NCBI GenBank assembly: GCA_035221665.1
Contig: CM069162.1
Location: 22,754,001 to 22,818,000 of the forward strand
Length of the DNA stretch: 64,000 nucleotides
Reading direction: 5' to 3'
Source of the DNA: Okamejei kenojei
Taxonomy: Eukaryota
Part shown: positions 1-64,000 of the stretch, piece after piece
Position numbering within the stretch: the stretch's first letter is position 1
Layout: each line of letters begins with the position of its first letter
Program-made: the position numbers and the translations under genes
Notes under the pieces: generated by a model
Told to the model about the DNA's origin: nothing
Database searches by the model: none
Seen by the model: the letters and a program-made list of their open reading frames with translations, nothing else

Positions 1-654
1 ACATTACAGATGCGTCCAGTTCTGTTAGTTGGTACTGCCTCAATAACAATCAGGAGCCCTGGTCAGCTTTTCTTTTTCCCTAACCCAAAGCTGTTAATGC
101 AGCAGCTCTGGCTAAAATCAGTGAATCAGTACCGACCAACGCTTAGTTCCTGATCTTCAATGATTTGAGCTGGGAGTGGGCATAATTTCCTTAAAATAAA
201 AAAAAATATTAAGATCAAAAGCCTTTTGTGTAGCGTATTGCTTGCCCCTGTAGAAATTTAGTGAAGGTAAGAAAGGAACAGGCAGTTTGTTGCACATTTT
301 AAAGATTTGTAGGTGGGAGGGAAACGTCTTTAATTTGGTCTGGGAGGACGATGAGTTTGAGCATGAAAACTCCAGTACTTCTCTCTGGAGAAAGCTATTC
401 CTGCTGAATGTTTATGGGATTTATTTGAGAGCACACTCGGGGAATAACTTAATTCCTATAACCGCTATTTATAAGCTGCATTAAATGGTCAAACTCACTG
501 TTAAACACTGTGCTGGTGTTTAACCAGTGATTTAGTCAGTGGAGTTTCAGTATATGCAGAATAAAATACCAATAGTTTATTATCTAAAAAATGTCAGTGA
601 CAAAGCTGCAATCCTAGCGCCAGAGTGATGAGTTAGGGGATGCGCCATAAGCAG

Positions 655-2554
655 ATAACCATATAACCATATAACAATTACAGCACGGAAACAGGCCCTC
701 TCGGCCCTTCCAGTCCGTGCCGACCATTTGTTTTCCCCTAGTCCCATCTACCTGCACTCAGACCATACCCCTCCATTCCCTTCACGTCCATATACCTATC
801 CACTTTACTCTTAAATGTTAAAATCGATCCTGCCTCCACCACTTCTGCTGGAAGCTCATTCCACACAGCCACCACCCTCTGAGTAAAGAAGTTCCCCCTC
901 ACGTTACCCCGAAACCTCTGTCCCTTAATTCTCATGTCATGCCCTCTTGTTTGAATCTTCCCTACCCTCAATGGGAAAAACGTATCCACGTCAACTCTGT
1001 CTATCCCTTTCATCATTTTAAAGACCTCAATCAAGTCCCCCCTTAACCTTCTGCGCTCCAAAGAATAAAGACCTTACTTGTTCAACCTTTCTCTGTAACA
1101 TAGTTGCTGGCACCCTGGCAACATTCTAGTAAATCTCCTCTGTACTCTCTCTATTTTGTTGATATCCTTCCTATAACTAGGCGACCAAAATTGTACACCA
1201 TACTCCAGAATTGGTCTTACCAATGCCTTGTACAATTTTAACATTACTTCCCTACTCCTATATTCAATGCTCTGATTTATAAAGGCCAGCACACCAAAGG
1301 CTTTCTTTACCACCCTATCTACATGCGATTCCACCTTCAGGGAATTATGCACAGTTATTCCTAGATCCCTCTGTTCCACAGCATTCCTCAATTCCCTACC
1401 ATTTACCATGTACGTCCTATTTTGATTTGTCCTGCCAAGATGTAGCACTTCACACTTATCAGCATTAAACTCCATCTGCCATCTTTCAGCCCACTTTTCC
1501 AAATGGCCCAAATCTCTCTGTAGACTTTGAAAATGTACTTCATTATCCACAACACCACCTATCTTAGTATCATCTGCATACTTACTTATCCAATTTTTCC
1601 ACCCCATCATCCAGATCATTGATGTACATGACAAACAACAGTGGACCCAACACAGATCCCTGAGGCACCCCACTGGTCACCGGCTTCCAACCTGACAAAC
1701 AGCCATCCACCATTACTCTCTGACATCTCCCATTCAGCCACTGTTGAATCCATCTTGCTACTCCGCCATTAACACCCAAAGATTGAACCTTCTTAACCAA
1801 CCTTCCATGGGGAACCTTGTCAAAGGCCTTACTGAAATCCATATAGACAACATCCACTGCTTTACCCTCATCAATTTCCCTAGTTACCGCTTCAAAAAAT
1901 TCAAGAAGGTTTGTCAAACATGACCTTCCAGGCACAAATCCATGTTGACTGTTCCTGATCAGACCCTGTTTATCCAGATGCTTATATATATTATCTCTAA
2001 GTATCCTTTCCATTAATTTGCCCACCACTGACGTCAAACTAATAGGTCTATAATTGCTAGGTTTATTCTTTGAACCCTTTTTAAACAATGGAACAACATG
2101 CGCAGTACGCCAATCCTCCGGCACTATTCCCGTTTCTAATGACATTTGAAATATTTCTGTCATAGCTCCTGCTATTTCTACACTAACTTCCCTCAATGTT
2201 CTAGGGAATATCCTGTCAGGACCCGGAGACTTATGCACTTTTATATTTTTCAAAAGTGTCAGTACTTCCTCCTTTTTGAATCTCATAGTTTCCATAGTTA
2301 CTCTACTTTTTCCCCTTAACTCACAGAGTTCAATTTCCTTCTCCTTGGTGAATACCGAAGAAAAGAAATTGTTCAATATCTCCCCCATCTCTTTTGGCTC
2401 TGCAGATAGCTGTCCATTCTGGTTCTCTAATGGTCCAATTTTATCCCTCGTTATCCTTTTGCTATTAATATAGCTGTAGAAACCCTTTGGGTTTACTTTC
2501 ACCTTTCTTGCCAAAGCAACCTCATATCTTGTTTTAGCCTTCCTAATTTCTTTC
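655..2554 (-). mobile_element. CR1-clade LINE (HER1-like), 5'-truncated, young copy: ORF2 reverse transcriptase, C-terminus, 3' UTR and (ATATGGTT)n tail
   Basis: ORFs 1582-2556, 1074-1673 and 738-1061 join into one RT ([45 protein letters not shown]). Only two lesions: a +1 frameshift in the T run at ~1594-1598 and a TAA at 1074-1076. Microsatellite tail ataaccatataaccatataac from 655. Confidence 0.95.
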
Positions 2555-2902
2555 ATATATATGATGAATATAGATGAATAAAAGAGATCACAAATTTATC
2601 TAGGATGCTACACTGTGCATTGCGTAATTCTGCTCAGTGCTTATTACAGAGTGCATAACCATTTAACCTAAAGTATTATTGCGGATCCTGCTTTTGAGAG
2701 GAATCATTCTCTGTAACTGGGTGTGAAGGTTAGTTCTGGGTTCAAGCTATTCTTCGGAGTCTGAACCAGTGTTGTAGTCTGGCGTTGAATGTCATTGCAC
2801 TCTTGGGTGCAATCTAGAACCTGATCAGAATCTGGAAAAGCACTTTAAACTCATGGTCTCTGACGGGCTTGCTCCTGCAGAATTTTAAAGCTTGCTAGGT
2901 CC

Positions 2903-2941
2903 AACGGATTCTCAGAACTTTTAACGGATTCTCAGAACTTT
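2903..2941. repeat. Tandem duplication of aacggattctcagaacttt (19 bp x2, 1-nt spacer)
   Basis: Exact copies at 2903-2921 and 2923-2941. Confidence 0.9.
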
Positions 2942-3457
2942 GGTCCACTGTAGTAGAACTGCTGGACAATATCAAGGACCCAGATTATGGCAGAATGGTG
3001 GGGAAGAGGTGCAAGTTTGGATGAGGAGGGCTGAGGGCAGGTTGGAATCTTGAGTTGGGTTGGGATATCAGTGGAGAAGAGAAACAGATCATGTCTGCAT
3101 TCCGTTGCTGGAAGCAGGATGGGATTTGGTTGAGGATTTTGGAATTATAATTGAATGGAGGGTTGGGGAGGAGTGTAGGTGACATCTGGGAAAGGGACTA
3201 TCAAGGCATAAGATGGGTACAAGAGAAATAATGCCCTTAGTGCTGGAAAGCAGGGAGAAGCAGCTCTGGCATGTGCTGTGGAGAATTACATCTGCATAAA
3301 CAGTCATGCCATACCTGGAAGTGCCGTCCAGGGGTTGAGTGCCATGAGGTGTTACTGTTTGTGACTGGGAGCCTCCATGTTTCAGCCTGTGAAGAAGGGA
3401 AATGGAGAGCTTTGTGATGTATAAATGTTGTGGTTGGCAATGTCATTTCCAAGCCAA

Positions 3458-3672
3458 AGATAGACACAGAGTGCTGGAGCAACTCAGTGGGTCAGACAGC
3501 ATATCTAGAGAAAAGGAACAGGTGACGTTTCGGGTCGGAACTCTTCTTAATCTGAACAGGAGTTCTGACCCTAAATGTCACCTGTTTCTTTTCTCCAGAA
3601 ATGCTGCCTGACCCACTGTGTTGCTCCAGCACTTTGTGTCTGTCTTCGGTGTAAACCTGCATCTGCAGTTCA
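3458..3672. mobile_element. Fold-back element made of two inverted Penelope terminal-repeat ends; hammerhead-like motif on each strand
   Basis: agatagacacagagtgctggagcaactcagtgggtcag...gtgacgtttcgggtc (3458-~3540) is the reverse complement of ...gaccctaaatgtcac...ctgacccactgtgttgctccagcactttgtgtctgtct. The right arm matches the 3' end of the Penelope at 15925-16037. Confidence 0.8.
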
Positions 3673-3689
3673 TTCCAATGCATTTGTGG

Positions 3690-3945
3690 GAAATGTGTAG
3701 GCCACTGTCTTTCAGATGAAATGTTGACCATGGCCCCTTTTTCTCCTTGAATAGAACTGTTCTATGTCCTGCCCAAGTCTGCATTACTGAAACCATCTCC
3801 CCATTTATCCTGGTGCAATTTAGATTAAATGGCTCTACATAAATTGGAAGCAATGTTTCACCACCTCTGCAGTTAGCAAATCTCAGCCTGTGAAACCATT
3901 TGTGATATTCCGCGGTTGTAAAAGGCACTGAATAAAATTGATACA
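3690..3945 (+). mobile_element. Ancient Deu-domain SINE remnant (SacSINE1/AmnSINE1-like)
   Basis: tgtctttcagatgaaatgttgaccatggcccc resembles the Deu-SINE block GTCTTTCGGATGAGACGTTAAACCGAGGCCCC; tgtgaaaccatttgtgatattccgcggttgtaaaaggcactgaataaa resembles the tail TGTGAAGCGCTTTGGGA...GAAAGGCGCTATATAAA (consensus recalled from memory). Confidence 0.5.
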
Positions 3946-4586
3946 TTTATTTTCTCATTTATTGAGAGATGTGTACCAGAATATGATGCCAATTGAAACA
4001 TCACAGCTAACTGCTTGTGTTGAAGAGTTCTCTTAAAGTTTTTTACTGTTTTCACAGAGGTTTTCCAGAGGGTGTGTACCGAAGGCATTGCAGTACTCAG
4101 GCAACTTTGACCTATGAGCAGTGTAGCTAAAAGAAAATTCAATATTGCTTTATTCAGTCTGTTTTAAATATTCATGATTTTACTGTCGGAAGGAGAAGTG
4201 CCGAGAAAAGCTGTTGCTAAACGGTATTCTTTCCTCAAATCTATAGAAAATAGATATTCAACCCCCCCCCCCCCCCCCCCCCCCCAACACCATAACAGTT
4301 CCACAAAAGTGACACACGATGATAATTACTTCCAGGTGGTTTCACTTCACTTGGTAATTTGTAATGGTCCACTGTAGGGAAATGCAGACCAAATTGCTCC
4401 AGAGTCCGGAGGTGGGTTTGCTTCTTTGGACACAGGTAGGACAGTCTGGTTTCAATTGCAAAGCACCAACTTTCATCCTTGGGCACACAAACCCCAACAA
4501 TTACTGTCCACTCTTCACTCCTTTTCTTTCCTGCCACCATTTGTCTCCTTTTCACCTATAGTTTTTGTCATCCACCCGTTCGCACC

Positions 4587-4764
4587 AGGGAGCAATTTAC
4601 AGAGGCCAGTAACCTGCATACCTGCAAGTCTTTGGCATGTGGGGTGAAACTTGAGCACCCGTAGGAAACCCATGTGGTCTCGGAGAGAACATGCAAACTC
4701 CACACGGACAGCAACCGAGGTCAGGTTCGAACTCACGCCTCTGATGCTGTGAGGAATCTGCTCT
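4587..4764 (-). mobile_element. HE1-type V-SINE, partial
   Basis: Reverse complement has a B-box (gttcgaacc) and the V-domain ggagtttgcatgttctc...tgggtttcc. Confidence 0.75.
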
Positions 4765-4770
4765 CCAATC

Positions 4771-4890
4771 TGTCTGAAGAAAGGTCTCAAAACATCATCT
4801 GTTCATACCCTCTCCAGGTGCTACCTGACCCGCTGAGTCCCTCCAGCACTTAGTATTTTGTTCAAGATTCCAGCGCCTGAAGTTCCTTGA
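4771..4890 (+). mobile_element. Penelope terminal-repeat fragment with degenerate hammerhead motif
   Basis: ctgaagaaaggtctc...ctgacccgctgagt...ctccagcac, same family as 3458-3672 and 50598-50694. Confidence 0.65.
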
Positions 4891-4949
4891 AGTCTCCACA
4901 ACTCTCTCGTCATCTACTTTCCCTCTACTCCTTATACGGTCTTGTGTTA

Positions 4950-5290
4950 GCAGAATGAGACGATTCAGTCCAACAAGTCTACTTTGTCATTCAATCATGG
5001 CTGATCTATCCTCACTCCTAACCCCATTCTCCTGTCATCCCCCCATAACCCCTGACATCTGTACTAATCAAGAATCTATCCATCTTTGCCTTAAAATTAT
5101 ACATTTACAGCGTCCGCAGCCTTCTATGGCAAAAAATTGCACAGATTCACCACCCTCTGGCAAAAGAAATTCCTCTTCATCTCCTTCCTAAAGGAATTCT
5201 GAGACTATGACCTCTAGTCCTAGACTCTCCTACTAGTGGAAACATCCTCTACCACATCCCCTCAATCAAAGCCTATCCACTCTATCCAAC
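4950..5290 (-). mobile_element. CR1 LINE 3' fragment
   Basis: cattcaatcatggctgatcta...cacagattcaccaccctctgg...tagtggaaacatcc; reverse complement of the CR1 ORF2 end and 3' UTR. Confidence 0.8.
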
Positions 5291-5654
5291 TGATTTTCTA
5301 ACAAAACCCAAAATTCTAACCCCCATCCCCATTCTCTGCCCATTTAAAAATTCCAAATGCTGATTCCTTCCAACCAGACGGGCCTCATGCAAGTCCCATT
5401 CTCTTCCCAGTCCCAACTCATCACAAACGCTTCATTGTTTTATTGTGCATTGCTCCCAGGCACAGGCTCGCTCCAGTGGGCACCAACGGATGGTGTATTT
5501 TCTGTGCCAAACATTTGTAACTTACATTTTGGATGATGGCCAATGACCAACACTTGTCATTGGATGTCCTTCTTAGCGCACAAGAATTTCTTGTTAAATG
5601 TCTGATAAGTGGTGGATGCATGGATCGAGTTGCCAGAGGCACGTGCAATAACAG

Positions 5655-5805
5655 TATTTAAAAGACATTTGGACAGGTACAGGGATAGGAAAGGTTTAAA
5701 GGGATACAGGCCAAACACAGATAGGTAGGTCTAGTGTGGATAGGGCACCTTGGTTGGCATGATCAAGTTGGACTGTAGGGCCTGTTTCTTTGCTCTATGT
5801 CTCTT
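5655..5805 (+). mobile_element. CR1 LINE 3' tail fragment
   Basis: tttaaaagacatttggacaggtac...gggcctgtttc. Confidence 0.75.
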
Positions 5806-7027
5806 AAGTGATTGGCATCGGGTAGATTTAGCGTTTCTTCGGGCTTAACGGGCAGATTTAGTTATAAGCCAGTGTTATACTCATTGAAAAGAAGAAGAAA
5901 AAACAATCTTTGCAAGTAGATGGAGCTTATTTTCATGCACAATTTTTAAAAATGTTTAACTTGGCTCTTCTATTCAAAGCTGTGAATTGTGCACATTTCT
6001 ATTTTTTTCTTCTGCCCCAAACAATGTGTTATTTTCCTTGTTCTTTGAGTACACTCTGACTTGTACAGATTACGGTACTTGTATTGCAGGTCCCAGGCAC
6101 TGCCTCACAATAGCAGTGGACGATAATACATAATTCATGGCATTTTGCTGCACCATAAGGCTTTTGTATTGGCGACCACAACGAATGAAAGGGTCTGGCT
6201 CCAGATGGAAACTTGGCATGATCTTCAATCGCAACCCTTCCCTCCCAATCTGTGCTGTATAGCTATGGAGTACTTTTTTTTGGAAGCAGGAGAGGAAAGC
6301 TGAAGAAACAGAATACTACATTAAAGAACTGGCATTCCTTTTGTAGGCATTCATTGGCTGTACTTAAGGGATCACACAGCAGTTAGTCTCTTCTCCCTTT
6401 AAGCAAATTGAAATGCTCAGAGGGTGGACATGTTAGACTGCAAATAATAGCAGTATTGATTTTGTCTGAGTGTCCTCAATTGCAGTTTAAAACAAATGAC
6501 TCATTAAATAGTTTGTGACAAAAGGATCATCGTCATCTTTTGGTTACTCCCTGACCCCCGCCCCCTGCTCCTTCCACCCCACTGTCTTTTATCTATCTCT
6601 CTCGCTGACTCTTTCTCATTCAAACAATCATCCAGTGTAGCCGTACAACTATAATTTTACACCATGATGTCAGAGCCAGCCAGTTTGGCTGGCTGAATGT
6701 ACTCCCTGATACCTCCTCTGTGCTCATGGGTCACAGATTGGGTTTTTCATCGTTCTGCGGTACCTTCCTGATGGCGACAAAAACATATTGGACGAGTTCA
6801 TAATTTCCCTTGGGTTCTATTTGTGACCTCTTGTGACTTCTGCTCGGTTTTCCAAATAAGTGCAGGATCCAAAAAAGCAAGGGGAACAGAGAATGCTGGG
6901 GTCACTGAGTTCTAGAATATTAACGAGACTAAGTGGGACCCGTTGGGTTCTTGTCACACAGGAAGCTTGGTCCCCCAACGCAATATTCCACCACTCCTCA
7001 CAGTCCCGAACTGCAGAGGCTCAGCTC

Positions 7028-7560
7028 ATTTCCCCTCATCCCTAGCACTCTCTCCTCCTCCTCTTCACCCTCCCTCTTCTTTCCCCTCTCCTTCCCCCCC
7101 AATCCTTCACTCACCTCTCTCTCCATCTCCTTTCCCCTACCCTCAGACACTCCCTCCATAACTCCTCTCCCCTCCCTACCCCCCTCCTATCTCTCTATCC
7201 CCCACTCCTCACCTTCCCCTATTCCCCCCCACTATCCCTCCTCACCTCCCCCAGTACCCTCTATTCCCCACTCCCTACCTCCCCCACTCCTCCCTCCTCT
7301 ACTCCCCCTCTCCTCTCCCTCTATTCTCCCTCCTCCCCCACTCTCCCTCCTCACCTCCACCCTCTTCTTTTCCCTCTCCGACCCTCCCCCAATCCCTCCC
7401 TCACCTCTCCTTTTCCCTACCCTCAGTCACTCCCTCCCTCCTTTCATAACTCCTCTCCCTTCCCTACTCCCCTCCTCTTCCTCTATCGTCTCTCCTCCCC
7501 CACACTCCCTCCTCACCTCCCCAGGATCTCGATGTTGTCCCTCCTCTCCCTCCTTGCATT
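7028..7560. repeat. Polypyrimidine (C/T) low-complexity tract
   Basis: Over 500 bp almost devoid of G; produces the spurious Pro/Ser/Leu ORFs. Confidence 0.9.
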
Positions 7561-8079
7561 CCCCGGAGGAGCATCAGCTGTTGGTGCCCTTAGAGCCAGG
7601 ACTCTGATCCGCTGCTCGTCCCGGAAGCACCAGCAGCTACGGCCATGTCGGCATGTGGGTGGGGGTGGGTGGCGAGCTCGGGGAAAACATGGGGGGAAGA
7701 GCCATTGGGGAGAGGGGGGTATCACGTGCAGAGGGGGGGGCAGGAGCCAGCGAGGGGGACCAGAGGGGAAGGGGCTGGAGATGCGGGGCGTGGCGGTGGG
7801 GGCACGTTTTGAGACTCACAGTGGGCATTGGATGCTCTCCTCTGGGCCGGGCAGCTTCCAGTCCCTCCGAAAATTGTGTCCAGTTGGGGACGTCTGCCGG
7901 CTGCCCACAGCGTCCCTCAGCTCCAGTAAAGATTCGATGGCGCAGGAAGGGGCGGATCATCCCGGTGAGTGACAGGAGAAGAGACCAATCCGTGCGGCAC
8001 TGACTAGCAGGAGAGGAGATTAATCTGCGCACGTGCGTTTTAAAAGATTCTTAAACCTCGCTGACTTTTACAATATACT

Positions 8080-8583
8080 CAGAGATGCCAAGTGTCCCAG
8101 ATTCGCCGTATTTTGTCCCGGCGAAATAACCTTTTTACGGTGTTCCGGCAGCCAAACATGCTGTTACGGAACACCGCCGCGCCGGTGTTCCTCCCGTGGT
8201 GAACGCCGGCGCCATGTGCCCCCGGTTTGCCAGCCCGGCAGCTCGCAGCCACGCCCGGCCCAGAGCCCGGGCGGCGCCGGCCCGCGCGATCAGCGGCACT
8301 TTCTTGCCGCCAGCCGGCCGCTCGCGGCAGCCCCATCACCGGGCCTCCCCCCCCCCCCACCCCCACCCAGTGCGCAGGCGCAGACCCGCCGGCAACCTTG
8401 CCAAGTGCGCATGTGCCGCACCCGCCCGCCGGCAGCCCGCTGATCTGCACCAGTGCGCAGGCGCATAGCCGCCGGCAACAACCCCAAGTGAGTATGTTAC
8501 GGAGAGAAATGCATTTAACCCCATTTGTTACGGACAAATGGGTTGAATGTTACTGTGAACTAAATTTAGGGTTGGCATCTCTG
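8080..8583. mobile_element. 504-bp non-autonomous DNA transposon (MITE) with 12-bp TIRs and 6-bp TSD, nested in the Helitron
   Basis: TIRs CAGAGATGCCAA (8080-8091) and TTGGCATCTCTG (8572-8583); TATACT on both sides (8074-8079, 8584-8589); repeated subterminal tgttacgga motifs. Superfamily uncertain. Confidence 0.85.
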
Positions 8584-9199
8584 TATACTACCGATCGAAA
8601 TGAAACTTGTTGCGCTCGCTGGACAGGAGAACAGTGAGTGAGCTGACAAAAAATAGTAGCGCTATCGCACACCGTTTGTGCGCAAATAGAAAAAACTCGC
8701 AAACCGGAAGAGCAGAAGATCAGAGTTTTAGTTATGTATAGGTAGATGGATAGATAGATAATGTTCCTTCTTCTCAGAGGCTGCTTGACTGGAAAGCCAA
8801 CAGAATCTTCTGTTTATATTTCAGATTTTCAGCATTTGTGGGTGTTTTCATTTCAATCCCGAATGTGTAACTGAGATGCAAGTGAGTAGAGCGTTCCCTG
8901 CTCAAGCTCAAGCAAGTTATGGTTGGTCTTCGTATTGGGGACCACTTTACCCTGATCCAAGCAAAGTTTGGTTCGGAGAAACGTACGGCCCTAAAATATT
9001 TCCAGCCTGCTGGGATTTCCAAAGCCCACTGACTGGCTACAGGTCAAAGCCCCTTCACATAATATGCACGGGTGGGGTCAGCTACTCATTTAGTACCCCA
9101 CGTTTGAGTTGGACCAGCATGCAGAAGCTGCCAGACTGGCCACTTTGTTGAAAGGTAGAAATAACCCGTCCCGAGCCCGCCCTGACCCGAATCATCACC

Positions 9200-9295
9200 T
9201 GCGAGTCCAAAGAAGGGTCCTGACTCGAAACTTCACCTATCCTTTATCTCCAGAGTTACTGCCTAATCCGCTGAGTTGCTACAGCATTTTATGCT
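9200..9295 (+). mobile_element. Penelope terminal-repeat fragment with degenerate hammerhead motif
   Basis: agaagggtcctgactcgaaacttcacctatcc...ccgctgagttgctacagcatttt. Confidence 0.65.
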
Positions 9296-9907
9296 GACTT
9301 TGTCTGTTTTGCAAGTGGCTTCTTGACAGTTTAGAAAAACAAAATTGCACATTGCTATGGAGTATTTGGAGAAACAATCCTTTTGAAAGACCTAATGTGC
9401 ACTGACCTATGGGAAAACCAGATGTTACGCTTGTACCTTTTTCATGGTTTCACTGCGACCCTTCTGTCTGCTGAATGTCTGGAAGAGTTTCCCCAGTAGA
9501 GATGATCCCAGCAGTGTGGTCTGTTGAAACCACTGCAATAACATCACACGGAATTCAAATTTTCATTGATTGTGGAGCTTTGAATGTAACTGTTGTGTTC
9601 TCATGCATATTAATCCATTTATATTAAACTGGATATCAACTGTTTTAAGATGTTATGTAGAAAATTATCACAGAGCAAGTGAGCTCAGTATTTGTAAGTG
9701 AAGTCTGCTGATCAATATTTCTTCCCTGTCATGCTAAATACTCCAGATAATGCATCCCTCTGGGGCTAATGCTGACTGGGAAATCTGTTATTGATCATGT
9801 TGATCAACCTTGGTAGAAATGTCAATGATAAAATGCAGTATTACAGAGTGAGTTTCATACCTACCTGTTGAATTTTATATATATATATACATTGTAAAAC
9901 AGGAAAG

Positions 9908-9996
9908 ATACAATAATATTGTTCTAATAATATTTTTATCTGCTTCTCTTTCATGTCTCATCACATTTATCTACATTGAACATTTTGCAGGTAAGT
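9908..9996 (+). promoter_or_regulatory. Candidate recursive splice site (3' acceptor abutting a consensus 5' donor)
   Basis: AG-free, pyrimidine-rich tract 9908-9988 with ttctaat branch-like motif, ending ttttgcAG|GTAAGT; same strand as the SKI exons. Confidence 0.5.
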
Positions 9997-12900
9997 GTTT
10001 TAACATTTCCATGAATGGCTTTGTATCAGACTGAATCGGATTTAAATCAGATTTTATGCGCTCATACGTTAACTCTATTATAGGAAGGCTTGTTAATGTT
10101 GAAAATAACATGAAAATATATTTGAAATGGAGAATTCTGTTTTTGTTGTAATTAGTCACATATCTTGTAACTTGCATGTGAATTTTTAAACAAGCCAGAG
10201 AAGTAAATGGACTGAAGTATTTTTCTGGGAAAGCTAACTAGACTAGGATTTAACAATACTATTTTGTAAAAGTATTAATAATAAATAGTAAAAGATCATT
10301 TCTTGTATTGGCTGATGGAGACATCGGGCTTATCAGTTTAAAATTACTGCAAAAAGACTTACACAACGGGTCGGAAGCTGGCATGCTTTGCTTTGTGACT
10401 GGCGAGTGGAGATTTATAATTCTGAAGGGAAATTTGGATAAATATTTAACACAGGAGGCGTTACCGGCTATGGAGGAAGAGCAGAGCAATGCAGTCAGTT
10501 TCAGAGTTTTTGTATTGCAAGCTTCTGAAGATCGCTGAGGCTTGCTAATGGTCAAGAGATTTTCTTAGCACAAAGTATAATCAGGTTAATAGTTATAAAC
10601 ACGGTTTCTTAAATAAAAACACAAATAGCTCAAAGAAATTGAATCAGTGGAGGCGAAAGAGATGAAAAGCAGCTGTCTGTAATAAAAGGGAACATTGCTC
10701 AATGGGATCTTGGGAATTTGGAACTACACAGCACCACGCATGTTACATATGAGCAAGTGTTCTTTGCTGCCTTTAATTGAAATTCTCCTGCTATTCCAGA
10801 CGCGTACAACGTTGAAAGTAAATAATGGAACACTTGGAGTTTAGGTGTTTAAATGTATATGTACATGCTTCTCATTCACTGCCAGCTGCTGCTTAACGCA
10901 GCCAGATTAACAAATGCCGACATTTGGCAGTCTGTCTGTTAGTTTTAAATTGAAACAAAATTGCCCAGTTGCACAATTCTGGCTTGCTGCACTGGTAGTT
11001 GGTTCAGAATGAAACTAGTGTTTAGTGCCAATGTATAATTGGGCAAATTATCATTCATTTATATATAAAGAAACACATGCCATTTTAAAAGAAAGATGTG
11101 GGCTTTGTACAGTGCAACCACAGTATCCTGTTTTCTACTCTGTGCACTTATAGTTTAGTGACATTTCTGTAATTATCGATGGGAATGTTTGTATGTCTTG
11201 TATTGATCTGTTTTGATGAATAGCTGGTGGCAGGCGTCCAGTGTGAATACCCCTTCCCCCACCTCCCAAACCTCCTTTCCCCCCTCTCTGCAATGCTGAA
11301 TGAGTCAAGCCATTGGAATGTCTGGAGCATTGAGGAAAAGCAAAGCTTGTCTGGGAAAGTACTGTAATTTCTCTGGGGCATTGGAAAAGTTCTTTACTGT
11401 TTCAAACTGTCCATTAAAATTCAAGGCTGTGGCTTTATTAGTTTGAATTAGTTTTTGTGTGCAAATTGATGTGTGTGCCTGGGACAGTGGAGGTTACCAG
11501 AAGGAAGAGTGAAGTGCATCTTATTTACTTTTGCCGGTACCATGTGCTGTAACTCAATTTAATTGTGGTGCACAGTGTCAAGTACACAGCAGAATTGTCT
11601 TTCTTTAATTTGATGTAGTCTCCTTCAGGGAATGACCAAATTCAAATGCATGTTGCAGCTACCCCTGTCTCTGCAGATGGAGTTTAAAAAAGCAATTTTA
11701 AATTTTTGGTGGAGCAGCAGAAAACTTTGTTCTGTTTTTTTGTAATATAGAAATTTACAGCACAGGAAGAGGCTGTTTGTCCCTTCAAGTCTATGTCATC
11801 GGAAAGGCTGCTCAGACTGTATACACATGCTTTTTACTGAACTGTAAGCAAAAAAATAATGTCACTGTACCTAGGTACATGTGACAATAAAGTGCCATTG
11901 AACGATTGCTCTGTAGTCTCGTGGCTCTAGTCCGTTGAGAGCATATCCAGGCTCAAAATGTGGTATGTGTTGACTTGCTTTTCTACCTTTTCTATGCCGC
12001 TTTTAACAGCAAAATCAATCTTCCTGTCATCTGCTGGTCATGGCACCCATTATTTCCACGTGTTTTTCTCAAAAGATGCTGAAGCTTTTAATGTTCTACT
12101 TGCGACAACTTAGTTAGCGGTGGGGGAATGTAGATGGTGTTGGGGGAATCTTCTGATACCCTGAAACCTCTGCCCTGGGCAACACTGTTCAAACACGCTC
12201 CACCATCTACTAAGTGGGCAACCTGGCTTTTGGCAATGAGGCCCAGCCTGGCAGCGGCAGGGTTGCCATGGTGCAAGCAGGCCACACGCGGATTTTGACA
12301 TCCACTGCCCCTCATTGCCTTGAACCAGGCTCACCGGTCTCCGAAGCTGTGACAGGGTTACTGAACATGTTGGTGAGCGATCAGGACCAGTAGTGGCTTT
12401 TTAATGTAATAAATAAAAAATACTATTTAAAAAAAATTATATTTTTAAATAGCATTCAACATGCTAAACCGATTCACTAAAAACATTGAAATGTTTAAGT
12501 AAAAAATAAACAAGTGATCACCTCCCAGCAGTGAATGACATCCGCCAATGGCACCTGACGAGGTTTACTGAAGGCAGACGTTACAATCTTTGAGCAGGGA
12601 GAGCAATTGTTCCCTGCCCGCTCCTTTGTTTGCATGCCCGTTACATCCTTGTAAATTATAATTATTTCCCTTAATTTGATTTACCAATATTTTATCATGC
12701 ACTTTAACTTTTTTGCTTCACCCTGAACATATATATATTCTTGTAGACTTATTTTGGACAGAAGCTTTTTTCATGCATTATCCCACCAGTCTTTGACATC
12801 TAGCTGATACAAATTTCAAAATCTAATGCATTTTATTAATGAGAATATGTATCTGGAATTTTGCCTAAAGTGCTGCACTAAATGTGCTGTATTCATTCCC

Positions 12901-13176
12901 ATTGCAAGAATTTTGGAGGCAGGACACAGAGTACGCATCCAACTACATTGGGTATTGATTGGAACCTACAATGACCCTTTATAAATGACTCCTGTAAACA
13001 GGCTTGGGATGAGAAGAGGTGGTGCGTGAGTGATAGAGTGAATGTTCAAGGCAGTGGATGGGCTGTCTTGGGTGATGTGTTAAAGTTGCAGTCGTGCAGG
13101 AAAATGGCACGTATTCCATCACATGCTTGTCGAGCACTTCAGAGATGGTGAAAGGCTTTGGGGGTAGGGTGATAGT

Positions 13177-13450
13177 TTAGGTTATTATTGTCACGTTTAT
13201 CAAGGTACAGTTAAAAGCTTTTATGTCACATGCTAACCAGTCAATGAAAAGACTTTGCACAATTACAATCAAGCTGTCCACAGTGTACAGGTGCAGGATA
13301 AAGGGTATATCATTTAGTGCAAGGTAAAGTCTGATTAAGGATGGTTCAAACGTCTCCAATGAGATAGATGGGTGGTCAGGACTGCACTCTAGCTGGTGAG
13401 AGGATGGTTCAGTTGCCTGATAACTGCTGGGAAGAAATTGTCCCTGAATC
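13177..13450 (-). mobile_element. Rex1/Babar-type LINE 3' end
   Basis: Minus strand encodes a FRDNFFPAVIRQLN-like C-terminus; the 3' UTR stem tgtac..gtgacaataa is shared with 11855-11895, 57815-58075 and 58428-58525. Confidence 0.6.
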
Positions 13451-14683
13451 AGATGAGTCATTGATCTTTCTGTCTACTGATTAAAACATCTTTCAAATAT
13501 ATTTTAAATAATTACCCATTACCTAGAACTTTTTAATTCCTTATTTTCAAGTTTATGAAATCTTCTTCTATCACTGTCTCTTATAATTTGCATTTCAGTT
13601 TCCCTCTAATAGTCCTTAGTGGGTCCAGTGGAGATGTATTCTGCACCTCAATTCAACCAATGATCACATCTGATGATTTTTCTGGTTCACACAACAGAAA
13701 TTGTTTCATGAGCATGAAGTCAGCAGAGGTGAATGAGTTATTCAACAATGTTTTCAGTTCTGAAAAGATGCCCCCTTTTTGATGCAGCTTTGGAAACACA
13801 GTTCAACACAAACTGGCATTTGAACATGGGCCTGTGTTCCTGATATCTTCTCTGCAGTGTTTTGCATGAACTTTGGAAGATCTTAGCTAAAACTGTTTTC
13901 TTGGAATTTACGACTCTGTGGAAAGCCATCCGGCCAATTGGTCGATGCCCATGTTATGAATGAGCTGCATTCCACACCACCTCATCCAACATTGTGAACG
14001 TCACCAGCTCCACTTCGGTCTGCAGTGGATAACCGTCGATCACTTTAAATACATTTTGGGGGACAATTCATATCTACATTATTGAGGTTGTAATTGGTGT
14101 CTGAGAGTGTGCATTTACATAAACACCACATCAGGGTCCACACTAGTTGTCTGAGGTATTTGGGCAGCAGTCTCCCTCTCATGTACAATGCCGGAGGTAC
14201 AACTGACCTCGCCCAGGAAACGTTCACAAAGGTCTTTCCTTGCAGTGTGGTGCAAATTGGGCCCTGTTGTGCCAGCCTTTGGCACCATGAGATCCAGCTT
14301 CAATGAGAGCCATTTTAGTGATGAGTCCCCTACACACAAAGGATCTGCTGAAAGACACCATGTTTGCACTGGGTGCTCCCCAGAACCAGTGCTGCACCTA
14401 TGCACATTAGTGCCACCATTCAGATCCTGCAGATCACAATGACCAGTGAGAAATAACACACTTCCTTGAAGCTATCTAGCCGAAGCACAGCATTGCAGAG
14501 ATGGCCAGGTGTCAGGCAGGCTCTGCTCTGGATTCTGAAATAGTCCCCAAGTTCTTTTTTTAAATTGAAGAAAGCAATAAAGTCATAGCATTGAGCCAAG
14601 AAGAACAGGACATACCTCAGGAAAGAGTACTAGATGTACCGATCCTCCTGATGTCCTGAGATTAATTTCTCAGCAAGCTGTTT

Positions 14684-16125
14684 CATAAGTTCATATGTTA
14701 TAGGTGCTGAAATAGGCCATTCCGTCCATCAATTCCAGTCCGCTATTCAATCATGACTGATCTATCTTTCCCTCCCAACCCCATCCTCCTGCCTTCTCCC
14801 CACGACCCCTGACACCCTTGCTAATCAAGAATCTGTCAATCTCCACCGTAACAATATCCATTGACTTGGCCTCAACAGCCTTCTGTGGCAATGAATTCCA
14901 CAGGTTCAGCATCCTCTGACTAAAGAAATCCCTCCTCATCTCCTTTCCAAAGTTACGTCCTTTTATTCTGAAGCTATAGCCTCTGATCCTGGACTTGCCC
15001 ACAAGTGGAAATATCCTCTCCATGTCTACTCTATCCAGGTCTTTCACTCCGTCTACGCTGCATCTGCACCCAGGATGAGTTTTTCCATTTCAGGTCATCG
15101 GAGATGTCCTCATTCTTTAGGAAACGAGGTTCCCCTCTTCCATTATAGATGAGGCTCTCACTAGGGTCTCCTTGATATCCTGCTGCTCCGCTCTTGCTCC
15201 CCCTCCCACCCATTCATAACAAGGACAGAGTGCCCCTTGTCCTCACCTTCCACCCCATCAGCCGTCGCATACAGCATATAATCCACCAACATTTTTGCCA
15301 TCTCCAACGGGTTCCCACTACTGGCCACATCTTCCCATCGCCACCCCTCTGATTTCCACAGAGACCTTTCCCTCTGCAACTCCCTCGTCAACTCGCCCCT
15401 TCCCACCCAAACCACCCTCTCCCCAGGTACTTTCCCCTGCCACCGCAGGAGATGCAACATCTGACTCTTTACCTCCTCCCTCGACTCCATCCAAGGACCC
15501 CAACAGTCTTTTAAGGTGAGGCGGAGGTTCACTTGCACCTCCACCAACCTCATCTACTGTATCCGCTGTTCCAGATGTCAACTGCTGTACATCGGCGAGA
15601 CCAGGCGCAGGCTCGGTGATCGTTCCGCTGAACACCTCCGCTCAGTCTGTCTTAACCTCTCTGATCTCCTGGTTGCTCAGCACTTTAACTCCCCCTCCCA
15701 TTCCCAATCTGACCTTTCTGTCCTGGGCCTCTTCAATTGTCAGAGTGAGGCACAGCGCAAATTGGAGGGACAAACAGCACGTTATATTTTGCTTGGGTAG
15801 CAAGTATGAACATTGACCTAACTTCAAATAGCCCTCTCTCTCCATCCCCTCCCCCTTCCCAGTTCTCCTACCCCTCTTACTGTCTCCAACTACATTCTAT
15901 CTCTGTCCCGCCCACTCCCCTGACATCAGTCTGAAGAGCGTTCTCGACCCAAAATGTCACCCATTCCTTCTCTCCAGAGATGCTGCCTGTCCCGCTGTGT
16001 TACATTTTGTCCCGCTGAGTAGACATTTTGTGTCCACCCAGGTCTTTCACTTTTCGGTAAATTTCAATGTGGACCCCTCATCCTTATAAACACTCAACGA
16101 GTACAGGCCCAGTGCCGTCAAACGC
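14684..16125 (-). mobile_element. CR1 LINE 3' fragment interrupted by a Penelope insertion
   Basis: ORF 14751-15047 (DRVDMERIFPLVGKSRIRG...FFSQRMLNLWNSLP); CR1 sequence resumes at 16052 after the duplicated target. Confidence 0.85.
15049..16037 (+). mobile_element. Penelope-like element, 5'-truncated: RT thumb/linker, GIY-YIG endonuclease and 3' terminal repeat with hammerhead motif
   Basis: KDRVPLVLTFHP...; FTCTSTNLIYCIRCSRCQLLYIGETRRRLGDR (GIY-YIG); 14-bp TSD CCAGGTCTTTCACT at 15035-15048 and 16038-16051; ctgaaga...aaaatgtc at 15931-15958. ORF is disrupted. Confidence 0.9.
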
Positions 16126-16637
16126 TTGTTTTTGTGCAGTTAGGACGGGCTCCAACTTGCAAGCCAAGTTGACAGTGAAATCAGCTCGGGGACTTTGAGC
16201 ATCCCAGTTCATTGCCACCTTTGTGCCCACAAACAAACAATGAGAAATGTGTACCCCAGTGTGCACAAAGCATTTGTCTGCTGAGAGGTGAGCAAAGGGT
16301 CAGTCCACGCTTATAATTGCGGTTTTGTTCAATGAAATGCACTGTCTGGTTTTGGACTAACTGACCAGACAGTCTCAATAAACAGTCTGCATTTTATGGT
16401 TGGATGGCAAAGTTCATATTTTGTGACTAAAGATCTTATGGTTGGCGAGTATATTTGCTGCACTGAAGACATACAGTCATTGAGGAAATGCTGCAGAGAG
16501 GAGACTAATTTCCTATAAAGGATATTTATATGACACATGTACAGAACCCTGTGCCGGTCCTTGCAACTGGATGATGCATAGGTTAAATTTTTGTATAAAC
16601 TGTCTTGCTCCAAAAAAAATAACTTTAAAGATCTCTC

Positions 16638-16895
16638 NNNNNNNNNNNNNNNNNNNNNNNNNNNNNNNNNNNNNNNNNNNNNNNNNNNNNNNNNNNNNNN
16701 NNNNNNNNNNNNNNNNNNNNNNNNNNNNNNNNNNNNNNNNNNNNNNNNNNNNNNNNNNNNNNNNNNNNNNNNNNNNNNNNNNNNNNNNNNNNNNNNNNNN
16801 NNNNNNNNNNNNNNNNNNNNNNNNNNNNNNNNNNNNNNNNNNNNNNNNNNNNNNNNNNNNNNNNNNNNNNNNNNNNNNNNNNNNNNNNNNNNNNN
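16638..16895. other. Assembly gap
   Basis: Run of N. Confidence 1.
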
Positions 16896-17439
16896 CTTTC
16901 AAATAAAATGTATGCAAATGTTTTAATTTATCAGGATCTGTAATTAAATGAAATTGCATTTTATCTGATCAACCAGAAAAAGTAATGGGGTTTTCAGAGA
17001 TCTCTGGCATTACAAATGTTATCAAGTCCTTTAAATATCTAAGTTTGCTTAATTATAAATCACTAATTAATAGTCGTGAAAGGGCAACTGAAAAAGATGG
17101 AACAATGTGGAATCACAAAAGTGTGATTTTATGTTTGTTTTGTTTTAATGTTCTTATTCTCCAGGAAGGAGCATTCTTTATGACATATTCTTCACCCATG
17201 CGTAGAACCATCAGCACTCTTAATTCCCACATTCTTATCTTGAGTAGTATTTCAAAAGAATATACACTTAATATTAATAATGAGAGAAGGCTTTTCAGTC
17301 TCATTCGGCTGACTTATTTTTGTTATGATCTATGTCAGGATCCACATGGACTATTTAGGGCTTATATTACCTGATTTCTTTAAGCACCATCCTCGTCAGC
17401 CTGCTTGATCATCCTACCCTTTAACACAACTGGTCAAAT

Positions 17440-17728
17440 TCAGGGCTGGTAGAGCTGCTGCCTCACAGGGCTAGAGACCCAGGTTCGATCCTGACCTTGG
17501 GTGCTGTTTGTGTGGAGATTGCACATACTTCCTGAGACACGTAGGTTTTCTTAGGGGTGCTCCGGTTTCCTCCCAAACCTCAAAGACGACGTGTTTGTAT
17601 GTTGATTGGCTGCTGCAAATTACCCGGAATGTTTAGCGACTGGATGCAAAAGTGCGATAACATAGAACTAATGTGGTCTGCCTGGATTTGGTGGGCTGAA
17701 TGGCCTATTTCCATGCTAAATCCCTAAA
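17440..17728 (+). mobile_element. HE1-type V-SINE
   Basis: tRNA-like head (ggtagagctgctgcctcaca...ggttcgatcc), V-domain, CR1-like tail ggcctatttcc. Confidence 0.85.
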
Positions 17729-18118
17729 GATAAATAACAAATGGGACACTTCCCCCCCCCCCCCCCCCCCCCCCACCTTGTTTCCTACCCATTTATACTC
17801 ATGGCAACCCTGGTTCTGGCTTTGCTTCCTTTCACCTCCAAAGTTTCCCAAGGCTTCCCCTCTGGAGACCATCCATTCTCTCCCTCATCTGCATGCAGCC
17901 CTTCAGTGATGTGTGTTAACCTGTGTGACAGCATCCACATGTTTGTTGATATTGATCGCCAGCATCACCACCTCTGTTATTGGATAGCTTAGTTGATGGT
18001 CTCGGATAAGCCTCCCAGCTGAATGATTGGACAACGATCCAGGAGCAATCCAGCATCTAAACATGAGAAATGTGATGTGACAAGAATACACATGCAACTG
18101 AGATACAAGTTTATTGTG

Positions 18119-18412
18119 TTTAGACTTTAAAGATACAGTGCGGAAATAGGCCCTTCGGCCCATCGAATCTTCGCAGATCAGCGATCACCCCTTCCTAGCA
18201 CTAGGAACACTAGGGACAACTTACAATTTTACCGAAGACAATTAACCTACAAATCTGCATGTCTTTGGAGTGTGGAAGGAAACCAGAGCACCCAGAGAAA
18301 ACCCACGCAGTTGCAGGGAGAACATACAAACTCCGTATAGACAGCACCCCTGTAGTCAGGATCAAACCTGGGTTTCTGGAGCCGTAAGGCAGCAACTCTA
18401 TCGGTGTGCCAC
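18119..18412 (-). mobile_element. HE1-type V-SINE
   Basis: Reverse complement of the family at 60426-60737. Confidence 0.9.
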
Positions 18413-20820
18413 AGCGTGTGCTGAATATGTGATATACTCTCAACGTGTATAAATCGCAGTTTCATATCTACAAATATTTTTTTTTTAAATATAATTTTTT
18501 TTTAAATATAATATCTCCCATTTCCTTCTCTCTGTTGTCTAGTTGACAGCCAAGATTAGACTAGGTCAGTTTCCCCTCTAGATCACCTAGTTAATTGAAG
18601 GAACCACTGTAACCCTTAGAACAACCCGAGGGAATCCACCAGTGAGTCACCAGCGAAGGCCCATCATTTGTGCCTTTTGTGTTTATTTAAAACGAAACCA
18701 AAATTATGTAAAAACTACCAAGATATTATTGCAGTTATTGCATGATCCAAATCTGTTCTACACCCAAATTATACTTAAGGTTTATTTGCTCTGAAATCTG
18801 TGTCTCCTTATTTACTGCAAGCTTCCAGCAGATTGCCTTCAGGAAGGTATTAACCTACTTTTACATTTGCATTACCTCTTGTCTTCAGCATGCTGCTAAA
18901 TCTATTTTTGTTCATCTGGTATTCTGTGAGAGAAGTTTCTGAGGTATGTTTTTTAAAGAGATCAGAACTTGCAACCAAGCAAAACAGAAAATGGAGAGGG
19001 GAGTCTTCATTTTAGTATCATAGAGTCATTTTCAGGAAAATGTAGGATTCTTGGGTCTAACATGGAGCCTTGTCTACTTGAGGTACCCCTTCGGAAGAAT
19101 GATCCATTTTGACGCATGTTGTCAGAAAAGTTGCAATCACTATGTGGTGAGAGAGGCTTGCACTGTACGGTGTCAGAACATACACAAATGGATTAGAGAT
19201 TCTGCGTTGGGCCAATGGCTGTATCCTCCTGTCATTTTTCAGGGCAGTGGGACATGGAGTGGACCATTGAGGGTTCTATTGCGGCATCAGCACATGATCG
19301 CTGTCTCCCACTGCCATTCACTGCTGCCTTGGGCTTGCTCGACCAAGCTGAAGCAGTCCGCTCATTTGCAACGCAGGGCAGCTCCTGCAAGTAGTACCTG
19401 CATTGATCGGGGGCCAAGGTTGCATTTGTTGCCGGCACTTCTAGCTTAATGCATCATACACACCGAGATCCTGGCAGCAAATTCATGGGCAGCATCTAGC
19501 ACACTCTCTAGTGAAGTTCCTTCAGCCCACTTTGTCCATGCTGACCACTTTAGCATACTGGGTTCGTCCCATTTGCCTGCACTTTGGGTATATTTGACAG
19601 TGATAGAAATGTTATAGTTGCAGTGATGTAAGGAGGTTAATCTACTGAAGTTGCTTTTAAAATTGTGGGCTGCTTCAAGTTGAAAGAAACTTTTAAAACA
19701 TGTCCTCTATAATTTCCTTTAAAAATAGCATAAACAATGTTATCTGTGAAAGGGAGTATATGTGTTAATCTAAATCAACTAAACTAGAAGTCTAAACGTA
19801 GGTCTTTGGCACTATGACCTTTGTCAGTTATTTGATTAGTGTGAAGAAAAAATGATACTGAGTTCATGTAAATCTTTGCAAGCTGCTTGTTGACAAGATT
19901 CAAAATGTAGAAAGAGATAAAGACTTGAATTGTGCAAATGAGATTGAGGTTTGCTGAATTTTGCATTCAGAGATTTCTTTGCAAGCAGCAAAGATACTAT
20001 TATTCTGGCAAGAATAACCAAGAGCGGAAGAGATAAATCAGGTGTTTTATGTTTCCAGGCTAATCACTAACTTCAGTGTCTTACGCTCATTGCTTTTTGG
20101 GGACTAATTTGTAATTATTTGGAGAATAGATGAATAATAATATATGGTTATCAGATCTCACTCAATCACTTGACCAACATAAGGAAAATGTACTAGAAAA
20201 TCACCGTTTTTTGGCAGAGTTTAAATATTATGCAATGAGAAATTTTGAAGCAGTCATATAAATCTGTACCCTAGAATGCTCTGAAAATTCACATTAACTA
20301 ATAGACTGGTGACCTGTTTCCTTTTTAGTTATCTTTCTTCCTTGGCTTAAAGCTTGGTACTTATTCACTTCCAATACCCTGTCAATAGGCTGTAAACCAC
20401 ATCTGACGGCTCAAAGTAAATCTTTCTAACCTGCTTAATTTAGGGGTACAAAGCCAGATACACACCTGTTTTCTACACTCCCATCTCTCCAACCTGGCTT
20501 CGAAAAGCTGATCAGAAGTAGGAACCCTTGCAGCATCTCACCTCCTTGGCCCCTAGCCATGAAGCTGTTATTGTGATCTCACCATTGCATTTGCCCTCGA
20601 TCAACTAACTTAGGACAATTCTGAGGCCATCTTGACCCCCTGCTCTCTATCATCGGATATCAGTCACCAAGATAGACACTGGGATATTAGGAAGAATGCT
20701 GAATATTGATTTCATTGAAAGTATATGCATATGGTCAATATATTGTTTAAAAACCTTTTCATTGCTTAAGCACCATTTCATAATGAAGGAAGTTTTAATA
20801 TTTTTTCAGCAATTTTTATC

Positions 20821-21106
20821 TTTAGTTTAGAGGTACAGCGCAGAAACAAGCCCTTCGGCCCACCGAGTCCTTGCCGACCAGTGATCCCCCAACGCTAGCA
20901 CTATCCTAAACCGTAGGAACAATTTACAATCTGTACCAAAGCCAATGAAGCTGCAAACATGTATGTCTTTGGAGTGTGGGAGTAAACCGGAGCACCCAGA
21001 GAAAACCCACGTGGTCATAGGGAGAACGTACAAACTCCATACAGACAGCAGCCGTAGTCAGGATTGAACCTGGGTCCAATGGCAGCAACTCTGCCACCGT
21101 GCTGCC
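20821..21106 (-). mobile_element. HE1-type V-SINE
   Basis: Near full-length reverse copy with (ctaaa)n tail. Confidence 0.9.
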
Positions 21107-22097
21107 GTAAATTTAATATTAAATATTTCAAGAGCTCTGGGTAACAATGCAGGACACTCCTATCAAGAAAAGCTTTGCAGTTTACATATGGATTTGCAAC
21201 TCCATCCAAAAGTCTGGGTGAAATTTCTGGTGCAAGATCATTACTGTGAACTAGCTGAGTGTTTGGTTCACTGAGCTGTAATCAGTGGGTATTGGAAGTG
21301 GCTTTGTGGAGAAGAGGTCAGTTGTCTGTCACATTTCCGCATTTGCACCATTACTCGGAGGTGAGCCAGCCTAGATTGCTGTGACCCATACAATGTTGCG
21401 ATGGTCTAAAGCAGGTGCCTCTAAGCCACATTATTTGGTACACTTGGGCAGGCACTGACCAAATGAGGCCAAGTGACAAGATGGACCTCCTCACCTGCGG
21501 CTGCTGCCACTGGAAATGTTGGTAAGGACCATGTTACTCAAGTGCTGATGCCTCGCATTCCTTATTCGGGTTCAAGAAGACGAATGGCTCCCTGACACCC
21601 AGAGTTGATCTGACCTCCAGCTGAAAGTATTCCTCCCCTCTTTTTTCCTCCTGCCTAATGCATCAGCTGCTTCTGTTCTGTGTGCCCAACCTTTGTTCAC
21701 CCTTTGTGCCGTCTTCCAAGGGGAGGCCTGCTGAGGAAGTGAGTCTGGGAGCTGTTGGCTTGAACAAAGACCTTGCAGTCAGCAAAAGATCCTGCAGCAC
21801 CTGGAGCACCCCCTGCCATGGGATTGCGGTTTCAAACAGCTACGTAAAGCAGCAGACACAGAATTATAGCTAAGGCCAACAAACAATCAACCAGCAAACC
21901 AGCTGGGAGTAGTGGATGGTCCCTTTATATCGTGCCGTTGGAGGTCCTTCCTGTTGCATGCATTTCCAGTCCAGTGAGGTTCAGAGCAAACAACAATGGT
22001 GTCTAACGTCACGCTTACGTGCGCTACTTAGCATGCATTCTCAATGAAATGAGGTTCAGCATGCCATTTTTCCACAAGTGAACAAGTGGATCACTTT

Positions 22098-22255
22098 GGC
22101 AGCACAGTGGAGCAGCGGAAGACTGTACTGCCTCACAGCGCCAGTGACCTGGGTTTGATCCTGACTATGGCTGCTGTCTGTAGGGAGTTTGTGCATTCTC
22201 CCTGTGACTGCGTTGGTTTTCTCCGGGTGCTCCTGTTTCCTCCCACACTTCAAAG
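22098..22255 (+). mobile_element. HE1-type V-SINE, 5' half
   Basis: ggcagcacagtggagcagcgg...ggtttgatcctgac...cctcccacac. Confidence 0.85.
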
Positions 22256-22795
22256 AACAGTACAGCACGAGAACAGGCCCTTCGGCCCACAATGATTGTG
22301 CCAAACATGATGCCAAGACCATCTCTTATCTACCCTGCACATATCCATAATTCCTCCATATTTTATCTGCCTCAACTACCATCCCCGGTATCACCCCTTA
22401 ATCCACGTAACCTTCTGGTAAACCTTTTCTGCACCGTTTCATAAACCCCCCCCATAGCCTTCCTGGAATGGGGCGACCAGAACTGCATGCAACTCTCCAA
22501 ATGCAGCCTAATCAAAGTTGTGTCAAGCTGCATCATGACTTACTGACTCTTGTACTCAATGGCCAGACCTATGAAAACAAGCATACAATATGCCTTCTTT
22601 ACCACTACCTAGGTGTTGCCACTTTCAGAGGGATATCGACTTGGACCCCAAGATCCCTTATCGATGATGTTAAGGGTCATGCTCTTTTCCCTTTGCATTT
22701 AATTTCCCGAAGTGCAGCACCTCACACTTGCTCGGATAAAACTCTGCCATTTCTCCACTCTATATCCCGCTGTATACTTTGACAGTCTTTCTCAC
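22253..22795 (-). mobile_element. CR1 LINE fragment (3' tail plus deleted RT C-terminal region)
   Basis: agaacagtacagcac..aacaggcccttcggccc tail; ggcgaccagaactgca (VQFWSP) motif on the minus strand. Confidence 0.75.
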
Positions 22796-22807
22796 AATTG
22801 TTTGAAC

Positions 22808-22862
22808 ATTGTAAGGTGGAGAAATATCCTTACCTCTCAAGGATATTTCTCCACCTTGCAAT
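22808..22862. repeat. 55-nt hairpin: 24-bp stem, 7-nt loop
   Basis: ATTGTAAGGTGGAGAAATATCCTT-acctctc-AAGGATATTTCTCCACCTTGCAAT; the single mismatch is a U.G wobble on the + strand. Confidence 0.9.
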
Positions 22863-23054
22863 AAAATCCAATTGTGAATTTTTGGTTCAGATGTTCTCTC
22901 AGGCCTCTGCCAGAAGGTTACTCTGAGATCTGCATGAGAGACATTCAGGTTAATTTTCTCATCAACTTTGAAGATTACGAGACAACAAGAGTTGAATGTT
23001 AATTACTGTGTTAATTACAGGTCAGTAAGGGATTTAATCTAACGATTGAACTTA

Positions 23055-23262
23055 AGGACACAAAGTGCTGGATAACTCGGCGGGTGAATCAGCATCTCTG
23101 GAGAACCTGGGTCGGTTACATTTCCGGTTCGGACCGTTCTTCAGACGAGACCTAAAACATCCCTTATCCATGTTGTCCGGGGATGCTGTCTGATCTGCTG
23201 AGTTATTCCAGCACTTTGTGTCCTTTTGTGTAAACCAGCACCTACAGTTCCTTGTTTCTACA
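23055..23262. mobile_element. Fold-back Penelope-terminal-repeat element
   Basis: ggacacaaagtgctgga...tccagcactttgtgtcc inverted arms; minus strand 23146-23113 reads gt-CTGAAGA-acggtccgaaccg-GAAA-tGTA-ac. Confidence 0.8.
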
Positions 23263-25084
23263 CAACAATTGAACAAGTTGTTTTCTTCTTTTGCTGTAAA
23301 TGATCGGTAAAAAAACAGGCATTTTCTGTTTCTCTGACTTGGAAACCTGAAGTAGGATAACATACATCCCACTGCTATAATTAAAATCAGGTTGTTTTAA
23401 AATATTAATGACTGGAGTTTTTGATGGAAACATTTTTTTAATGTTTCAGTGCATATAGATGAGTCATTGAGCAAATATTCATTGAAAATATGGACAGGCT
23501 AGCATGACTTGTCTAGAGCACATTTCAGAATGAAACAGATGTGCAGTTTTTTTTTTACCCTTTGCGGAACAGCGCTAACAGATTTGTTAAATTAAGCCTA
23601 CAGAATAGTTTCCTTTCCCATGAGGACATCTTGGAAGCCCGTACCAGTTACTGCAAGGTTGGGTGGTTTAACCATTCAGATTGTACAGAGGAATTTAGGA
23701 GTTGATATAATAATCTCTAATAAAAAGTAAAAATGACCCAGTTAAGATTTGACAGATAAAGCAGGTGATCTAAGCTAAGAAACGCAAGACATTGAACAGC
23801 TGAGCTATCAAGCACATTTACTCTGTTTGCTTGAATTCCTGGGAGATCAATAAGGGACTGTGTAAACCGATGATTTAAAATTGTTCTTAAACCTGTAAAG
23901 AATTTCCTTACGGTGTACTGAAGTTGAGTCGAACAATCATTTTTTTTCATAATGTGCTTCTCTCTACATGGCTGAAAGCAATGATTGCATTACTACGCTC
24001 TGTCACCACCTAAGACTTAGCACCTCCTCCCCAGCTTGTCAGTTTGACTTGCTGCAGTACCAGACACATGAATCTGCCTGTAATGTTCAAAGCCTTGCCA
24101 GTTTTAACGTGGGAGAAGATGGACAAAAATGATGATCTGGCAGAAGAACTGGACCATGCATAGATAGTACTAGTTTATCTGAATGTTTAATTAATCTTTT
24201 TAAAAGGTTGAACCGGTAACCAAATTCTGTGAGAGGAAGCTGGGAGTCCTGTGCTATAGTGCACTGAAATCTCTCGTAGTGTGTGACGGGTTTTACTGGT
24301 TCTTGGCCCAGCTGCAAGGGGTGTGGTATCCTCTTTCAGAGAACATAAGCACTTCCTCTGTTCCACCCACTTGGAGCAATAAGTCTGCAGCAGAGTCCGA
24401 AATCTCAGGGAAAAAACTAAAATTCATTCCAACCAAAAGAAGAAATTTGTACTTTTTAATGCCTTTGTTAGAAATTAGTAAAAGAGTTGGGATAGGTGGA
24501 AGCAACACAATGCCACATAAAATTGTGTTTGGTTCAGAAATCCCTACTTCTCCCCATCAATTGAAAACAAAGACTCTACTGACCATTTTCCATTGGGGCT
24601 CCGCTGATTGCCAAGACATTTTGTTGTTTTTAAAATGGCCTGACTTTCAGATAACGTTGACAGCCAAAGTTCATGAGCAGTGATTCGAGCACAATGTTGA
24701 ATTCTATTTCCCAGCATGACATAATGTTGGCAAACTCTTGTTCAGAATCAAATATATAGTTGAGGGACTCTCGGTCTGTTTTGTTCTTGTTATTTGGTTG
24801 ACTGTATTTTGTCTTTCGAGATTCTTTTAATCCCAAGTTTTGTCCATGCTGGTCAATCTTTGATAGGTTTCTGCTGCCAAACACAGTGCTGTTCCAATCA
24901 ATTGCTTAATCTCACGTTAGTCCCCAACAGGAGCTTCCTCTGAGGGCAGATGAGACATATTTGCTGATACTTGGAAGAAATTGTGTAATTATATATTTTG
25001 TTTTATTTATTGAATTTCATAACTAGGCTACTTGGACAAAGCATTACACTTGCTTATACATATTGGTATGTTTATTTCCAGATG

Positions 25085-25225
25085 TGCCCAAGACTTAGTC
25101 ATCTGTTGCTGGCTCTGATTTGTTCTGGCCTTTTCCTATCTCCAGTTCCCTCCCCTCTGCTTTCAGTCTGAACAAGGGTTCAGACACAAAATCTGCTGAG
25201 TTAGTCCAGCCCTTTGTGTCCATCT
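25085..25225 (+). mobile_element. Penelope terminal-repeat fragment
   Basis: cagtctgaacaagggttcagac...ctgctgagtta.tccagc.ctttgtgtc. Confidence 0.55.
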
Positions 25226-26495
25226 TGAGCCCAGACAACATAGATGAATGAAGACTATGACATACACCACCCTCTCCCCAAATTACGTTATAATACAATA
25301 TGATTTTGTTTGTTCATTAGCCTGCCTATCCCATCCAAGAACTAAACTGTTGCTGTATTGTCAGGCAGACTGTGGTAGTTTTGTTATCATTTACATTAAC
25401 GTAACGTATCTTCTCATCATTCTCCACAATGTACTCGACATATTGTCAATACCTTTGTGAAGGAAACAACTAATAACTCAAACTATCTCTGCAAACATAA
25501 TACGCCTCTACTCGGATAAATACTTTCAACTAGAACACTGATAACAAATGCCACTATTGCTTAAGTTCTTGATGCATGTACAAGTTATCATGCACAAACA
25601 GATTAAAATATTAAACCTTTATGATTGTACGTATACACCCAGCTGATAGATGAAAAAGTGTGCACGCAATAAGTCAGGAGTTGTCAGCCCTAGATGGAAT
25701 GTATACATTTTCTGCTGGTATTTATACAATACAAATATAGATTTGTATGTTTTAAAGTAGACTTTTGGGGAATGGACATTCAGAGATTTAATTTGACCAA
25801 AGTATTTCCACTGCCATTACACAAATTTATGCTTTTCATAGTTCCTAATCATGAAAATAAAAAACATGGTATTTAAATTATGATGTACATTTAACTTTCT
25901 GAATTTAAACTCTGGCTGACTTAATTTTCTCCATTTTAGTATTGAAGGTTTTAGGACATATCAACAAGGAGAATGTTCTGGAATAGGATCCCAGCACATT
26001 ATCCGGCTCGTTAAACTTGGTGATGTGACAGTGACTCTCAAGGAGTGGATTTAGGTCCATGGTCACTAAATAGTAATGAAAATGTGCTCATCTGCATTTA
26101 CAATGGGATTGAAAACTCACCCATATTTGCATGGGAGAATTTATTATCTCATGCCTGAGTCAAGATCATAATTGCTGGCTTGGATTAAGAGGCTTCAAAT
26201 GGGAAGCCCTGTTACAACAGTTTAAGCAGTACATCCAGCATGAAGAGAATTTGGAAACTGTCAAACATGATCATGCCTGTCTGGCTCTATATTTAAACCA
26301 CTTGAAAACCATCCCTGGAACCTCCACTTTAAGTGAATGAGATAGGCACTATTTGAATGTATGGTAATGCTGGTTTGGTGAGTTTTCAGGTCACTATACT
26401 TGGCCAAAACTTTAACAACCAAATTAAAGCCACCTGTACAAGAGGAGACTCCACTGCCAGGAACAGACAATGGCTTTGTATCTACTGTATGTATG

Positions 26496-26759
26496 TTTAG
26501 TTTACAAATACAGCGTGGAAACAGGCCATTCGGCACACAGAATCCGCACCGACCAGCAATCACCTTTACAATGTCTATCCTACACACTAGTATCAATTTT
26601 CTAGAAGCCATTTCACTTTACAAACCTACACGTCTTTGGAGTGTGGGAGGAAACCAGAGCACTCGAAGTAAACCCACGTAATCACTGGGAGAACTTACAA
26701 ACACTGCACAGTCAGGATCGAACCCAGGTTTCTGGCGCTGTAAGGCAGCAGCATATCTA
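26496..26759 (-). mobile_element. HE1-type V-SINE
   Basis: Reverse copy, head truncated. Confidence 0.85.
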
Positions 26760-29700
26760 TGTGAAATGCAGATGCTTTCTAAATTATGTTGGCAGTGGAA
26801 ATTTCTTTTTTCTGTTGGTTGCTTGGTGGAAAACTCTTCTGATGTCTCGTAATTTGAAAATAATCCAGTAACCATAGTTGTTTTGAGAAATCAAAATAGT
26901 CCTGATGCACAAATGAATTGTACCATTTAGTTGAATTTAATCTCTCTTTATTTCCATTTGATTTGGCAAACTAAATGTAAGGAAATGCACAGATATAATC
27001 CATCAAGAACGCTGGAGGGAATTTAATTACACCACCCGTTTCAGACTTTTTTCATGTAAGTTAATAGGCGTCTGACCCCAGCCTGCTAATTGTAATATCA
27101 CCCGCAGTGACTGTAATTCTGACAGCGTTACGCATAAATTCACTTTGGTTGAATTAACTGAGCGATGCACAGATCTGACAAGTCAGTTAAAAATGCTTCC
27201 AAAAGGAACAATGAGAGACCTGCAGCCAAATAAAATGGTACATTCATATATTTTAGTATTACTTGTGTCAGTTGGTTTAAAAAAAAATAAAGGTCACCTA
27301 TATCATTTTCATTTCTGAAGCTGTATTTTTCCAGTGGAGCTGCAGCTGTAGTTTTCTTTAAATCAAATCGGGCTACGTTGGGGTGATCAGAGATTCTCTA
27401 GTAAGGTATGTCAGTCTCAGCAGGGCAGCTAAAACTTACTAACTGAACAAAGTTGTAGGTAAGGCGAGTGAAAAATATTTTTAAAATAAATCCCAAATGC
27501 AATGCCATGTATTGTACGTCTTTTCCTTCACATTGCTGCTGTGAATTCTATGCAGGCAGGACATTGCACAATTTCAGTCTCATTTGGAGAACAAATTAAC
27601 AATTTTACTGTTTATTGCGGAGTAATTTAACAGTAGTCTGGGAATAAATTCCTTCACAAACGGGTTAGGGTCCGGTTGTAGTCATGGTCTGGGGAGTGTT
27701 TGTTACTGCCTGTGTTGAGCTGTGTGTGCCTGTGCCATAGCAAAAAAACATTCCATGGTAATCATTGATATTGAAGGCACCACCTTAAGCTGGCATGCCA
27801 GAAATAATTCCTATGGAAGACACATTAAGATGGTTGGCTCTGATAAGACCCGACAGAAATGCAGGATTTATTTTGCTACAAAAACACTTTCATGAAATTT
27901 TTATTTAATAGAAGAATTAGTAGAAGACTCTTAGACATCTATAATGTATTGGGAAGACAAGCTAACGATCTTTGAAATATAGAGTAGTCAGCACAGGCTG
28001 ACCAAAACAAGAGTCTATGTCTATGTGCAGCTGCTTCTGGGAAGTGAAAACGCTGGTGGCTGTCGATCCTTCCATTCACTGACGCATTCGCTGCCCTTGA
28101 AAGTACTGACAATGTACTTAGTGCTGCAGAACATTCTTAACAATGTTTTACACTACCCGACAATTAAACTATGGTTCGGATTCTTTCACAAGGTGTCCCT
28201 GGATTTTATATAGAATGTTCTGTAAAATGTAATTCAACCTTGCTGCGTATGTCATTTTTTTGTTCTCTGACCAGTTCGTTCTCTGTTCCCTGCTGGCTTT
28301 TCATTTATCCCTACCATGGCCAAAGCAAGTATTTTTTTGTCGGAGCATGGAACTACGTGCCTTCTGTACTTCACTCATCATTCCATCAGTGAATGTTGTC
28401 AATGAATAAACTGGTTGTTCCATCACACAGATCTCTGAAATGTCATTGCTAGATGTCCAAGGGCACTTGCAGCATTGTTCACTGAACGGTGTGTTTAGAA
28501 GCATGACATTCCTGCTAGGGCAGGAGACTTGCTTAGATATGGCATCTTGATCAGACTGGAAGAGTATGGCTGAAAGGCCTATTTCCATGCTGTATACATT
28601 TATGATAGTCTAGAGTTCAAGGCCAATGAGAGCAATTCATACCACCCAAAAGTGAGTTGATAATGACAGGTGCAGGCAATGAGGCTTACTCGCCTCGACC
28701 TTGCATTTGTTTTCCAAGCTGCAGCCAGAATCTGCTGCTGGCCTCTATCTTCCATCCACTAGAAGGTTAGGAAGAAGCAACGTTGAATATGCAACTGAGT
28801 AGCAAGTCCTTGAATTCCATCCTGGCAGGTAGGTGCTGACTCCTAAACTTGCTACGGTGAAGCGTGACAATCCAGCTTGCACCCAGTGCACCCTGACAGT
28901 GCTGCTAGGTCAGGTCAGGTGTCCAGTGTGACAAAGCACTTGTATTTGGATTGGGTTTGGCTGTTCCCCAGCTCAGCACCATGCATTAGATTTAGGGCTA
29001 ACCCTGACCCTAACGCCTCCAGATTAGAGTGCAACAATCTTGATGTTGGTCGGGACAACTCTGGATCAGGTCTTGGGCAGATCTCATATATGAAGCTTAC
29101 AATGGGATCGATGTTTCAAGTGCATTAATTCTGTTGTTCTGCTATCTTAATTTCTGTTGGTGCAGATATGCTCTGCTGTCTATACTGTGCTCTGGTTTCT
29201 CAGTGACAGCAGGGGTCTAGATACAAGCCCCCTCTACATTGTCAACAATTCTATCCCAGGATGGATAGGGTTAAGCAGAAACTCCTGGGGAAAGAATACA
29301 CACCTTGGGCTCAGATTTCACCCTCAGCCTTATCTGCAATCAAACCATAATTAATATAAGGGTATTGTTAAAACTCACCAATTCATATTTGTGCATTGAT
29401 AATAACAGGAAATTGTTGGAGATACTCTGCAGGTCAGGCAGCAACTATTGAAAGGGAAGCAGAGTTGACGTTTCAGGTCCACAGATGTGTCCTGCTGAAT
29501 ATTTTCAGCATTTTCTGTTTTTTCCAGACTTTCAGTATTTGCAGTTCTTTGATCTTTGTTTTACTTTGGTTCGTTACTTTATCACGCAAGGAGCCAGTGG
29601 AAGAATGACTGTGCGTCTGTGAATGTGGGTCAGGACGCTGTAGTATGCCTCATCTTCAGGGACAAATGGGTCAGTGTGTCTGTGGACTACTAATTTAGAG

Positions 29701-30808
29701 ACAGATAATTAATTTTATTAGCTGGATGCAGGAACATGCAGTAGGAAATTGTGCTGGGAATTTCAGGGCACCTTTAGTTGGTAGATAGTCCTGGGAGAAC
29801 ACATCAGTCAGTTCAGTGAAGCCCATCTCCTGGGGTTATACTGATCTAATTATTGTGTCATACAGCATGGAACAAGGCCCTTCACCCCTATTCTTAAGAC
29901 TGCTTTCTGAGCTTTCAAGCTCCTGCATCTTCTTTCAGAAGGTAGAAGATAGAAAAGAATATGGCCAGGGTGACAGGCATCCTCAACTATATTTCTGGGC
30001 TGTATTCACCACTCTCTGCAGGTTCAGATGGTCAACAGCAGAGCAGTTGCCACACCATGCACCCTGTCAGGGTACTATCTGCGGTTTCTGGGATCCAAAA
30101 TTATGGAGGTTTGCTTGAAACAGTGGGAATAGTAGATTGAGAGGTTGAAGAGGTTTAAAGCCCTTGCTAGGTGACAAATGGCCTTCAGGAAGGATATCCT
30201 ATTTCATGCTGGAGGAGAATGGACATTGCTCCAGAATATTAATTTTGTTATTAAAACAAGGTTGGTTGGCACTCTGTCTCTGTAATTGTAAGTCTCATAA
30301 AGTGCAAGATCTGCATTTGTGAGAGTGGAGTACGGGCAAAAAAATAAGTTGTTTATGCATTCAGTTCAAGTGGAGTGGAGATGGGGGAATGCAAAAGAAT
30401 TGCACTATCAGAAATTTAAATCCATTTCACCCCAGCAACGCTGCACTGCAAATAACATTGTGTTAGGTTAGAGCTCCCCAGTGATGTGTTGCAAGTTCTT
30501 GCAATTCTTAGCATGTTACTCAATAAATGTGATTGTTGCAGCCAGCTCTGAAAGGGACAAACTGCAGTGCTAGTTAGGAGGGAGGATAGTAGGAGAGTGT
30601 TCCTTGTAGGTTGCTGAAGTAAATGACCTGCATTGTGAGGAGGTGCTGGCTGAAGTCTACCAAGTTAAGACAACTTTAACAGTTGAACTCTACCTGTTTG
30701 GCTGACAAATGTCTTGTTCCAGCGGCCAGATACTACACTCAAGGCAACTCAGGTTGTCCAGGTCCTAGATGTAAAGAGGCTGATTCCTCAGGACTTGGAC
30801 GGCATCTA

Positions 30809-31066
30809 CATCGGTAGAGTTATTGTCTTACAGCGCCAGAGACCTAGGTTTGATCCTGACTATGGGTGCGGTCTGTATGGAGTTTGTTTGTTCTCCCTGT
30901 GTCTGCATGGGTTTCTTCGGGTTTGTAGGTTAATTGTCTTCGGTAAAATGGTAAATTATCCCAAGTGTGTAGGATAGTGCTAGTGTACAGGGCAATCACT
31001 GGTCGGCACGGACTCGGTTGGCCGAAAGGCCTGTTTCCATACTGTATCCTAAAGTCTAAAGTAAAA
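30809..31066 (+). mobile_element. HE1-type V-SINE with internal deletion
   Basis: cggtagagtt...ggtttgatcctgac...ggcctgtttcc...ctaaag tail. Confidence 0.85.
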
Positions 31067-31633
31067 GACTGAGAGTCCAGAACCTTGGCAATGGTGTCAG
31101 GACTGATTTCACGAGAAATCTCCTAAAGGGTTGTCAATTTATTAAGTTATCTACCGCGGAGATCTGTGAATGCTCAGTTATCGACAATGTTGAAGGCAAA
31201 CCTGATAGATTTCTGGGTACCAATAGAGTAGGGTATGAGGGCCTGTGGGAGTGGACTTGAAGTAGTGGATCCATTCTGCTACTGGATGGTATCTTTTAAG
31301 ATCTCTTTCAAGAGAGAAAATAAAATATTGTGACGCTTAAAGAGAATTGACCTAATCAATGCTACTTCTAGATCACTCTTTGTAACTCTTTTGCATCCAA
31401 CTCGCTAATGACTGGTGTCAGCTTACAGTGACTTTTTAAAATTTAAAATATGCTTCATTATCTCAATAATGAGCTTCATTACTATTGAATCGATACAATA
31501 TGTGTCAGTCTGCCAATAGGAGTGAAATCACTTTTTTTTTAAAGCCTCAGGTGTCTCCCCTTACTCTTACTCCCCTGCCTTTGCACAAGCACCAATGACC
31601 AAAGGAAAAAAGAGAGTGAAAACAGTCAAATTA

Positions 31634-31689
31634 CTGCAGCACCCACCCTTCATAAGGTGTTGAAGTGTCTTCAACAGTGGGTGCTGCAG
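31634..31689. repeat. Perfect T-shaped (three-way junction) inverted repeat
   Basis: Outer stem CTGCAGCACCCAC/GTGGGTGCTGCAG (13 bp) encloses CCTT-cat-AAGG and TGTTGAAG-tgt-CTTCAACA with no unpaired junction bases. Confidence 0.85.
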
Positions 31690-32921
31690 AACATAAACTC
31701 AAATGCACTTCCAAGTGTGCAGGTTAAGATTCCTGTTACAATGCAGCACTGACTGATGTTTAACTTCGCCAACCGAATATGTCATCAGTCTCCCTAAGTG
31801 TTGCACCACACAAAACTGTAATTCACTGAAGGGGGTTCCTTCCTTCTGTCATCACTCCAGTTGTGTGGATGAACAGTTTTATCAAATGATTGAAACTATT
31901 TTTAACAAGTTATGAACACAGAAGCAGATTTGCAAAATGAAATACTCCTTTCTTTTCCCCCAAAAGAAAACAGAATGTTTGTTTTTTTCAATATCTTAAT
32001 TTCTTTAACATGAGAGCAAATAGGTGCAGACAAAACTAATTTTAAATCCTTAATTGGACACTATTAATAGTGGGTCTGTGCAGACATGACATGTGAATGT
32101 TCAGTCATCCTGCAGTGCGTTCCATACACCCCAGGCAATGAATCAGTCACTTCCCATAGAAAAGACAATCTGTCTTCTCATGTCTCCACCCACCTTTCTC
32201 TTTTTTTGCCACTGCTGCTTACAGACAGGGAAATCATTTTTCCTGATGAGACACAGCAATCTGCTTGGATAGTAGGCTAATGCTGTATACAGCTGGTGCT
32301 GTCTTGTCAAATAAAATTAACTCCAGTCTGCATTGAGGTCTGTGGAAATTTCTCCCCCCCCCCCCCCCCTTTTTTTTAAAATCCTTGTTCCCATAATTTT
32401 TCCAGGCTCCTTATAGAATGTAGTTTTATTGGTGTAGATATTCATTATTTATGCATAGTCCTGGGCGAAATGGAGTCAGGCGATTGATCCTGGGGGCATC
32501 ACACCTTCTCCCTGCCGTTAACGCACGTACGGACCAGTGTACCCAACAGTGGATACTGTTGGAGGGGTTCAGTTGCGTAATATGGCAAGGAATGATTTAC
32601 CATCAGCTTTTATCAAGAATATAACCTAGAAATCAGTACACGGAGTCTGTGTTTTTCAGAGACTATTTAGAGCGACAATTTTCAGCATCAGTTCAGTTTA
32701 GCATCTAGTGTGGGTCATACTGGAGGTGTTTTGGGGGTGAGATCTCACCAGATGCAGGATTACAGTGGACCCAAGTCCTTGCGCTACTGGTGTTTTTCTG
32801 ACATCATTTTTGACCAATACCCATTTCTGCTTAAACCGACACAAGCTGGAGCAGAAAGCTCCGTGTTACATCTGCTGCACAATGGTCTCAGAAGAACAAT
32901 GAGCACGCTGTTGCATTTAAA

Positions 32922-33050
32922 GGGGCACAAAATGCTGGAGTAACGCAGCGAAGATTCCTTTTTTCCATAGATGATGCCTGACCCGCTGAGTTACTCTAGG
33001 TTTTGTGTCTATCTTCGGTGTAAGCCAACATCTGCAGTTCCTTCCTACAC
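32922..33050. mobile_element. Fold-back Penelope-terminal-repeat element with centre deleted
   Basis: cacaaaatgctggagtaac.cagcg ... cgctgagttactctag.ttttgtg. Confidence 0.7.
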
Positions 33051-33727
33051 TTTCCTGACGCTGGGAGACCAGACTGGACTGTGCCAGCAGTGCCTGTACA
33101 CTGCACAAACTTGGCAGATGTGATGCAATTTGCTTTTGTCTTCCCTGCAGGGTTGGACTATTGAATGGTGCAAATGCTGCCTTCACTTAGAGAGGTGGAT
33201 TAATCCAATTCATGTTGTATTAGCAAATGTGATGTTTAGAAAATAAAAAAGTGTATGGTCTCATGCGACATTCTATGAAATGCAGTGATGCAAGCGAAAA
33301 AATAAATAAAAGGCACTCTGGCAAGAATTACCCCATTTTACAGATTATCGTTTTGGAAAATAAGTTACAATTCATAAAATACTGCAAATAAAGTACGGAT
33401 TTGTTCTCTGAGGTAGATTATGCTATACCATAAGTGGCACAAGTGAGTGGATTGATTTTATCAAATGAATATTGGTGTAGTGTCCATAACCTGTTCCTAT
33501 TAATATGTGCCAAAACTTTCTAGCATGTAGTCAGAGTCATCACCAAGTTTGCTCGAACAAATTCTATCATACTGTACTTGAGTAATGAGTCGGTGAGATG
33601 TTTTTATTCCCTCTGCACCAACACTTGGATGGGCTTGTTCAGTTGGTGAAGGGGGTTCCTGTGGGAACTGGGCCTGGCTTACAGCAGCTCCAGTAAGCAG
33701 TTGGGTCATATTGCTTCCTCAACCAGG

Positions 33728-33853
33728 GGTGACACAGTGGCGCAGCAGTAGTTGCTGCCTTACAGTGCCAGGGACACGGGTTCGAACCTGAACTTGGGTG
33801 CTGTCTGTATGAAGGTTGTACGGTCTCCCTGTGACCGCATGGGTTTTCTCCGG
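33728..33853 (+). mobile_element. HE1-type V-SINE, 5' part
   Basis: gacacagtggcgcagcag...ggttcgaacc (A- and B-boxes). Confidence 0.8.
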
Positions 33854-34639
33854 CTGGCTGAGTCCCCGTGGCAACTGAAGACTCAGAAAGAAAGCGGGGA
33901 CGGTGCCGTGGTGCAGCAGGTTGAGTACCCGTTTCTTTGGCTTCGATCTGGGAACTTTATTTCTGTTTCCATTTACTAATTTCCCAGTCATTCTACTTGA
34001 GGAATCAAATTGATTTTGATTGTGTTGGAGGATAATGATCAACCTTGTTTAAATTCCGCGAAACCAGCCAAGACATCATTCCTGTCAAGAGGCCATGAAA
34101 GACACAAGTTTGTCTGTGTGTTCTGATGAGAAATAAACAGAGAATTAAACCACATGTGCCACATTTCCTGGATCTGCTCAAAGCATTAATAAACTTCAAT
34201 GGACCAATTTTTGAAACTAAAAAAGTGCAGACAACCTTTACTTTTGTTGATCTGTATGTTGTAGCCAAATTGAAGCAATTCGATGGGGATTATTCTGTAT
34301 TTGCTGATCACGTTATGTTCCGTACAATAGTCACCAGGTTACATGATCATGGGTCTCGACAAGATCCCCTTCAATGTCACTCAAGTTCCAACAGATTTGT
34401 TTTTAAGTTTTCTTTCAACCTTTTCCCCTTCCTGTTGGCTGAGTACACAGGAGAGTGGGAGGTGAAATTGATTTCCTGGTTGGTGTTCTATTTAGCTTTC
34501 TCCACAAGCATTTGAATTCTTTGATGTGAGTTACAGTAAGTTTGGTTAACCCTTCTATGAGTGTAATGACCGTGTTTCTCTAAAAAGAAAGCACTGGGAA
34601 TTCATGTAGAGCTTTTTAACTTGTAATTCATTAATAGGT

Positions 34640-35340
34640 TGATGAATTGGTGGCAAGAGATGGCGGGTGGGGTGTTTAGGATGTTGAAAGGGTGCTGATA
34701 AGGCAGGCTGCTTTATCCTATCACTCACAGGATCTGTCTGGGTAATCTTGTACTTTGTATGCCAACAAAATCTCTTGTGTCACGCTTCTTTGGTGTCTGT
34801 GAAGTTGCGCTTATCTACGCAAGTAGACAGTATTTCTTCATACTTCTCACTGTGCCTTGCAGATGGTGGAAAGGCTCTGAGGAGTCGGGAGGTAAGATGC
34901 AAATAAATGGAAGATTATTGATGAAACAGTTAAAAATGGTCGGGCCAAGAATCATGTGCTGTGGCATTCCTATAGGAATGCCCTTTCACTGAAATAATTG
35001 ACTTCCAGCAACAGTAATCACAACTATCTTGCTTTGTAGAAGGTTTGGCTCAAAACAGTAGAGGCTTTTTCTCCTTTATTCCCATTGAATTCAGTTTTAT
35101 CAAAGCTCCTTGATGCTGGACAAGTTTCAATGTTGGCATGATGTTATGAACAGTCAATCTCACTTCAAGCCTGGAATTCATCTTCCATATTGCCAGGTAA
35201 TTGCCATCAAAACTTCTTGTGGAGAGGCAAGCCCAATTATGCAACATATATATCTTCATCATCACAGCAAGGATATGCGTGTCCCAATGAATGCGGCATT
35301 CGTTGACCTTGGCCCTCTTGTTTTGATAGCCCATAACAAA
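34640..35340 (-). mobile_element. Old CR1-clade LINE RT fragment
   Basis: Minus-strand remnant VQHQGALIKLNSMGI resembles CR1 RT VWHxGLLxKLxSxGI; related decayed pieces at ~12990-13170 and ~61640-62020. Confidence 0.5.
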
Positions 35341-37189
35341 ATATAAGAAACAAAAAATCTATAGGTTTAAGGTGGGAAAGAAGGAGATTTGAGGGAAATT
35401 TTTTTTTTGTTGCACAAAAAGTGGTTGATATCTGGACCTCGCTGCCAGAGGTGGTGGTGTCAGATACAATCAGTATGTTTAAGAGTCAGTGTTCGGGCAT
35501 TTGAAAGATGTTTTTGAAGGCTGGCTGTGGTGGGTCAGAGAACCAACAACCTATAAGCCTGATCAGAGCCTGCGCTGTGGTTGAGGGTTGGAGATGTCTG
35601 GGTGGGGAGAAGAATTTAATTTGATGGTTGTCGAGGACCAGGGAGGATTTTCCCTGGAGCCAATGATTCCAGCTGAGCATGGGTCTGTGATGAGGCTAGT
35701 GAAAATTTGAGGGCAGGTTGCAAATTGTGGTCTTTAGTGAAGGTTGAACCTTGGGCCTGATGGTGAAGATTTAAAGGATTGGATAATTGGGATTGGAGCG
35801 GTTGAAAGTCAGAGCTGGGGCCTTGGAGGAATTAAGGTGGAGTTTGGTGGAAGAGTGGCATTACGGTGATTCCAAAATGATCAGGAGGTTCACAGAGTTA
35901 TGTTGGGAATCCTATTGCATTGGGGGACTTAGCTCAAGTTCTTCTGTGGCTCCACATTGATGACTGTCATCCTCTGAAACCCTATCAGCTGTGCAAGGGT
36001 GGAGGATAGCAGGAGTGCCCAGAGGGATATCCAGGTGAGCCCCAGACGCAAGTCCTGCCGTGTTCTCTCCGGGGTAAACAGCTTTCAGCTGCAGAGCACT
36101 GACAAACATAGCCGTGTAATGGAAACCTAATGCCCAAACAAGAGTTGAAGCTCAATTAGTTGAAAATTTTAAAGCAGACTGATAGTTTCTTGTTAGCATG
36201 GGTAAGGATGATTTACGGATGTTGGCGGGTGCAGCAAATCGAGATTAAGGCAGCTGCATTGGAAGTTAATCCAGTATTTTTTGAGGAACCAAATGGTTGG
36301 CGAGAGATCTCTTGTTTCTCAGCACAAAGGAACATTTTGGGTGGGGGTGGGGGGAATCATATGCACTATAATTCTGAAGAGAATAAATATTTTAATAAAA
36401 CTTGATCTCAAATTAAGTCAAAATTAGGAAGCTGAGACAGAATTGCATTGGATTGCTTACATTAACCTGGCTGTGATGGCTTCAAGATCAAGTGCAGCCA
36501 AAGCTACAACATTGCAGCGCCAGGCAAATTATTTTTAGGAGTCTATCTCATTATGTTTTGAATTCTTTCGCTGAGTGGAATCGGATCTGCCAGCAAGATA
36601 ATCAGTATGATGCTGAGATCGATTGAATAGAAGACTTTCCAACCAGACAGCTCTATTGTAGTTGTTCTAAGGTGAGGGCCTGGAATTGCAACTTTTTCCA
36701 CGAGAAAATCTATTTAAGTTTTTTTTAAACTAAGAGGAGTACGTCTGCTTTGCTGATACGCACATTTCCTTATCCAGCCTGGGTCACTGCATTCCCGACC
36801 TGGAAAGCCACTAACTGCATTCTCAGACATGTTGCAAGTGCTCCTAACATTCCAGTAGTTCATGTTCTGAGAGCAGAGTGTGCATGGGCAAAGCTGTGAT
36901 GACTACAAGCCATCCCAGACACCACAAAGCTCCTAGACAGGCTAAATTTGGTGATGATTTCAGGAATTCTGAGAAGCTTGCTTTTGATGTGGTGCAGAAA
37001 CATAAGTGGCTTTGCGACTGAGTGAGACCACGAGCATAACCGGGAGTTCAAGCACAGCAGTAGTAAAGAGGAAACATTTACTGTACGCTGTTTCATATAT
37101 AAATACCTCCATAAATTCTTCAGTGAAGATATGCACCCAGATGTTGCAGTGCATCACACTGATGTTTAGTGGCAATCCTTTGCAGGTAC

Positions 37190-37352
37190 TATCGCAATGT
37201 TTAAAAAAGATTTAGACAGGTACATGGGTAGGAGAGTTTAAGAGGGATATTGGCCAAATGCAGGCAGGTAGGACTAGTGTAGATAGGACATGTTGGTCGG
37301 TGTGGGCGTTGGGCTGAAGGGCCTGTTTCCACGCTGTATGACTCTATGACTC
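37190..37352 (+). mobile_element. CR1 LINE 3' tail fragment
   Basis: tttagacaggtacatgg...gggcctgtttccacgctgtatgactctatgact. Confidence 0.8.
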
Positions 37353-37854
37353 CAAAATGTTGGAAGTTACAGATCAGCCATTACCTTTTTAAAAAAAAAG
37401 ACAAAGTGCTGGAGTAACTTAGCGGGTCTGACTTAGCAGTTCCTTGCTCCAAGCCACTGCCTTTACCACAGTGAGTCCAAGCTCGGCACAGTAAACAATT
37501 GCACTTGTTCCTCGGCACAATGTGGTTAATTTTCCCACTGCATTGAAAGCTGTGTTGCAGTGGGAGTGTCAGCATTTGGCTTTATCCAGTGGGGAAGTGG
37601 TATTGGGTGAGCAAGCATGTTTTGCCGTTGGAGGCTGCACTGTGGAATTTCCAGTGGGAGGGGTGGTGGGTGCACGGGGCTTCATACACATCAGGGTACA
37701 CACAGAATAGTTTCAGATGACCTTGTGTTAACACCTGGATTTGAGGGGGAGACCTGCCCCAAATGCTTTTGTGCGAGGAAGAACATAATGCGAGGTTCAG
37801 CTGAAACGGGACACGAGGGTGGAAAACTATGTGCTGAACAGCCACTTAACCTGC

Positions 37855-38300
37855 AGACACAAGAAACTGCAGCTGCTGAAGTTTTGAGGGGGAAAAAAGT
37901 ACTGGAGGAACACAGCAGGTCAGGCTGCATCCGTAGAGGAAACGGACAGACGATTTTCCAGATTGAAAAAAGGATCTAGAGTGGTGAACCTGTGGTATTC
38001 TCTGTCACAGAAGGTAGTTGAGGCCAGTTCATTGGCTATATTTAAGAGGGAGTTAGATGTGGCCCTTGTGGCTAAAGGGATCAGGGGGTATGGAGAGAAG
38101 GCAGGTACAGGATACTGAGTTGGATGATCAGCCATGATCATATTGAATGGTGGTGCAGGCTCACAGGGCCAAATGGCCTACTCCTGCACCTATTTTCTAT
38201 GTTTCTATGATCCCAAGCCGAATCATCGTCCATCTATTCCCTCCACAGTTACTACCTGACCCATTGAGTTTAGTGGCCCTCCAGCACATTGTTTTAGCCT
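37855..38300. mobile_element. Penelope-terminal-repeat fold-back element split by a CR1 3' fragment (37977-38208, + strand)
   Basis: The CR1 piece agagtggtgaacctgtgg...ctcctgcacctattttctatgtttctat is flanked by GATC (37973-37976, 38209-38212) and sits inside the hammerhead stem II region. Confidence 0.7.
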
Positions 38301-39624
38301 GATGAACTAAATGCCCTTTGCTACCAGAAATTCTGAGTAATTTTAAGCCTGCCATGCAGTGCCTTTCATGTTCCAAAGTGCAGATGTATTTTTAAATATG
38401 GCTTTGCGATGAGCTTGTTATATTTCATTTGATACTAACTCAATCTGGATTTGGATGCTTTCTTGAAGACGGTTGTGGATTTGAAACGAATAAAACCAAG
38501 GCCAAAAAAAACTAAGATTTGACACCTGCCTGTTTCAGACATCCTGACACTTTTACATGAGAACCACTTCATATTGACATAAAAGTGGCAGCAGCATCTC
38601 AGCAGGCTTACAGCTCCAGAGTCTCTGTTTGCAAAGCAGTTAACTTAACAATCATGGGATGGGGCTGATGCATGATAGAGGATGGATTTGGGGTGCATTA
38701 TTTTCTAATTAAATATCCCAGAAACTAATTATCAGATTACTGAACCATGCTGTTGACAGTTGCACGTATTTGATGTAATTATTTTCCTGTTGACTGAAGC
38801 AGCCAAGCATCACTTAGCAGTTAAGTACGCTTCAACCTTTGTGAACATTTGCAGTGTAATCATTTCAGAAGATGTAATTTTATTAAAGTTCTCATCAGAA
38901 GCTTTTGGGATTTTGCCTCACCATCTCCTTTTCATCTCAGCATCAAGTTCTCCCTGTCCTTGCATTCCATTGTTTGGTGCTTCTGGATTTTCTTTTTACG
39001 CACAACACACGACAGTCATTTTTGCAGGCTTGCGTTATTTTATTTTCGTAAGCCGTTCCAACAAGAGATCAGTGGCTTCTGCATCATTGCAGTTTTACAG
39101 CCAGTAATGCTATGGGGTAAATGAGCAGATGGCCGGTATGGACAAGTTGGGCAGAATGGTCTGCTTTCATGCTGTATAGCTCTGTGACTCTATGTCAGGC
39201 TGAGGGATAAATGTACACCAGGACACTGAGAGAATGTCATTGTGAAGGTTGTGCATTTTACCAAAAGATGAACTGCCTGAAGTAAGTGTCCAGGGCTTCT
39301 CATGCCTTTGTCTCCAAAACAGAAGCTTCCATGTGTTGAGGTTTACACTGCCCGGGTGGCATGTAAAGCAAAGAAGTGGAGCAGAGGAAAATTTTATTTT
39401 ATCATATACCACTGAGCATGGCGAGTGCCAGCGTGGATTTGGACACACTGACAACCGGAAGGGGAACAGTAGCCTCCTCAAAGAAGACAGGAAGTCCCTG
39501 ATTTTTCTTCTCTAAACATTTGTCGTGCAGTTTATTTGGTGAATCATTCCAAAAAGGTGCAATTGAATTTCTAACCTATTGGTTTCAAATTCATTTATCA
39601 TTAAGAGAGAGAAAATGCTACTTT

Positions 39625-39835
39625 CTAGTCATGCAGCGCAGAAACATGCCCTTTGGCCCAACTGATCCATGCCAACCAAGGTGCCTCATCCAAGCTAGTC
39701 CCATTTATCCACATTTGGCCCAATATCCCTCTCAACTTTTCCGATCCATGCAACAATCTTTTACAAGTTGTCATTATAGCTGCCTCAACAGTTCCATATA
39801 CTCACCACTCTCTGTGAAAATGTTGCCCCTCAAGT
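39625..39835 (-). mobile_element. CR1 LINE 3' fragment
   Basis: cagcgcagaaaca.gccctttggccca...tagtcccattt...accactctctgtg. Confidence 0.7.
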
Positions 39836-41049
39836 CATATTTATTCTTATCTGCAATGACTTTTTCGAAGTGGAAGGAGCACCTTGCCTTGGAGAGTTAG
39901 CCGTCCTGCAGTCAACTGGTTAGCCATGGACTGGACATGGAGAATGCCTCCCGGGTCTAAGCTACCAGAAACCCACTGATATCGGAGAGAATGATTCAGC
40001 TCCTCCAGAAAGGATAGAAACAGCAAAGGCAGTCCATTAGATAAGATTGCTGTACATGGTTGAAATGCAGGCACATGGTAGCATTGTTTAAACTTTGCAG
40101 GGAATAGGCTGCAATCACAGAGTAAATGGCACAGTCTTTGCAAATGTTATTTTGTCTATGTTTCAGTTTCATACTGAATTTTACAAAGCCTACTTAAGTT
40201 GTACATAACAAATCCCAGTCCATGGCCCAGTTTGGTCTGAATGCATGAAGCTTATTCTCTTGTGTATGGTGCTCGTTCCAATTTAGGGAAGGCAATTGTG
40301 TTGTAATATAACAAAGTTGACCCAGAGGAGCAGAGTGGGTGACAGACAATGCTCCCAGAGGTTTTAAGGTGGAAACAGCAGCCTCCGTAACATGAGATTG
40401 GTTTTGTGCCAGCCCTGTCATCTTGGTGCAGGAAGGAAGAGCCAAGCAGTCCTATCAGCACTTTAATGCTGTAATCCTTGCCGTGTTGGCAAACAGCCAG
40501 GGGTTGAGACTAGGCGAAACCAGGCCTGCAAATTCTATAGAGAAAGCTCCTTTTCCCCTCTCCAGTTTTACTTGGCAGCCCTTGTGTGGGAACACTACAA
40601 AGCGGAGGCTGATAAAGAGGTGGGACCTGGCACAGCTCTCCGAATCTGAACTGTCTCCAAGCTGCAGCTGCAAAGACTCTGCCATTTACTCTGCGATTAA
40701 AGTACACAGCTCACAAAGCCAATGTTTCAGCGGGGCCTGGAACAAGCACAAAACGTTGATATGTACTTTCAGAGGTTAAAATGCTTTGGAAATCACAGGT
40801 TTGGCAAAGTAAGGACTGACAACTGTTTACTTATTTGAAAAATAATAGCGCTTTGCCAAACTGCATGGAGATATAGCAACCTTGGATATAGCACTTTCAC
40901 TAATATCTTCCCAGTAACATATTGGGAGTATTTTAACCTAATCTGATCAGTGGACAGATTGGGTTGAAAGCTGATTATATGCATGCATGGGATGGGTGGG
41001 GTGGGTTGGGAAGCTATGACTGGTGGTGGGATCACGTTCAAGGTGCTGG

Positions 41050-41360
41050 AAATGACCCATTTCACCCATCTGCCCTACTGTGCCCATGCTCCTATATTCC
41101 TTCCAATGACTTCATTTTGTGTCGCCTTGATCCTTATCTCACATCATTTGTCTTTTCATTTCTGGCCTTTGTCGAACCATCTGCCAGTCAAAAAAGAAAC
41201 CCTCATCTGGATCCACCAATCACTGGCCAGACTTGTCCCACGCTCGTCTCTTGCCTTTATTACAATCAATTTGAAGAAGGGTCCCAACCCGAAACATCGC
41301 CCGTCCATGTGCTCCAGAGATGCCTCCTAACCCACTGAGTTACTCCAGCACTTTGTCCTT
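41050..41360 (+). mobile_element. Penelope 3' region / terminal repeat with hammerhead-like motif
   Basis: ttgaagaagggtcccaacccgaaacatc at 41271-41298, followed by ctccagagatgc...ctgagttactccagcactttgt. Confidence 0.65.
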
Positions 41361-42094
41361 GTTCCCCAGGAGCATCATGGTTGAAATCACCTCATTCATT
41401 CACTGCTCCGCCCATTGTCCTGTGTGTCCAAGATGGCTGCAGCCATACACCATCAAAGACCCACTGATAATGTTAGAAATATCAACAACAATGATTCTCA
41501 GCTCTCGTATTCAGTTCATTTTGAGTCAAGACTATAACAAAATCTGGCACTAAGCTGCAATGTTGAAATCTGTCTTGAGCACTGGTGGGCTTGCCGTTGT
41601 TGAGGGGATGTCTGTACACAATTGATGAATTGCCACCACTGATAACTCTTCCGGTGTCATTGCTGAGGATCGGGAAAGAAAAAATGGAAAGCAATCATTT
41701 GAGATTTGCTAATTCTTTATCAGTGGAATGTGAATGAAGCATGCGGTGTTTTGTCTCCTGAGGAATTTGCTTAGTTAGAGACTTGGCTTATTTTACCAGA
41801 AATAAAGAAACCATTAGTTAACTCGCTAATCAGCAAGTTTAAAAAAATTAGATTTTTGTACTGTTTTAGTTTAATTGTGTTGTGCAGTCCAGATGTGTGG
41901 TAAGTGCAATGAGAACAGGTATGAATGTATAATATTTATTTTGCTCTTGTACATTGTTAAACGTTTGAAATATGAGCTGGAGTGGAGCGCAACCATGTCC
42001 AGACTTGCCTCCATCTTCATCTACTGAGATGCAGACAATCTGTGGGCTGAGTTTCCTATCTACTAGATGCAGTGTACTTCTGCAGACAACATTT

Positions 42095-42460
42095 ACAACA
42101 TTATGAAGGGCGTAGAAGATAAATAGTCAAAGTCTTTCTCCTAGGGTAGGCGAGTGTAAACCTAGAGAGTAAAAAATTAAGACAAGAAGGAATAAATGTA
42201 AAGGAGATTTGAGGGTCAAGTTTTTCCACACATGAGGGTGTTGGCTATATGAATCAAGCTACCAGAGGAAATGGTAGAGGTGGGTAGAATTACAGCATTT
42301 GAAGCGATAAATGCCTGGATAGGAAAGGAATAGAGAGGTATAGCCCTAATAGCTCTAATAGGTATAGCTCTAAATGAGATTTGTGAAGAAAGGCATCCAG
42401 TTTGTCATGGATGAGTTGGGCTGACTGGAATTTGTGTATGCTGTATATCTCTATGACAGT
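42095..42460 (+). mobile_element. CR1 LINE 3' fragment (old)
   Basis: attatgaagggcgtaga...tttttccacac..agggtg...ccagaggaa.tggtagagg. Confidence 0.7.
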
Positions 42461-43952
42461 GACTATAAGTGTTCTCAGCAGATCTTCCAATCCTTTATCC
42501 TTGGAGCAATGTCCGTGGTTTACCCCCACCCCACTGTGCCCCTCCAGTATCCCCTCTCAGATTTTTGCACATTTTATGCAATAAAAGTTTGGCTTCACTT
42601 TTTTCATAGTCTTAGATTCCTGATATTATTGAACGTGTCTCTCCGATGCAACAAATAGTTTTTTTTTTCCATTGTAGCTCCAGGTTTGCAATGGGTGAAG
42701 AAATAATGGGAGAGTAGGCAAAGAAAAGCATTGTGCATCTTTTCCAAGAATAACTTCCCAAATCAAATCCAATTCCGACAGTGCCACTTCCTCCTCTGGG
42801 GACAGTAATTGGTTGGCTCTGTTCCATCTGCACAGACATGCTTGCAGAAACCCCCTTTGCATGCTCAATCAAATGAAGTATCAACGCCTTAGTCAAATCA
42901 CACAAAATAGCACAGGTCGGGCCACTTATTACAGATTCAGTACTTTTTTAAAACAACGTAATTTTTTTCCGGGTGTGAGAAATACTGTGCATTTTAACAG
43001 CTCTTTATTGGCCATTTACTTTATCTTTAAGCATTCCATATTTTGTAACAACATAAATTAAACGCAGAATGATATGCAGATCTACATGCTTTTAATACTC
43101 TCTGAATATAAACAATCATGTTTCCGGGTCAAAGAGGCCGCCACGATACATTTTCTTTCTTTGCTGCCAAAAGATTAGCTGTAATAAATACTTTGACTTG
43201 GCATGATAGAGGAAGTAGGGTCTCATTTTTCCTGTGTGTAGATTTTATAACACTAACCAGGTGCCTGCAGTCTGGGTTCAGAAACAGAACGGTATTGATT
43301 ATGTCTGCCTGGATTATTGTGGAGCCCTTCTGTCTTGCTGAACATGAGCAAAGTGGTCTCATACACAGCAATCTGGACAGTTGTTCCAGTTTGAAAGCAG
43401 CCCCTATAGGGAGACAGAGCAAGCATGAAGCTGACAGACCTTGCATATTTCCTTGTGTTCTGAAGTATTTCCCAGTTTTATAAATTCAAATTTTTTAAAA
43501 AGCAAATACTAGAATTCTAAAAATTAGGAAGTATGAAGAAACAGCCAAACATTTGCCTTTCTTTCTGCTTAAAATTTTGGCGTGTCTGAGTCGCAGGCTG
43601 ACAACTGTCCCCCACATGGTCTCTCTCTTCATATAGTGTTCCGCAGTGGATTCTGTCGCTATCTATATCAGTTTTTGAACAACGTCCACAAAATCACATT
43701 TTGCCGCAGCAGGAAGTCCTGGCCTGGCCTCCAGACCCAGCAAGCTTCACATGAACAGCTCCAGCTCTAGGTTTGGAGCCTGCTGGCAATTCCCATGTGT
43801 TCCTGGAGGCCTTGGGGGTGGGGGGCGGGAGGCAGGAATGCTGCTGCAGATTCCTTAAAGTCAGCCTGGCTCAGCGTCTCTGTGATTTCTACAACAGTTG
43901 CTTGCTAAACGCTGGTCTCAAAGGGGAATGAACTGCACCAGTATTATTGGAG

Positions 43953-44043
43953 ATGGACACAAATTGCTGGAGTAATTCAGCGGGTCAGGCAGCATCTCTG
44001 GAGAACATGGATAGGTGACATTTCGGGTCGGAACCCTTCTTCA
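43953..44043 (-). mobile_element. Penelope terminal-repeat fragment with hammerhead-like motif
   Basis: Minus strand: tgaagaagggttccgacccgaaatgtcacc...gacccgctgaattactccagc. Confidence 0.8.
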
Positions 44044-45199
44044 TTTATTATTGGATGTTTGGTGGGCATGCTCGCAATAATGGTATAAAATCTGCAACAA
44101 GGGAGCCTCCATCTTATTGAATCATTTGGAAGAGTGGTATTGTGGCACTGAAGCAAGTCACCACCATGAAAATTAACTCTTGAAACATTTGTTCCTATAA
44201 TGGTGCTGTTCCTTTAAAATAATCATTACATCACATAATCTAGAGCATTATTGGTGAATGATTAGAGTTACCCTACAACAGCATTGAAACATGAGTAAAT
44301 GTTAATTCATCCCAGTAATTTATTGGACTGTTGCATCTACCCACAAAATACCTCATATGAAGCTTCTAAATTAATCAGCTGCCCGGGAGAGTCTGTTCAG
44401 CCCATCTTCACTTAAGATAGCTTTTAAGGACTTTTTTACATTTTGTTTGATAGAATTATTTCCAGCAATAAATGTTAAAACTTAAGAGCATGGAAGCTCA
44501 CCTGCCATCCTTCCTAATCAGTCCTGCCAGCTGGCTCCCTGGACACACAAAAGCAAGCACGTGTGAACAGTGCAGGTCATGGAACAGCTACAGATGCAGG
44601 CTTCGTCTTGTTAAACTTTAGGCTCGTCTGATCCTATTATAAAGGGTAACATCAAAACAGGAGAGTGCACAGACAGTCGCCAAAATCCCCAAAGGGCCTA
44701 GAAAGCTGCAAGACCTGAGCTTTTTTTCAAGAACATTTATTACTTATGAAACCTTCCAAGCTCAGAGACTGCGGATGAAGCCAGACAGCCAATTACTGTA
44801 TTAGTGTTTCAAAGCCTCTTTAGCTGTCTGTAGAAATCACCATCACACTCCCCTCGTAGCACATGTTGTTGCTGCAAAGCTTCGGGCCATCCTGTTAGTA
44901 GAAGCATGCCTCTGCGATCATTCCCAGACTCACATGCTGAGCGCCCTTGAATCTTTTTCTTTCTGTAGCACGAGCCACAGGCCTAGAAATTGAATTATTT
45001 CTTTAGCTTTATGCAATTGAAAATTGTGCTTTTGTTTTCTGGAGTGAAATGCAATAAAGGCCATTTTTCTTTGATTTCAAACGAGTTGCCCTTGTACCAA
45101 AACATAGGTCAGGGGCATGGGATGGTGCAGTTGCCTATGTGATCCATTACAGGAGATGAGACCATGTTGTCTTGGGAGCTCCCATTGTTATGCAGTCTT

Positions 45200-45411
45200 C
45201 AGTTTAGTTTTATTTAATTTGGAGATAGAGCGTGGAAACAGGCCCTTCGGCCCACTAAGTCCGCACTGATTAGCAATCACACTGTACACTAGCATTGTCC
45301 TGCGCACGAGAGACAATTTATAATCTGCAAACATGTATGTCTTTGCAGTGTGGGAGGAAACTGGAGCACCAAGGGAAAACCCACGCACGCACAAGGCGAA
45401 CATACAAATTC
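45200..45411 (-). mobile_element. HE1-type V-SINE, 3' part
   Basis: agcgtggaaacaggcccttcggccc...gtgggaggaaactggagcac. Confidence 0.85.
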
Positions 45412-46819
45412 TGGAAGACTGGCTACAATTGTAGCTTATCAAACCCCCCCTCCCCCTACACGAGTTAAATTAGTATTATTAAGGGTTCGATTTAGCCCTT
45501 CGGTGTGGACAAGCCAACCAAAACATCATAATTCTGCCACCTCCCCTCGCAGTTCTAGCCGTGAGAAGTGGGTGCAGGGGAGATGTGGCAGACACTGAAG
45601 CCTGTCATTGCCTCAGCCCTGCTTTCCAGCCAAGTCATTGGTTTAGCAACATTCCTATTTCAATTTTAGCTTCATGTCACTACTTGCATTGCTAATTATA
45701 TTTTCCAAACCTGCATTGTATCTCTTCACTGGAATCTTATCAATTAAAGTGACATCACATTGCTATTCAGTGCAGAAGACGTGAAAAGCTAGCAATTGAG
45801 TAAAAGTGAAAGCCACTGCTGGATTTTCTAATGCTCATTCCATCTCGTGTTTTAATCAACAGGAAGTGAAAAAATAACGCAGAGCATCATTTAATCCCCA
45901 AAGTGCCTTGCCCTCCCTGGTGCCCCAGCTAAAAGCCTTCAGGAAAATAACACCGCAGGACTGAAAGTCAGACTTGCAGTAAAAATCTTATGTGGAAGTA
46001 TAGTTGTTAATTGATCATCGAAATCAGCAATTCCCAAATATGTAGGCAGGCAGATAAAATCACGACAATGTTTACAATGTACCTTGTTGGCCAATCTTGC
46101 TGCTAAGATCTTTATACCTAAACCTTTTGTCAGGATCATGCAACAGTTGAGGCTTGAATAGTGTTTTTAATGTTAGGATTGTGATCAACCACATCTGGCA
46201 GTCCATCAGCTCTGTTGTAAAGTTTTGTTGGGTATGCACATGTATCTGGCCCTTTCACCAGTGCAGATTAGCTAAAAGAAGAGAGGCTATCTTTAAATCC
46301 CTGCTGAGTTATATATTCATCTGAAATTGGGGTTACTGTTGGTTGCACGATGCAGTTTCTAGGCAGCACAAAGTATGCCTAGAAGTATGAATCCCAGGTG
46401 CACACCACAGCGATCCTCAATGCCAACTCTATCCTTCACATCTTTCTGTTGGCATGTTGTTATTGTGAGAATCTTCCAGAGTAGCATGTGGGTTATTTCT
46501 TGCTGTTGCATTGGAACAATTACACCCACTTGGTAATAACAATATAACGGCAAGTCAACCTATGTTAGGAGCTTTGCTGATTCAGCTCCTGATCAAATCA
46601 CGTAGACCAGCTGGCCTGGTGAGTCACCAGCTACTCATGAAAACCTGAAGTATGACCTATCATTGATAGCTAGACATCTCGTCAGTCGGCTACAGATATT
46701 CCGGAAAACCAATGTCTGAATACATACAGTGGTCTTGCTTGGTGAGCTGGAAGCTCAACATCTTTGTATCTTTATGTTGTGAGGCAACATAGTTTCAACT
46801 CTGTAAATGCAGTACTATT

Positions 46820-47128
46820 TGGGTAGCACAGCAGTAAAACTACTGCCCCAGAGAGCCAGAGACCTGGGTTCAATCCTGACCTCAGCTACTGTCTGTGTGG
46901 AGTTTGCCGGTCCCATGTGTGACTGCATGGGTTTCCTCTGTATGCTCAGGTTTTGCTCCCACATCCCAAAGACGTGTGGGTTTTTAAGTTAATTGGCTTC
47001 TGTAAATTGACCCCAATGTGTAGGATATGAAATTGGGATGACATGGAACTACTGTATGGGTGATCGCTTGTTGGCGCGGACTCAGTGGGCAGAAGGGCCT
47101 GTTTCCAAGCTGTATCTCTACAAACTAA
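46820..47128 (+). mobile_element. HE1-type V-SINE
   Basis: Head, V-domain and tail all present. Confidence 0.85.
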
Positions 47129-48459
47129 GAGGCTTAACATTACCATTTGGTAAATTTCCCACCCCACGATGGGTCAACGAGCTTGACTCAGTTTGATGAA
47201 TGATGATTTATTTTTAAGTTTCTGAAAGATTAAAATATACTGCTAGCCCAATAATAAAAACCAAACGTTAATGCCACAGTTGCATAGAGTGCAATGGTTA
47301 TACATGAGCACAACGTCATGGACTACGTGCTACAGCTGAATACGATTGTGGACTGACTGGCAGGTGGTTCCATCCACCACCTGCCAGCCCCCACCCCAGC
47401 CCACCGTATCACCCCCCACCTCTCCACTCTCAGCCCTATTGCAGGCTCTTGACCCAAAACCTTCTGACCCACTGAGTACCTCAGCACTCTGCTCCAGATT
47501 CCAGCTTCTGCACTCTCTTCTGCCTCAATGTTTGTGGACTTGGTACTTTAAATTCACTCTTTGTTGAAAGATAGAATTGAGAGCTGTCAAAAGAAACTGA
47601 ATGCAACCAAATTGTTGTGAAAATCAGCAGGAAGGTGAAATTAGGTGTTCACTAATTGGAACAGTTTGTACCAAAAATGTGGCTCAATGTCAAATGCATG
47701 AAGCATTTACTTTTGTGTGGTTGCACCCATTGCCTCAGACATTATGACCTTCTGTCGACTTGGTTCGACTTCCTTCCTACTGTCGTCTCTGCTTGTTTTT
47801 TGTGTGACTCACGCTCAGAGACCAGTTTGTCTGAACAGCTAGTCCTTGAACTCTAAGAGTGGTAACAAACACAACCCACTTTTTGTGGCTTCTTTCACTT
47901 TGCATAAAAGCCTTTATCAGAACTTGTAGCCATTAGTTACACTGCAGAGAGATGCAGAGGAAGTGCCACCCTTCCCCAGTCTAACCACCCGCGCAAGAGT
48001 GGAAATGTGAGGTGGGGGCCTGTGGGTGCCAATGTCTTGCTGATAAGGAGTTTATATAAACACTTTATGCAAGTGAAAAAAGTAAAAATATTTATAATAT
48101 TACTGATTCTAGGTCATGATAATGAATGTAATTTTAACAAGCTGTTGCTTGATTGAAAATACATTTTAAGGCATGGAAACTGTAAAATTGATTCAATCTT
48201 GTTTAATCAACAAATCCTGAGGATAAAATAAATTGTAGATCTCAGCAAAAGAGCTGTTTAAAGTGGAGTTTTTGCCACATAAATATCAAAAGGAAAGATG
48301 TTTAATTGTCGTATGCAATGGAACTGGGTGAACAATGAAATTCTTACTTGCTGTAGTCTTGCAGGCCCATTAATGCAATAACACCACAAATAAATGCACA
48401 ATAAATGATCGATTCTAGCAGGTAAACCAATATCATGCAGCTGGTGAGGTCCGGTTATT

Positions 48460-48700
48460 TAGAACATAGAACAGTACAGCACAGGAACAGGCCCTTCTGA
48501 GCCAAACGTGATGCCAAGTTAACTAATCACCTCTGGCTGCTTATGATCCATATTCCTCCATTCCCTGCCTATCTATTTGTCTATCTGAAAGCCTGTTAAA
48601 CAACTCTCATATCTGCCTCCACCACTACCCCTGGCAGTGTGTTCCAGGAACCCACCACCCTCTACAAAACAAAATCACCCGCACATCTCCTTCTCTTAAT
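48460..48700 (-). mobile_element. CR1 LINE 3' fragment
   Basis: tagaacatagaacagtacagcacaggaacaggccc tail. Confidence 0.8.
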
Positions 48701-49089
48701 ATGTGGACAAACATTACTAACTATTCAGTAGTATTCAGTTTTCCTATTTTTGTTTGTAATTTTTACACATCGGTAGTAATTGTTTGAGGTATAAAATTGC
48801 CTGTCATCTTGGTGTTAAATAGTTCATGATTCTACTTTCTTTGTTCATACCACTGATATTTCAATGGTATAAAAATACTTCACTTTTTTGCACCCTTTCC
48901 TCTGTGGCAAAGTCTTTCTGATGGGGTATTGTGCGTTGGACTAGTTGGGAAACTCTTTAAAATGAATGTAAAGTTGTTTTACTTGATTCTGACATCCTTT
49001 GACAGACGTTTTGAGGTAATCTAATCATGGCCTTTAAAATAATTCAGGGATCTGAGGAGGTAGAATTAAAGAAACTATTTGCTGTGGTG

Positions 49090-50484
49090 CAGGCACATGC
49101 CGTGAGTCATTACTCAGGGTAGGCAGTCAGCCGGCTTTTAAAAAAATCTTAAACCGCGCATGCGCAGATTGTTCTCTTCGTAAAAAATAAACAATAAGTA
49201 ACAATTCAATTTTCCCAAGGCTTCTCAATCTCCTTCATTTTTTAATTACTGAATGGGTGGGGGACAGAGGATGAAGGCAGGTGGATAGATGGTGGGAAAA
49301 ATGGGAGCACGCCGGGATGTTGAACCAGTTGTCATCTTATTGAATGACAATACTAATTCAAGGGTCCAATTGGAGGGAGAGTTCCTTTCACAGCGTGTGG
49401 AGAGTCTGCGCCAGGGGTTGAAGATGCGAGAAGGCAGAAGTGTTGAGAAGGAGACAGTCAAAGATCATATCAGTAACTCATTCACTGCTGCCGCAGCGCT
49501 CCGGGCATGGACAGCAGAACTGGCCGCCACTTCCGGCAATAGAAACAGTTCGGGTCGACACCAGAACCGGCTGCCCTTCAGCGACTTCCGATCACCTCTG
49601 GCTGTGCTCTTCGTCTGAACATCTCTCACCTGCCGCTCGCCGGCTTCGCTCATGTCAGCCGCGTCCCGCAAATCCTTAAATTCCCACAGCCAAGTAACCT
49701 CTACTGGTCCCGTGAACGCGCTGTCGGAATTTAAAGATTTGCGGGAAGCCGGCCGGCGAGCGGCAGGTGAGAGATGTTCAGACGGAGAGCACTGCCAGAG
49801 GTGAGTGGGGACCAGCAGAAGGGGTTGAAATGTCCGTGCCCGGAGCGCTGCCCGGCCACAATAAAACCATATAACAATTACAGCACAGAAACAGGCCATC
49901 TTGGCCCTTTTAGTCCGTGTCGAACACTTACTTTCACCTAGTCCCATCTACCTGCACTCAGACCGGAGCGTGGCAAGTGGGTTACTGACCCCAATCCCCT
50001 CCTTCACAACGCGAGACTCCCTGAAACACTCTGAACAGAGCTCTCCCCCCACCCCGGGAAATACAGCATTTAAAAACATAAAGCACCAAGAAATGCACTT
50101 ACCACGTTATTGTTACACTAAGTCCATTCTTCACTCTTTGTTTCCTGAGATACTATTAAAATAATGGCAATCCATATTTGAAAATCCCGCCAAGAAACTC
50201 GCGCTGCGCATGCGCATCAGGCTGCTGCGCATGCGCAGTACTGCAAAGGCAGAATTTCTGCTGCCTTCAGCTTCCCTTGAAACTGATGGCTTCAGGCAGC
50301 GCTGACGGCACGTGGGCTGCACAGAGCTTCGCCTGTTGCAAGTGCTGCGGATGAAAGGCATGGAGAATTATGCCTACATAAGAGATCGATCTCTTAGATA
50401 GGCATAATTCTCCCACGCCTTTACTATTTATATTTAATAATTGCCATTTCATAATTTTAGTCAGGGTAGGCAGTGCCTACCTTG
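49090..50484. mobile_element. ~1.4-kb GC-rich non-autonomous DNA transposon with 8-bp TSD (hAT-like) and internal inverted repeats
   Basis: CTGTGGTG at 49082-49089 and 50485-50492; CA...TG termini; subterminal tcagggtaggcagt at 49114-49127 and 50461-50474; right TIR looks eroded. Confidence 0.65.
49862..49963 (-). mobile_element. CR1 3' tail (~100 bp), same subfamily as 655-2554, nested in the hAT-like element
   Basis: aaccatataacaattacagcac.gaaacaggcc...cctagtcccatctacctgcactcagacc is nearly identical to 666-764. Confidence 0.9.
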
Positions 50485-50597
50485 CTGTGGTGATAGTGAT
50501 GGTGCCATTTGGAACAACAAGCTGTGCTCTCGCAAGCCCAGTTCTAATGCATGAAATGAGGGAGCAAAAGGATAATGGGGATGCATTATCTGAAAAA

Positions 50598-50694
50598 GGG
50601 TCTGAAGAAGGGTCTCGACCCAAAACGTCACCCATTCCTTCTCTGCAGAGATGCTGCCTGTCCTGCTGAGTTACTCCAGCATTTTGTGTCTACC
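50598..50694 (+). mobile_element. Penelope terminal-repeat fragment with near-consensus hammerhead motif
   Basis: gggt-CTGAAGA-agggtctcgaccc-AAAAC-GTC-accc (GAAA changed to AAAA, consistent with CpG decay). Confidence 0.8.
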
Positions 50695-51914
50695 TAATGA
50701 GAATGCATGCTGTCCCATCTGATATATTGAAAACATGATCAAAAGTTTGCTTTAGCTGAGGGTATCAAGGATTGTGGAATAAAGCCAGGTAAATGGAGCA
50801 GAGATACAGGTTGGCAAAGATCTAATCGACTGCAGAGGGTCTGAATAACTTTATTATTTTTGCTGTCTCACTTCTTGATGAAGCAAGTTCTTTCACTGGG
50901 GTCACACAGCAAGGCAAAAACTTCCAACATTATCAGAGAGAACATCCCACTCTCTGCTTCTAGATATGGTGACTTCACCCTGACTCAACCCTGTGGTGAA
51001 TCAGCAACGTCTCTGTTGCCTTTCCAGAGAGCAGCTTGACAGAATTGAAAAACAAAACCTGTGCTGAAATTATTTGCCAATGATGTTTATTGTTGTAGAA
51101 TTAATTTAAATAACAAGCTGGGACTCTAGGGATTGTTATTGCTGAGCAATAAACACAGTGGAGCTAAAATTCCATGGCTTGCCCATTCTAACTCCGATGG
51201 GAGACTGGCAGATCTCCAGGGATGAGATGGTTAGGACATGGTTATAGCAGGAGATCAATGGAAATCATGCAGACCTACCCTCCGGTTACTTCCAGAGTTT
51301 GTGTAAGAAAGAACTTTGGGTATTGAATATAACAAACTACACACAGCAAGATCCTGCAAACAGTGCATATAATACATGCCTAGTCGTTGAAAGATAATTG
51401 TTGGGTGAGATGCTTGGGTGGCTCCATTGCAGGAAGATCGCAACTCTTCAAAGTACTTCATGCAAAAATTTGTAACATGAGAAATAGAAGCAGCTAGGAT
51501 CATGGCATATATTTTACCTCAACATCCCCTTCACACAATAATTTCACACCTTGTGATTCCTTCTACAGATCTATTGATCCCTGTTTTGGGTGTTCTTGGC
51601 TACTCAGGCTTCACAGCCCCGGGCAGTGAATTCCAAAGATTCTGAATAAATTTATTTTTACCTCTATCTTAAATGGTTATTTACTATTTTGAGACTGTGA
51701 CCCTTGATTGTAAACACTATCTCCCCTGTCGTCCTTAAGAATTTTGTATGTTTTAATGAAAATATTCCACAAAAACAGTAGAGAATATTGTCAACATAAC
51801 CTCTCCCACTGCCCACCTCAATCAATTCTGTGATCTTTTGTTGCACTGCTCCCCAAGTATTTGCTTCATTTGGTACGGAGAACAATCCTGCACACAATGA
51901 AATAGAATTATTAC

Positions 51915-52050
51915 TTCTGCTCATGGATAGGAAACGATTTAATGGAATATGGGCCAAAAGCAGGCAAATGGGCCTAGCTTAGATGTGACATCTTGGTTGG
52001 CTTGGATTAGTTGGGCTGAAGGTCTGTTTTTGTGTTGTATGACTCTAAGC
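51915..52050 (+). mobile_element. CR1 LINE 3' tail fragment
   Basis: catggataggaaac...gggccaaa.gcaggcaaatggg...tgtatgactcta. Confidence 0.75.
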
Positions 52051-52093
52051 TCAAGACCTGGGGTGAGTTTGGACCATTTTACTATTGTTTCGT

Positions 52094-52408
52094 TTTTTTA
52101 GTTTTAGAGATACAGCGTGGGAACGGCCGTCTGATTTAGAGAAACAGACCCTTCGGCCCACTGAGTCCAAGCCGATCAGCCAGCAATCACCTGTACACTG
52201 TTCTATCCTACAAATTAGGGACAATCTACAGAAGCCAATTAATCTATAAACCTGCATGTCTTTGGCGTGTGGGAGAAAACTGGAGAAAACCCACGCTGTC
52301 ACAGAAAGAACTCTGCAAACTCTGTACTGACAGCACCCATAGTCTGGATCAAACCTGGGTCTCTGGCACTGTAAGGCAGCAACTCTACACTTGCGCCACT
52401 GTACAGCC
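52094..52408 (-). mobile_element. HE1-type V-SINE
   Basis: Full reverse copy with a partly duplicated tail. Confidence 0.9.
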
Positions 52409-53095
52409 CTGATCACGAGAAATCTGCCAGAGCTGTAGCTGTGTTTCCATTAAAATGTAATTTTGGAACGGCATAACACGGTGATTTTGTTATGGTAATG
52501 GCTCTTCAGAGGCCTTGTTACAATCATGGTTGCATACTTCCCCTCCCAAAGGGTCATGTCTAACTGGCAGAGTGAGAAGTGAATGCCCCATTTTCCTTCA
52601 GCACAGAGGTCTGCTCGGGAATAAAATGAAACCCTGGTGCAGCGCAAGCCTGAGCAACATCAGGTCTTTCAACCTAGCCCAAGCAACCTGACCACTGTCA
52701 CTGCAACATGGCCTGCTCCGCACAGCGCAGCCCATCCACGCTGCTCGCAAATGTTTCACTGCTCTGGGGTTTATTTAGAAAGATCTTCCCAGCCCAATTG
52801 CACTAGAACTAGAGGATTTATAATTATTTTTCCAAAGCTACCTGACCCGAATTTCACAGATATGTATGTCTCGACAGTTCTGAGTCAGGTAACCAGCCAC
52901 CAGCTATGTTTGTTTCTGTGTGGCAGCAGAATTAGAATTACACAAAGATTAGGTCAGGAATAGGCTGCTCTATCCTGCAAATTGCTCCTCCGTTCGATAA
53001 GATCGTGGCTGATCTGATTTTTAGCCTTAACTCCCGTCCATCCACACTAACTCTTCACTAGTTCCTTCTTCATCAAACAATCATTATTATGAAAT

Positions 53096-53355
53096 GGCAC
53101 AGTGGCACATCAGTAGAGTTGCTGCCTTACAGCGCTTGCCATGCCAGAGATCTGGGTTCTATCCCGACTACGGGTGCTGTCTGTACGCAGTTTACAACCA
53201 CACTCCAAAGAAGTACAGGTTAATTGGTTTGGTACGTGTAAACAATTGTCTCTAATGTGTGTGTAGGATAGTGTTAACATGGGATTGCTGGTTGGTGCAG
53301 ACTCATGTGGGCCAATGGGCCTGTTTGCACGCTGTATCTCTAAACTAAACTAAAA
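53096..53355 (+). mobile_element. HE1-type V-SINE with internal deletion
   Basis: ggcacagtggc...agagttgctgccttacagc...gggcctgttt...ctaaactaaactaaa. Confidence 0.85.
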
Positions 53356-54031
53356 TAATATTTATAAAGGGTAGCATGGATCCTTATGAATACATAATAT
53401 TCAAGGAAAAGATACAAAATTAAAAGTACTAGAATTTTTTTACAATTGTGTCTATTAATGTACATTTTCCACATGGTTGGATTGAATTGGTGCCATATTG
53501 TTAGGGTTTAAGTGCTTGATTGGATGTTCATCTTTATAGAATCAAACCGTGTCATCACAATCCAGCCTTTTAGCATACAGCACTGGATGGATAATAATGC
53601 ATGATTGCCTTTAAACTGAAGAGTGATGACTATTTTAGCCATGGACCTTTTGAAAAGATTACGTTAATACAAAATCTGAAACTGAAAAATCTGAAAAGGG
53701 CCGAATGGCCTACACCTGCACCTATTGTCTGTTGTCTATAATTGCCTAACACTGAGGATTGGATGCCGTTTTCTGCTACCTTTTTCGTATTATGAATGTT
53801 TTACCCAAGATAGTTGCAAGCATTTCATTGTTTAGAGGGGGTCCCGTGAATGGCTTGTCTTGCTCTCCAAGGGGAGGTGATTACTCTCAGCCAAAGGTTA
53901 TTCTGTACTGTGATGGCCTCACACCTATCCCAACTAACAGGCCATTCATTCAAGAGAGTCAAGAATGTTTTATTGTCATATGTTCTGAAATGGAACAATG
54001 ACATTTTTACTTTGTAAATATATCCTTTACG

Positions 54032-54310
54032 TTAGAAATGCAGTGCGGAAACAGGCCCTTCGGCCCTCCAGGTCCGCGCTGACCAGCGATCACCCCGTGC
54101 ACTATTGTTATCCTACACATTCGTGCCAATTTACAATTTTATGGAAGCCAATCAACCTTCAAACTTGTACGTCTTTGGAGTGAGGGAGGAAACCAAAGCA
54201 CCCGGAGAAAACCCACAGTCACAAGGAGAATGGATAGATGGGACCCAGTCAGATTCGAACACGGATCTCTGGAGCTGTAAGGCAAGCAACTCTACCACTG
54301 GCCACTGAGC
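54032..54310 (-). mobile_element. HE1-type V-SINE
   Basis: Reverse copy. Confidence 0.85.
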
Positions 54311-54482
54311 TCCCTGAAGCTACAGCTGTTGTGCTGCTAGCAAAATGTCGCCACACACCTGGAGGCTTCATGTTGTTTTTTTGCCATCATACATTGGAAG
54401 GCAAAGTAGCAAATGAAGGGGAGCCTTTGAATTAGTGAGTTTATGTCGTGCCCCTTTCCTGACCCTGTTTCCTCCTCCTTTA

Positions 54483-54520
54483 ATCAAGACCAAAGATCCT
54501 ATAGGATCTTTGATCAAGAC
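54483..54520. mobile_element. 22-bp perfect palindrome inside an 8-bp TSD: probable DNA-transposon (P-superfamily-like) excision footprint
   Basis: ATCAAGAC-CAAAGATCCTATAGGATCTTTG-ATCAAGAC. Confidence 0.7.
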
Positions 54521-55166
54521 TGTCCATTCGCTCCTCCGTCATGCTCCCAGTTGTAAATGATGAGCACAAGGCCGGCATAGTTAACAGGCTGCTGTCACTG
54601 CCTTCATCGCAGGGAAGGGGGTGGGGTTGTAATGTACTAAGCAGCTGCAACTCATTTGGGCTCTCTTGACTGTCTCGAGCTTTCCCCCAACATCCCCCAC
54701 CCAGCCACTGGTTTAAAATTTATATCTGGCCTCAATGGTAAATACTATAAAGAGGTCAGTCCTCTTTTTGTGGGCTTCTCCCCTTTGCTTAACCTCCTGG
54801 TTGTCAGGAAGGTGCTGACTCTGGGTGGGACAGGACTTGCACGTTCTGCCTTAATCTGACCCACCGCCCAGCTTGAGGTGAAAGATAAATCTGAACCTAC
54901 GCCTTTGATGTGGTGGGCCCTGGGTTGTCAAACAGCGAATGGCAGGCACAGGGAGTAACGTTCAGAACAGGGAGGAGCAATTATAAAAGACTGGTTTTGT
55001 TCAGCGTTTACAACTAGAATGGAACCTGGAGGGAGCTGAGTGTAAAAAACAGCTCTGTGATGGGCGTTGGGACAAGTTTGGGGCCCCCTGTATAGTTTCT
55101 GATAACAACACTCCTGACATCACCACTGCAGATATCAAGTTGAAGGTTTTAGGATAATTTTTGAGG

Positions 55167-55531
55167 NNNNNNNNNNNNNNNNNNNNNNNNNNNNNNNNNN
55201 NNNNNNNNNNNNNNNNNNNNNNNNNNNNNNNNNNNNNNNNNNNNNNNNNNNNNNNNNNNNNNNNNNNNNNNNNNNNNNNNNNNNNNNNNNNNNNNNNNNN
55301 NNNNNNNNNNNNNNNNNNNNNNNNNNNNNNNNNNNNNNNNNNNNNNNNNNNNNNNNNNNNNNNNNNNNNNNNNNNNNNNNNNNNNNNNNNNNNNNNNNNN
55401 NNNNNNNNNNNNNNNNNNNNNNNNNNNNNNNNNNNNNNNNNNNNNNNNNNNNNNNNNNNNNNNNNNNNNNNNNNNNNNNNNNNNNNNNNNNNNNNNNNNN
55501 NNNNNNNNNNNNNNNNNNNNNNNNNNNNNNN
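55167..55531. other. Assembly gap
   Basis: Run of N. Confidence 1.
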
Positions 55532-57342
55532 GTGCCCTGAACAATGACCCCTACCCTGACCAGGATTTATTAATCCTGTACAAATCCGGGTTCGAATCTG
55601 GGTGCGTTTGAACAAGTATCAATGCAAATATCTTGTAAGATCCTGTTAGCTCCCTCTCTACTTCCTACACACACTGCATTCTCAAACTATTTCAACTTTC
55701 CCAACTTGGCATTTGTTTATGTCTGTTTTTTGGATGGTTTGTTAATGGATTTACGATCTGTGCTTAACAACTTTTGAGACAACACAGTGAAGATCAGACT
55801 ACATGGTAGTACAACAAAATCATCAATCAAGCTCTGGATTTTAATTCAAAAGTATTTGGAGTGCTGCATTCTATTTTTTTTTAAAAGGGGCTTGGAGTTT
55901 TCAGACGAGCTGAGTTGCTGATTTCACTGGGATCTGCAGGCAACGGCCCTCTGACCACATTGTAGTAAACACGGTGCCTATCAATGGCACTGTTTCTCCT
56001 TTTGATTTGTAAAACTTTGTCCAGATGCAAACATGTCATCCTGTCAAAGATGAGATCACTGTACAAGCCTCTTGTTGACAGACTGTGAACAGTGCCTTGC
56101 AGGGCAGACTCCAAATCACAGTGGCGCTTTGAAGCTTGAGCAAGTCAACTTTTCATTCAGTGAAAACTGTGGATTGAACTTTAACCTGAGGAAAAGAATT
56201 CTAAAGAGGAATAGAGAATGTTTTAATATTGATGGGATGCTGAGGGCCTGTGAAATCCCGGAGAGGATCACGAGGACTGGATGTGTGCAGGAAGAGGGGA
56301 ACTGCTCAGATATGAGAAGGGGAAATGCAAAGCAGCTTGAAACATGGGCCCTATTCCCTTATTTTCATCCTGTAAACATGGACTGTTGCTTCTGCTGAGT
56401 AGTTTTTCTCCAACTTTGAGCTGCACATTGGAGAAAGAAAAAGGGTGAGCCACTAACCTTGCAATGCATGGGTCACTGATTCCACGAGAGACCCTTGGTT
56501 GTTCCCTTGCACTATAATAATAGCCTTTATCCTGGGTCAGATTGAGCTTGACACACTCGCACAACAAATCCTTTCATCTGAAAGCATTTTTAGAAATGCC
56601 ACTTACAAAGCAAATCTTAAGACAATGCCTGCCAATGAACTGCTGTGGTGTAGAAATGCAAGGCTCTGGTCTTCTGATTTTTGAGCTGATGGAACTTATT
56701 CTGATGAGAACTCAGATGGGATGAGTTTCGATTGTTCAGTGCACAGAGCTCTCTAATTTCATATTTCTCCTGGGCCAAAGAACAATGCTATCGCAAATAA
56801 ATCTGACTTTAGTTATCAATTCAATTTTATTTAAGGAGAAAATGTCTTTGTTGAAGAGTGTTTTGCATATTGTATGGTTGTTTGTCAAACAGCAACACCG
56901 TGATGCTGTCTACTCAGTTGCAATGTTTGTCAGTGACAGACATTTCCCAGAGCATCCTCCCTGTGAGAAAAAATATGTTCCATTCATTTCTCCCTTATTC
57001 ATTTCTTTCAGTGGGAGTTCATGGATTGTTGCGCTAGAGTTGGTTGGCCATTTGTGATTACTGAACATCCTGAACAGCTTCCCAGTAGGATTGGGGTATG
57101 TGTGTGATAGCAATCCAAAGCTTCAGAACATTCCATACTTGGCTGTTTTTTATCGAAACCAGCTGTAAGCTGCTTGCTTAACTTCAGAAATGTAGGTGCA
57201 CTTTTCAAAATGTGGTTCCAGTAATTTTGACAAAGTTCAGACACACTCAGAGTCGCATTAACTCAAACCATTGATGGTTTGCTCCAACTGAGTTTCGGTC
57301 AGTCGCCAGTTCCCTCAATAACTGAAAGCCCTGCAGCTGTGA

Positions 57343-57561
57343 CTTTAGAGATACAGCGTGGAAACAGGCCCATTGGCCCATCAAGTCCATGCCAACCAGC
57401 GATCAACCTGTACACTAACAATATCCTACACACTAGGGACAATTTACTTTTTTTTAACCAAAAACAATTAACCTACAAACCTGCACATCTTTTTTGAAGT
57501 GTGGGAAGAAACCGGAGCACTTGGAGAAAACCCACAGGGTCACAGGGAGAATGTACAAACT
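57343..57561 (-). mobile_element. HE1-type V-SINE, 3' part
   Basis: tttagagatacagcgtggaaacaggccc...gggagaatgtacaaact. Confidence 0.85.
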
Positions 57562-57814
57562 ACTGGTTGAAAAAAAATGTGGTGTAAATATTATTCAAAC
57601 AGGAGTGGTGTTGCAGCCTGTGTGTAGTGGAGAATGCACACAGACTACACTGCTGCTGTATTTATTTGCACAAATGAACGGTTGTATTTCTGAAATAAAC
57701 AGCCTTTGTATAAGTTGATTGCTGAATGGAGATACTGCAAAGCCAGTCAGTCACTGGTGCTTGAACTTGGTGTAGGAGAGTGGGACATCCAGCAAACCTT
57801 CTTGTAGTTTCTAA

Positions 57815-58075
57815 ATATTAGGTTTAAATGTATTATTGCCACATATACTGAGGTACAGTGAAATGCTTTGCTTTGCATGCTCCCCAAGCAGATCAGATAC
57901 ACATATATAGATACAATCAATACAAGTACAATAAGGGAAGGTACAGAGTGCAGAATATAGTTCTCAGCATTGTAGCGCATCAGTTCTTTAGACAAAGTAG
58001 AGGTGAATCAGAGTACCCTAGCTTATGGAAGGACTGCTCAGAACGGAGGGGAAGAAGCTGTTCCTGAGTCTGCTG
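57815..58075 (-). mobile_element. Rex1/Babar-type LINE 3' end (second small piece at 58428-58525)
   Basis: tattg.cacat.tac.gaggtacagtgaaa.gcttt...gggaagaagctgttcctgagtctg, homologous to 13177-13450. Confidence 0.55.
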
Positions 58076-59639
58076 GTGACTTGTTCACCAGCTGGAGCAT
58101 ATTCTGCTTCACAGCCTGCCTGCTGGGATCAGTGTGGCTTCTCACGTCACTTCCTGGCGGAGCGAGGTTCTCCTGGCTGTTGGTGGGAATGCTGAATTTC
58201 TCGAGGCCTTGCGTGACCTTGCAATTGTATGGAAACATTGGCCGTCCACAGCTCTTGATTTGGGGCCTGGCCTTTGATCTTTAATGTGGCTCCCACGTGT
58301 CCTAGCCAGCTGAGCCCACCAGCTCTGGACTCTGGGCCGCTTTTCTTGTTACAATTCCATCGGTCTGCAGTCTAAATGTCCAAATTGCAACAAACTCTGG
58401 AGTTCTTTCTGTGTTGGGATAAATAATCTTAGTTTAGTTTATTGTCACATGTACCAAGGCACAGTGAAAAGCTTTTGTTACGTGCTAACCAGTCACTGGA
58501 AAGACAATACATGATTATAATCGTGAAAATGTTTATGCTTAAATGCCCCTCCATTTATGCTTAAATCCTATCAAAACAACTTGAGAATTTGAATTTGTTC
58601 TTTTTTAATGAAAGCCCAGAATGAGAAGAGCTATCAAACCAACAGAGTATCAGAACCCCCATCTGCTTCTCTCCTGTCCTTTCGGGAAGAAATACCATTG
58701 TCTCGCATGAGTACCGCCCAACCCCCCCCCCACACCCCCCCCTTGCTTCAACTGCCCTCCCAGTGAGTCGATCAAACCACCACTTTCCCAGGACATTTAA
58801 CAATGAGCATCAACGATTAAATCCCCAAAGCGGTTATAGTGTTAATGAGCAAACCACTAGCATTTGCTTATCATGTACAATATCTACATGGTGTCCTACA
58901 CACAATATGTAAACCACCCTCTGATTTTTCATAGTTTCAAGGGTCCATATTTAAAATGTGTTTTTGTTCCAATAATTTTTGTTCTAATGTAGTTTTAATA
59001 ACTAAATAAAATGTAGTTATTAAATGAGCATGGAATTGCAGATTAATCATGTTGATCAGTATCTGAATTATTTTCAAAATGTCATCAGAAATGCACTCTG
59101 TCACACAAAGGGTTACTGATTTGTAGAACACAAGAGTTTTGGCCCACTGTGCCTGCTTCACACTTGACCCACAATAGAGACCGTGTTTGAGCAGTTTTTC
59201 CAGCATTCACTGTGAGCCTCAAATTGATGTCTTGCCGAACAAAATGTTCTGTGTGCTGACAGAAAAATAACAGCCTCCCTTTGGCATTGTCACCTGTTGT
59301 GGTTTTAGTGTTGGAACCCCCAACTGAGAGGTTTGCAGCAATGGAGGGGCATTTGCCAAATACCTTACTGGTGCTGTCATCACTGCCGTTCCAGACACAG
59401 TCCTGTTGTTGATCAAATCATTGCAGGCTGGAGCTCTGCCTTGCATCAGGGTAATTTACATGCCCTGTCCTGCATTCATGGGGTAGACAAAGCAAAATCT
59501 GGCAACTGACCCAACGCATACCACAGCTGCGGCCTCTGAAACCGGCAACGCCGCCTCTCGCAGGGAAACTTGCTTCCTCTGCTTCTCTACTGCCAGGGAG
59601 GGGAGAGGTTTCTCACTCCCCTGCCCATCCTCAGGTCTC

Positions 59640-59995
59640 TTGACTCCTCTCTTCCCCCCCCCCCCCCCCCCCCAACACAATCCCATTTTCTCTCCTCACC
59701 TCCCTCCCGTCTCCTCCCTTTCCTCATGCTCCCAGTCCCCTCTCCTCCCCCTCGCTCAACCCCAGTCCTCCCCCATCTTCCTGCCCCGTCTCCTCCCCCC
59801 AGACCTCTCTCCCCCGACCTCTGTCCCCTCTCCCCAAACACCCCCTCCCCCCCGATCTCTATCCCTCACCGCCTGCCTAACCCCCAAACCTCTCCGCCCC
59901 CCCCACCAATCCCCAATCCTTTCTCCACACAACTCCCTGCCCCGTCTCTTCCCTATGTCTCCTCCTCCAACCCTCCACCTCCCTGTTCCCTGTAT
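59640..59995. repeat. C/T-rich low-complexity tract with a 20-nt poly-C run
   Basis: Base composition; source of the Pro-rich spurious ORFs. Confidence 0.9.
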
Positions 59996-60425
59996 TCCCA
60001 CATCCATGTTTATTCCTGTACATTTGACTCAATTTCACAATTCTTTGCCAAGCAGATTAATTGCACTCTCTTGCAACTTGAACAGCAGGAATTGTCACTC
60101 TGTCTACAAACTCTCTGCTCGGCAACTTATTGTCGTCACTCCCGAGCTTTATTTGCATGAAGAATCAACATGAAAGTCAACAAAGTTTTTATTTTGATGT
60201 AACCTTTTAATAAAGAAGAATGATTGGAAGGGGAAGCCCTCTTTAAATGGTGCAGCACCACCCAGGGGTACAAGCAGGGACCTGGCTAAGCTGAGCAGAC
60301 TTACACCCAGGCAGTGGCACTCATTTAAAAATTAGTTCACAAATAAATAACATTTATTACGGACAAACCGCATAGAAAAGAAAAATATTAAAAACTTATT
60401 TTATTATAACATATATAACATAGGA

Positions 60426-60737
60426 GCAGCACAGTGGGGCAGCGGTAGAGTTGCTGCCTTATAGCACCAGAGACCCGGGTTTGATTCTGACTACGGGTGC
60501 TGTGTACGGAGTTTGTACATTCTCCCCGTGTCCACGTGGGTTTTCCCCTGGAACTCCGGTTTCCTCCCACACTCCAAAGACGCACAGGTTTGTAGATTAA
60601 TGGGCTTCGGTAAAGATTGTAAATTGTCTCTAGTGTGTAGGATAGTGCTAGTGTATGGGGATCGCTGATCAGCGTGGACTCAGTGGACCAAAGGGCCTGT
60701 TTCCACTCTGTGTCTCTAAACTAAAATCAAATCTAAA
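60426..60737 (+). mobile_element. HE1-type V-SINE, full length
   Basis: tRNA-derived head gcagcacagtggggcagcggtagag...ggtttgattc; V-domain ggagtttgtacattctccccgtg...ccggtttcctcccac; CR1-shared tail gggcctgtttcc...ctaaactaaa. Confidence 0.9.
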
Positions 60738-60769
60738 CAAAAAATAATATATTTTCCTCTGAACCATTG

Positions 60770-60935
60770 AAACAAAGAACTGCAGGTGCTGGTTAATACG
60801 CAAAAGGACACAAAGTGCTGGAGTAATTCAGCAGGTCAGGCAGTATCATTGGAGAGGATCCCAACCCAAAACTCCTATCCGTGTTCTGCACAGATGCTGC
60901 CTGATCCGCTGAGTTACTCCAGCATTTTGTGTCTC
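60770..60935. mobile_element. Fold-back Penelope-terminal-repeat element
   Basis: gacacaaagtgctggagtaattcagc ... gctgagttactccagcattttgtgtc. Confidence 0.75.
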
Positions 60936-62309
60936 CTAAGCGTCAGGCCTGGAATTTCCATTTGGATGAATGGGATCTTTGGCCTAGAATCGGGGAGGTA
61001 GATTCCGCAGCATAATGCTACCAATCCATATCAGGCCTCTCTACAGCGCTGGCACCATGAACAATCTGAGGTCTCCCTGCGGCAGGACTGACTGCTGGGG
61101 ATGTCTGAATATCATCGGCACCAGCGACAACCATCTTGTCATGGCATCTCAGCCCATTCCCTGAGCTTTGTAGGCTTTGTCCCATTGAACCAGGTGCAGG
61201 GAATTACGGATAAAAAACACAAAATGCCAATATAAGGTTGGGGACTTAAAACAGTTGCTGTTCTTATGTCCAAGAATACCATCACCTACTGAGAGGTTCC
61301 AGCATTTTCTGTTTTTATTTTACATTTACTGCACTTTGCATTTGTGTGGAACTGTATTTCTGTTGCTTTGCAACCTATAACGCTTCATCCAGTTTTTGCT
61401 ATTCATATTTTTCAGTGGATGTCACTGGAACAATTCGACATAATATTGTCTTTAACTTCTAAATCCCAGAGATATTTGCATGAATTGCAATATCCCACTA
61501 TTGTTCCCGTCTACATCAAGTGCATTCACTTTTATTCACTCTTAATACTTTGGCTTTGGAACCTACTTTGTTCATTGGGAAGCTTCTTCTTGTCGTAGGC
61601 ATTTGCTCGCCATTAACAGTTGCCGCACCGCCTCAAATCAAAACAGCTACTCGCAGACTGAGAACATTGGGATGTGGATGTCAGTGGCCAAGCTAATGTT
61701 TGTTGCTTATCCTGAACTGCCTTTGAAGGTGAAGGCAGTCCAGCTTCCAAGCCATCTTTTTGATGAAGGTGCACCCGTGATGCTGTTGGGAAGGAGGTTT
61801 GAGGAATTAAACCCATTAACAATGAATTCCAAGTCCGGAAACATGCATGTTGGAGATGGTGGCCCAGGTGGTGTCCCATGTGTGTATGGCGCTTGTCTTC
61901 CTCGGTGCTCTGTTTCACGCGGTATACAAAGCAGCCACTGAATGAATGTTCAGGGTGGGGTATGGAGTACCAGTCAAGCAGGGGTTTTGTCTGAGATGGT
62001 GTCATCTTGTCTGCTCCAGCAGTGTCTTGCACCATCAGAGGAAATTTCCATCACTTCACTTTTATTTGCTCTTAAAGCTTTTGCTTAGTGACCATCACTT
62101 TGGAAATCTAGTGTCCTCTATTTGGTTGAGTTTTCATCCATATATTTAGACTTTGCAAAAGATTCAGTTCCTCAATACAACTTTATTTTTTAAAAAGCTA
62201 AACCAGTTTTCATGTTTTTGACCAAATTATTTTTCCAGTTAAGTGCTTTTTGCATTGCACACTATCAAAAAGAATCCTAATTTTATTCTGTTTTTTGCCT
62301 TCTATTTAG

Positions 62310-62438
62310 GTCCCTTTTGACCAAACAGTGTTTAAAAAGTTCAAGAAAGATGAAACTACTTCAGACCATCTGATTACCATCGAGAAGGAGAAACAGTCCG
62401 AATGGTGGAGGTCGTTTTCCTCTCCTTCTGGTGCCAAG
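62310..62438 (+). CDS. SKI: SKI proto-oncogene, internal coding exon (equivalent to human exon 2), 129 nt, phase 0-0
   Basis: Pyrimidine tract + tttAG acceptor; AAG|GTACAG donor. Translation VPFDQTVFKKFKKDETTSDHLITIEKEKQSEWWRSFSSPSGAK aligns with recalled chicken Ski VPSDPPASKKTKIDD...TEKEKQSSWLRSLSSSSNK and splices in frame to the next exon. Confidence 0.85.
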
Positions 62439-63345
62439 GTACAGTACTCAATAATAACTCGAACAAATAACTTCTGTGGAAGCACGGGAGGGAGGAAAAG
62501 CAAGATGCTTATGTTTTGTCCTTTGAAATAGTGAGTGACTTTTGCTCATCTTACAAGAGGTGGGTTTGTTGTGAAATTAGCATCGGGGTTGTTGTGAAAT
62601 TTATGATATAGACTGGAATTGAGCAGAACTGAAGGAGGAACTGGCTGCTGGAAGGTTGGCACATATGCTCCAACTGAGTGGAAAGATTGTGGCAACTGTG
62701 AGGAAGGGGAAGGTTCTTAAAAGAGGAAACACGATGGAGCAAGTTTTATTTTAGCAATCAGATGAAGTTCCTTAAACTTGTTGACGTGTCTATTCTAGAC
62801 ATCCATTCTGTCAAAACTGCTTTTACTTAAGAAATATTATACAAATAAATCTGCTGGTCCATGGGCTCCCAAAGCAAAGGGATCATCTAATCGGAGCTAA
62901 TCCAAGTTTCCACATGGACCAAGAGACATGGGTCATTTTGTTCTTAGCAGCATTGGCTGATTTTGGCCATAGCATTGCCAAGGACACTACACCTGGCATC
63001 TGGACTGACTAGGGAGATGAAAATTTGCACACGGTTCTGGTCATTGATGTTGAAGGGTATTTATTTGAGTTTGAACATATGTAATTATGCATGTACAAGA
63101 CTTTAGTGTCCAGCATGGTTAAGGGTCAGATGTGAATACTGATTACTTAGGAATGGCAGTAAGGTCTGTCAGCAACTCTGAAGTAGCTTCCTAACTACCA
63201 CCTTAAAAACATGAAAATGCAGAGAGAAGGGAGGAAGAGTAGGAAAGCTAAAAAGGCAATATAGTTGGTGAATAATTGATGCAGAATGATTGTAAGGAAA
63301 CTTGTACGACATGAAGAAAACAACATAATATTTATTTTCATACAG

Positions 63346-63470
63346 AATGTTCTAAGCAGCAGTTGTGTACATTCTCAGCAAAGACTCTCTGCCTTCAGAC
63401 CATGGTCACCGGCCACTTCAACAGTTGAGAAAGAAACTCTGCCTCACCTTCCTGCACTGTCCCGAGACAG
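63346..63470 (+). CDS. SKI: SKI proto-oncogene, internal coding exon (equivalent to human exon 3), 125 nt, phase 0-2
   Basis: tttattttcatacAG acceptor; CAG|GTACAG donor. [41 protein letters not shown](S) matches recalled human [42 protein letters not shown]. Confidence 0.92.
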
Positions 63471-63804
63471 GTACAGTATCTGACTGAGCTCAAAGTGAAA
63501 TAGTAGCACGTTTATTAAATCCGAAAGGGATGTTAGCAAAGCTATTGTTGAGTCTGTCACTTAGTTTACATGTTGCTTTAAATAATGACGGGGTGAAGCA
63601 TCTTCCTTCTGAAGACTGGAATCGTGAGTGTTATTTGAAGTGAACTGTTTGTTCAGTCTCACTTCTCTCTGAGGGAGAGGACTGAAGACCAGTTGGAAGG
63701 CAGCTTCCATATGATCTGACCATATTGGCACTCCAAGTCCTGGAACCCAAAAAATATTGTTAATGTCACTGTTTGTGCATCCTTTTGCAGTTTTTATTCT
63801 CACT

Positions 63805-64000
63805 CAGAGGGCTGTGGGTACATGGAACGGGTTGCCAGGGGAAGAAGTTGAGGGGCCAGTACAATGACACATTTAACAGACATTTGGGAAGGTACATGGA
63901 AAGGAAAGGCTCAGAAGGATATAGGCCAAACGTGGGCAGGTGGGACGAGCAGCAATCGGGCATCTTGGGCAGCATGGACAAGTTCAGCCGAAGGGCCCGT
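63805..64000 (+). mobile_element. CR1 LINE 3' fragment, runs off the window
   Basis: cactcagagggctgtgggtacatggaac...atttaacagacatttgg..aggtacatgga...ccgaagggcc. Confidence 0.8.

Follow-up and report, generated by a model that had tools for sequence, protein, structure and literature searches.

Short terminal-repeat palindromes in Okamejei kenojei as probable twin-primed insertions of a Penelope-like element

Is a short, non-coding palindrome that carries remnants of a ribozyme motif a member of a mobile family of its own, or a by-product of a larger element? The question is raised by positions 3454-3675 of a 64,000-nucleotide stretch of the Okamejei kenojei genome (assembly GCA_035221665.1, contig CM069162.1, positions 22,754,001 to 22,818,000), the whole of which is called the window here. 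The locus is a head-to-head palindrome with 85% identity between its arms and a tail of ~30 bp on one side, the right. Folded as RNA it gives one long hairpin (-155 kcal/mol, z -21.8) that none of 200 shuffles equaled. Both arms extend to a hammerhead motif at one end of the terminal repeat (pLTR) of a Penelope-like element (PLE), and both cores are mutated. Positions in the pLTR are numbered from the C of CUGAAGA as 1, with the preceding T, G, A, and C as 0, -1, -2, and -3. The parts of the locus are as follows.

3454..3548, minus strand: tail-less inverted pLTR arm, pLTR ~4-97, hammerhead core decayed
3549..3551, unstranded: head-to-head junction, decayed CAG-(A/T)-CTG type
3552..3645, plus strand: pLTR arm in sense orientation, pLTR 1-~94; its decayed hammerhead core has changes at G8 and G12
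3646..3675, plus strand: one-sided tail of ~30 bp, intact target-site duplication (TSD) lost

A profile search of the window found 21 arms at 17 loci, all matching the pLTR of a PLE with a GIY-YIG endonuclease. This bears out the first-pass annotation, which had seen that short elements across the window share the 3' end of the Penelope copy at 15049-16037. The same annotation described several copies as palindromes, which is true of four loci (3458, the present one, with 23055, 32922, and 60770); the remaining loci are single arms. The GIY-YIG stretch of the longer copy is close to other genomic sequences, its best 150 genome matches having 76-100% identity. The other copies in the window are listed here.

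15035..16051, plus strand: 5'-truncated Penelope-like copy (15049-16037) with a 14-bp TSD (15035-15048 and 16038-16051) and a tail-less pLTR from 15931
15465..15797, plus strand: the GIY-YIG endonuclease stretch in the copy above; its Pfam match (E 2.5e-4) falls slightly short of the curated cut-off
23055..23256, unstranded: palindrome; the minus arm (1-88) has the one hammerhead core that is intact in the window, and the plus arm (13-123) has a tail
32922..33046, unstranded: asymmetric palindrome, arms without hammerhead, tail on the right
60772..60934, unstranded: palindrome whose minus arm (40-122) has a tail and whose plus arm (8-89) has none
4774..4888, plus strand: solo pLTR with tail
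9210..9297, plus strand: tail-less solo pLTR
25166..25224, plus strand: solo pLTR with internal deletion; upstream sequence pyrimidine-rich, UTR-like
29409..29481, minus strand: old solo pLTR fragment
37398..37438, minus strand: pLTR fragment
37861..37965, minus strand: old tailed solo pLTR
38209..38297, plus strand: old solo pLTR fragment
41272..41360, plus strand: tail-less pLTR, putative upstream UTR from about 41050
43926..44043, minus strand: tailed solo pLTR
47462..47491, plus strand: weak pLTR fragment (E 0.087)
50602..50695, plus strand: tail-less solo pLTR, the best preserved in the window
61234..61313, plus strand: old solo pLTR fragment

Elsewhere in the window, positions 738-2595 (minus strand) hold part of a LINE, which we take to be CR1-like and in which a reverse transcriptase frame is recognised (Pfam RVT_1, E 1e-26).

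The family consensuses do read as the minimal hammerhead that had been proposed, CUGAAGA-A-stem II-GAAAC-GUC/AUC, with a helix I of 2 bp (U-A or U-G, then G-C) and a stem II of 4-5 bp. As in the type I minimal hammerheads of metazoan PLEs described in PMC4209133, there is a CUGANGA box, an unpaired base before stem II, a G-C first pair, and a palindromic ACGU in place of helix III; the 2-bp helix I of this predicted ribozyme recalls the D. virilis variant of that account. An intact core with stem II was found in one of the 17 window matches tested (23057-23144, minus strand) and in 102 of 262 sampled arms that retain the 5' part. The further idea that each strand of a palindrome carries a motif does not hold for the window, where none of the four palindromes has two intact motifs. 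In three of the four the CUGA box is missing from at least one arm because the arm starts past it (at 13 in one arm of 23055, at 8 and 40 in 60770, and at about 31 and 63 in 32922). Dual opposite-strand motifs 100-700 bp apart had already been noted in Schistosoma (PMC4209133).

The hammerhead lies at the inner ends of the arms and not at the element termini. Rfam gave no hammerhead match at E<=10, and RNA folding of the monomer did not favor the hammerhead. Two-sided changes at the five pairs of stem II numbered 4, 1, 0, 0, and 4 among 193 arms, which are neutrally decaying copies of near-identical sources in which little signal is expected. A palindromic transcript of either strand would have one sense motif preceded by its own complement, and is predicted to keep the hammerhead double-stranded, locked in the hairpin. 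The PLE minimal hammerheads treated in PMC4209133 and PMC6765202 are described there as cleaving weakly, as dimers. The motif is likely an inherited passenger, neither needed for fold-back nor the engine of a separate family. Ribozyme-cleaved RNA was also considered as the template and rejected, since arm starts do not pile up where the ribozyme would cut (only 2 of 493 are at position 29) and the ACGT-centred junctions contain bases 5' of the cut. The copy at 23057-23144 (minus strand) has C-G as its first stem II pair instead of the consensus G-C, so that in this old copy both sides of the pair have apparently changed.

The class is very abundant. In a 598-kb sample taken at round coordinates of the 2.76-Gb genome there were 252 arm matches, made up of 42 head-to-head pairs and 168 singles, which extrapolates roughly to ~190,000 pairs and ~780,000 singles genome-wide (a second figure is 194,000 pairs of 968,000 loci). 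By this rough extrapolation the pLTR stumps number about a million and one in five is a hairpin, and such copies can be mistaken for miRNA precursors, for MITEs, or for a family of ribozymes. At least four groups exist that differ in their upstream UTRs and have the first ~28 nt of the pLTR in common. In the young subfamily, an internal 35-mer has 30,565 exact matches across the genome.

A coding parent is preserved at L216 and L122, where a truncated copy is followed by a full 3,993-bp unit in partial tandem; the repeats are 99.5% identical, and the reverse transcriptase (RT)-like and GIY-YIG frames are broken. Another locus, L136, has a 481-aa frame with YIDD, which we take to be the RT motif, and a GIY-YIG match of E 0.0018, under the curated cut-off. 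Pfam RVT_1 did not match this frame, and a PDB sequence search with the RT-EN frame gave no match. Taken together, the copies present features of endonuclease-bearing (EN+) PLEs: GIY-YIG after an RT-like frame, a partial tandem, a one-sided tail, and an inverted 5'-truncated copy within the TSD. The pLTR plus tail is the start of the next unit in the tandem parent, the same relation as in rotifer PLEs (PMC3846280).

Two features of the parent are predictions from its sequence. At L122:3832-3955 the tail is predicted to pair with the AGAUGCUG segment and the 5' purine tract; this pLTR-plus-tail fold is a candidate enzyme-binding stem-loop and is no more stable than shuffles (z -0.6). Directly after the tail, L122:3991-4113 is a predicted GT-AG intron of ~120 nt with a branch-like CTCTAAC at 4049. 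The frame before it, following the hammerhead TGA, is in phase with the open frame beyond, and no ATG was seen in this preceding frame. Among the joints listed there were no spliced reads for this intron, the reads being probably from another species.

Young copies bear on whether a palindrome is one insertion or two. Of 50 exact-junction sites examined, 43 could be oriented by the tail, and 31 of these 43 have a TSD of at least 9 bp, against 0 of 50 in a distant-window control. Among the youngest exact-junction copies (60 fetched of 99 found), 49 of 60 have a TSD of that size, with a mode of 14 bp. In most young copies one TSD encloses both arms, and each palindrome is taken as a single insertion event. 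The check for TSDs that had been suggested for the palindromes thus gives duplications of ~14 bp in young copies; the four old window palindromes have no intact one. Longer inverted insertions at L098 and L136, with arms of 316 and 517 bp, have 15-bp TSDs. The target sites at L158-L215 are AT-rich inside the 14-bp duplication and T-rich just after it, and the A run at the tail end is often lengthened. At L266, 27 filler bases between TSD and pLTR resemble, by eye, inverted PLE pieces from just past the tail.

The structure of these insertions was examined in a sample chosen without regard to the junction, namely the first 100 listed sites of the internal 35-mer, from 7.2 Mb of contig C1. Of these, 99 anchors were parsed, in a sample blind to truncations past position 16: 62 are solo, 32 fall in 25 inverted insertions, and 5 are tandem-like and irregular. 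The 25 inverted insertions have inner ends from -1023 to +98 and arms of up to ~1.1 kb, and body sequence is absent from 19 of them. The pLTR ends cluster at two places, ~93 (tail-less) and ~129 (tailed). Solos use the first in 41 cases, the second in 18, and another in 3, and the tail-less end is also used by coding copies (20 of 29 long solos). Inverted insertions combine the two ends, with one tailed and one tail-less in 19 of the 20 that could be classified (5 could not), where 0.42 would be expected (p 1e-6). The tail-less arm reaches further 5' in 12 insertions and the tailed arm in 4, with 5 equal; the 12:4 asymmetry alone has p 0.08.

The arms of one insertion agree with each other more often than independent draws would predict. 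Discordance at diagnostic sites was 0 of 23 at position 91 (p 4e-4), 0 of 33 at position 17, and 2 of 27 at position 81. Private changes are mostly unshared between arms (30 vs 8), which indicates that the arms were not simply homogenised. The agreement at diagnostic sites and the mostly unshared private changes together point to one RNA or one source for both arms. For the anole Poseidon element PAc, studied in vitro in an account that does not deal with inverted insertions (PMC11167929), both target strands were cut and extended, RT started internally at two sites a tail-length apart that match the tail ends, and uncleaved RNA was used, ribozyme cleavage being dispensable. The pairing of ends here and the behavior of the anole enzyme suggest separate priming sites for the two DNA ends.

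The palindromes are best explained as single insertions of a coding Penelope-like element, each probably formed at its own site through twin priming. The PLE enzyme would cut the two strands of the target with a stagger of about 14 nt, and element RNA would be copied from both DNA ends, the two short copies being joined head to head. Of the two DNA ends, one would start copying at the tail-less site and its partner at the tail site, probably using a single RNA or transcripts of one source, in line with the anole work (PMC11167929). The cDNA 3' ends would be joined through 0-4 nt of microhomology or a short filler, with joining hotspots at self-complementary words of the pLTR (CAG-T-CTG and ACGT). 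The shortest class may arise by initiation on the 5' pLTR of the transcript, with cDNA running off at the RNA start near an initiator-like YCAGTCT; this is the step we are least sure of, and it could equally well be right or wrong. The outline resembles the twin priming of L1 (PMC11702581), in which second priming likewise occurs at the reciprocal DNA end, the TSD is discrete, and the junction involves microhomology or end joining. As described there, the second L1 primer anneals just beyond the first cDNA, so that little is duplicated. Here the second start is fixed ~36 nt from the first, so that the copies overlap and form a palindrome.

The published reading of inverted EN+ PLE insertions is self-priming on antisense RNA, and the present data fit two priming events better. 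On that account, which we regard as unlikely, the antisense RNA or cDNA folds back and primes itself at a small palindrome, and staggered endonuclease resolution leaves the one-sided tail. It has been proposed for rotifer PLEs (PMC3846280, with the tail part in PMC8557442) and would suit the junction hotspots at self-complementary words; against it, most junctions lie away from palindromic words and some contain filler. Snap-back from a tailed, sense-primed first strand is impossible for the 12 insertions with the longer tail-less arm, and a tail-less first strand cannot supply the tail. The in vitro start sites on sense RNA, moreover, match both tail ends (PMC11167929). With the antisense-template version the present data are compatible.

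Less probable still is an independent non-autonomous family in which a palindromic RNA of ~220 nt from master copies is retrotransposed whole by the PLE enzyme. One point in favor of a family is the stereotyped CAG-(A/T)-CTG junction, which has 828 exact sites genome-wide (control 0). The best genome matches to 3458-3672 are full-length palindromes of ~205 bp, and the left arm scores over at least 90 nt in 48 of the 60 youngest exact-junction copies. Yet this symmetric junction occurs in 0 of the 25 inverted insertions sampled blind, which among them have 22 distinct junction pairs. The symmetric form and ACGT are junction hotspots; palindromes centred on ACGT (23 exact sites, 10 viewed) contain no hammerhead core, yet they too have a tail on one side only. 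Five common haplotypes are present alike in body-bearing, solo, and palindromic copies among 177 young arms, a set from which loci selected on haplotype were omitted. No left-arm-specific variants recur besides CpG decays. Varied blind junctions, haplotypes common to coding copies, and the want of recurrent arm-specific variants make an independent family unlikely. Also in its favor, the G17 variant is enriched in palindromes, with 5 palindromic arms and 1 solo arm vs 0 of 45 body-bearing arms; rare G17 types are the only ones without a body-bearing example, and this distribution leaves room for a palindrome-rich source.

The enzymology also speaks against such a family. Since coding copies too end at the tail-less site, that site behaves as an RT start rather than the 5' end of an RNA. 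For the anole enzyme, RNA past the mapped start was required (the first 172 nt of the ORF, with the start at 111-118; PMC11167929). A corresponding region may be missing from stumps that end in the tail. Of the two possibilities that the first-pass annotation offered, a ribozyme-terminated non-autonomous family thus finds no support, and stereotyped abortive PLE insertions are supported, with the qualification that the stereotyped junction exists but is missing from the blind sample. The annotation had also held that unique junctions would speak against a family, and the junctions are indeed largely unique.

Formation after insertion, whether a second copy homed in next to an earlier one or replication switched templates at a solo copy, might account for the A/B chimera described below and for centre changes between paralogues, and PLE enzymes can nick their own pLTR (PMC11167929), but it is very improbable given the single TSD around both arms in most young copies, the tail/no-tail complementarity (19 of 20), a tail that could not be copied from a tail-less solo, and the rarity of tail-to-tail pairs (6 vs 108 head-to-head, including 35 targeted sites).

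Some junctions are of particular kinds. At L032 a precise symmetric junction unites arms of two different subfamilies (an A/B chimera) with no clear TSD; this exception to a common source of the arms would require two RNAs or a recombination event. At L035, L074:6511, L117, L130, L137, and L150 the junction has three parts and includes short pieces of pLTR that start again, often from GAGT or CAGT, which suggests repeated template switching at the 5' boundary. The centre base of the symmetric junction relative to the tail is A in 22 and T in 21 of 43 sites, and A in 45 and T in 54 where the young arms are identical over 114 nt (p 0.42). Such a mix is what an A:A mismatch between two annealed cDNAs would give, but the ratio is only weak evidence against one fixed master. 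Its value as proof of de novo formation is reduced because both paralogous pairs found, L171/L190 (99.4% identity over 665 bp) and L161/L206, differ at the centre base. The mixture may reflect later spacer inversion or assembly error; spacer inversion between perfect inverted repeats is documented in PMC8604942.

The short 5' ends bear on how the twin-primed copies may stop. Solo 5' ends fall within -6..+8 in 33 of 62 cases, where the rate just upstream would predict 0.75, and none lie at 9-16; in 18 of the 25 inverted insertions an arm ends in the same interval. An initiator-like CAGT, in the context YCAGTCT, lies just upstream of the hammerhead, and these 33 of 62 solos begin no more than 15 nt from it. 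We take YCAGTCT to fit the initiator consensus, with A(-2) as +1, and the site is possibly the RNA start. Six of the 33 short solos start at -3 to -6, upstream of the proposed +1. PLE transcripts of D. virilis begin within the pLTR (PMC2377424), and full-length L1 inserts can have a cap-derived G (PMC11702581). Among 15 older non-templated cases, 9 have a cap-like additional G ahead of AGT (p 0.007, post hoc); of 33 young solos, only 2 read G-AGT. No pile-up of starts or ends was seen in RNA reads (cDNA runs X21-X23, whose many mismatches to the young subfamily make another species the probable source). Splicing of host exons onto the acceptor-like CAG|T was rejected as a source of the short copies: most TSDs abut the element, and there is no common or exon-like insert between.

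A more specific model, to which we give slightly less than an even chance, is that an enzyme dimer starts two RTs on one RNA, one per end of the 14-nt stagger and at sites 36 nt apart, and that on the 5' pLTR both would run off at the capped start and be joined. If true, the tail, the inverted pLTR, and the very large pLTR-only class would all follow from one mechanism, and the fossils would map the PLE transcription start. The young copies supply quantitative footprints that are testable in the existing in vitro system, namely a single tail for each insertion, agreement between arm haplotypes, and the clustering of 5' ends.

The layout of inverted pLTR, tail, and TSD is already published (PMC3846280, PMC8557442, PMC2377424, PMC8969392), and the palindromes are no new element type. 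In EN+ PLE insertions of Adineta (Pen2a_Av, PMC3846280) and D. virilis (PMC2377424), and in those of PMC8557442, the accounts give, like here, a head-to-head inverted pLTR, a 30-40-bp tail at one end with a TSD around the whole, a partial tandem parent, and a small palindrome at some junctions. Unlike the insertions in those accounts, 19 of 25 here are body-less and the class is very abundant. The origin of the inverted pLTRs and tails is still described as unexplained in PMC8557442. A literature search conducted mostly outside subscription papers found no published pLTR-only palindromes in cartilaginous fish and no PLE twin priming. Non-LTR retrozymes (bioRxiv 10.64898/2026.07.22.740005; PMC7229834) are likewise non-coding and PLE-related, with type I hammerheads. 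They are head-to-tail tandem units with same-strand ribozymes in the preprint's description (bioRxiv 10.64898/2026.07.22.740005), whereas the copies here are head-to-head, tandem-like anchors being few (5 of 99) and irregular. Unlike those of retrozymes, the opposing motifs here cannot pair as a same-strand dimer within one transcript.

Palindromes can also ride passively in another retroelement. A young one lies inside a CR1-like LINE segment found at L171:1101-1763 and again at L190, the two being 99.4% identical and one of them 5'-truncated. At L161 and L206, a repeat of ~2.2 kb on two contigs contains the same palindrome insertion, and one of its copies has a duplication at the centre.

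Follow-up and report, generated by a model that had tools for sequence, protein, structure and literature searches.

A splice-like CAG/GTAAGT motif with a long AG-free zone in the first intron of skate SKI is a candidate recursive splice site but probably unselected

The closest described systems are the recursive splice (RS) sites of mouse and human. The available part of PMC8797253 reports 20 such sites in mouse cortex, located in introns of >51 kb within brain-specific genes of >294 kb. According to its S3 Fig, GTAAGT is present at 15 of the 20, and the pyrimidine fraction of the 20 nt preceding the AG (Y20) is ≥0.60 at all of them; the 15 sites of the form AGGTAAGT range from 0.75 to 1.0, and three of the form AGGTAAGG from 0.60 to 0.65. 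Weak downstream donors accompany 10 of the 20 (S4 Fig of the same paper). For human, the accessible sections of PMC6110456 describe 36,870 putative sites obtained by motif, acceptor strength and conservation, at an average of 1.7 per intron in the table of putative sites, with a branch motif enriched 20–50 nt upstream. Junction reads were recorded at 342 of the 36,870 and saw-tooth coverage at 16. In the 70 billion reads of ENCODE, some junction reads were found at 60% of the putative sites, so that trace use is common. The RS-site consensus is given in the available text of PMC5126111, together with a count of >1,200 human introns longer than 100 kb. Partial accounts of two further studies report that deletion of the CADM2 RS site lowers expression of its host gene and, in a lungfish preprint, that giant introns show no shift to conserved recursive sites.

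The accessible part of the S1 Table of PMC6110456 places at least two putative sites in human SKI intron 1, at chr1:2,186,375 and chr1:2,203,455, corresponding to 25,201 and 42,281 of 73,242 nt (0.34 and 0.58 of the intron). Their acceptors are moderate (7.2 and 6.7), and one of the two has a PhastCons value of 0.999. Human SKI was absent from the junction-supported table of that paper (three cell types), in the part available, and, as far as searched, from its saw-tooth table. The name Ski was also absent from the accessible content of eight supplements of PMC8797253 (which give candidates by coordinate and list 50 of 103 extra ones), from four supplements of PMC10156609 and from the supplements searched of PMC4482092, those other than file 1. 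In a literature search covering titles and the beginnings of abstracts, no paper on SKI recursive splicing or SKI intron removal was found, nor did the literature search find a recursive-splicing study for the skate lineage.

The DNA analyzed here is a 64,000-nt stretch from Okamejei kenojei (the window). In the 2.76-Gb genome, the best Ski_Sno match was found 73 kb before the window, on the same strand. Its open frame constitutes SKI exon 1, ends in AGG/GTAAGC (a slash marks the splice junction) and encodes 303 residues that are 100% identical to the start of P0001, a protein clustering with SKI proteins of skate, ray and shark. Residue 304 of P0001 begins at window position 62310, and the later SKI exons lie inside the next 11 kb; the distance from the SKI start codon to the last coding exon is ∼147 kb. 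SKI intron 1 is 135,056 nt long, well within the range of the long (>51 kb) first or second introns in which sense-strand RS sites are sought. The candidate site lies 61% along it on the sense strand, with 82,737 nt between it and the exon 1 donor and 52,319 nt remaining to the exon 2 acceptor. With exon 1 upstream and exon 2 located, the earlier note was right to assign gene, intron and strand as the sense strand of SKI intron 1. Six real SKI acceptors gave Y20 values of 0.65–0.85, and that of exon 6 has an AG-free zone of 88 nt. Elsewhere in the window, LINE reverse-transcriptase fragments were observed on the minus strand at 1077–2595, and a GC-rich high-copy repeat at about 7950–8830 could be mistaken for a CpG-island promoter.

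The motif reads CAG/GTAAGT with its AG at 9989–9990, and the nearest AG upstream is at 9906–9907. A stretch of ∼80 nt without AG, a ttctaat branch-like motif and an acceptor TTTTGCAG followed directly by a perfect GTAAGT had been proposed for this site, and all were recovered (Table 1). The proposed pyrimidine tract is likewise present, reaching 0.90 at 9933–9952, but this best portion is separated from the AG by ∼40–55 nt, and pyrimidines make up just 0.60 of the final 20 nt. Weaker branch-like pentamers are found 21–37 nt before the junction. The site has the juxtaposed AG/GT with U1-type donor of an RS site, and the strong acceptor with a tract adjoining the AG is missing. When both strands of the window were searched, a single AGGTAAGT was obtained, in agreement with the description of this site as the only strong acceptor-donor fusion noticed there. 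The region 9850–10250 gave one match in the genome and none in background loci, showing single-copy DNA, in line with the non-repeat setting that had been claimed. The observation itself, comprising motif, gene and strand, is therefore confirmed. A second site of the same class in SKI intron 1 (YAG/GTAAG at C32:22,719,619) lies outside the window, 34 kb upstream of it and 28% along the intron; it has a Y20 of 0.70, an AG-free zone of 54 nt and the best sense score on the rough splice matrix described below.

Table 1. Positions in the window of features at the candidate site and of the surrounding SKI gene
Feature	Position	Strand	Remark
SKI intron 1, 3' part	1..62309	+	preceded by exon 1, whose end is 73 kb upstream of the window
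Low-divergence block, possibly constrained non-coding	9681..9859	.	chosen after the fact
(TA)7 microsatellite	9876..9889	.	X7, X9 and X10 carry 224–247 other letters
AG-free zone, 81 nt	9908..9988	+	
Branch-like TTCTAAT	9922..9928	+	distal: 63 nt separate its A (9927) from the junction
Pyrimidine-rich tract, 0.80–0.90	9933..9962	+	mixed stretch between tract and AG
Acceptor-like TTTTGCAG	9983..9990	+	preceding 20 nt 0.60 pyrimidine
Consensus donor hexamer GTAAGT	9991..9996	+	GTAAGC in run X7
Hypothetical RS-exon, 212 nt	9991..10202	+	TGA 10012–10014 in frame with exon 1
Weak donor GAA/GTAAAT	10200..10208	+	GTAGAT in X1, X2, X3, X7, X9 and X10
SKI exon 2	62310..62438	+	
SKI exon 3	63346..63470	+	

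The 14-mer of the site occurs 26 times in the genome, as compared with 32 times for a scrambled-donor control. Among these 26 copies, the AG-free zone at the SKI site is the longest, the next longest being 37 nt. On the basis of 1.02 Mb of background, 1.6 AG/GTAAGT are expected per 135-kb strand, and 3 were found. SKI intron 1 showed no sense excess of either GTAAGT (21 sense versus 22 antisense) or YAGGTRAG (8 versus 11). A loose class, defined as YAG/GTRAG with an AG-free zone of ≥50 nt and Y20 of ≥0.6, is expected 0.29 times per 135-kb strand; in SKI intron 1, it was found twice in sense orientation and not at all in antisense. When GTAAGT was required in addition, the expectation fell to 0.026 per intron strand, and to 0.006 for the tightest class, with an AG-free zone of ≥81 nt; these class definitions were drawn after the site was seen. 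For one intron, the result is unusual; in a scan of many windows, such sites are to be expected repeatedly. By a rough splice matrix built on human frequencies, the site ranked 6th of 467 sense AGGT in SKI intron 1, one antisense site outscored it, and 1,118 of 8,361 AGs were better acceptors. A Y20 of ≥0.60 was observed at 20% of 4,021 background AGGT. The donor half of the motif is no more than chance would give, and the AG-free zone is the unusual part.

The same DNA was compared in runs from close relatives. In each of X7, X9 and X10, one contig spans the block with ∼97% identity over 2.5 kb, at which the probability that an 8-mer survives unchanged is 0.76. The contigs compared are DNA-like, and X1–X3 behave as low-depth DNA. 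Substitutions counted for X7 are those among the 40 differences listed out of 134, all of which involve X7 and run, apparently in order, to 10477; for the first segment, the list covers 12 of 14. Differences specific to X9 or X10 lie outside these 40. The site itself differs in X7 by C>T at position 9964 and by T>C at position 9996, the latter at donor position +6, where the resulting GTAAGC is still a good donor. Over the 100 nt before the junction, 1 listed substitution was observed in X7 versus 3.4 expected, which is not significant. X2, for which all 12 differences are listed, is identical to the window across 9954–10003. At position 9954, 37 nt upstream of the junction, its contig passes into 30 nt of a LINE present in 13,319 copies. 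This piece comes from inside the reverse-transcriptase frame, is AG-free and carries a CTAAT of its own. The LINE junction is carried by one contig at a depth of 4.7; if real, the insertion lies between the AG and both the branch motif and the greater part of the tract.

The least-changed stretch of the block is 9681–9859, not the candidate site. In X7, it has 0 listed substitutions (up to 2 unlisted) over 179 nt versus 6.1 expected (P 0.002–0.056), and X1 has 0 differences over the 221 nt of 9640–9860. This stretch is a possible conserved non-coding element. It contains an exon-like 101-nt segment (9747–9847) with a weak acceptor, an AGA/GTGAGT donor and, in the frame of exon 1, a stop. At 9860–9890, immediately before the AG-free zone, the lineage of the window has probably lost ∼220 nt. 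Downstream of the junction, 10004–10097 is the fastest stretch of the block, with 13 listed substitutions in 94 nt of X7 versus 3.2 expected; five of the substitutions there, common to all four runs compared, probably arose on the lineage of the window.

Reading from 9991, a stop is reached at the 8th codon, and the claim of a stop-containing exon is borne out to this extent. Such a premature stop is in keeping with a poison (NMD) cassette exon, but it carries no weight, being expected of almost any intronic stretch. The conservation that characterizes a poison exon, of its body and both splice sites, was not found, given the rapid change of 10004–10097 and a difference at donor position +4. 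The donor suggested for this exon, GAA/GTAAAT, does exist; it is, however, weak and altered in 6 of the 7 runs covering it, X5 alone matching the window. Position 10206 is G in those six runs, and X1–X3 additionally have G at 10202. On the rough matrix, the best donors within 400 nt scored 0.6 (10178) and 0.5 (10203), whereas the donor rebuilt by joining exon 1 scored 6.4 versus 5.3 for exon 1's own. The matrix is crude, since the true donors of SKI exons 2 and 3 score just 0.9 and 1.5 on it. An optional exon in the same intron position is known as the avian SKI alternative exon 2 (P0024, P0026 and P0108; reference title in PMC5992185). The avian exon is coding and in frame (36–37 aa), whereas the skate sequence after 9991 stops after 7 codons, and no match to it was found in skate SKI intron 1.

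Rfam gave no match at E 0.1 or better over 9300–11800. BLASTN of 9345–11830 revealed no similarity to 90 kb of the SKIL region, which served as a test against the paralogue, or to the rest of the SKI region and 40 background loci. A coding exon at or near the site was considered and rejected, since none of 14 SKI isoform proteins matched the intron interior (best E 0.44). A metagenome search with a 19-nt core returned eight matches, seven over 19–22 nt and one over 36 nt; the flanks of the latter bear no likeness to the site, and this match was taken as chance.

Sites with saw-tooth coverage (mouse Lsamp, Cadm1, Cadm2, Pde4d, Ank3, Opcml, Ntm, Robo2 and Hs6st3) were assembled for comparison from the available parts of PMC8797253 and the S3 Table of PMC6110456. 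The skate site has in common with them YAG/GTAAGT in sense orientation within a first intron of >51 kb, as well as a strong rebuilt donor and a hypothetical RS-exon with a stop. It is unlike the saw-tooth AGGTAAGT sites (Y20 0.75–1.0) in its Y20 of 0.60, equal to the lowest among the 20 mouse sites, and in the distal position of its best tract and branch motif. The host gene also differs, skate SKI being shorter than the mouse RS genes and not known here to be brain-specific. A similarly weak tract (Y20 0.60–0.65) is seen in the S3 Fig of PMC8797253, in the part available, at Ncam1 and Hs6st2; given that both are used, a weak tract does not exclude use. These two are AGGTAAGG sites found by junction reads and saw-tooth coverage, whereas the skate site was found in sequence. 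Given the 0.65–0.85 of real SKI acceptors, a Y20 of 0.60 is weak here but not impossible. Genome-wide, 12 sites match Y12-NYAG/GTAAGT, 3 of which have a long AG-free zone. One of the 12 (C15:48,004,035–48,004,056) shares the strand of ANK3, precedes its ZU5 exon by 311 kb and has a Y20 of 0.95; by position only, it probably corresponds to the conserved ANK3 RS site of human and mouse. If so, a strong tract is retained at real sites of this lineage.

On present evidence, the site is probably an unselected, cryptic motif that resembles a splice site; the part of SKI intron 1 around it is AT-rich and single-copy, and that intron is likely removed without dependence on the motif. A weak tract by the AG and the lack of a partner donor would lead to poor exon definition, and exon 1 would then mostly be spliced straight to exon 2; any splicing to 9991 may be rare, unproductive or stochastic. 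A chance look-alike is likely because the acceptor half is weak and the surroundings differ in close relatives. The 14-mer is not enriched, strong donors show no sense-strand excess, and better acceptors exist elsewhere in the intron. Its Y20 falls below that of the mouse AGGTAAGT and ANK3-linked sites, and its downstream donors are weak. The change of the 10203 donor, the +6 substitution in X7, the LINE junction in X2 and the presence of human SKI in the putative table only point the same way. Against an unselected motif stand the length of the AG-free zone, the expectation of 0.006 for the tight class and the two loose-class sites versus 0.29. Moreover, real SKI acceptors extend down to 0.65, half of the 20 mouse sites are followed by weak donors, and in 3 of the 20 Y20 is ≤0.65. 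Before the junction, X7 shows 1 substitution versus 3.4 (not significant), its GTAAGC is serviceable, the LINE end in X2 is AG-free with CTAAT, and the human positions are similar.

Were the site instead in regular recursive use through a distal branch point, exon 1, with its final AGG, would join the AG at 9990 via the branch A at 9927 by scanning through the AG-free zone. The rebuilt AGG/GTAAGT would then outcompete the donors at 10178 and 10203 and join exon 2, so that the intron would leave as pieces of 82.7 and 52.3 kb, or as three pieces if the 28% site were used. The sense orientation in a 135-kb first intron, the GTAAGT shared with 15 of 20 mouse sites, an AG-free zone without equal among the 26 copies, a rebuilt donor better than that of exon 1 and the unchanged 9954–10003 of X2 would fit such use, as would the similar relative positions of two putative sites in human, one of them with high PhastCons. 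By contrast, the tract by the AG is weaker than at all 15 mouse AGGTAAGT sites and the probable ANK3 site, and the branch motif is outside the 20–50-nt interval enriched at human sites, although weaker branch-like pentamers of the skate sequence fall within it. SKI spans ∼147 kb here, as against >294 kb for the brain-specific mouse genes, it is absent among the junction-supported human or mouse sites searched, and X2 possibly has a LINE insertion. A rough estimate gives a similar picture: about 20 saw-tooth sites versus >1,200 introns longer than 100 kb set a prior of ∼1–2% per intron, which multiplied by 0.75 for GTAAGT and ∼0.3 for a long AG-free zone becomes about 0.003–0.004, and this against 0.026 by chance yields 10–15% for recursive use. 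The weak tract and the donor changes lower that value, as does the possible insertion, and the similar human positions raise it. The indirect tests lean against regular recursive use, which is on balance unlikely.

CAG/GTAAGT in its genomic context tops all donors of 9500–10400 (8.9), and it could serve an ordinary cryptic or internal first exon upstream, linked to the slowly changing 9681–9859, with its 0 listed substitutions over 179 nt in X7 and 0 over 221 nt in X1. An acceptor at 9746 would give an exon of 244 nt, or one of 101 nt with the alternative donor GT at 9848; both forms stop in frame after exon 1. This is quite improbable: the 9746 acceptor is weak (−2.0), relatives have ∼220 extra nt within such an exon, no SKI isoform protein among the 14 matches the intron interior, and the block, a post hoc choice, may act as an enhancer. 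In telescripting, U1 snRNP protects long introns from premature cleavage and polyadenylation. The nine-base U1-type consensus, followed by poly(A)-signal hexamers at 10280, 10612 and 10681, would suit a U1 binding site kept to guard the intron in this way, with no splicing involved. Yet SKI intron 1 has no sense excess of strong donors, AATAAA is common in it (130 sense versus 157 antisense), and the AG-free zone would be left unexplained, making such a role most improbable. Unselected sequence thus remains the preferred account of the motif.

The human SKI sites, which are predictions from motif and conservation, lie in the same gene and intron as the skate sites, at 0.34 and 0.58 versus 0.28 and 0.61; the two pairs are likened by position, the human table being without sequence, and the resemblance is a lead only. 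It is very improbable that stepwise removal of SKI intron 1, in as many as three steps, dates back to the first jawed vertebrates, with the skate 28% and 61% sites being counterparts of the human 34% and 58% sites and the 61% site acting via a distal branch point rather than an adjacent tract. If this three-step reading were true, recursive splicing would operate in a dosage-sensitive TGF-β repressor, outside the giant neuronal genes, and in a form under-rated by acceptor-strength filters. If used, the site would be a recursive site in a gene that is off the junction-supported lists searched and in a lineage for which no such study was found. If conserved, it would be a candidate element for the non-coding control of dosage in a disease gene, to be compared with the effect of the CADM2 deletion. 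At present, it belongs to the many candidates known by motif only, of which ∼1 in 100 in human gained junction support in the accessible data of PMC6110456.

Several other strong motifs were observed in this genome. Three combine a strong acceptor with GTAAGT (C11:68,848,683 and C12:72,681,201 on the minus strand and C1:127,717,709 on the plus strand), with AG-free zones of 50–66 nt and downstream donors within ∼100 nt. A textbook RS-like site occurs at C1:61,833,504–61,833,517, on the strand of ANK2 and 330 kb before its ZU5 exon. None of the 20 mouse RS sites in the available part of PMC8797253 belongs to ANK2. Judged by location relative to the ZU5 exons alone, the ANK2 and ANK3 candidates could be a paralogous pair; no sequence similarity was detected between them. 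Both are stronger candidates than the SKI site. At the ANK2-linked site, the acceptor has a pyrimidine fraction of 0.88, CTAAT occurs at 22 nt, and GTAAGT opens a 62-nt exon that extends to AAG/GTACCT.

What the first reader, a model, noticed from the sequence alone, without database searches (positions are those of the whole stretch)
54483..54520. Probable P-element-type excision footprint in a vertebrate genome
Seen: the 8-bp direct repeat ATCAAGAC flanks the perfect palindrome CAAAGATCCTATAGGATCTTTG. This equals two 14-nt ends, CAAAGATCCTATAG and CTATAGGATCTTTG, overlapped on their self-complementary CTATAG. Established: P-superfamily elements start CANRG and make 7-8-bp TSDs, and Drosophila P transposase leaves long 3' overhangs of TIR sequence at the donor site, so repair retains TIR stubs between the TSDs; hAT excision does not. 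Inference: a P/THAP9-like transposon excised here recently and the overhangs annealed through CTATAG, predicting many identical 22-bp scars genome-wide.
Basis: partly seen in the sequence, partly recalled or inferred. Interest (0 to 1): 0.72.

Follow-up and report, generated by a model that had tools for sequence, protein, structure and literature searches.

The report
P-transposon exit scars, parent found
This 22-base mirror-image insert is the joined pair of tips of a P-element-type jumping gene, whose full-length parent lies elsewhere in this genome; it is most likely an old scar left when the element cut itself out, and the lengths of such scars suggest a cut 18-20 bases deep rather than the fruit fly's 17.

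Summary
Confirmed: a perfect 22-bp palindrome between 8-bp direct repeats; 401 exact copies genome-wide. The parent exists: ~395-bp MITEs, 1.2-1.8-kb deletion derivatives and a broken 4,892-bp element with the same ends, an 8-bp TSD and all P-transposase domains. One repeat position occurs empty, with a 1,760-bp element, and with the 22-mer. Short remnants form discrete classes (14+14, 15+15, 20+15, 20+20) joined at palindromic microhomologies, some with templated or telomeric filler, like Drosophila P donor-site junctions. Retention stops at ...GAGC|AAGAT: 20 or 19 nt in this family, 18 nt in a sister family. Only one TSD-flanked remnant found genome-wide runs further. Excision and nick position are inferred, not assayed. 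The scan noted such scars before in this and other genomes, mostly without finding the parent.

The parts
54483..54490 (+). left copy of the 8-bp target-site duplication (ATCAAGAC); fits the family's G/A-T....A-C target preference
   Evidence: TSD profile of remnants and of full elements
54491..54504 (+). first 14 nt of one terminal inverted repeat of the P-type family
   Evidence: same start as MITE and deletion-derivative ends; the 4,892-bp element carries it with 1-2 substitutions
54499..54504 (.). self-complementary CTATAG shared by both stubs: inferred 6-nt annealing site
   Evidence: overlap shown; annealing is inferred
54499..54512 (-). first 14 nt of the other terminal inverted repeat
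54513..54520 (+). right copy of the 8-bp target-site duplication
   Evidence: unchanged in organisms C and D

Best explanation
The 22-mer is the two 14-base tips of a P-superfamily transposon end joined at their shared CTATAG between an 8-bp target duplication, and it most likely formed when the element excised and the cell rejoined the two single-stranded tails left at the donor site. Steps: (1) shown: the family inserts with 8-bp TSDs, and its full-length member encodes a THAP + P transposase. (2) Inferred from Drosophila: the transposase cuts one strand at the end and the other inside the TIR, leaving two identical 3' tails. (3) Inferred from remnant lengths: the tails ended at ...GAGC, i.e. 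20 and 19 nt in this family and 18 nt in a sister family. (4) Inferred: microhomology-mediated end joining annealed the tails at CTATAG (22 bp), GC (28, 32, 33, 37, 38 bp) or CG (30 bp), trimmed the flaps and filled in. (5) Shown: this scar predates the split from organisms C and D, and most identical 22-mers were later multiplied inside another mobile element.
For: Parent: the 4,892-bp element L080/L096 has both TIRs and a TSD with 1 mismatch. Its frames hit THAP, Tnp_P_element HTH, TNP-like RNaseH_N, GBD and RNaseH_C; the only PDB match is Drosophila P transposase 6P5A, E 1e-12. 12 of 12 complete MITEs among the first 30 end hits have 8-bp TSDs with 0-1 mismatch. Remnants: 52 of 60 flank-unique sites have an 8-bp TSD with 0-1 mismatch, with the same GT....AC preference as full elements. 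Discrete classes: among 39 flank-unique remnants longer than 22 bp, 20+15 occurs 9 times, 19+15 4 times, 20+20 4 times. Cut-off: 341 strand hits keep >=16 nt of an end. Only 8 hits run on into AGCAA; 4 of these read as 32/33-mers with one T>A change, 3 lack a TSD, and 1 is a true longer remnant. The 4-nt microhomology ATAG at positions 24-27 was never used exactly, although 2-nt GC at 19-20 was used often. Replicate: the sister family has three complete transposase elements with perfect TSDs and GAGC at position 18 on both ends. Its commonest remnant is 18+18-2, two are blunt 18+18, and none of 63 listed places contains GAGCAAG. Break-repair marks: templated or foreign filler in about 9 of 39 remnants (by eye); telomeric-repeat filler inside a perfect TSD. 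State series at one repeat position: empty, 1,760-bp full, 22-mer, and stubs of two other P-like families. The same junction classes appear in fly P{wa} repair (PMC2895639 Tables 1-3).
Against: No full or empty allele of this very locus was seen: organisms C and D carry the scar, and the runs of organisms A and B did not lay the locus contig. The state series is paralogous, at an insertion hot spot, not allelic. The cut position is read from repair products: a fixed 20-21-nt tail trimmed of its terminal A's would give a similar picture, and two remnants read as 21+12 or 20+12. One remnant keeps 33 nt (L293), so gap-repair synthesis also occurred. Exact-match patterns miss decayed remnants, and listings cover only the first contigs. 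The parent copy found is broken, so activity is untested.
Confidence: 0.85

Rival explanations
1. Aborted gap repair: after excision, the break copied a variable length from the sister chromatid's element and then annealed at a microhomology, so stub length reflects synthesis rather than the nick.
For: Known repair route for P breaks (PMC7776569 section 7). L293 keeps 33 nt. Internally deleted 0.3-1.8-kb derivatives are abundant.
Against: Sharp stop at GAGC in two families; the longer ATAG microhomology at 24-27 is unused. Within the size ranges searched (up to about 60 bp), almost nothing keeps more than 21 nt of an end.
Confidence: 0.07
2. Transposase-independent deletion: the TIRs formed a hairpin during replication and the interior was lost by slippage between the two CTATAG copies.
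For: CTATAG is both an inverted and a direct repeat between the ends, so one deletion gives exactly this 22-mer; the insert folds as a hairpin.
Against: Does not explain the 20/19/18-nt ceiling, the blunt 18+18 joins, the filler DNA or the telomeric insert. Predicts use of the longer ATAG repeat, which is absent.
Confidence: 0.04
3. The 22-mer is itself a mobile micro-MITE inserted as such (as recalled for the 80-bp mariner derivative MADE1).
For: About 40 independent sites, 18 of 23 non-host sites with a perfect 8-bp TSD.
Against: It lacks the internal sites that fly P transposase binds. Overlapping TIRs cannot pair as two ends (inference). More than ten different short forms each sit in their own TSD.
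Confidence: 0.02
4. This locus first carried the 28-bp scar (tandem CTATAG) and later lost one unit by slippage.
For: L131 has a 22-mer at a host site that normally holds the 28-mer.
Against: Only 1 such case among the 39 filter-passing 22-mers, against roughly 400 host-borne 28-mers (15-16 of the first 50 places, of 1,332). That is too rare to supply about 40 independent 22-mers. It would still be an excision scar.
Confidence: 0.02

Closest known systems
Drosophila melanogaster P-element donor-site end-joining junctions (Chan, Yu, McVey 2010, PMC2895639, Tables 1-3; passages read)
   Same: TIR stubs of both ends between 8-bp TSDs, joined at short or long microhomologies, blunt, or with templated insertions.
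   Different: The fly ceiling is 17+17; here it is 20/19 nt (18 in the sister family). The fly data are experimental products; these are fixed germline fossils, many amplified inside other elements.
D. melanogaster P element and its transposase (review PMC7776569, passages and section 7 read; PDB 6P5A)
   Same: Domain order THAP, HTH, split RNase H with GTP-binding insertion; 8-bp TSD; CA start; internally deleted non-autonomous copies.
   Different: Different TIR sequence, imperfect over about 34 bp. The copy found is broken. The inferred nick is 18-20 nt inside, not 17.
Zebrafish Pdre2 / THAP9 P-like elements (bioRxiv 10.1101/2024.03.22.586318, passages and section 6 read)
   Same: Vertebrate P-like element with TIRs, 8-bp TSD and deleted derivatives.
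   Different: Pdre2 has 13-bp TIRs starting CATACC and about 50 copies; this family has thousands of ends (6,353 strand hits). The main text gives no nick position for Pdre2; its supplementary Figs S6-S7, which I could not see, may bear on this.
BuT5 MITE of the repleta-group P element (PMC3698922, passages read)
   Same: P-mobilised MITE sharing only the terminal regions with its parent (here 79-82% identity over 178 and 109 bp).
   Different: BuT5 has 3-bp TIRs and 8-9-bp TSDs; the word 'footprint' does not occur in that paper.

Membership tests
P superfamily (parent element) | N-terminal THAP domain | tested here: met
   PF05485 split over two exons, E 1.6e-9 (over cut-off) and 0.026
P superfamily (parent element) | Split RNase H with GTP-binding insertion, HTH | tested here: met
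   PF21787 E 5e-38, PF21788 E 8e-6, PF21789 E 8e-8 (all over cut-off); PF12017 E 6e-4 (under cut-off); sole PDB hit 6P5A
P superfamily (parent element) | DDE catalytic triad | tested here: inconclusive
   Both aspartate motifs align with the fly enzyme. This copy has Q at the glutamate position; two other genomic copies and the relative P0001 keep E.
P superfamily (parent element) | TIRs starting CA and 7-8-bp TSD | tested here: met
   12 of 12 complete MITEs with 8-bp TSD; full element with 1 mismatch; one 7-bp TSD among remnants
P superfamily (parent element) | GTP-dependent transposition | not testable with these tools
   needs biochemistry
P-type excision footprint | Stubs of both TIRs between intact TSDs | tested here: met
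P-type excision footprint | Retained length bounded by the staggered nick | tested here: met
   bounded at GAGC
P-type excision footprint | Fly value of 17 nt per end | tested here: not met
   19-20 nt retained in 23 of 39 flank-unique longer remnants by the class table; 18 nt in the sister family
P-type excision footprint | Full-element ancestor at the same locus | tested here: inconclusive
   not seen at orthologous sites; seen at a paralogous repeat position
hAT (8-bp TSD alternative) | hAT transposase; footprints without TIR sequence (recalled) | tested here: not met
   no hAT domain among the Pfam hits of 8 element frames; remnants consist of TIR sequence
PIF/Harbinger (host element carrying most 22-mers) | 3-bp TWA-type TSD and Harbinger transposase | tested here: inconclusive
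   TA(A/T)-like flanks and long TIRs seen; the label is recalled, no transposase was sought

The most novel reading that the evidence does not exclude
Vertebrate P transposases in this lineage nicked the non-transferred strand at a sequence-anchored site, GAGC^AAGAT, giving 18-, 19- or 20-nt tails depending on the end. The fly's 17-nt stagger would then not be a fixed ruler, and hundreds of fixed germline scars would record both the cleavage geometry of several extinct P families and the germline end-joining spectrum of a cartilaginous fish.
Probability: 0.45. Interest if true: 0.7.

Novelty: new variant of a known kind. Interest (0 to 1): 0.56.

Why it matters
The long staggered cut is the hallmark of P-element chemistry, but in the papers I read it was mapped only for the fly enzyme. 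Here a vertebrate genome holds several P families with parents, MITEs and hundreds of exit scars whose lengths give a testable prediction of the nick site (18-20 nt, tied to a motif). That bears on how THAP9-type enzymes cut and on which DNA ends domesticated THAP9 might recognise. The scars are also near homoplasy-free presence/absence markers and a natural record of germline microhomology-mediated repair. The single locus has no sign of function.

Tried and rejected
Counting exact 22-mers as events: rejected, 14 of the first 15 lie in one host family. Recent excision: rejected. Polymorphism in organisms A and B: runs X4 and X6 did not lay the locus contig, so nothing can be said; organisms E-G were not examined. 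Intact family transposase: none seen. 39 RNaseH_N matches, longest open frames 53-566 aa; 30 loci were scanned for motifs; the 566-aa frame (L070) was not examined further. A host gene for the site: 16 window ORFs gave only LINE RT and a weak GIY-YIG hit; not identified. Names for the closest transposases: none on record. L318/L229 looked like a full/scar pair but the target sites differ. Two classic fly papers looked up by recalled ids were not held. Literature searches listed no paper on P elements or their footprints in cartilaginous fish; Repbase and Dfam could not be searched and may hold these families. The hairpin fold of the insert is trivial for a palindrome and was not used as support.

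Full report
Observation. The window reads ATCAAGAC (54483-54490), CAAAGATCCTATAGGATCTTTG (54491-54512), ATCAAGAC (54513-54520). The two 14-mers overlap on CTATAG. Chance is about 5e-7 per window. The window lies in a 2.76-Gb assembly. I take it for a cartilaginous fish from recall of its repeats and from unchecked scan notes; I did not test this.

Copies. The exact 22-mer occurs 401 times, control 0. Short end-to-end remnants of 22-52 bp with exact 11-bp ends number 1,332; other ends of the family give 6,353 strand hits. Most 22-mers are not separate events: 14 of the first 15 lie at two positions of one host element with long TIRs. Host copies without the insert, carrying a single TSD copy, exist (about 6 of the first 100 rows). 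A filter that excludes the host's typical flanks left 39 places, all examined. 16 were still host copies and 23 were not; of those 23, 18 have a perfect 8-bp TSD, 3 have 1-2 mismatches, 1 has a perfect 7-bp TSD and 1 has none. The filter passes roughly 55-65% of targets, so about 40 of 401 are independent (estimate).

Parent. The first 30 other end hits included 12 complete MITEs of 335-413 bp, all 12 with 8-bp TSDs (8 perfect, 4 with one mismatch). A Pfam search for the P-transposase RNase H gave 39 matches. Of 20 regions fetched, one (L080, 4,892 bp) is bounded by this family's ends with a 1-mismatch TSD. Its frames hit THAP, HTH, RNaseH_N, GBD and RNaseH_C in the fly order (order from PMC7776569 section 7), and the only solved-structure match is fly P transposase. 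It is broken by stops and frameshifts. Eight deletion derivatives of 1.15-1.8 kb have both ends and TSDs (picked with a TSD filter). Its closest database relative, P0001, is 77% identical over the RNase H N-terminal stretch and keeps the catalytic motifs. Three more transposase loci belong to a sister family: complete elements of about 10, 12 and 15 kb with perfect TSDs.

Remnant spectrum. 158 remnant sites fell into 73 flank clusters. Of 62 singletons I dropped 2 as host copies by eye. Of the 60 left, 40 have a perfect and 12 a one-mismatch 8-bp TSD, and the target profile (GT....AC) matches that of full elements. The 39 singletons longer than 22 bp (two more dropped because one search had selected them) fall into classes 20+15 (9), 19+15 (4), 20+20 (4), 18+18 (3) and rarer ones. 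Junctions sit on self-complementary GC, CG or CTATAG, or carry filler (about 9 of 39 by eye). Element ends continue ...GCGGAGC-AAGAT (20 nt to the C) or ...GCGAGC-AAGAT (19 nt). Genome-wide, 341 strand hits keep at least 16 nt (the first 100 rows, 83 places, were examined). Only 3 or, with a relaxed far end, 8 run into AGCAA. Four of the 8 read as 32/33-mers with one T>A change, three lack a TSD, and one (L293, 33+15) is real. The join at ATAG (positions 24-27), a longer microhomology than GC, was not found. In the sister family both ends reach GAGC at 18 nt. Its commonest remnant is 18+18-2, two separate sites are blunt 18+18, and none of the 63 places in the first 100 of 133 rows contains GAGCAAG (counted by hand). 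One remnant carries telomeric-repeat filler inside a perfect TSD. These are the junction classes of fly P{wa} repair, whose ceiling is 17+17 (PMC2895639 Tables 1-3; 17-nt tails also and in 10.1101/2022.05.24.493293, passages).

Full, empty and stub states. At one nucleotide of a high-copy repeat there are empty copies, a 1,760-bp element, 22-mers at three places (two of them a duplicated pair) and stubs of two other P-like families. A SINE position holds a 1,600-bp element (right flank matching), a 35-mer and a 50-mer, and is empty in the window. These are hot spots, not alleles: they show that stubs lie where full elements insert, not descent.

Age. Contigs of organisms C and D span the scar without a gap or substitution in it, while differing at 14 of 406 and 27 of 774 bases. 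The runs of organisms A and B did not lay the locus. MITE copies differ by 8.5% on average (12 copies) and scar TSD pairs by about 2.9% (biased low). The family looks extinct here; 'recent' is not supported.

Mechanism. Shown: P-type parent, 8-bp TSD, stubs, ceiling, filler. Inferred: staggered cut leaving two identical 3' tails; annealing at CTATAG, flap trimming and fill-in, probably by a polymerase-theta-type pathway (0.85). Bolder and less certain (0.45): the nick is tied to GAGC^AAGAT rather than to a fixed distance, because the ceiling moves 20, 19, 18 with the motif and blunt joins end on that C. A fixed 20-21-nt tail with trimmed A's is not excluded. The rivals (gap repair, hairpin slippage, micro-MITE, 28-to-22 slippage) are weighed in their own sections.

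Novelty. P-type donor junctions are known from fly experiments and P-like elements from zebrafish. Seven literature searches (listings only) showed no paper on this family or on such scars in cartilaginous fish; repeat databases were not searchable. Earlier scan notes report similar scars, mostly without a parent; they are not independent support. Verdict: real; a new variant of a known kind; interest 0.56.

Noticed in passing
L008:1320-2740, L010:1334-2785 (G000 C1): A ~1.4-kb host element with long TIRs and TA(A/T)-like flanks (Harbinger-like, label recalled) carries the 22-bp scar in both TIRs, and some copies carry it at a second, internal site. A scar in both arms suggests that one arm was copied from the other. 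It accounts for most of the 401 copies.
   Followed up: partly
L080:6260-6345; L077:1853-1890; L084:2690-2793: P elements carry stubs of P elements in their own 5' subterminal regions, several in tandem, each with its own TSD-like repeat: repeated P-into-P insertion and excision.
   Followed up: partly
L328 (G000:C27:295695-295741): Sister-family scar with telomeric-repeat filler between the two stubs and a perfect 8-bp TSD: telomeric DNA apparently captured at a transposon break.
   Followed up: partly
L076-L095, L325, L326: At least five related end types (CAAAGAT followed by CCTATAG, TATAGAG, ACTAGAG, GATAGAG, CATAGAG) point to several P families; those read far enough share GAGCAAGAT (GGGCAAGAT in one) and a CCACTC-like box just inside, a candidate transposase-binding site.
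   Followed up: partly
L195, L199, L205, L224, L237, L238, L247, L259: A cluster of remnants without TSD whose flanks are inverted copies of each other, possibly the product of joining ends from two different insertions.
   Followed up: no
window 50362-50413: 52-bp near-perfect palindrome (92%, no spacer) with no obvious TSD, 150 bp from two GCGCATGCGC motifs at 50204-50238 (NRF1-like, recalled); promoter-like region about 4 kb from the scar.
   Followed up: no
window 34963-34982: Perfect 20-bp palindrome centred on CCTATAGG, without TSD and not of this family.
   Followed up: no
window 52103-52402, 53099-53349, 54029-54290, 57342-57551: Four diverged copies of one short interspersed repeat around the scar; two 22-mers elsewhere (L136, L157) sit at one position of this repeat, which is empty in the window copies.
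   Followed up: partly
window 738-2595 (-) and 15465-15800 (+): Decayed LINE reverse transcriptase (RVT_1, E 1e-26) and a weak GIY-YIG fragment (Penelope-like, label recalled).
   Followed up: no
L070 (G000:C22:31468317): P-transposase match in a 566-aa open frame, the longest of 39; a sister-family-type scar lies about 2 kb away. Not checked for intactness or domestication. Several further copies cluster at C22:44.7-44.9 Mb.
   Followed up: no
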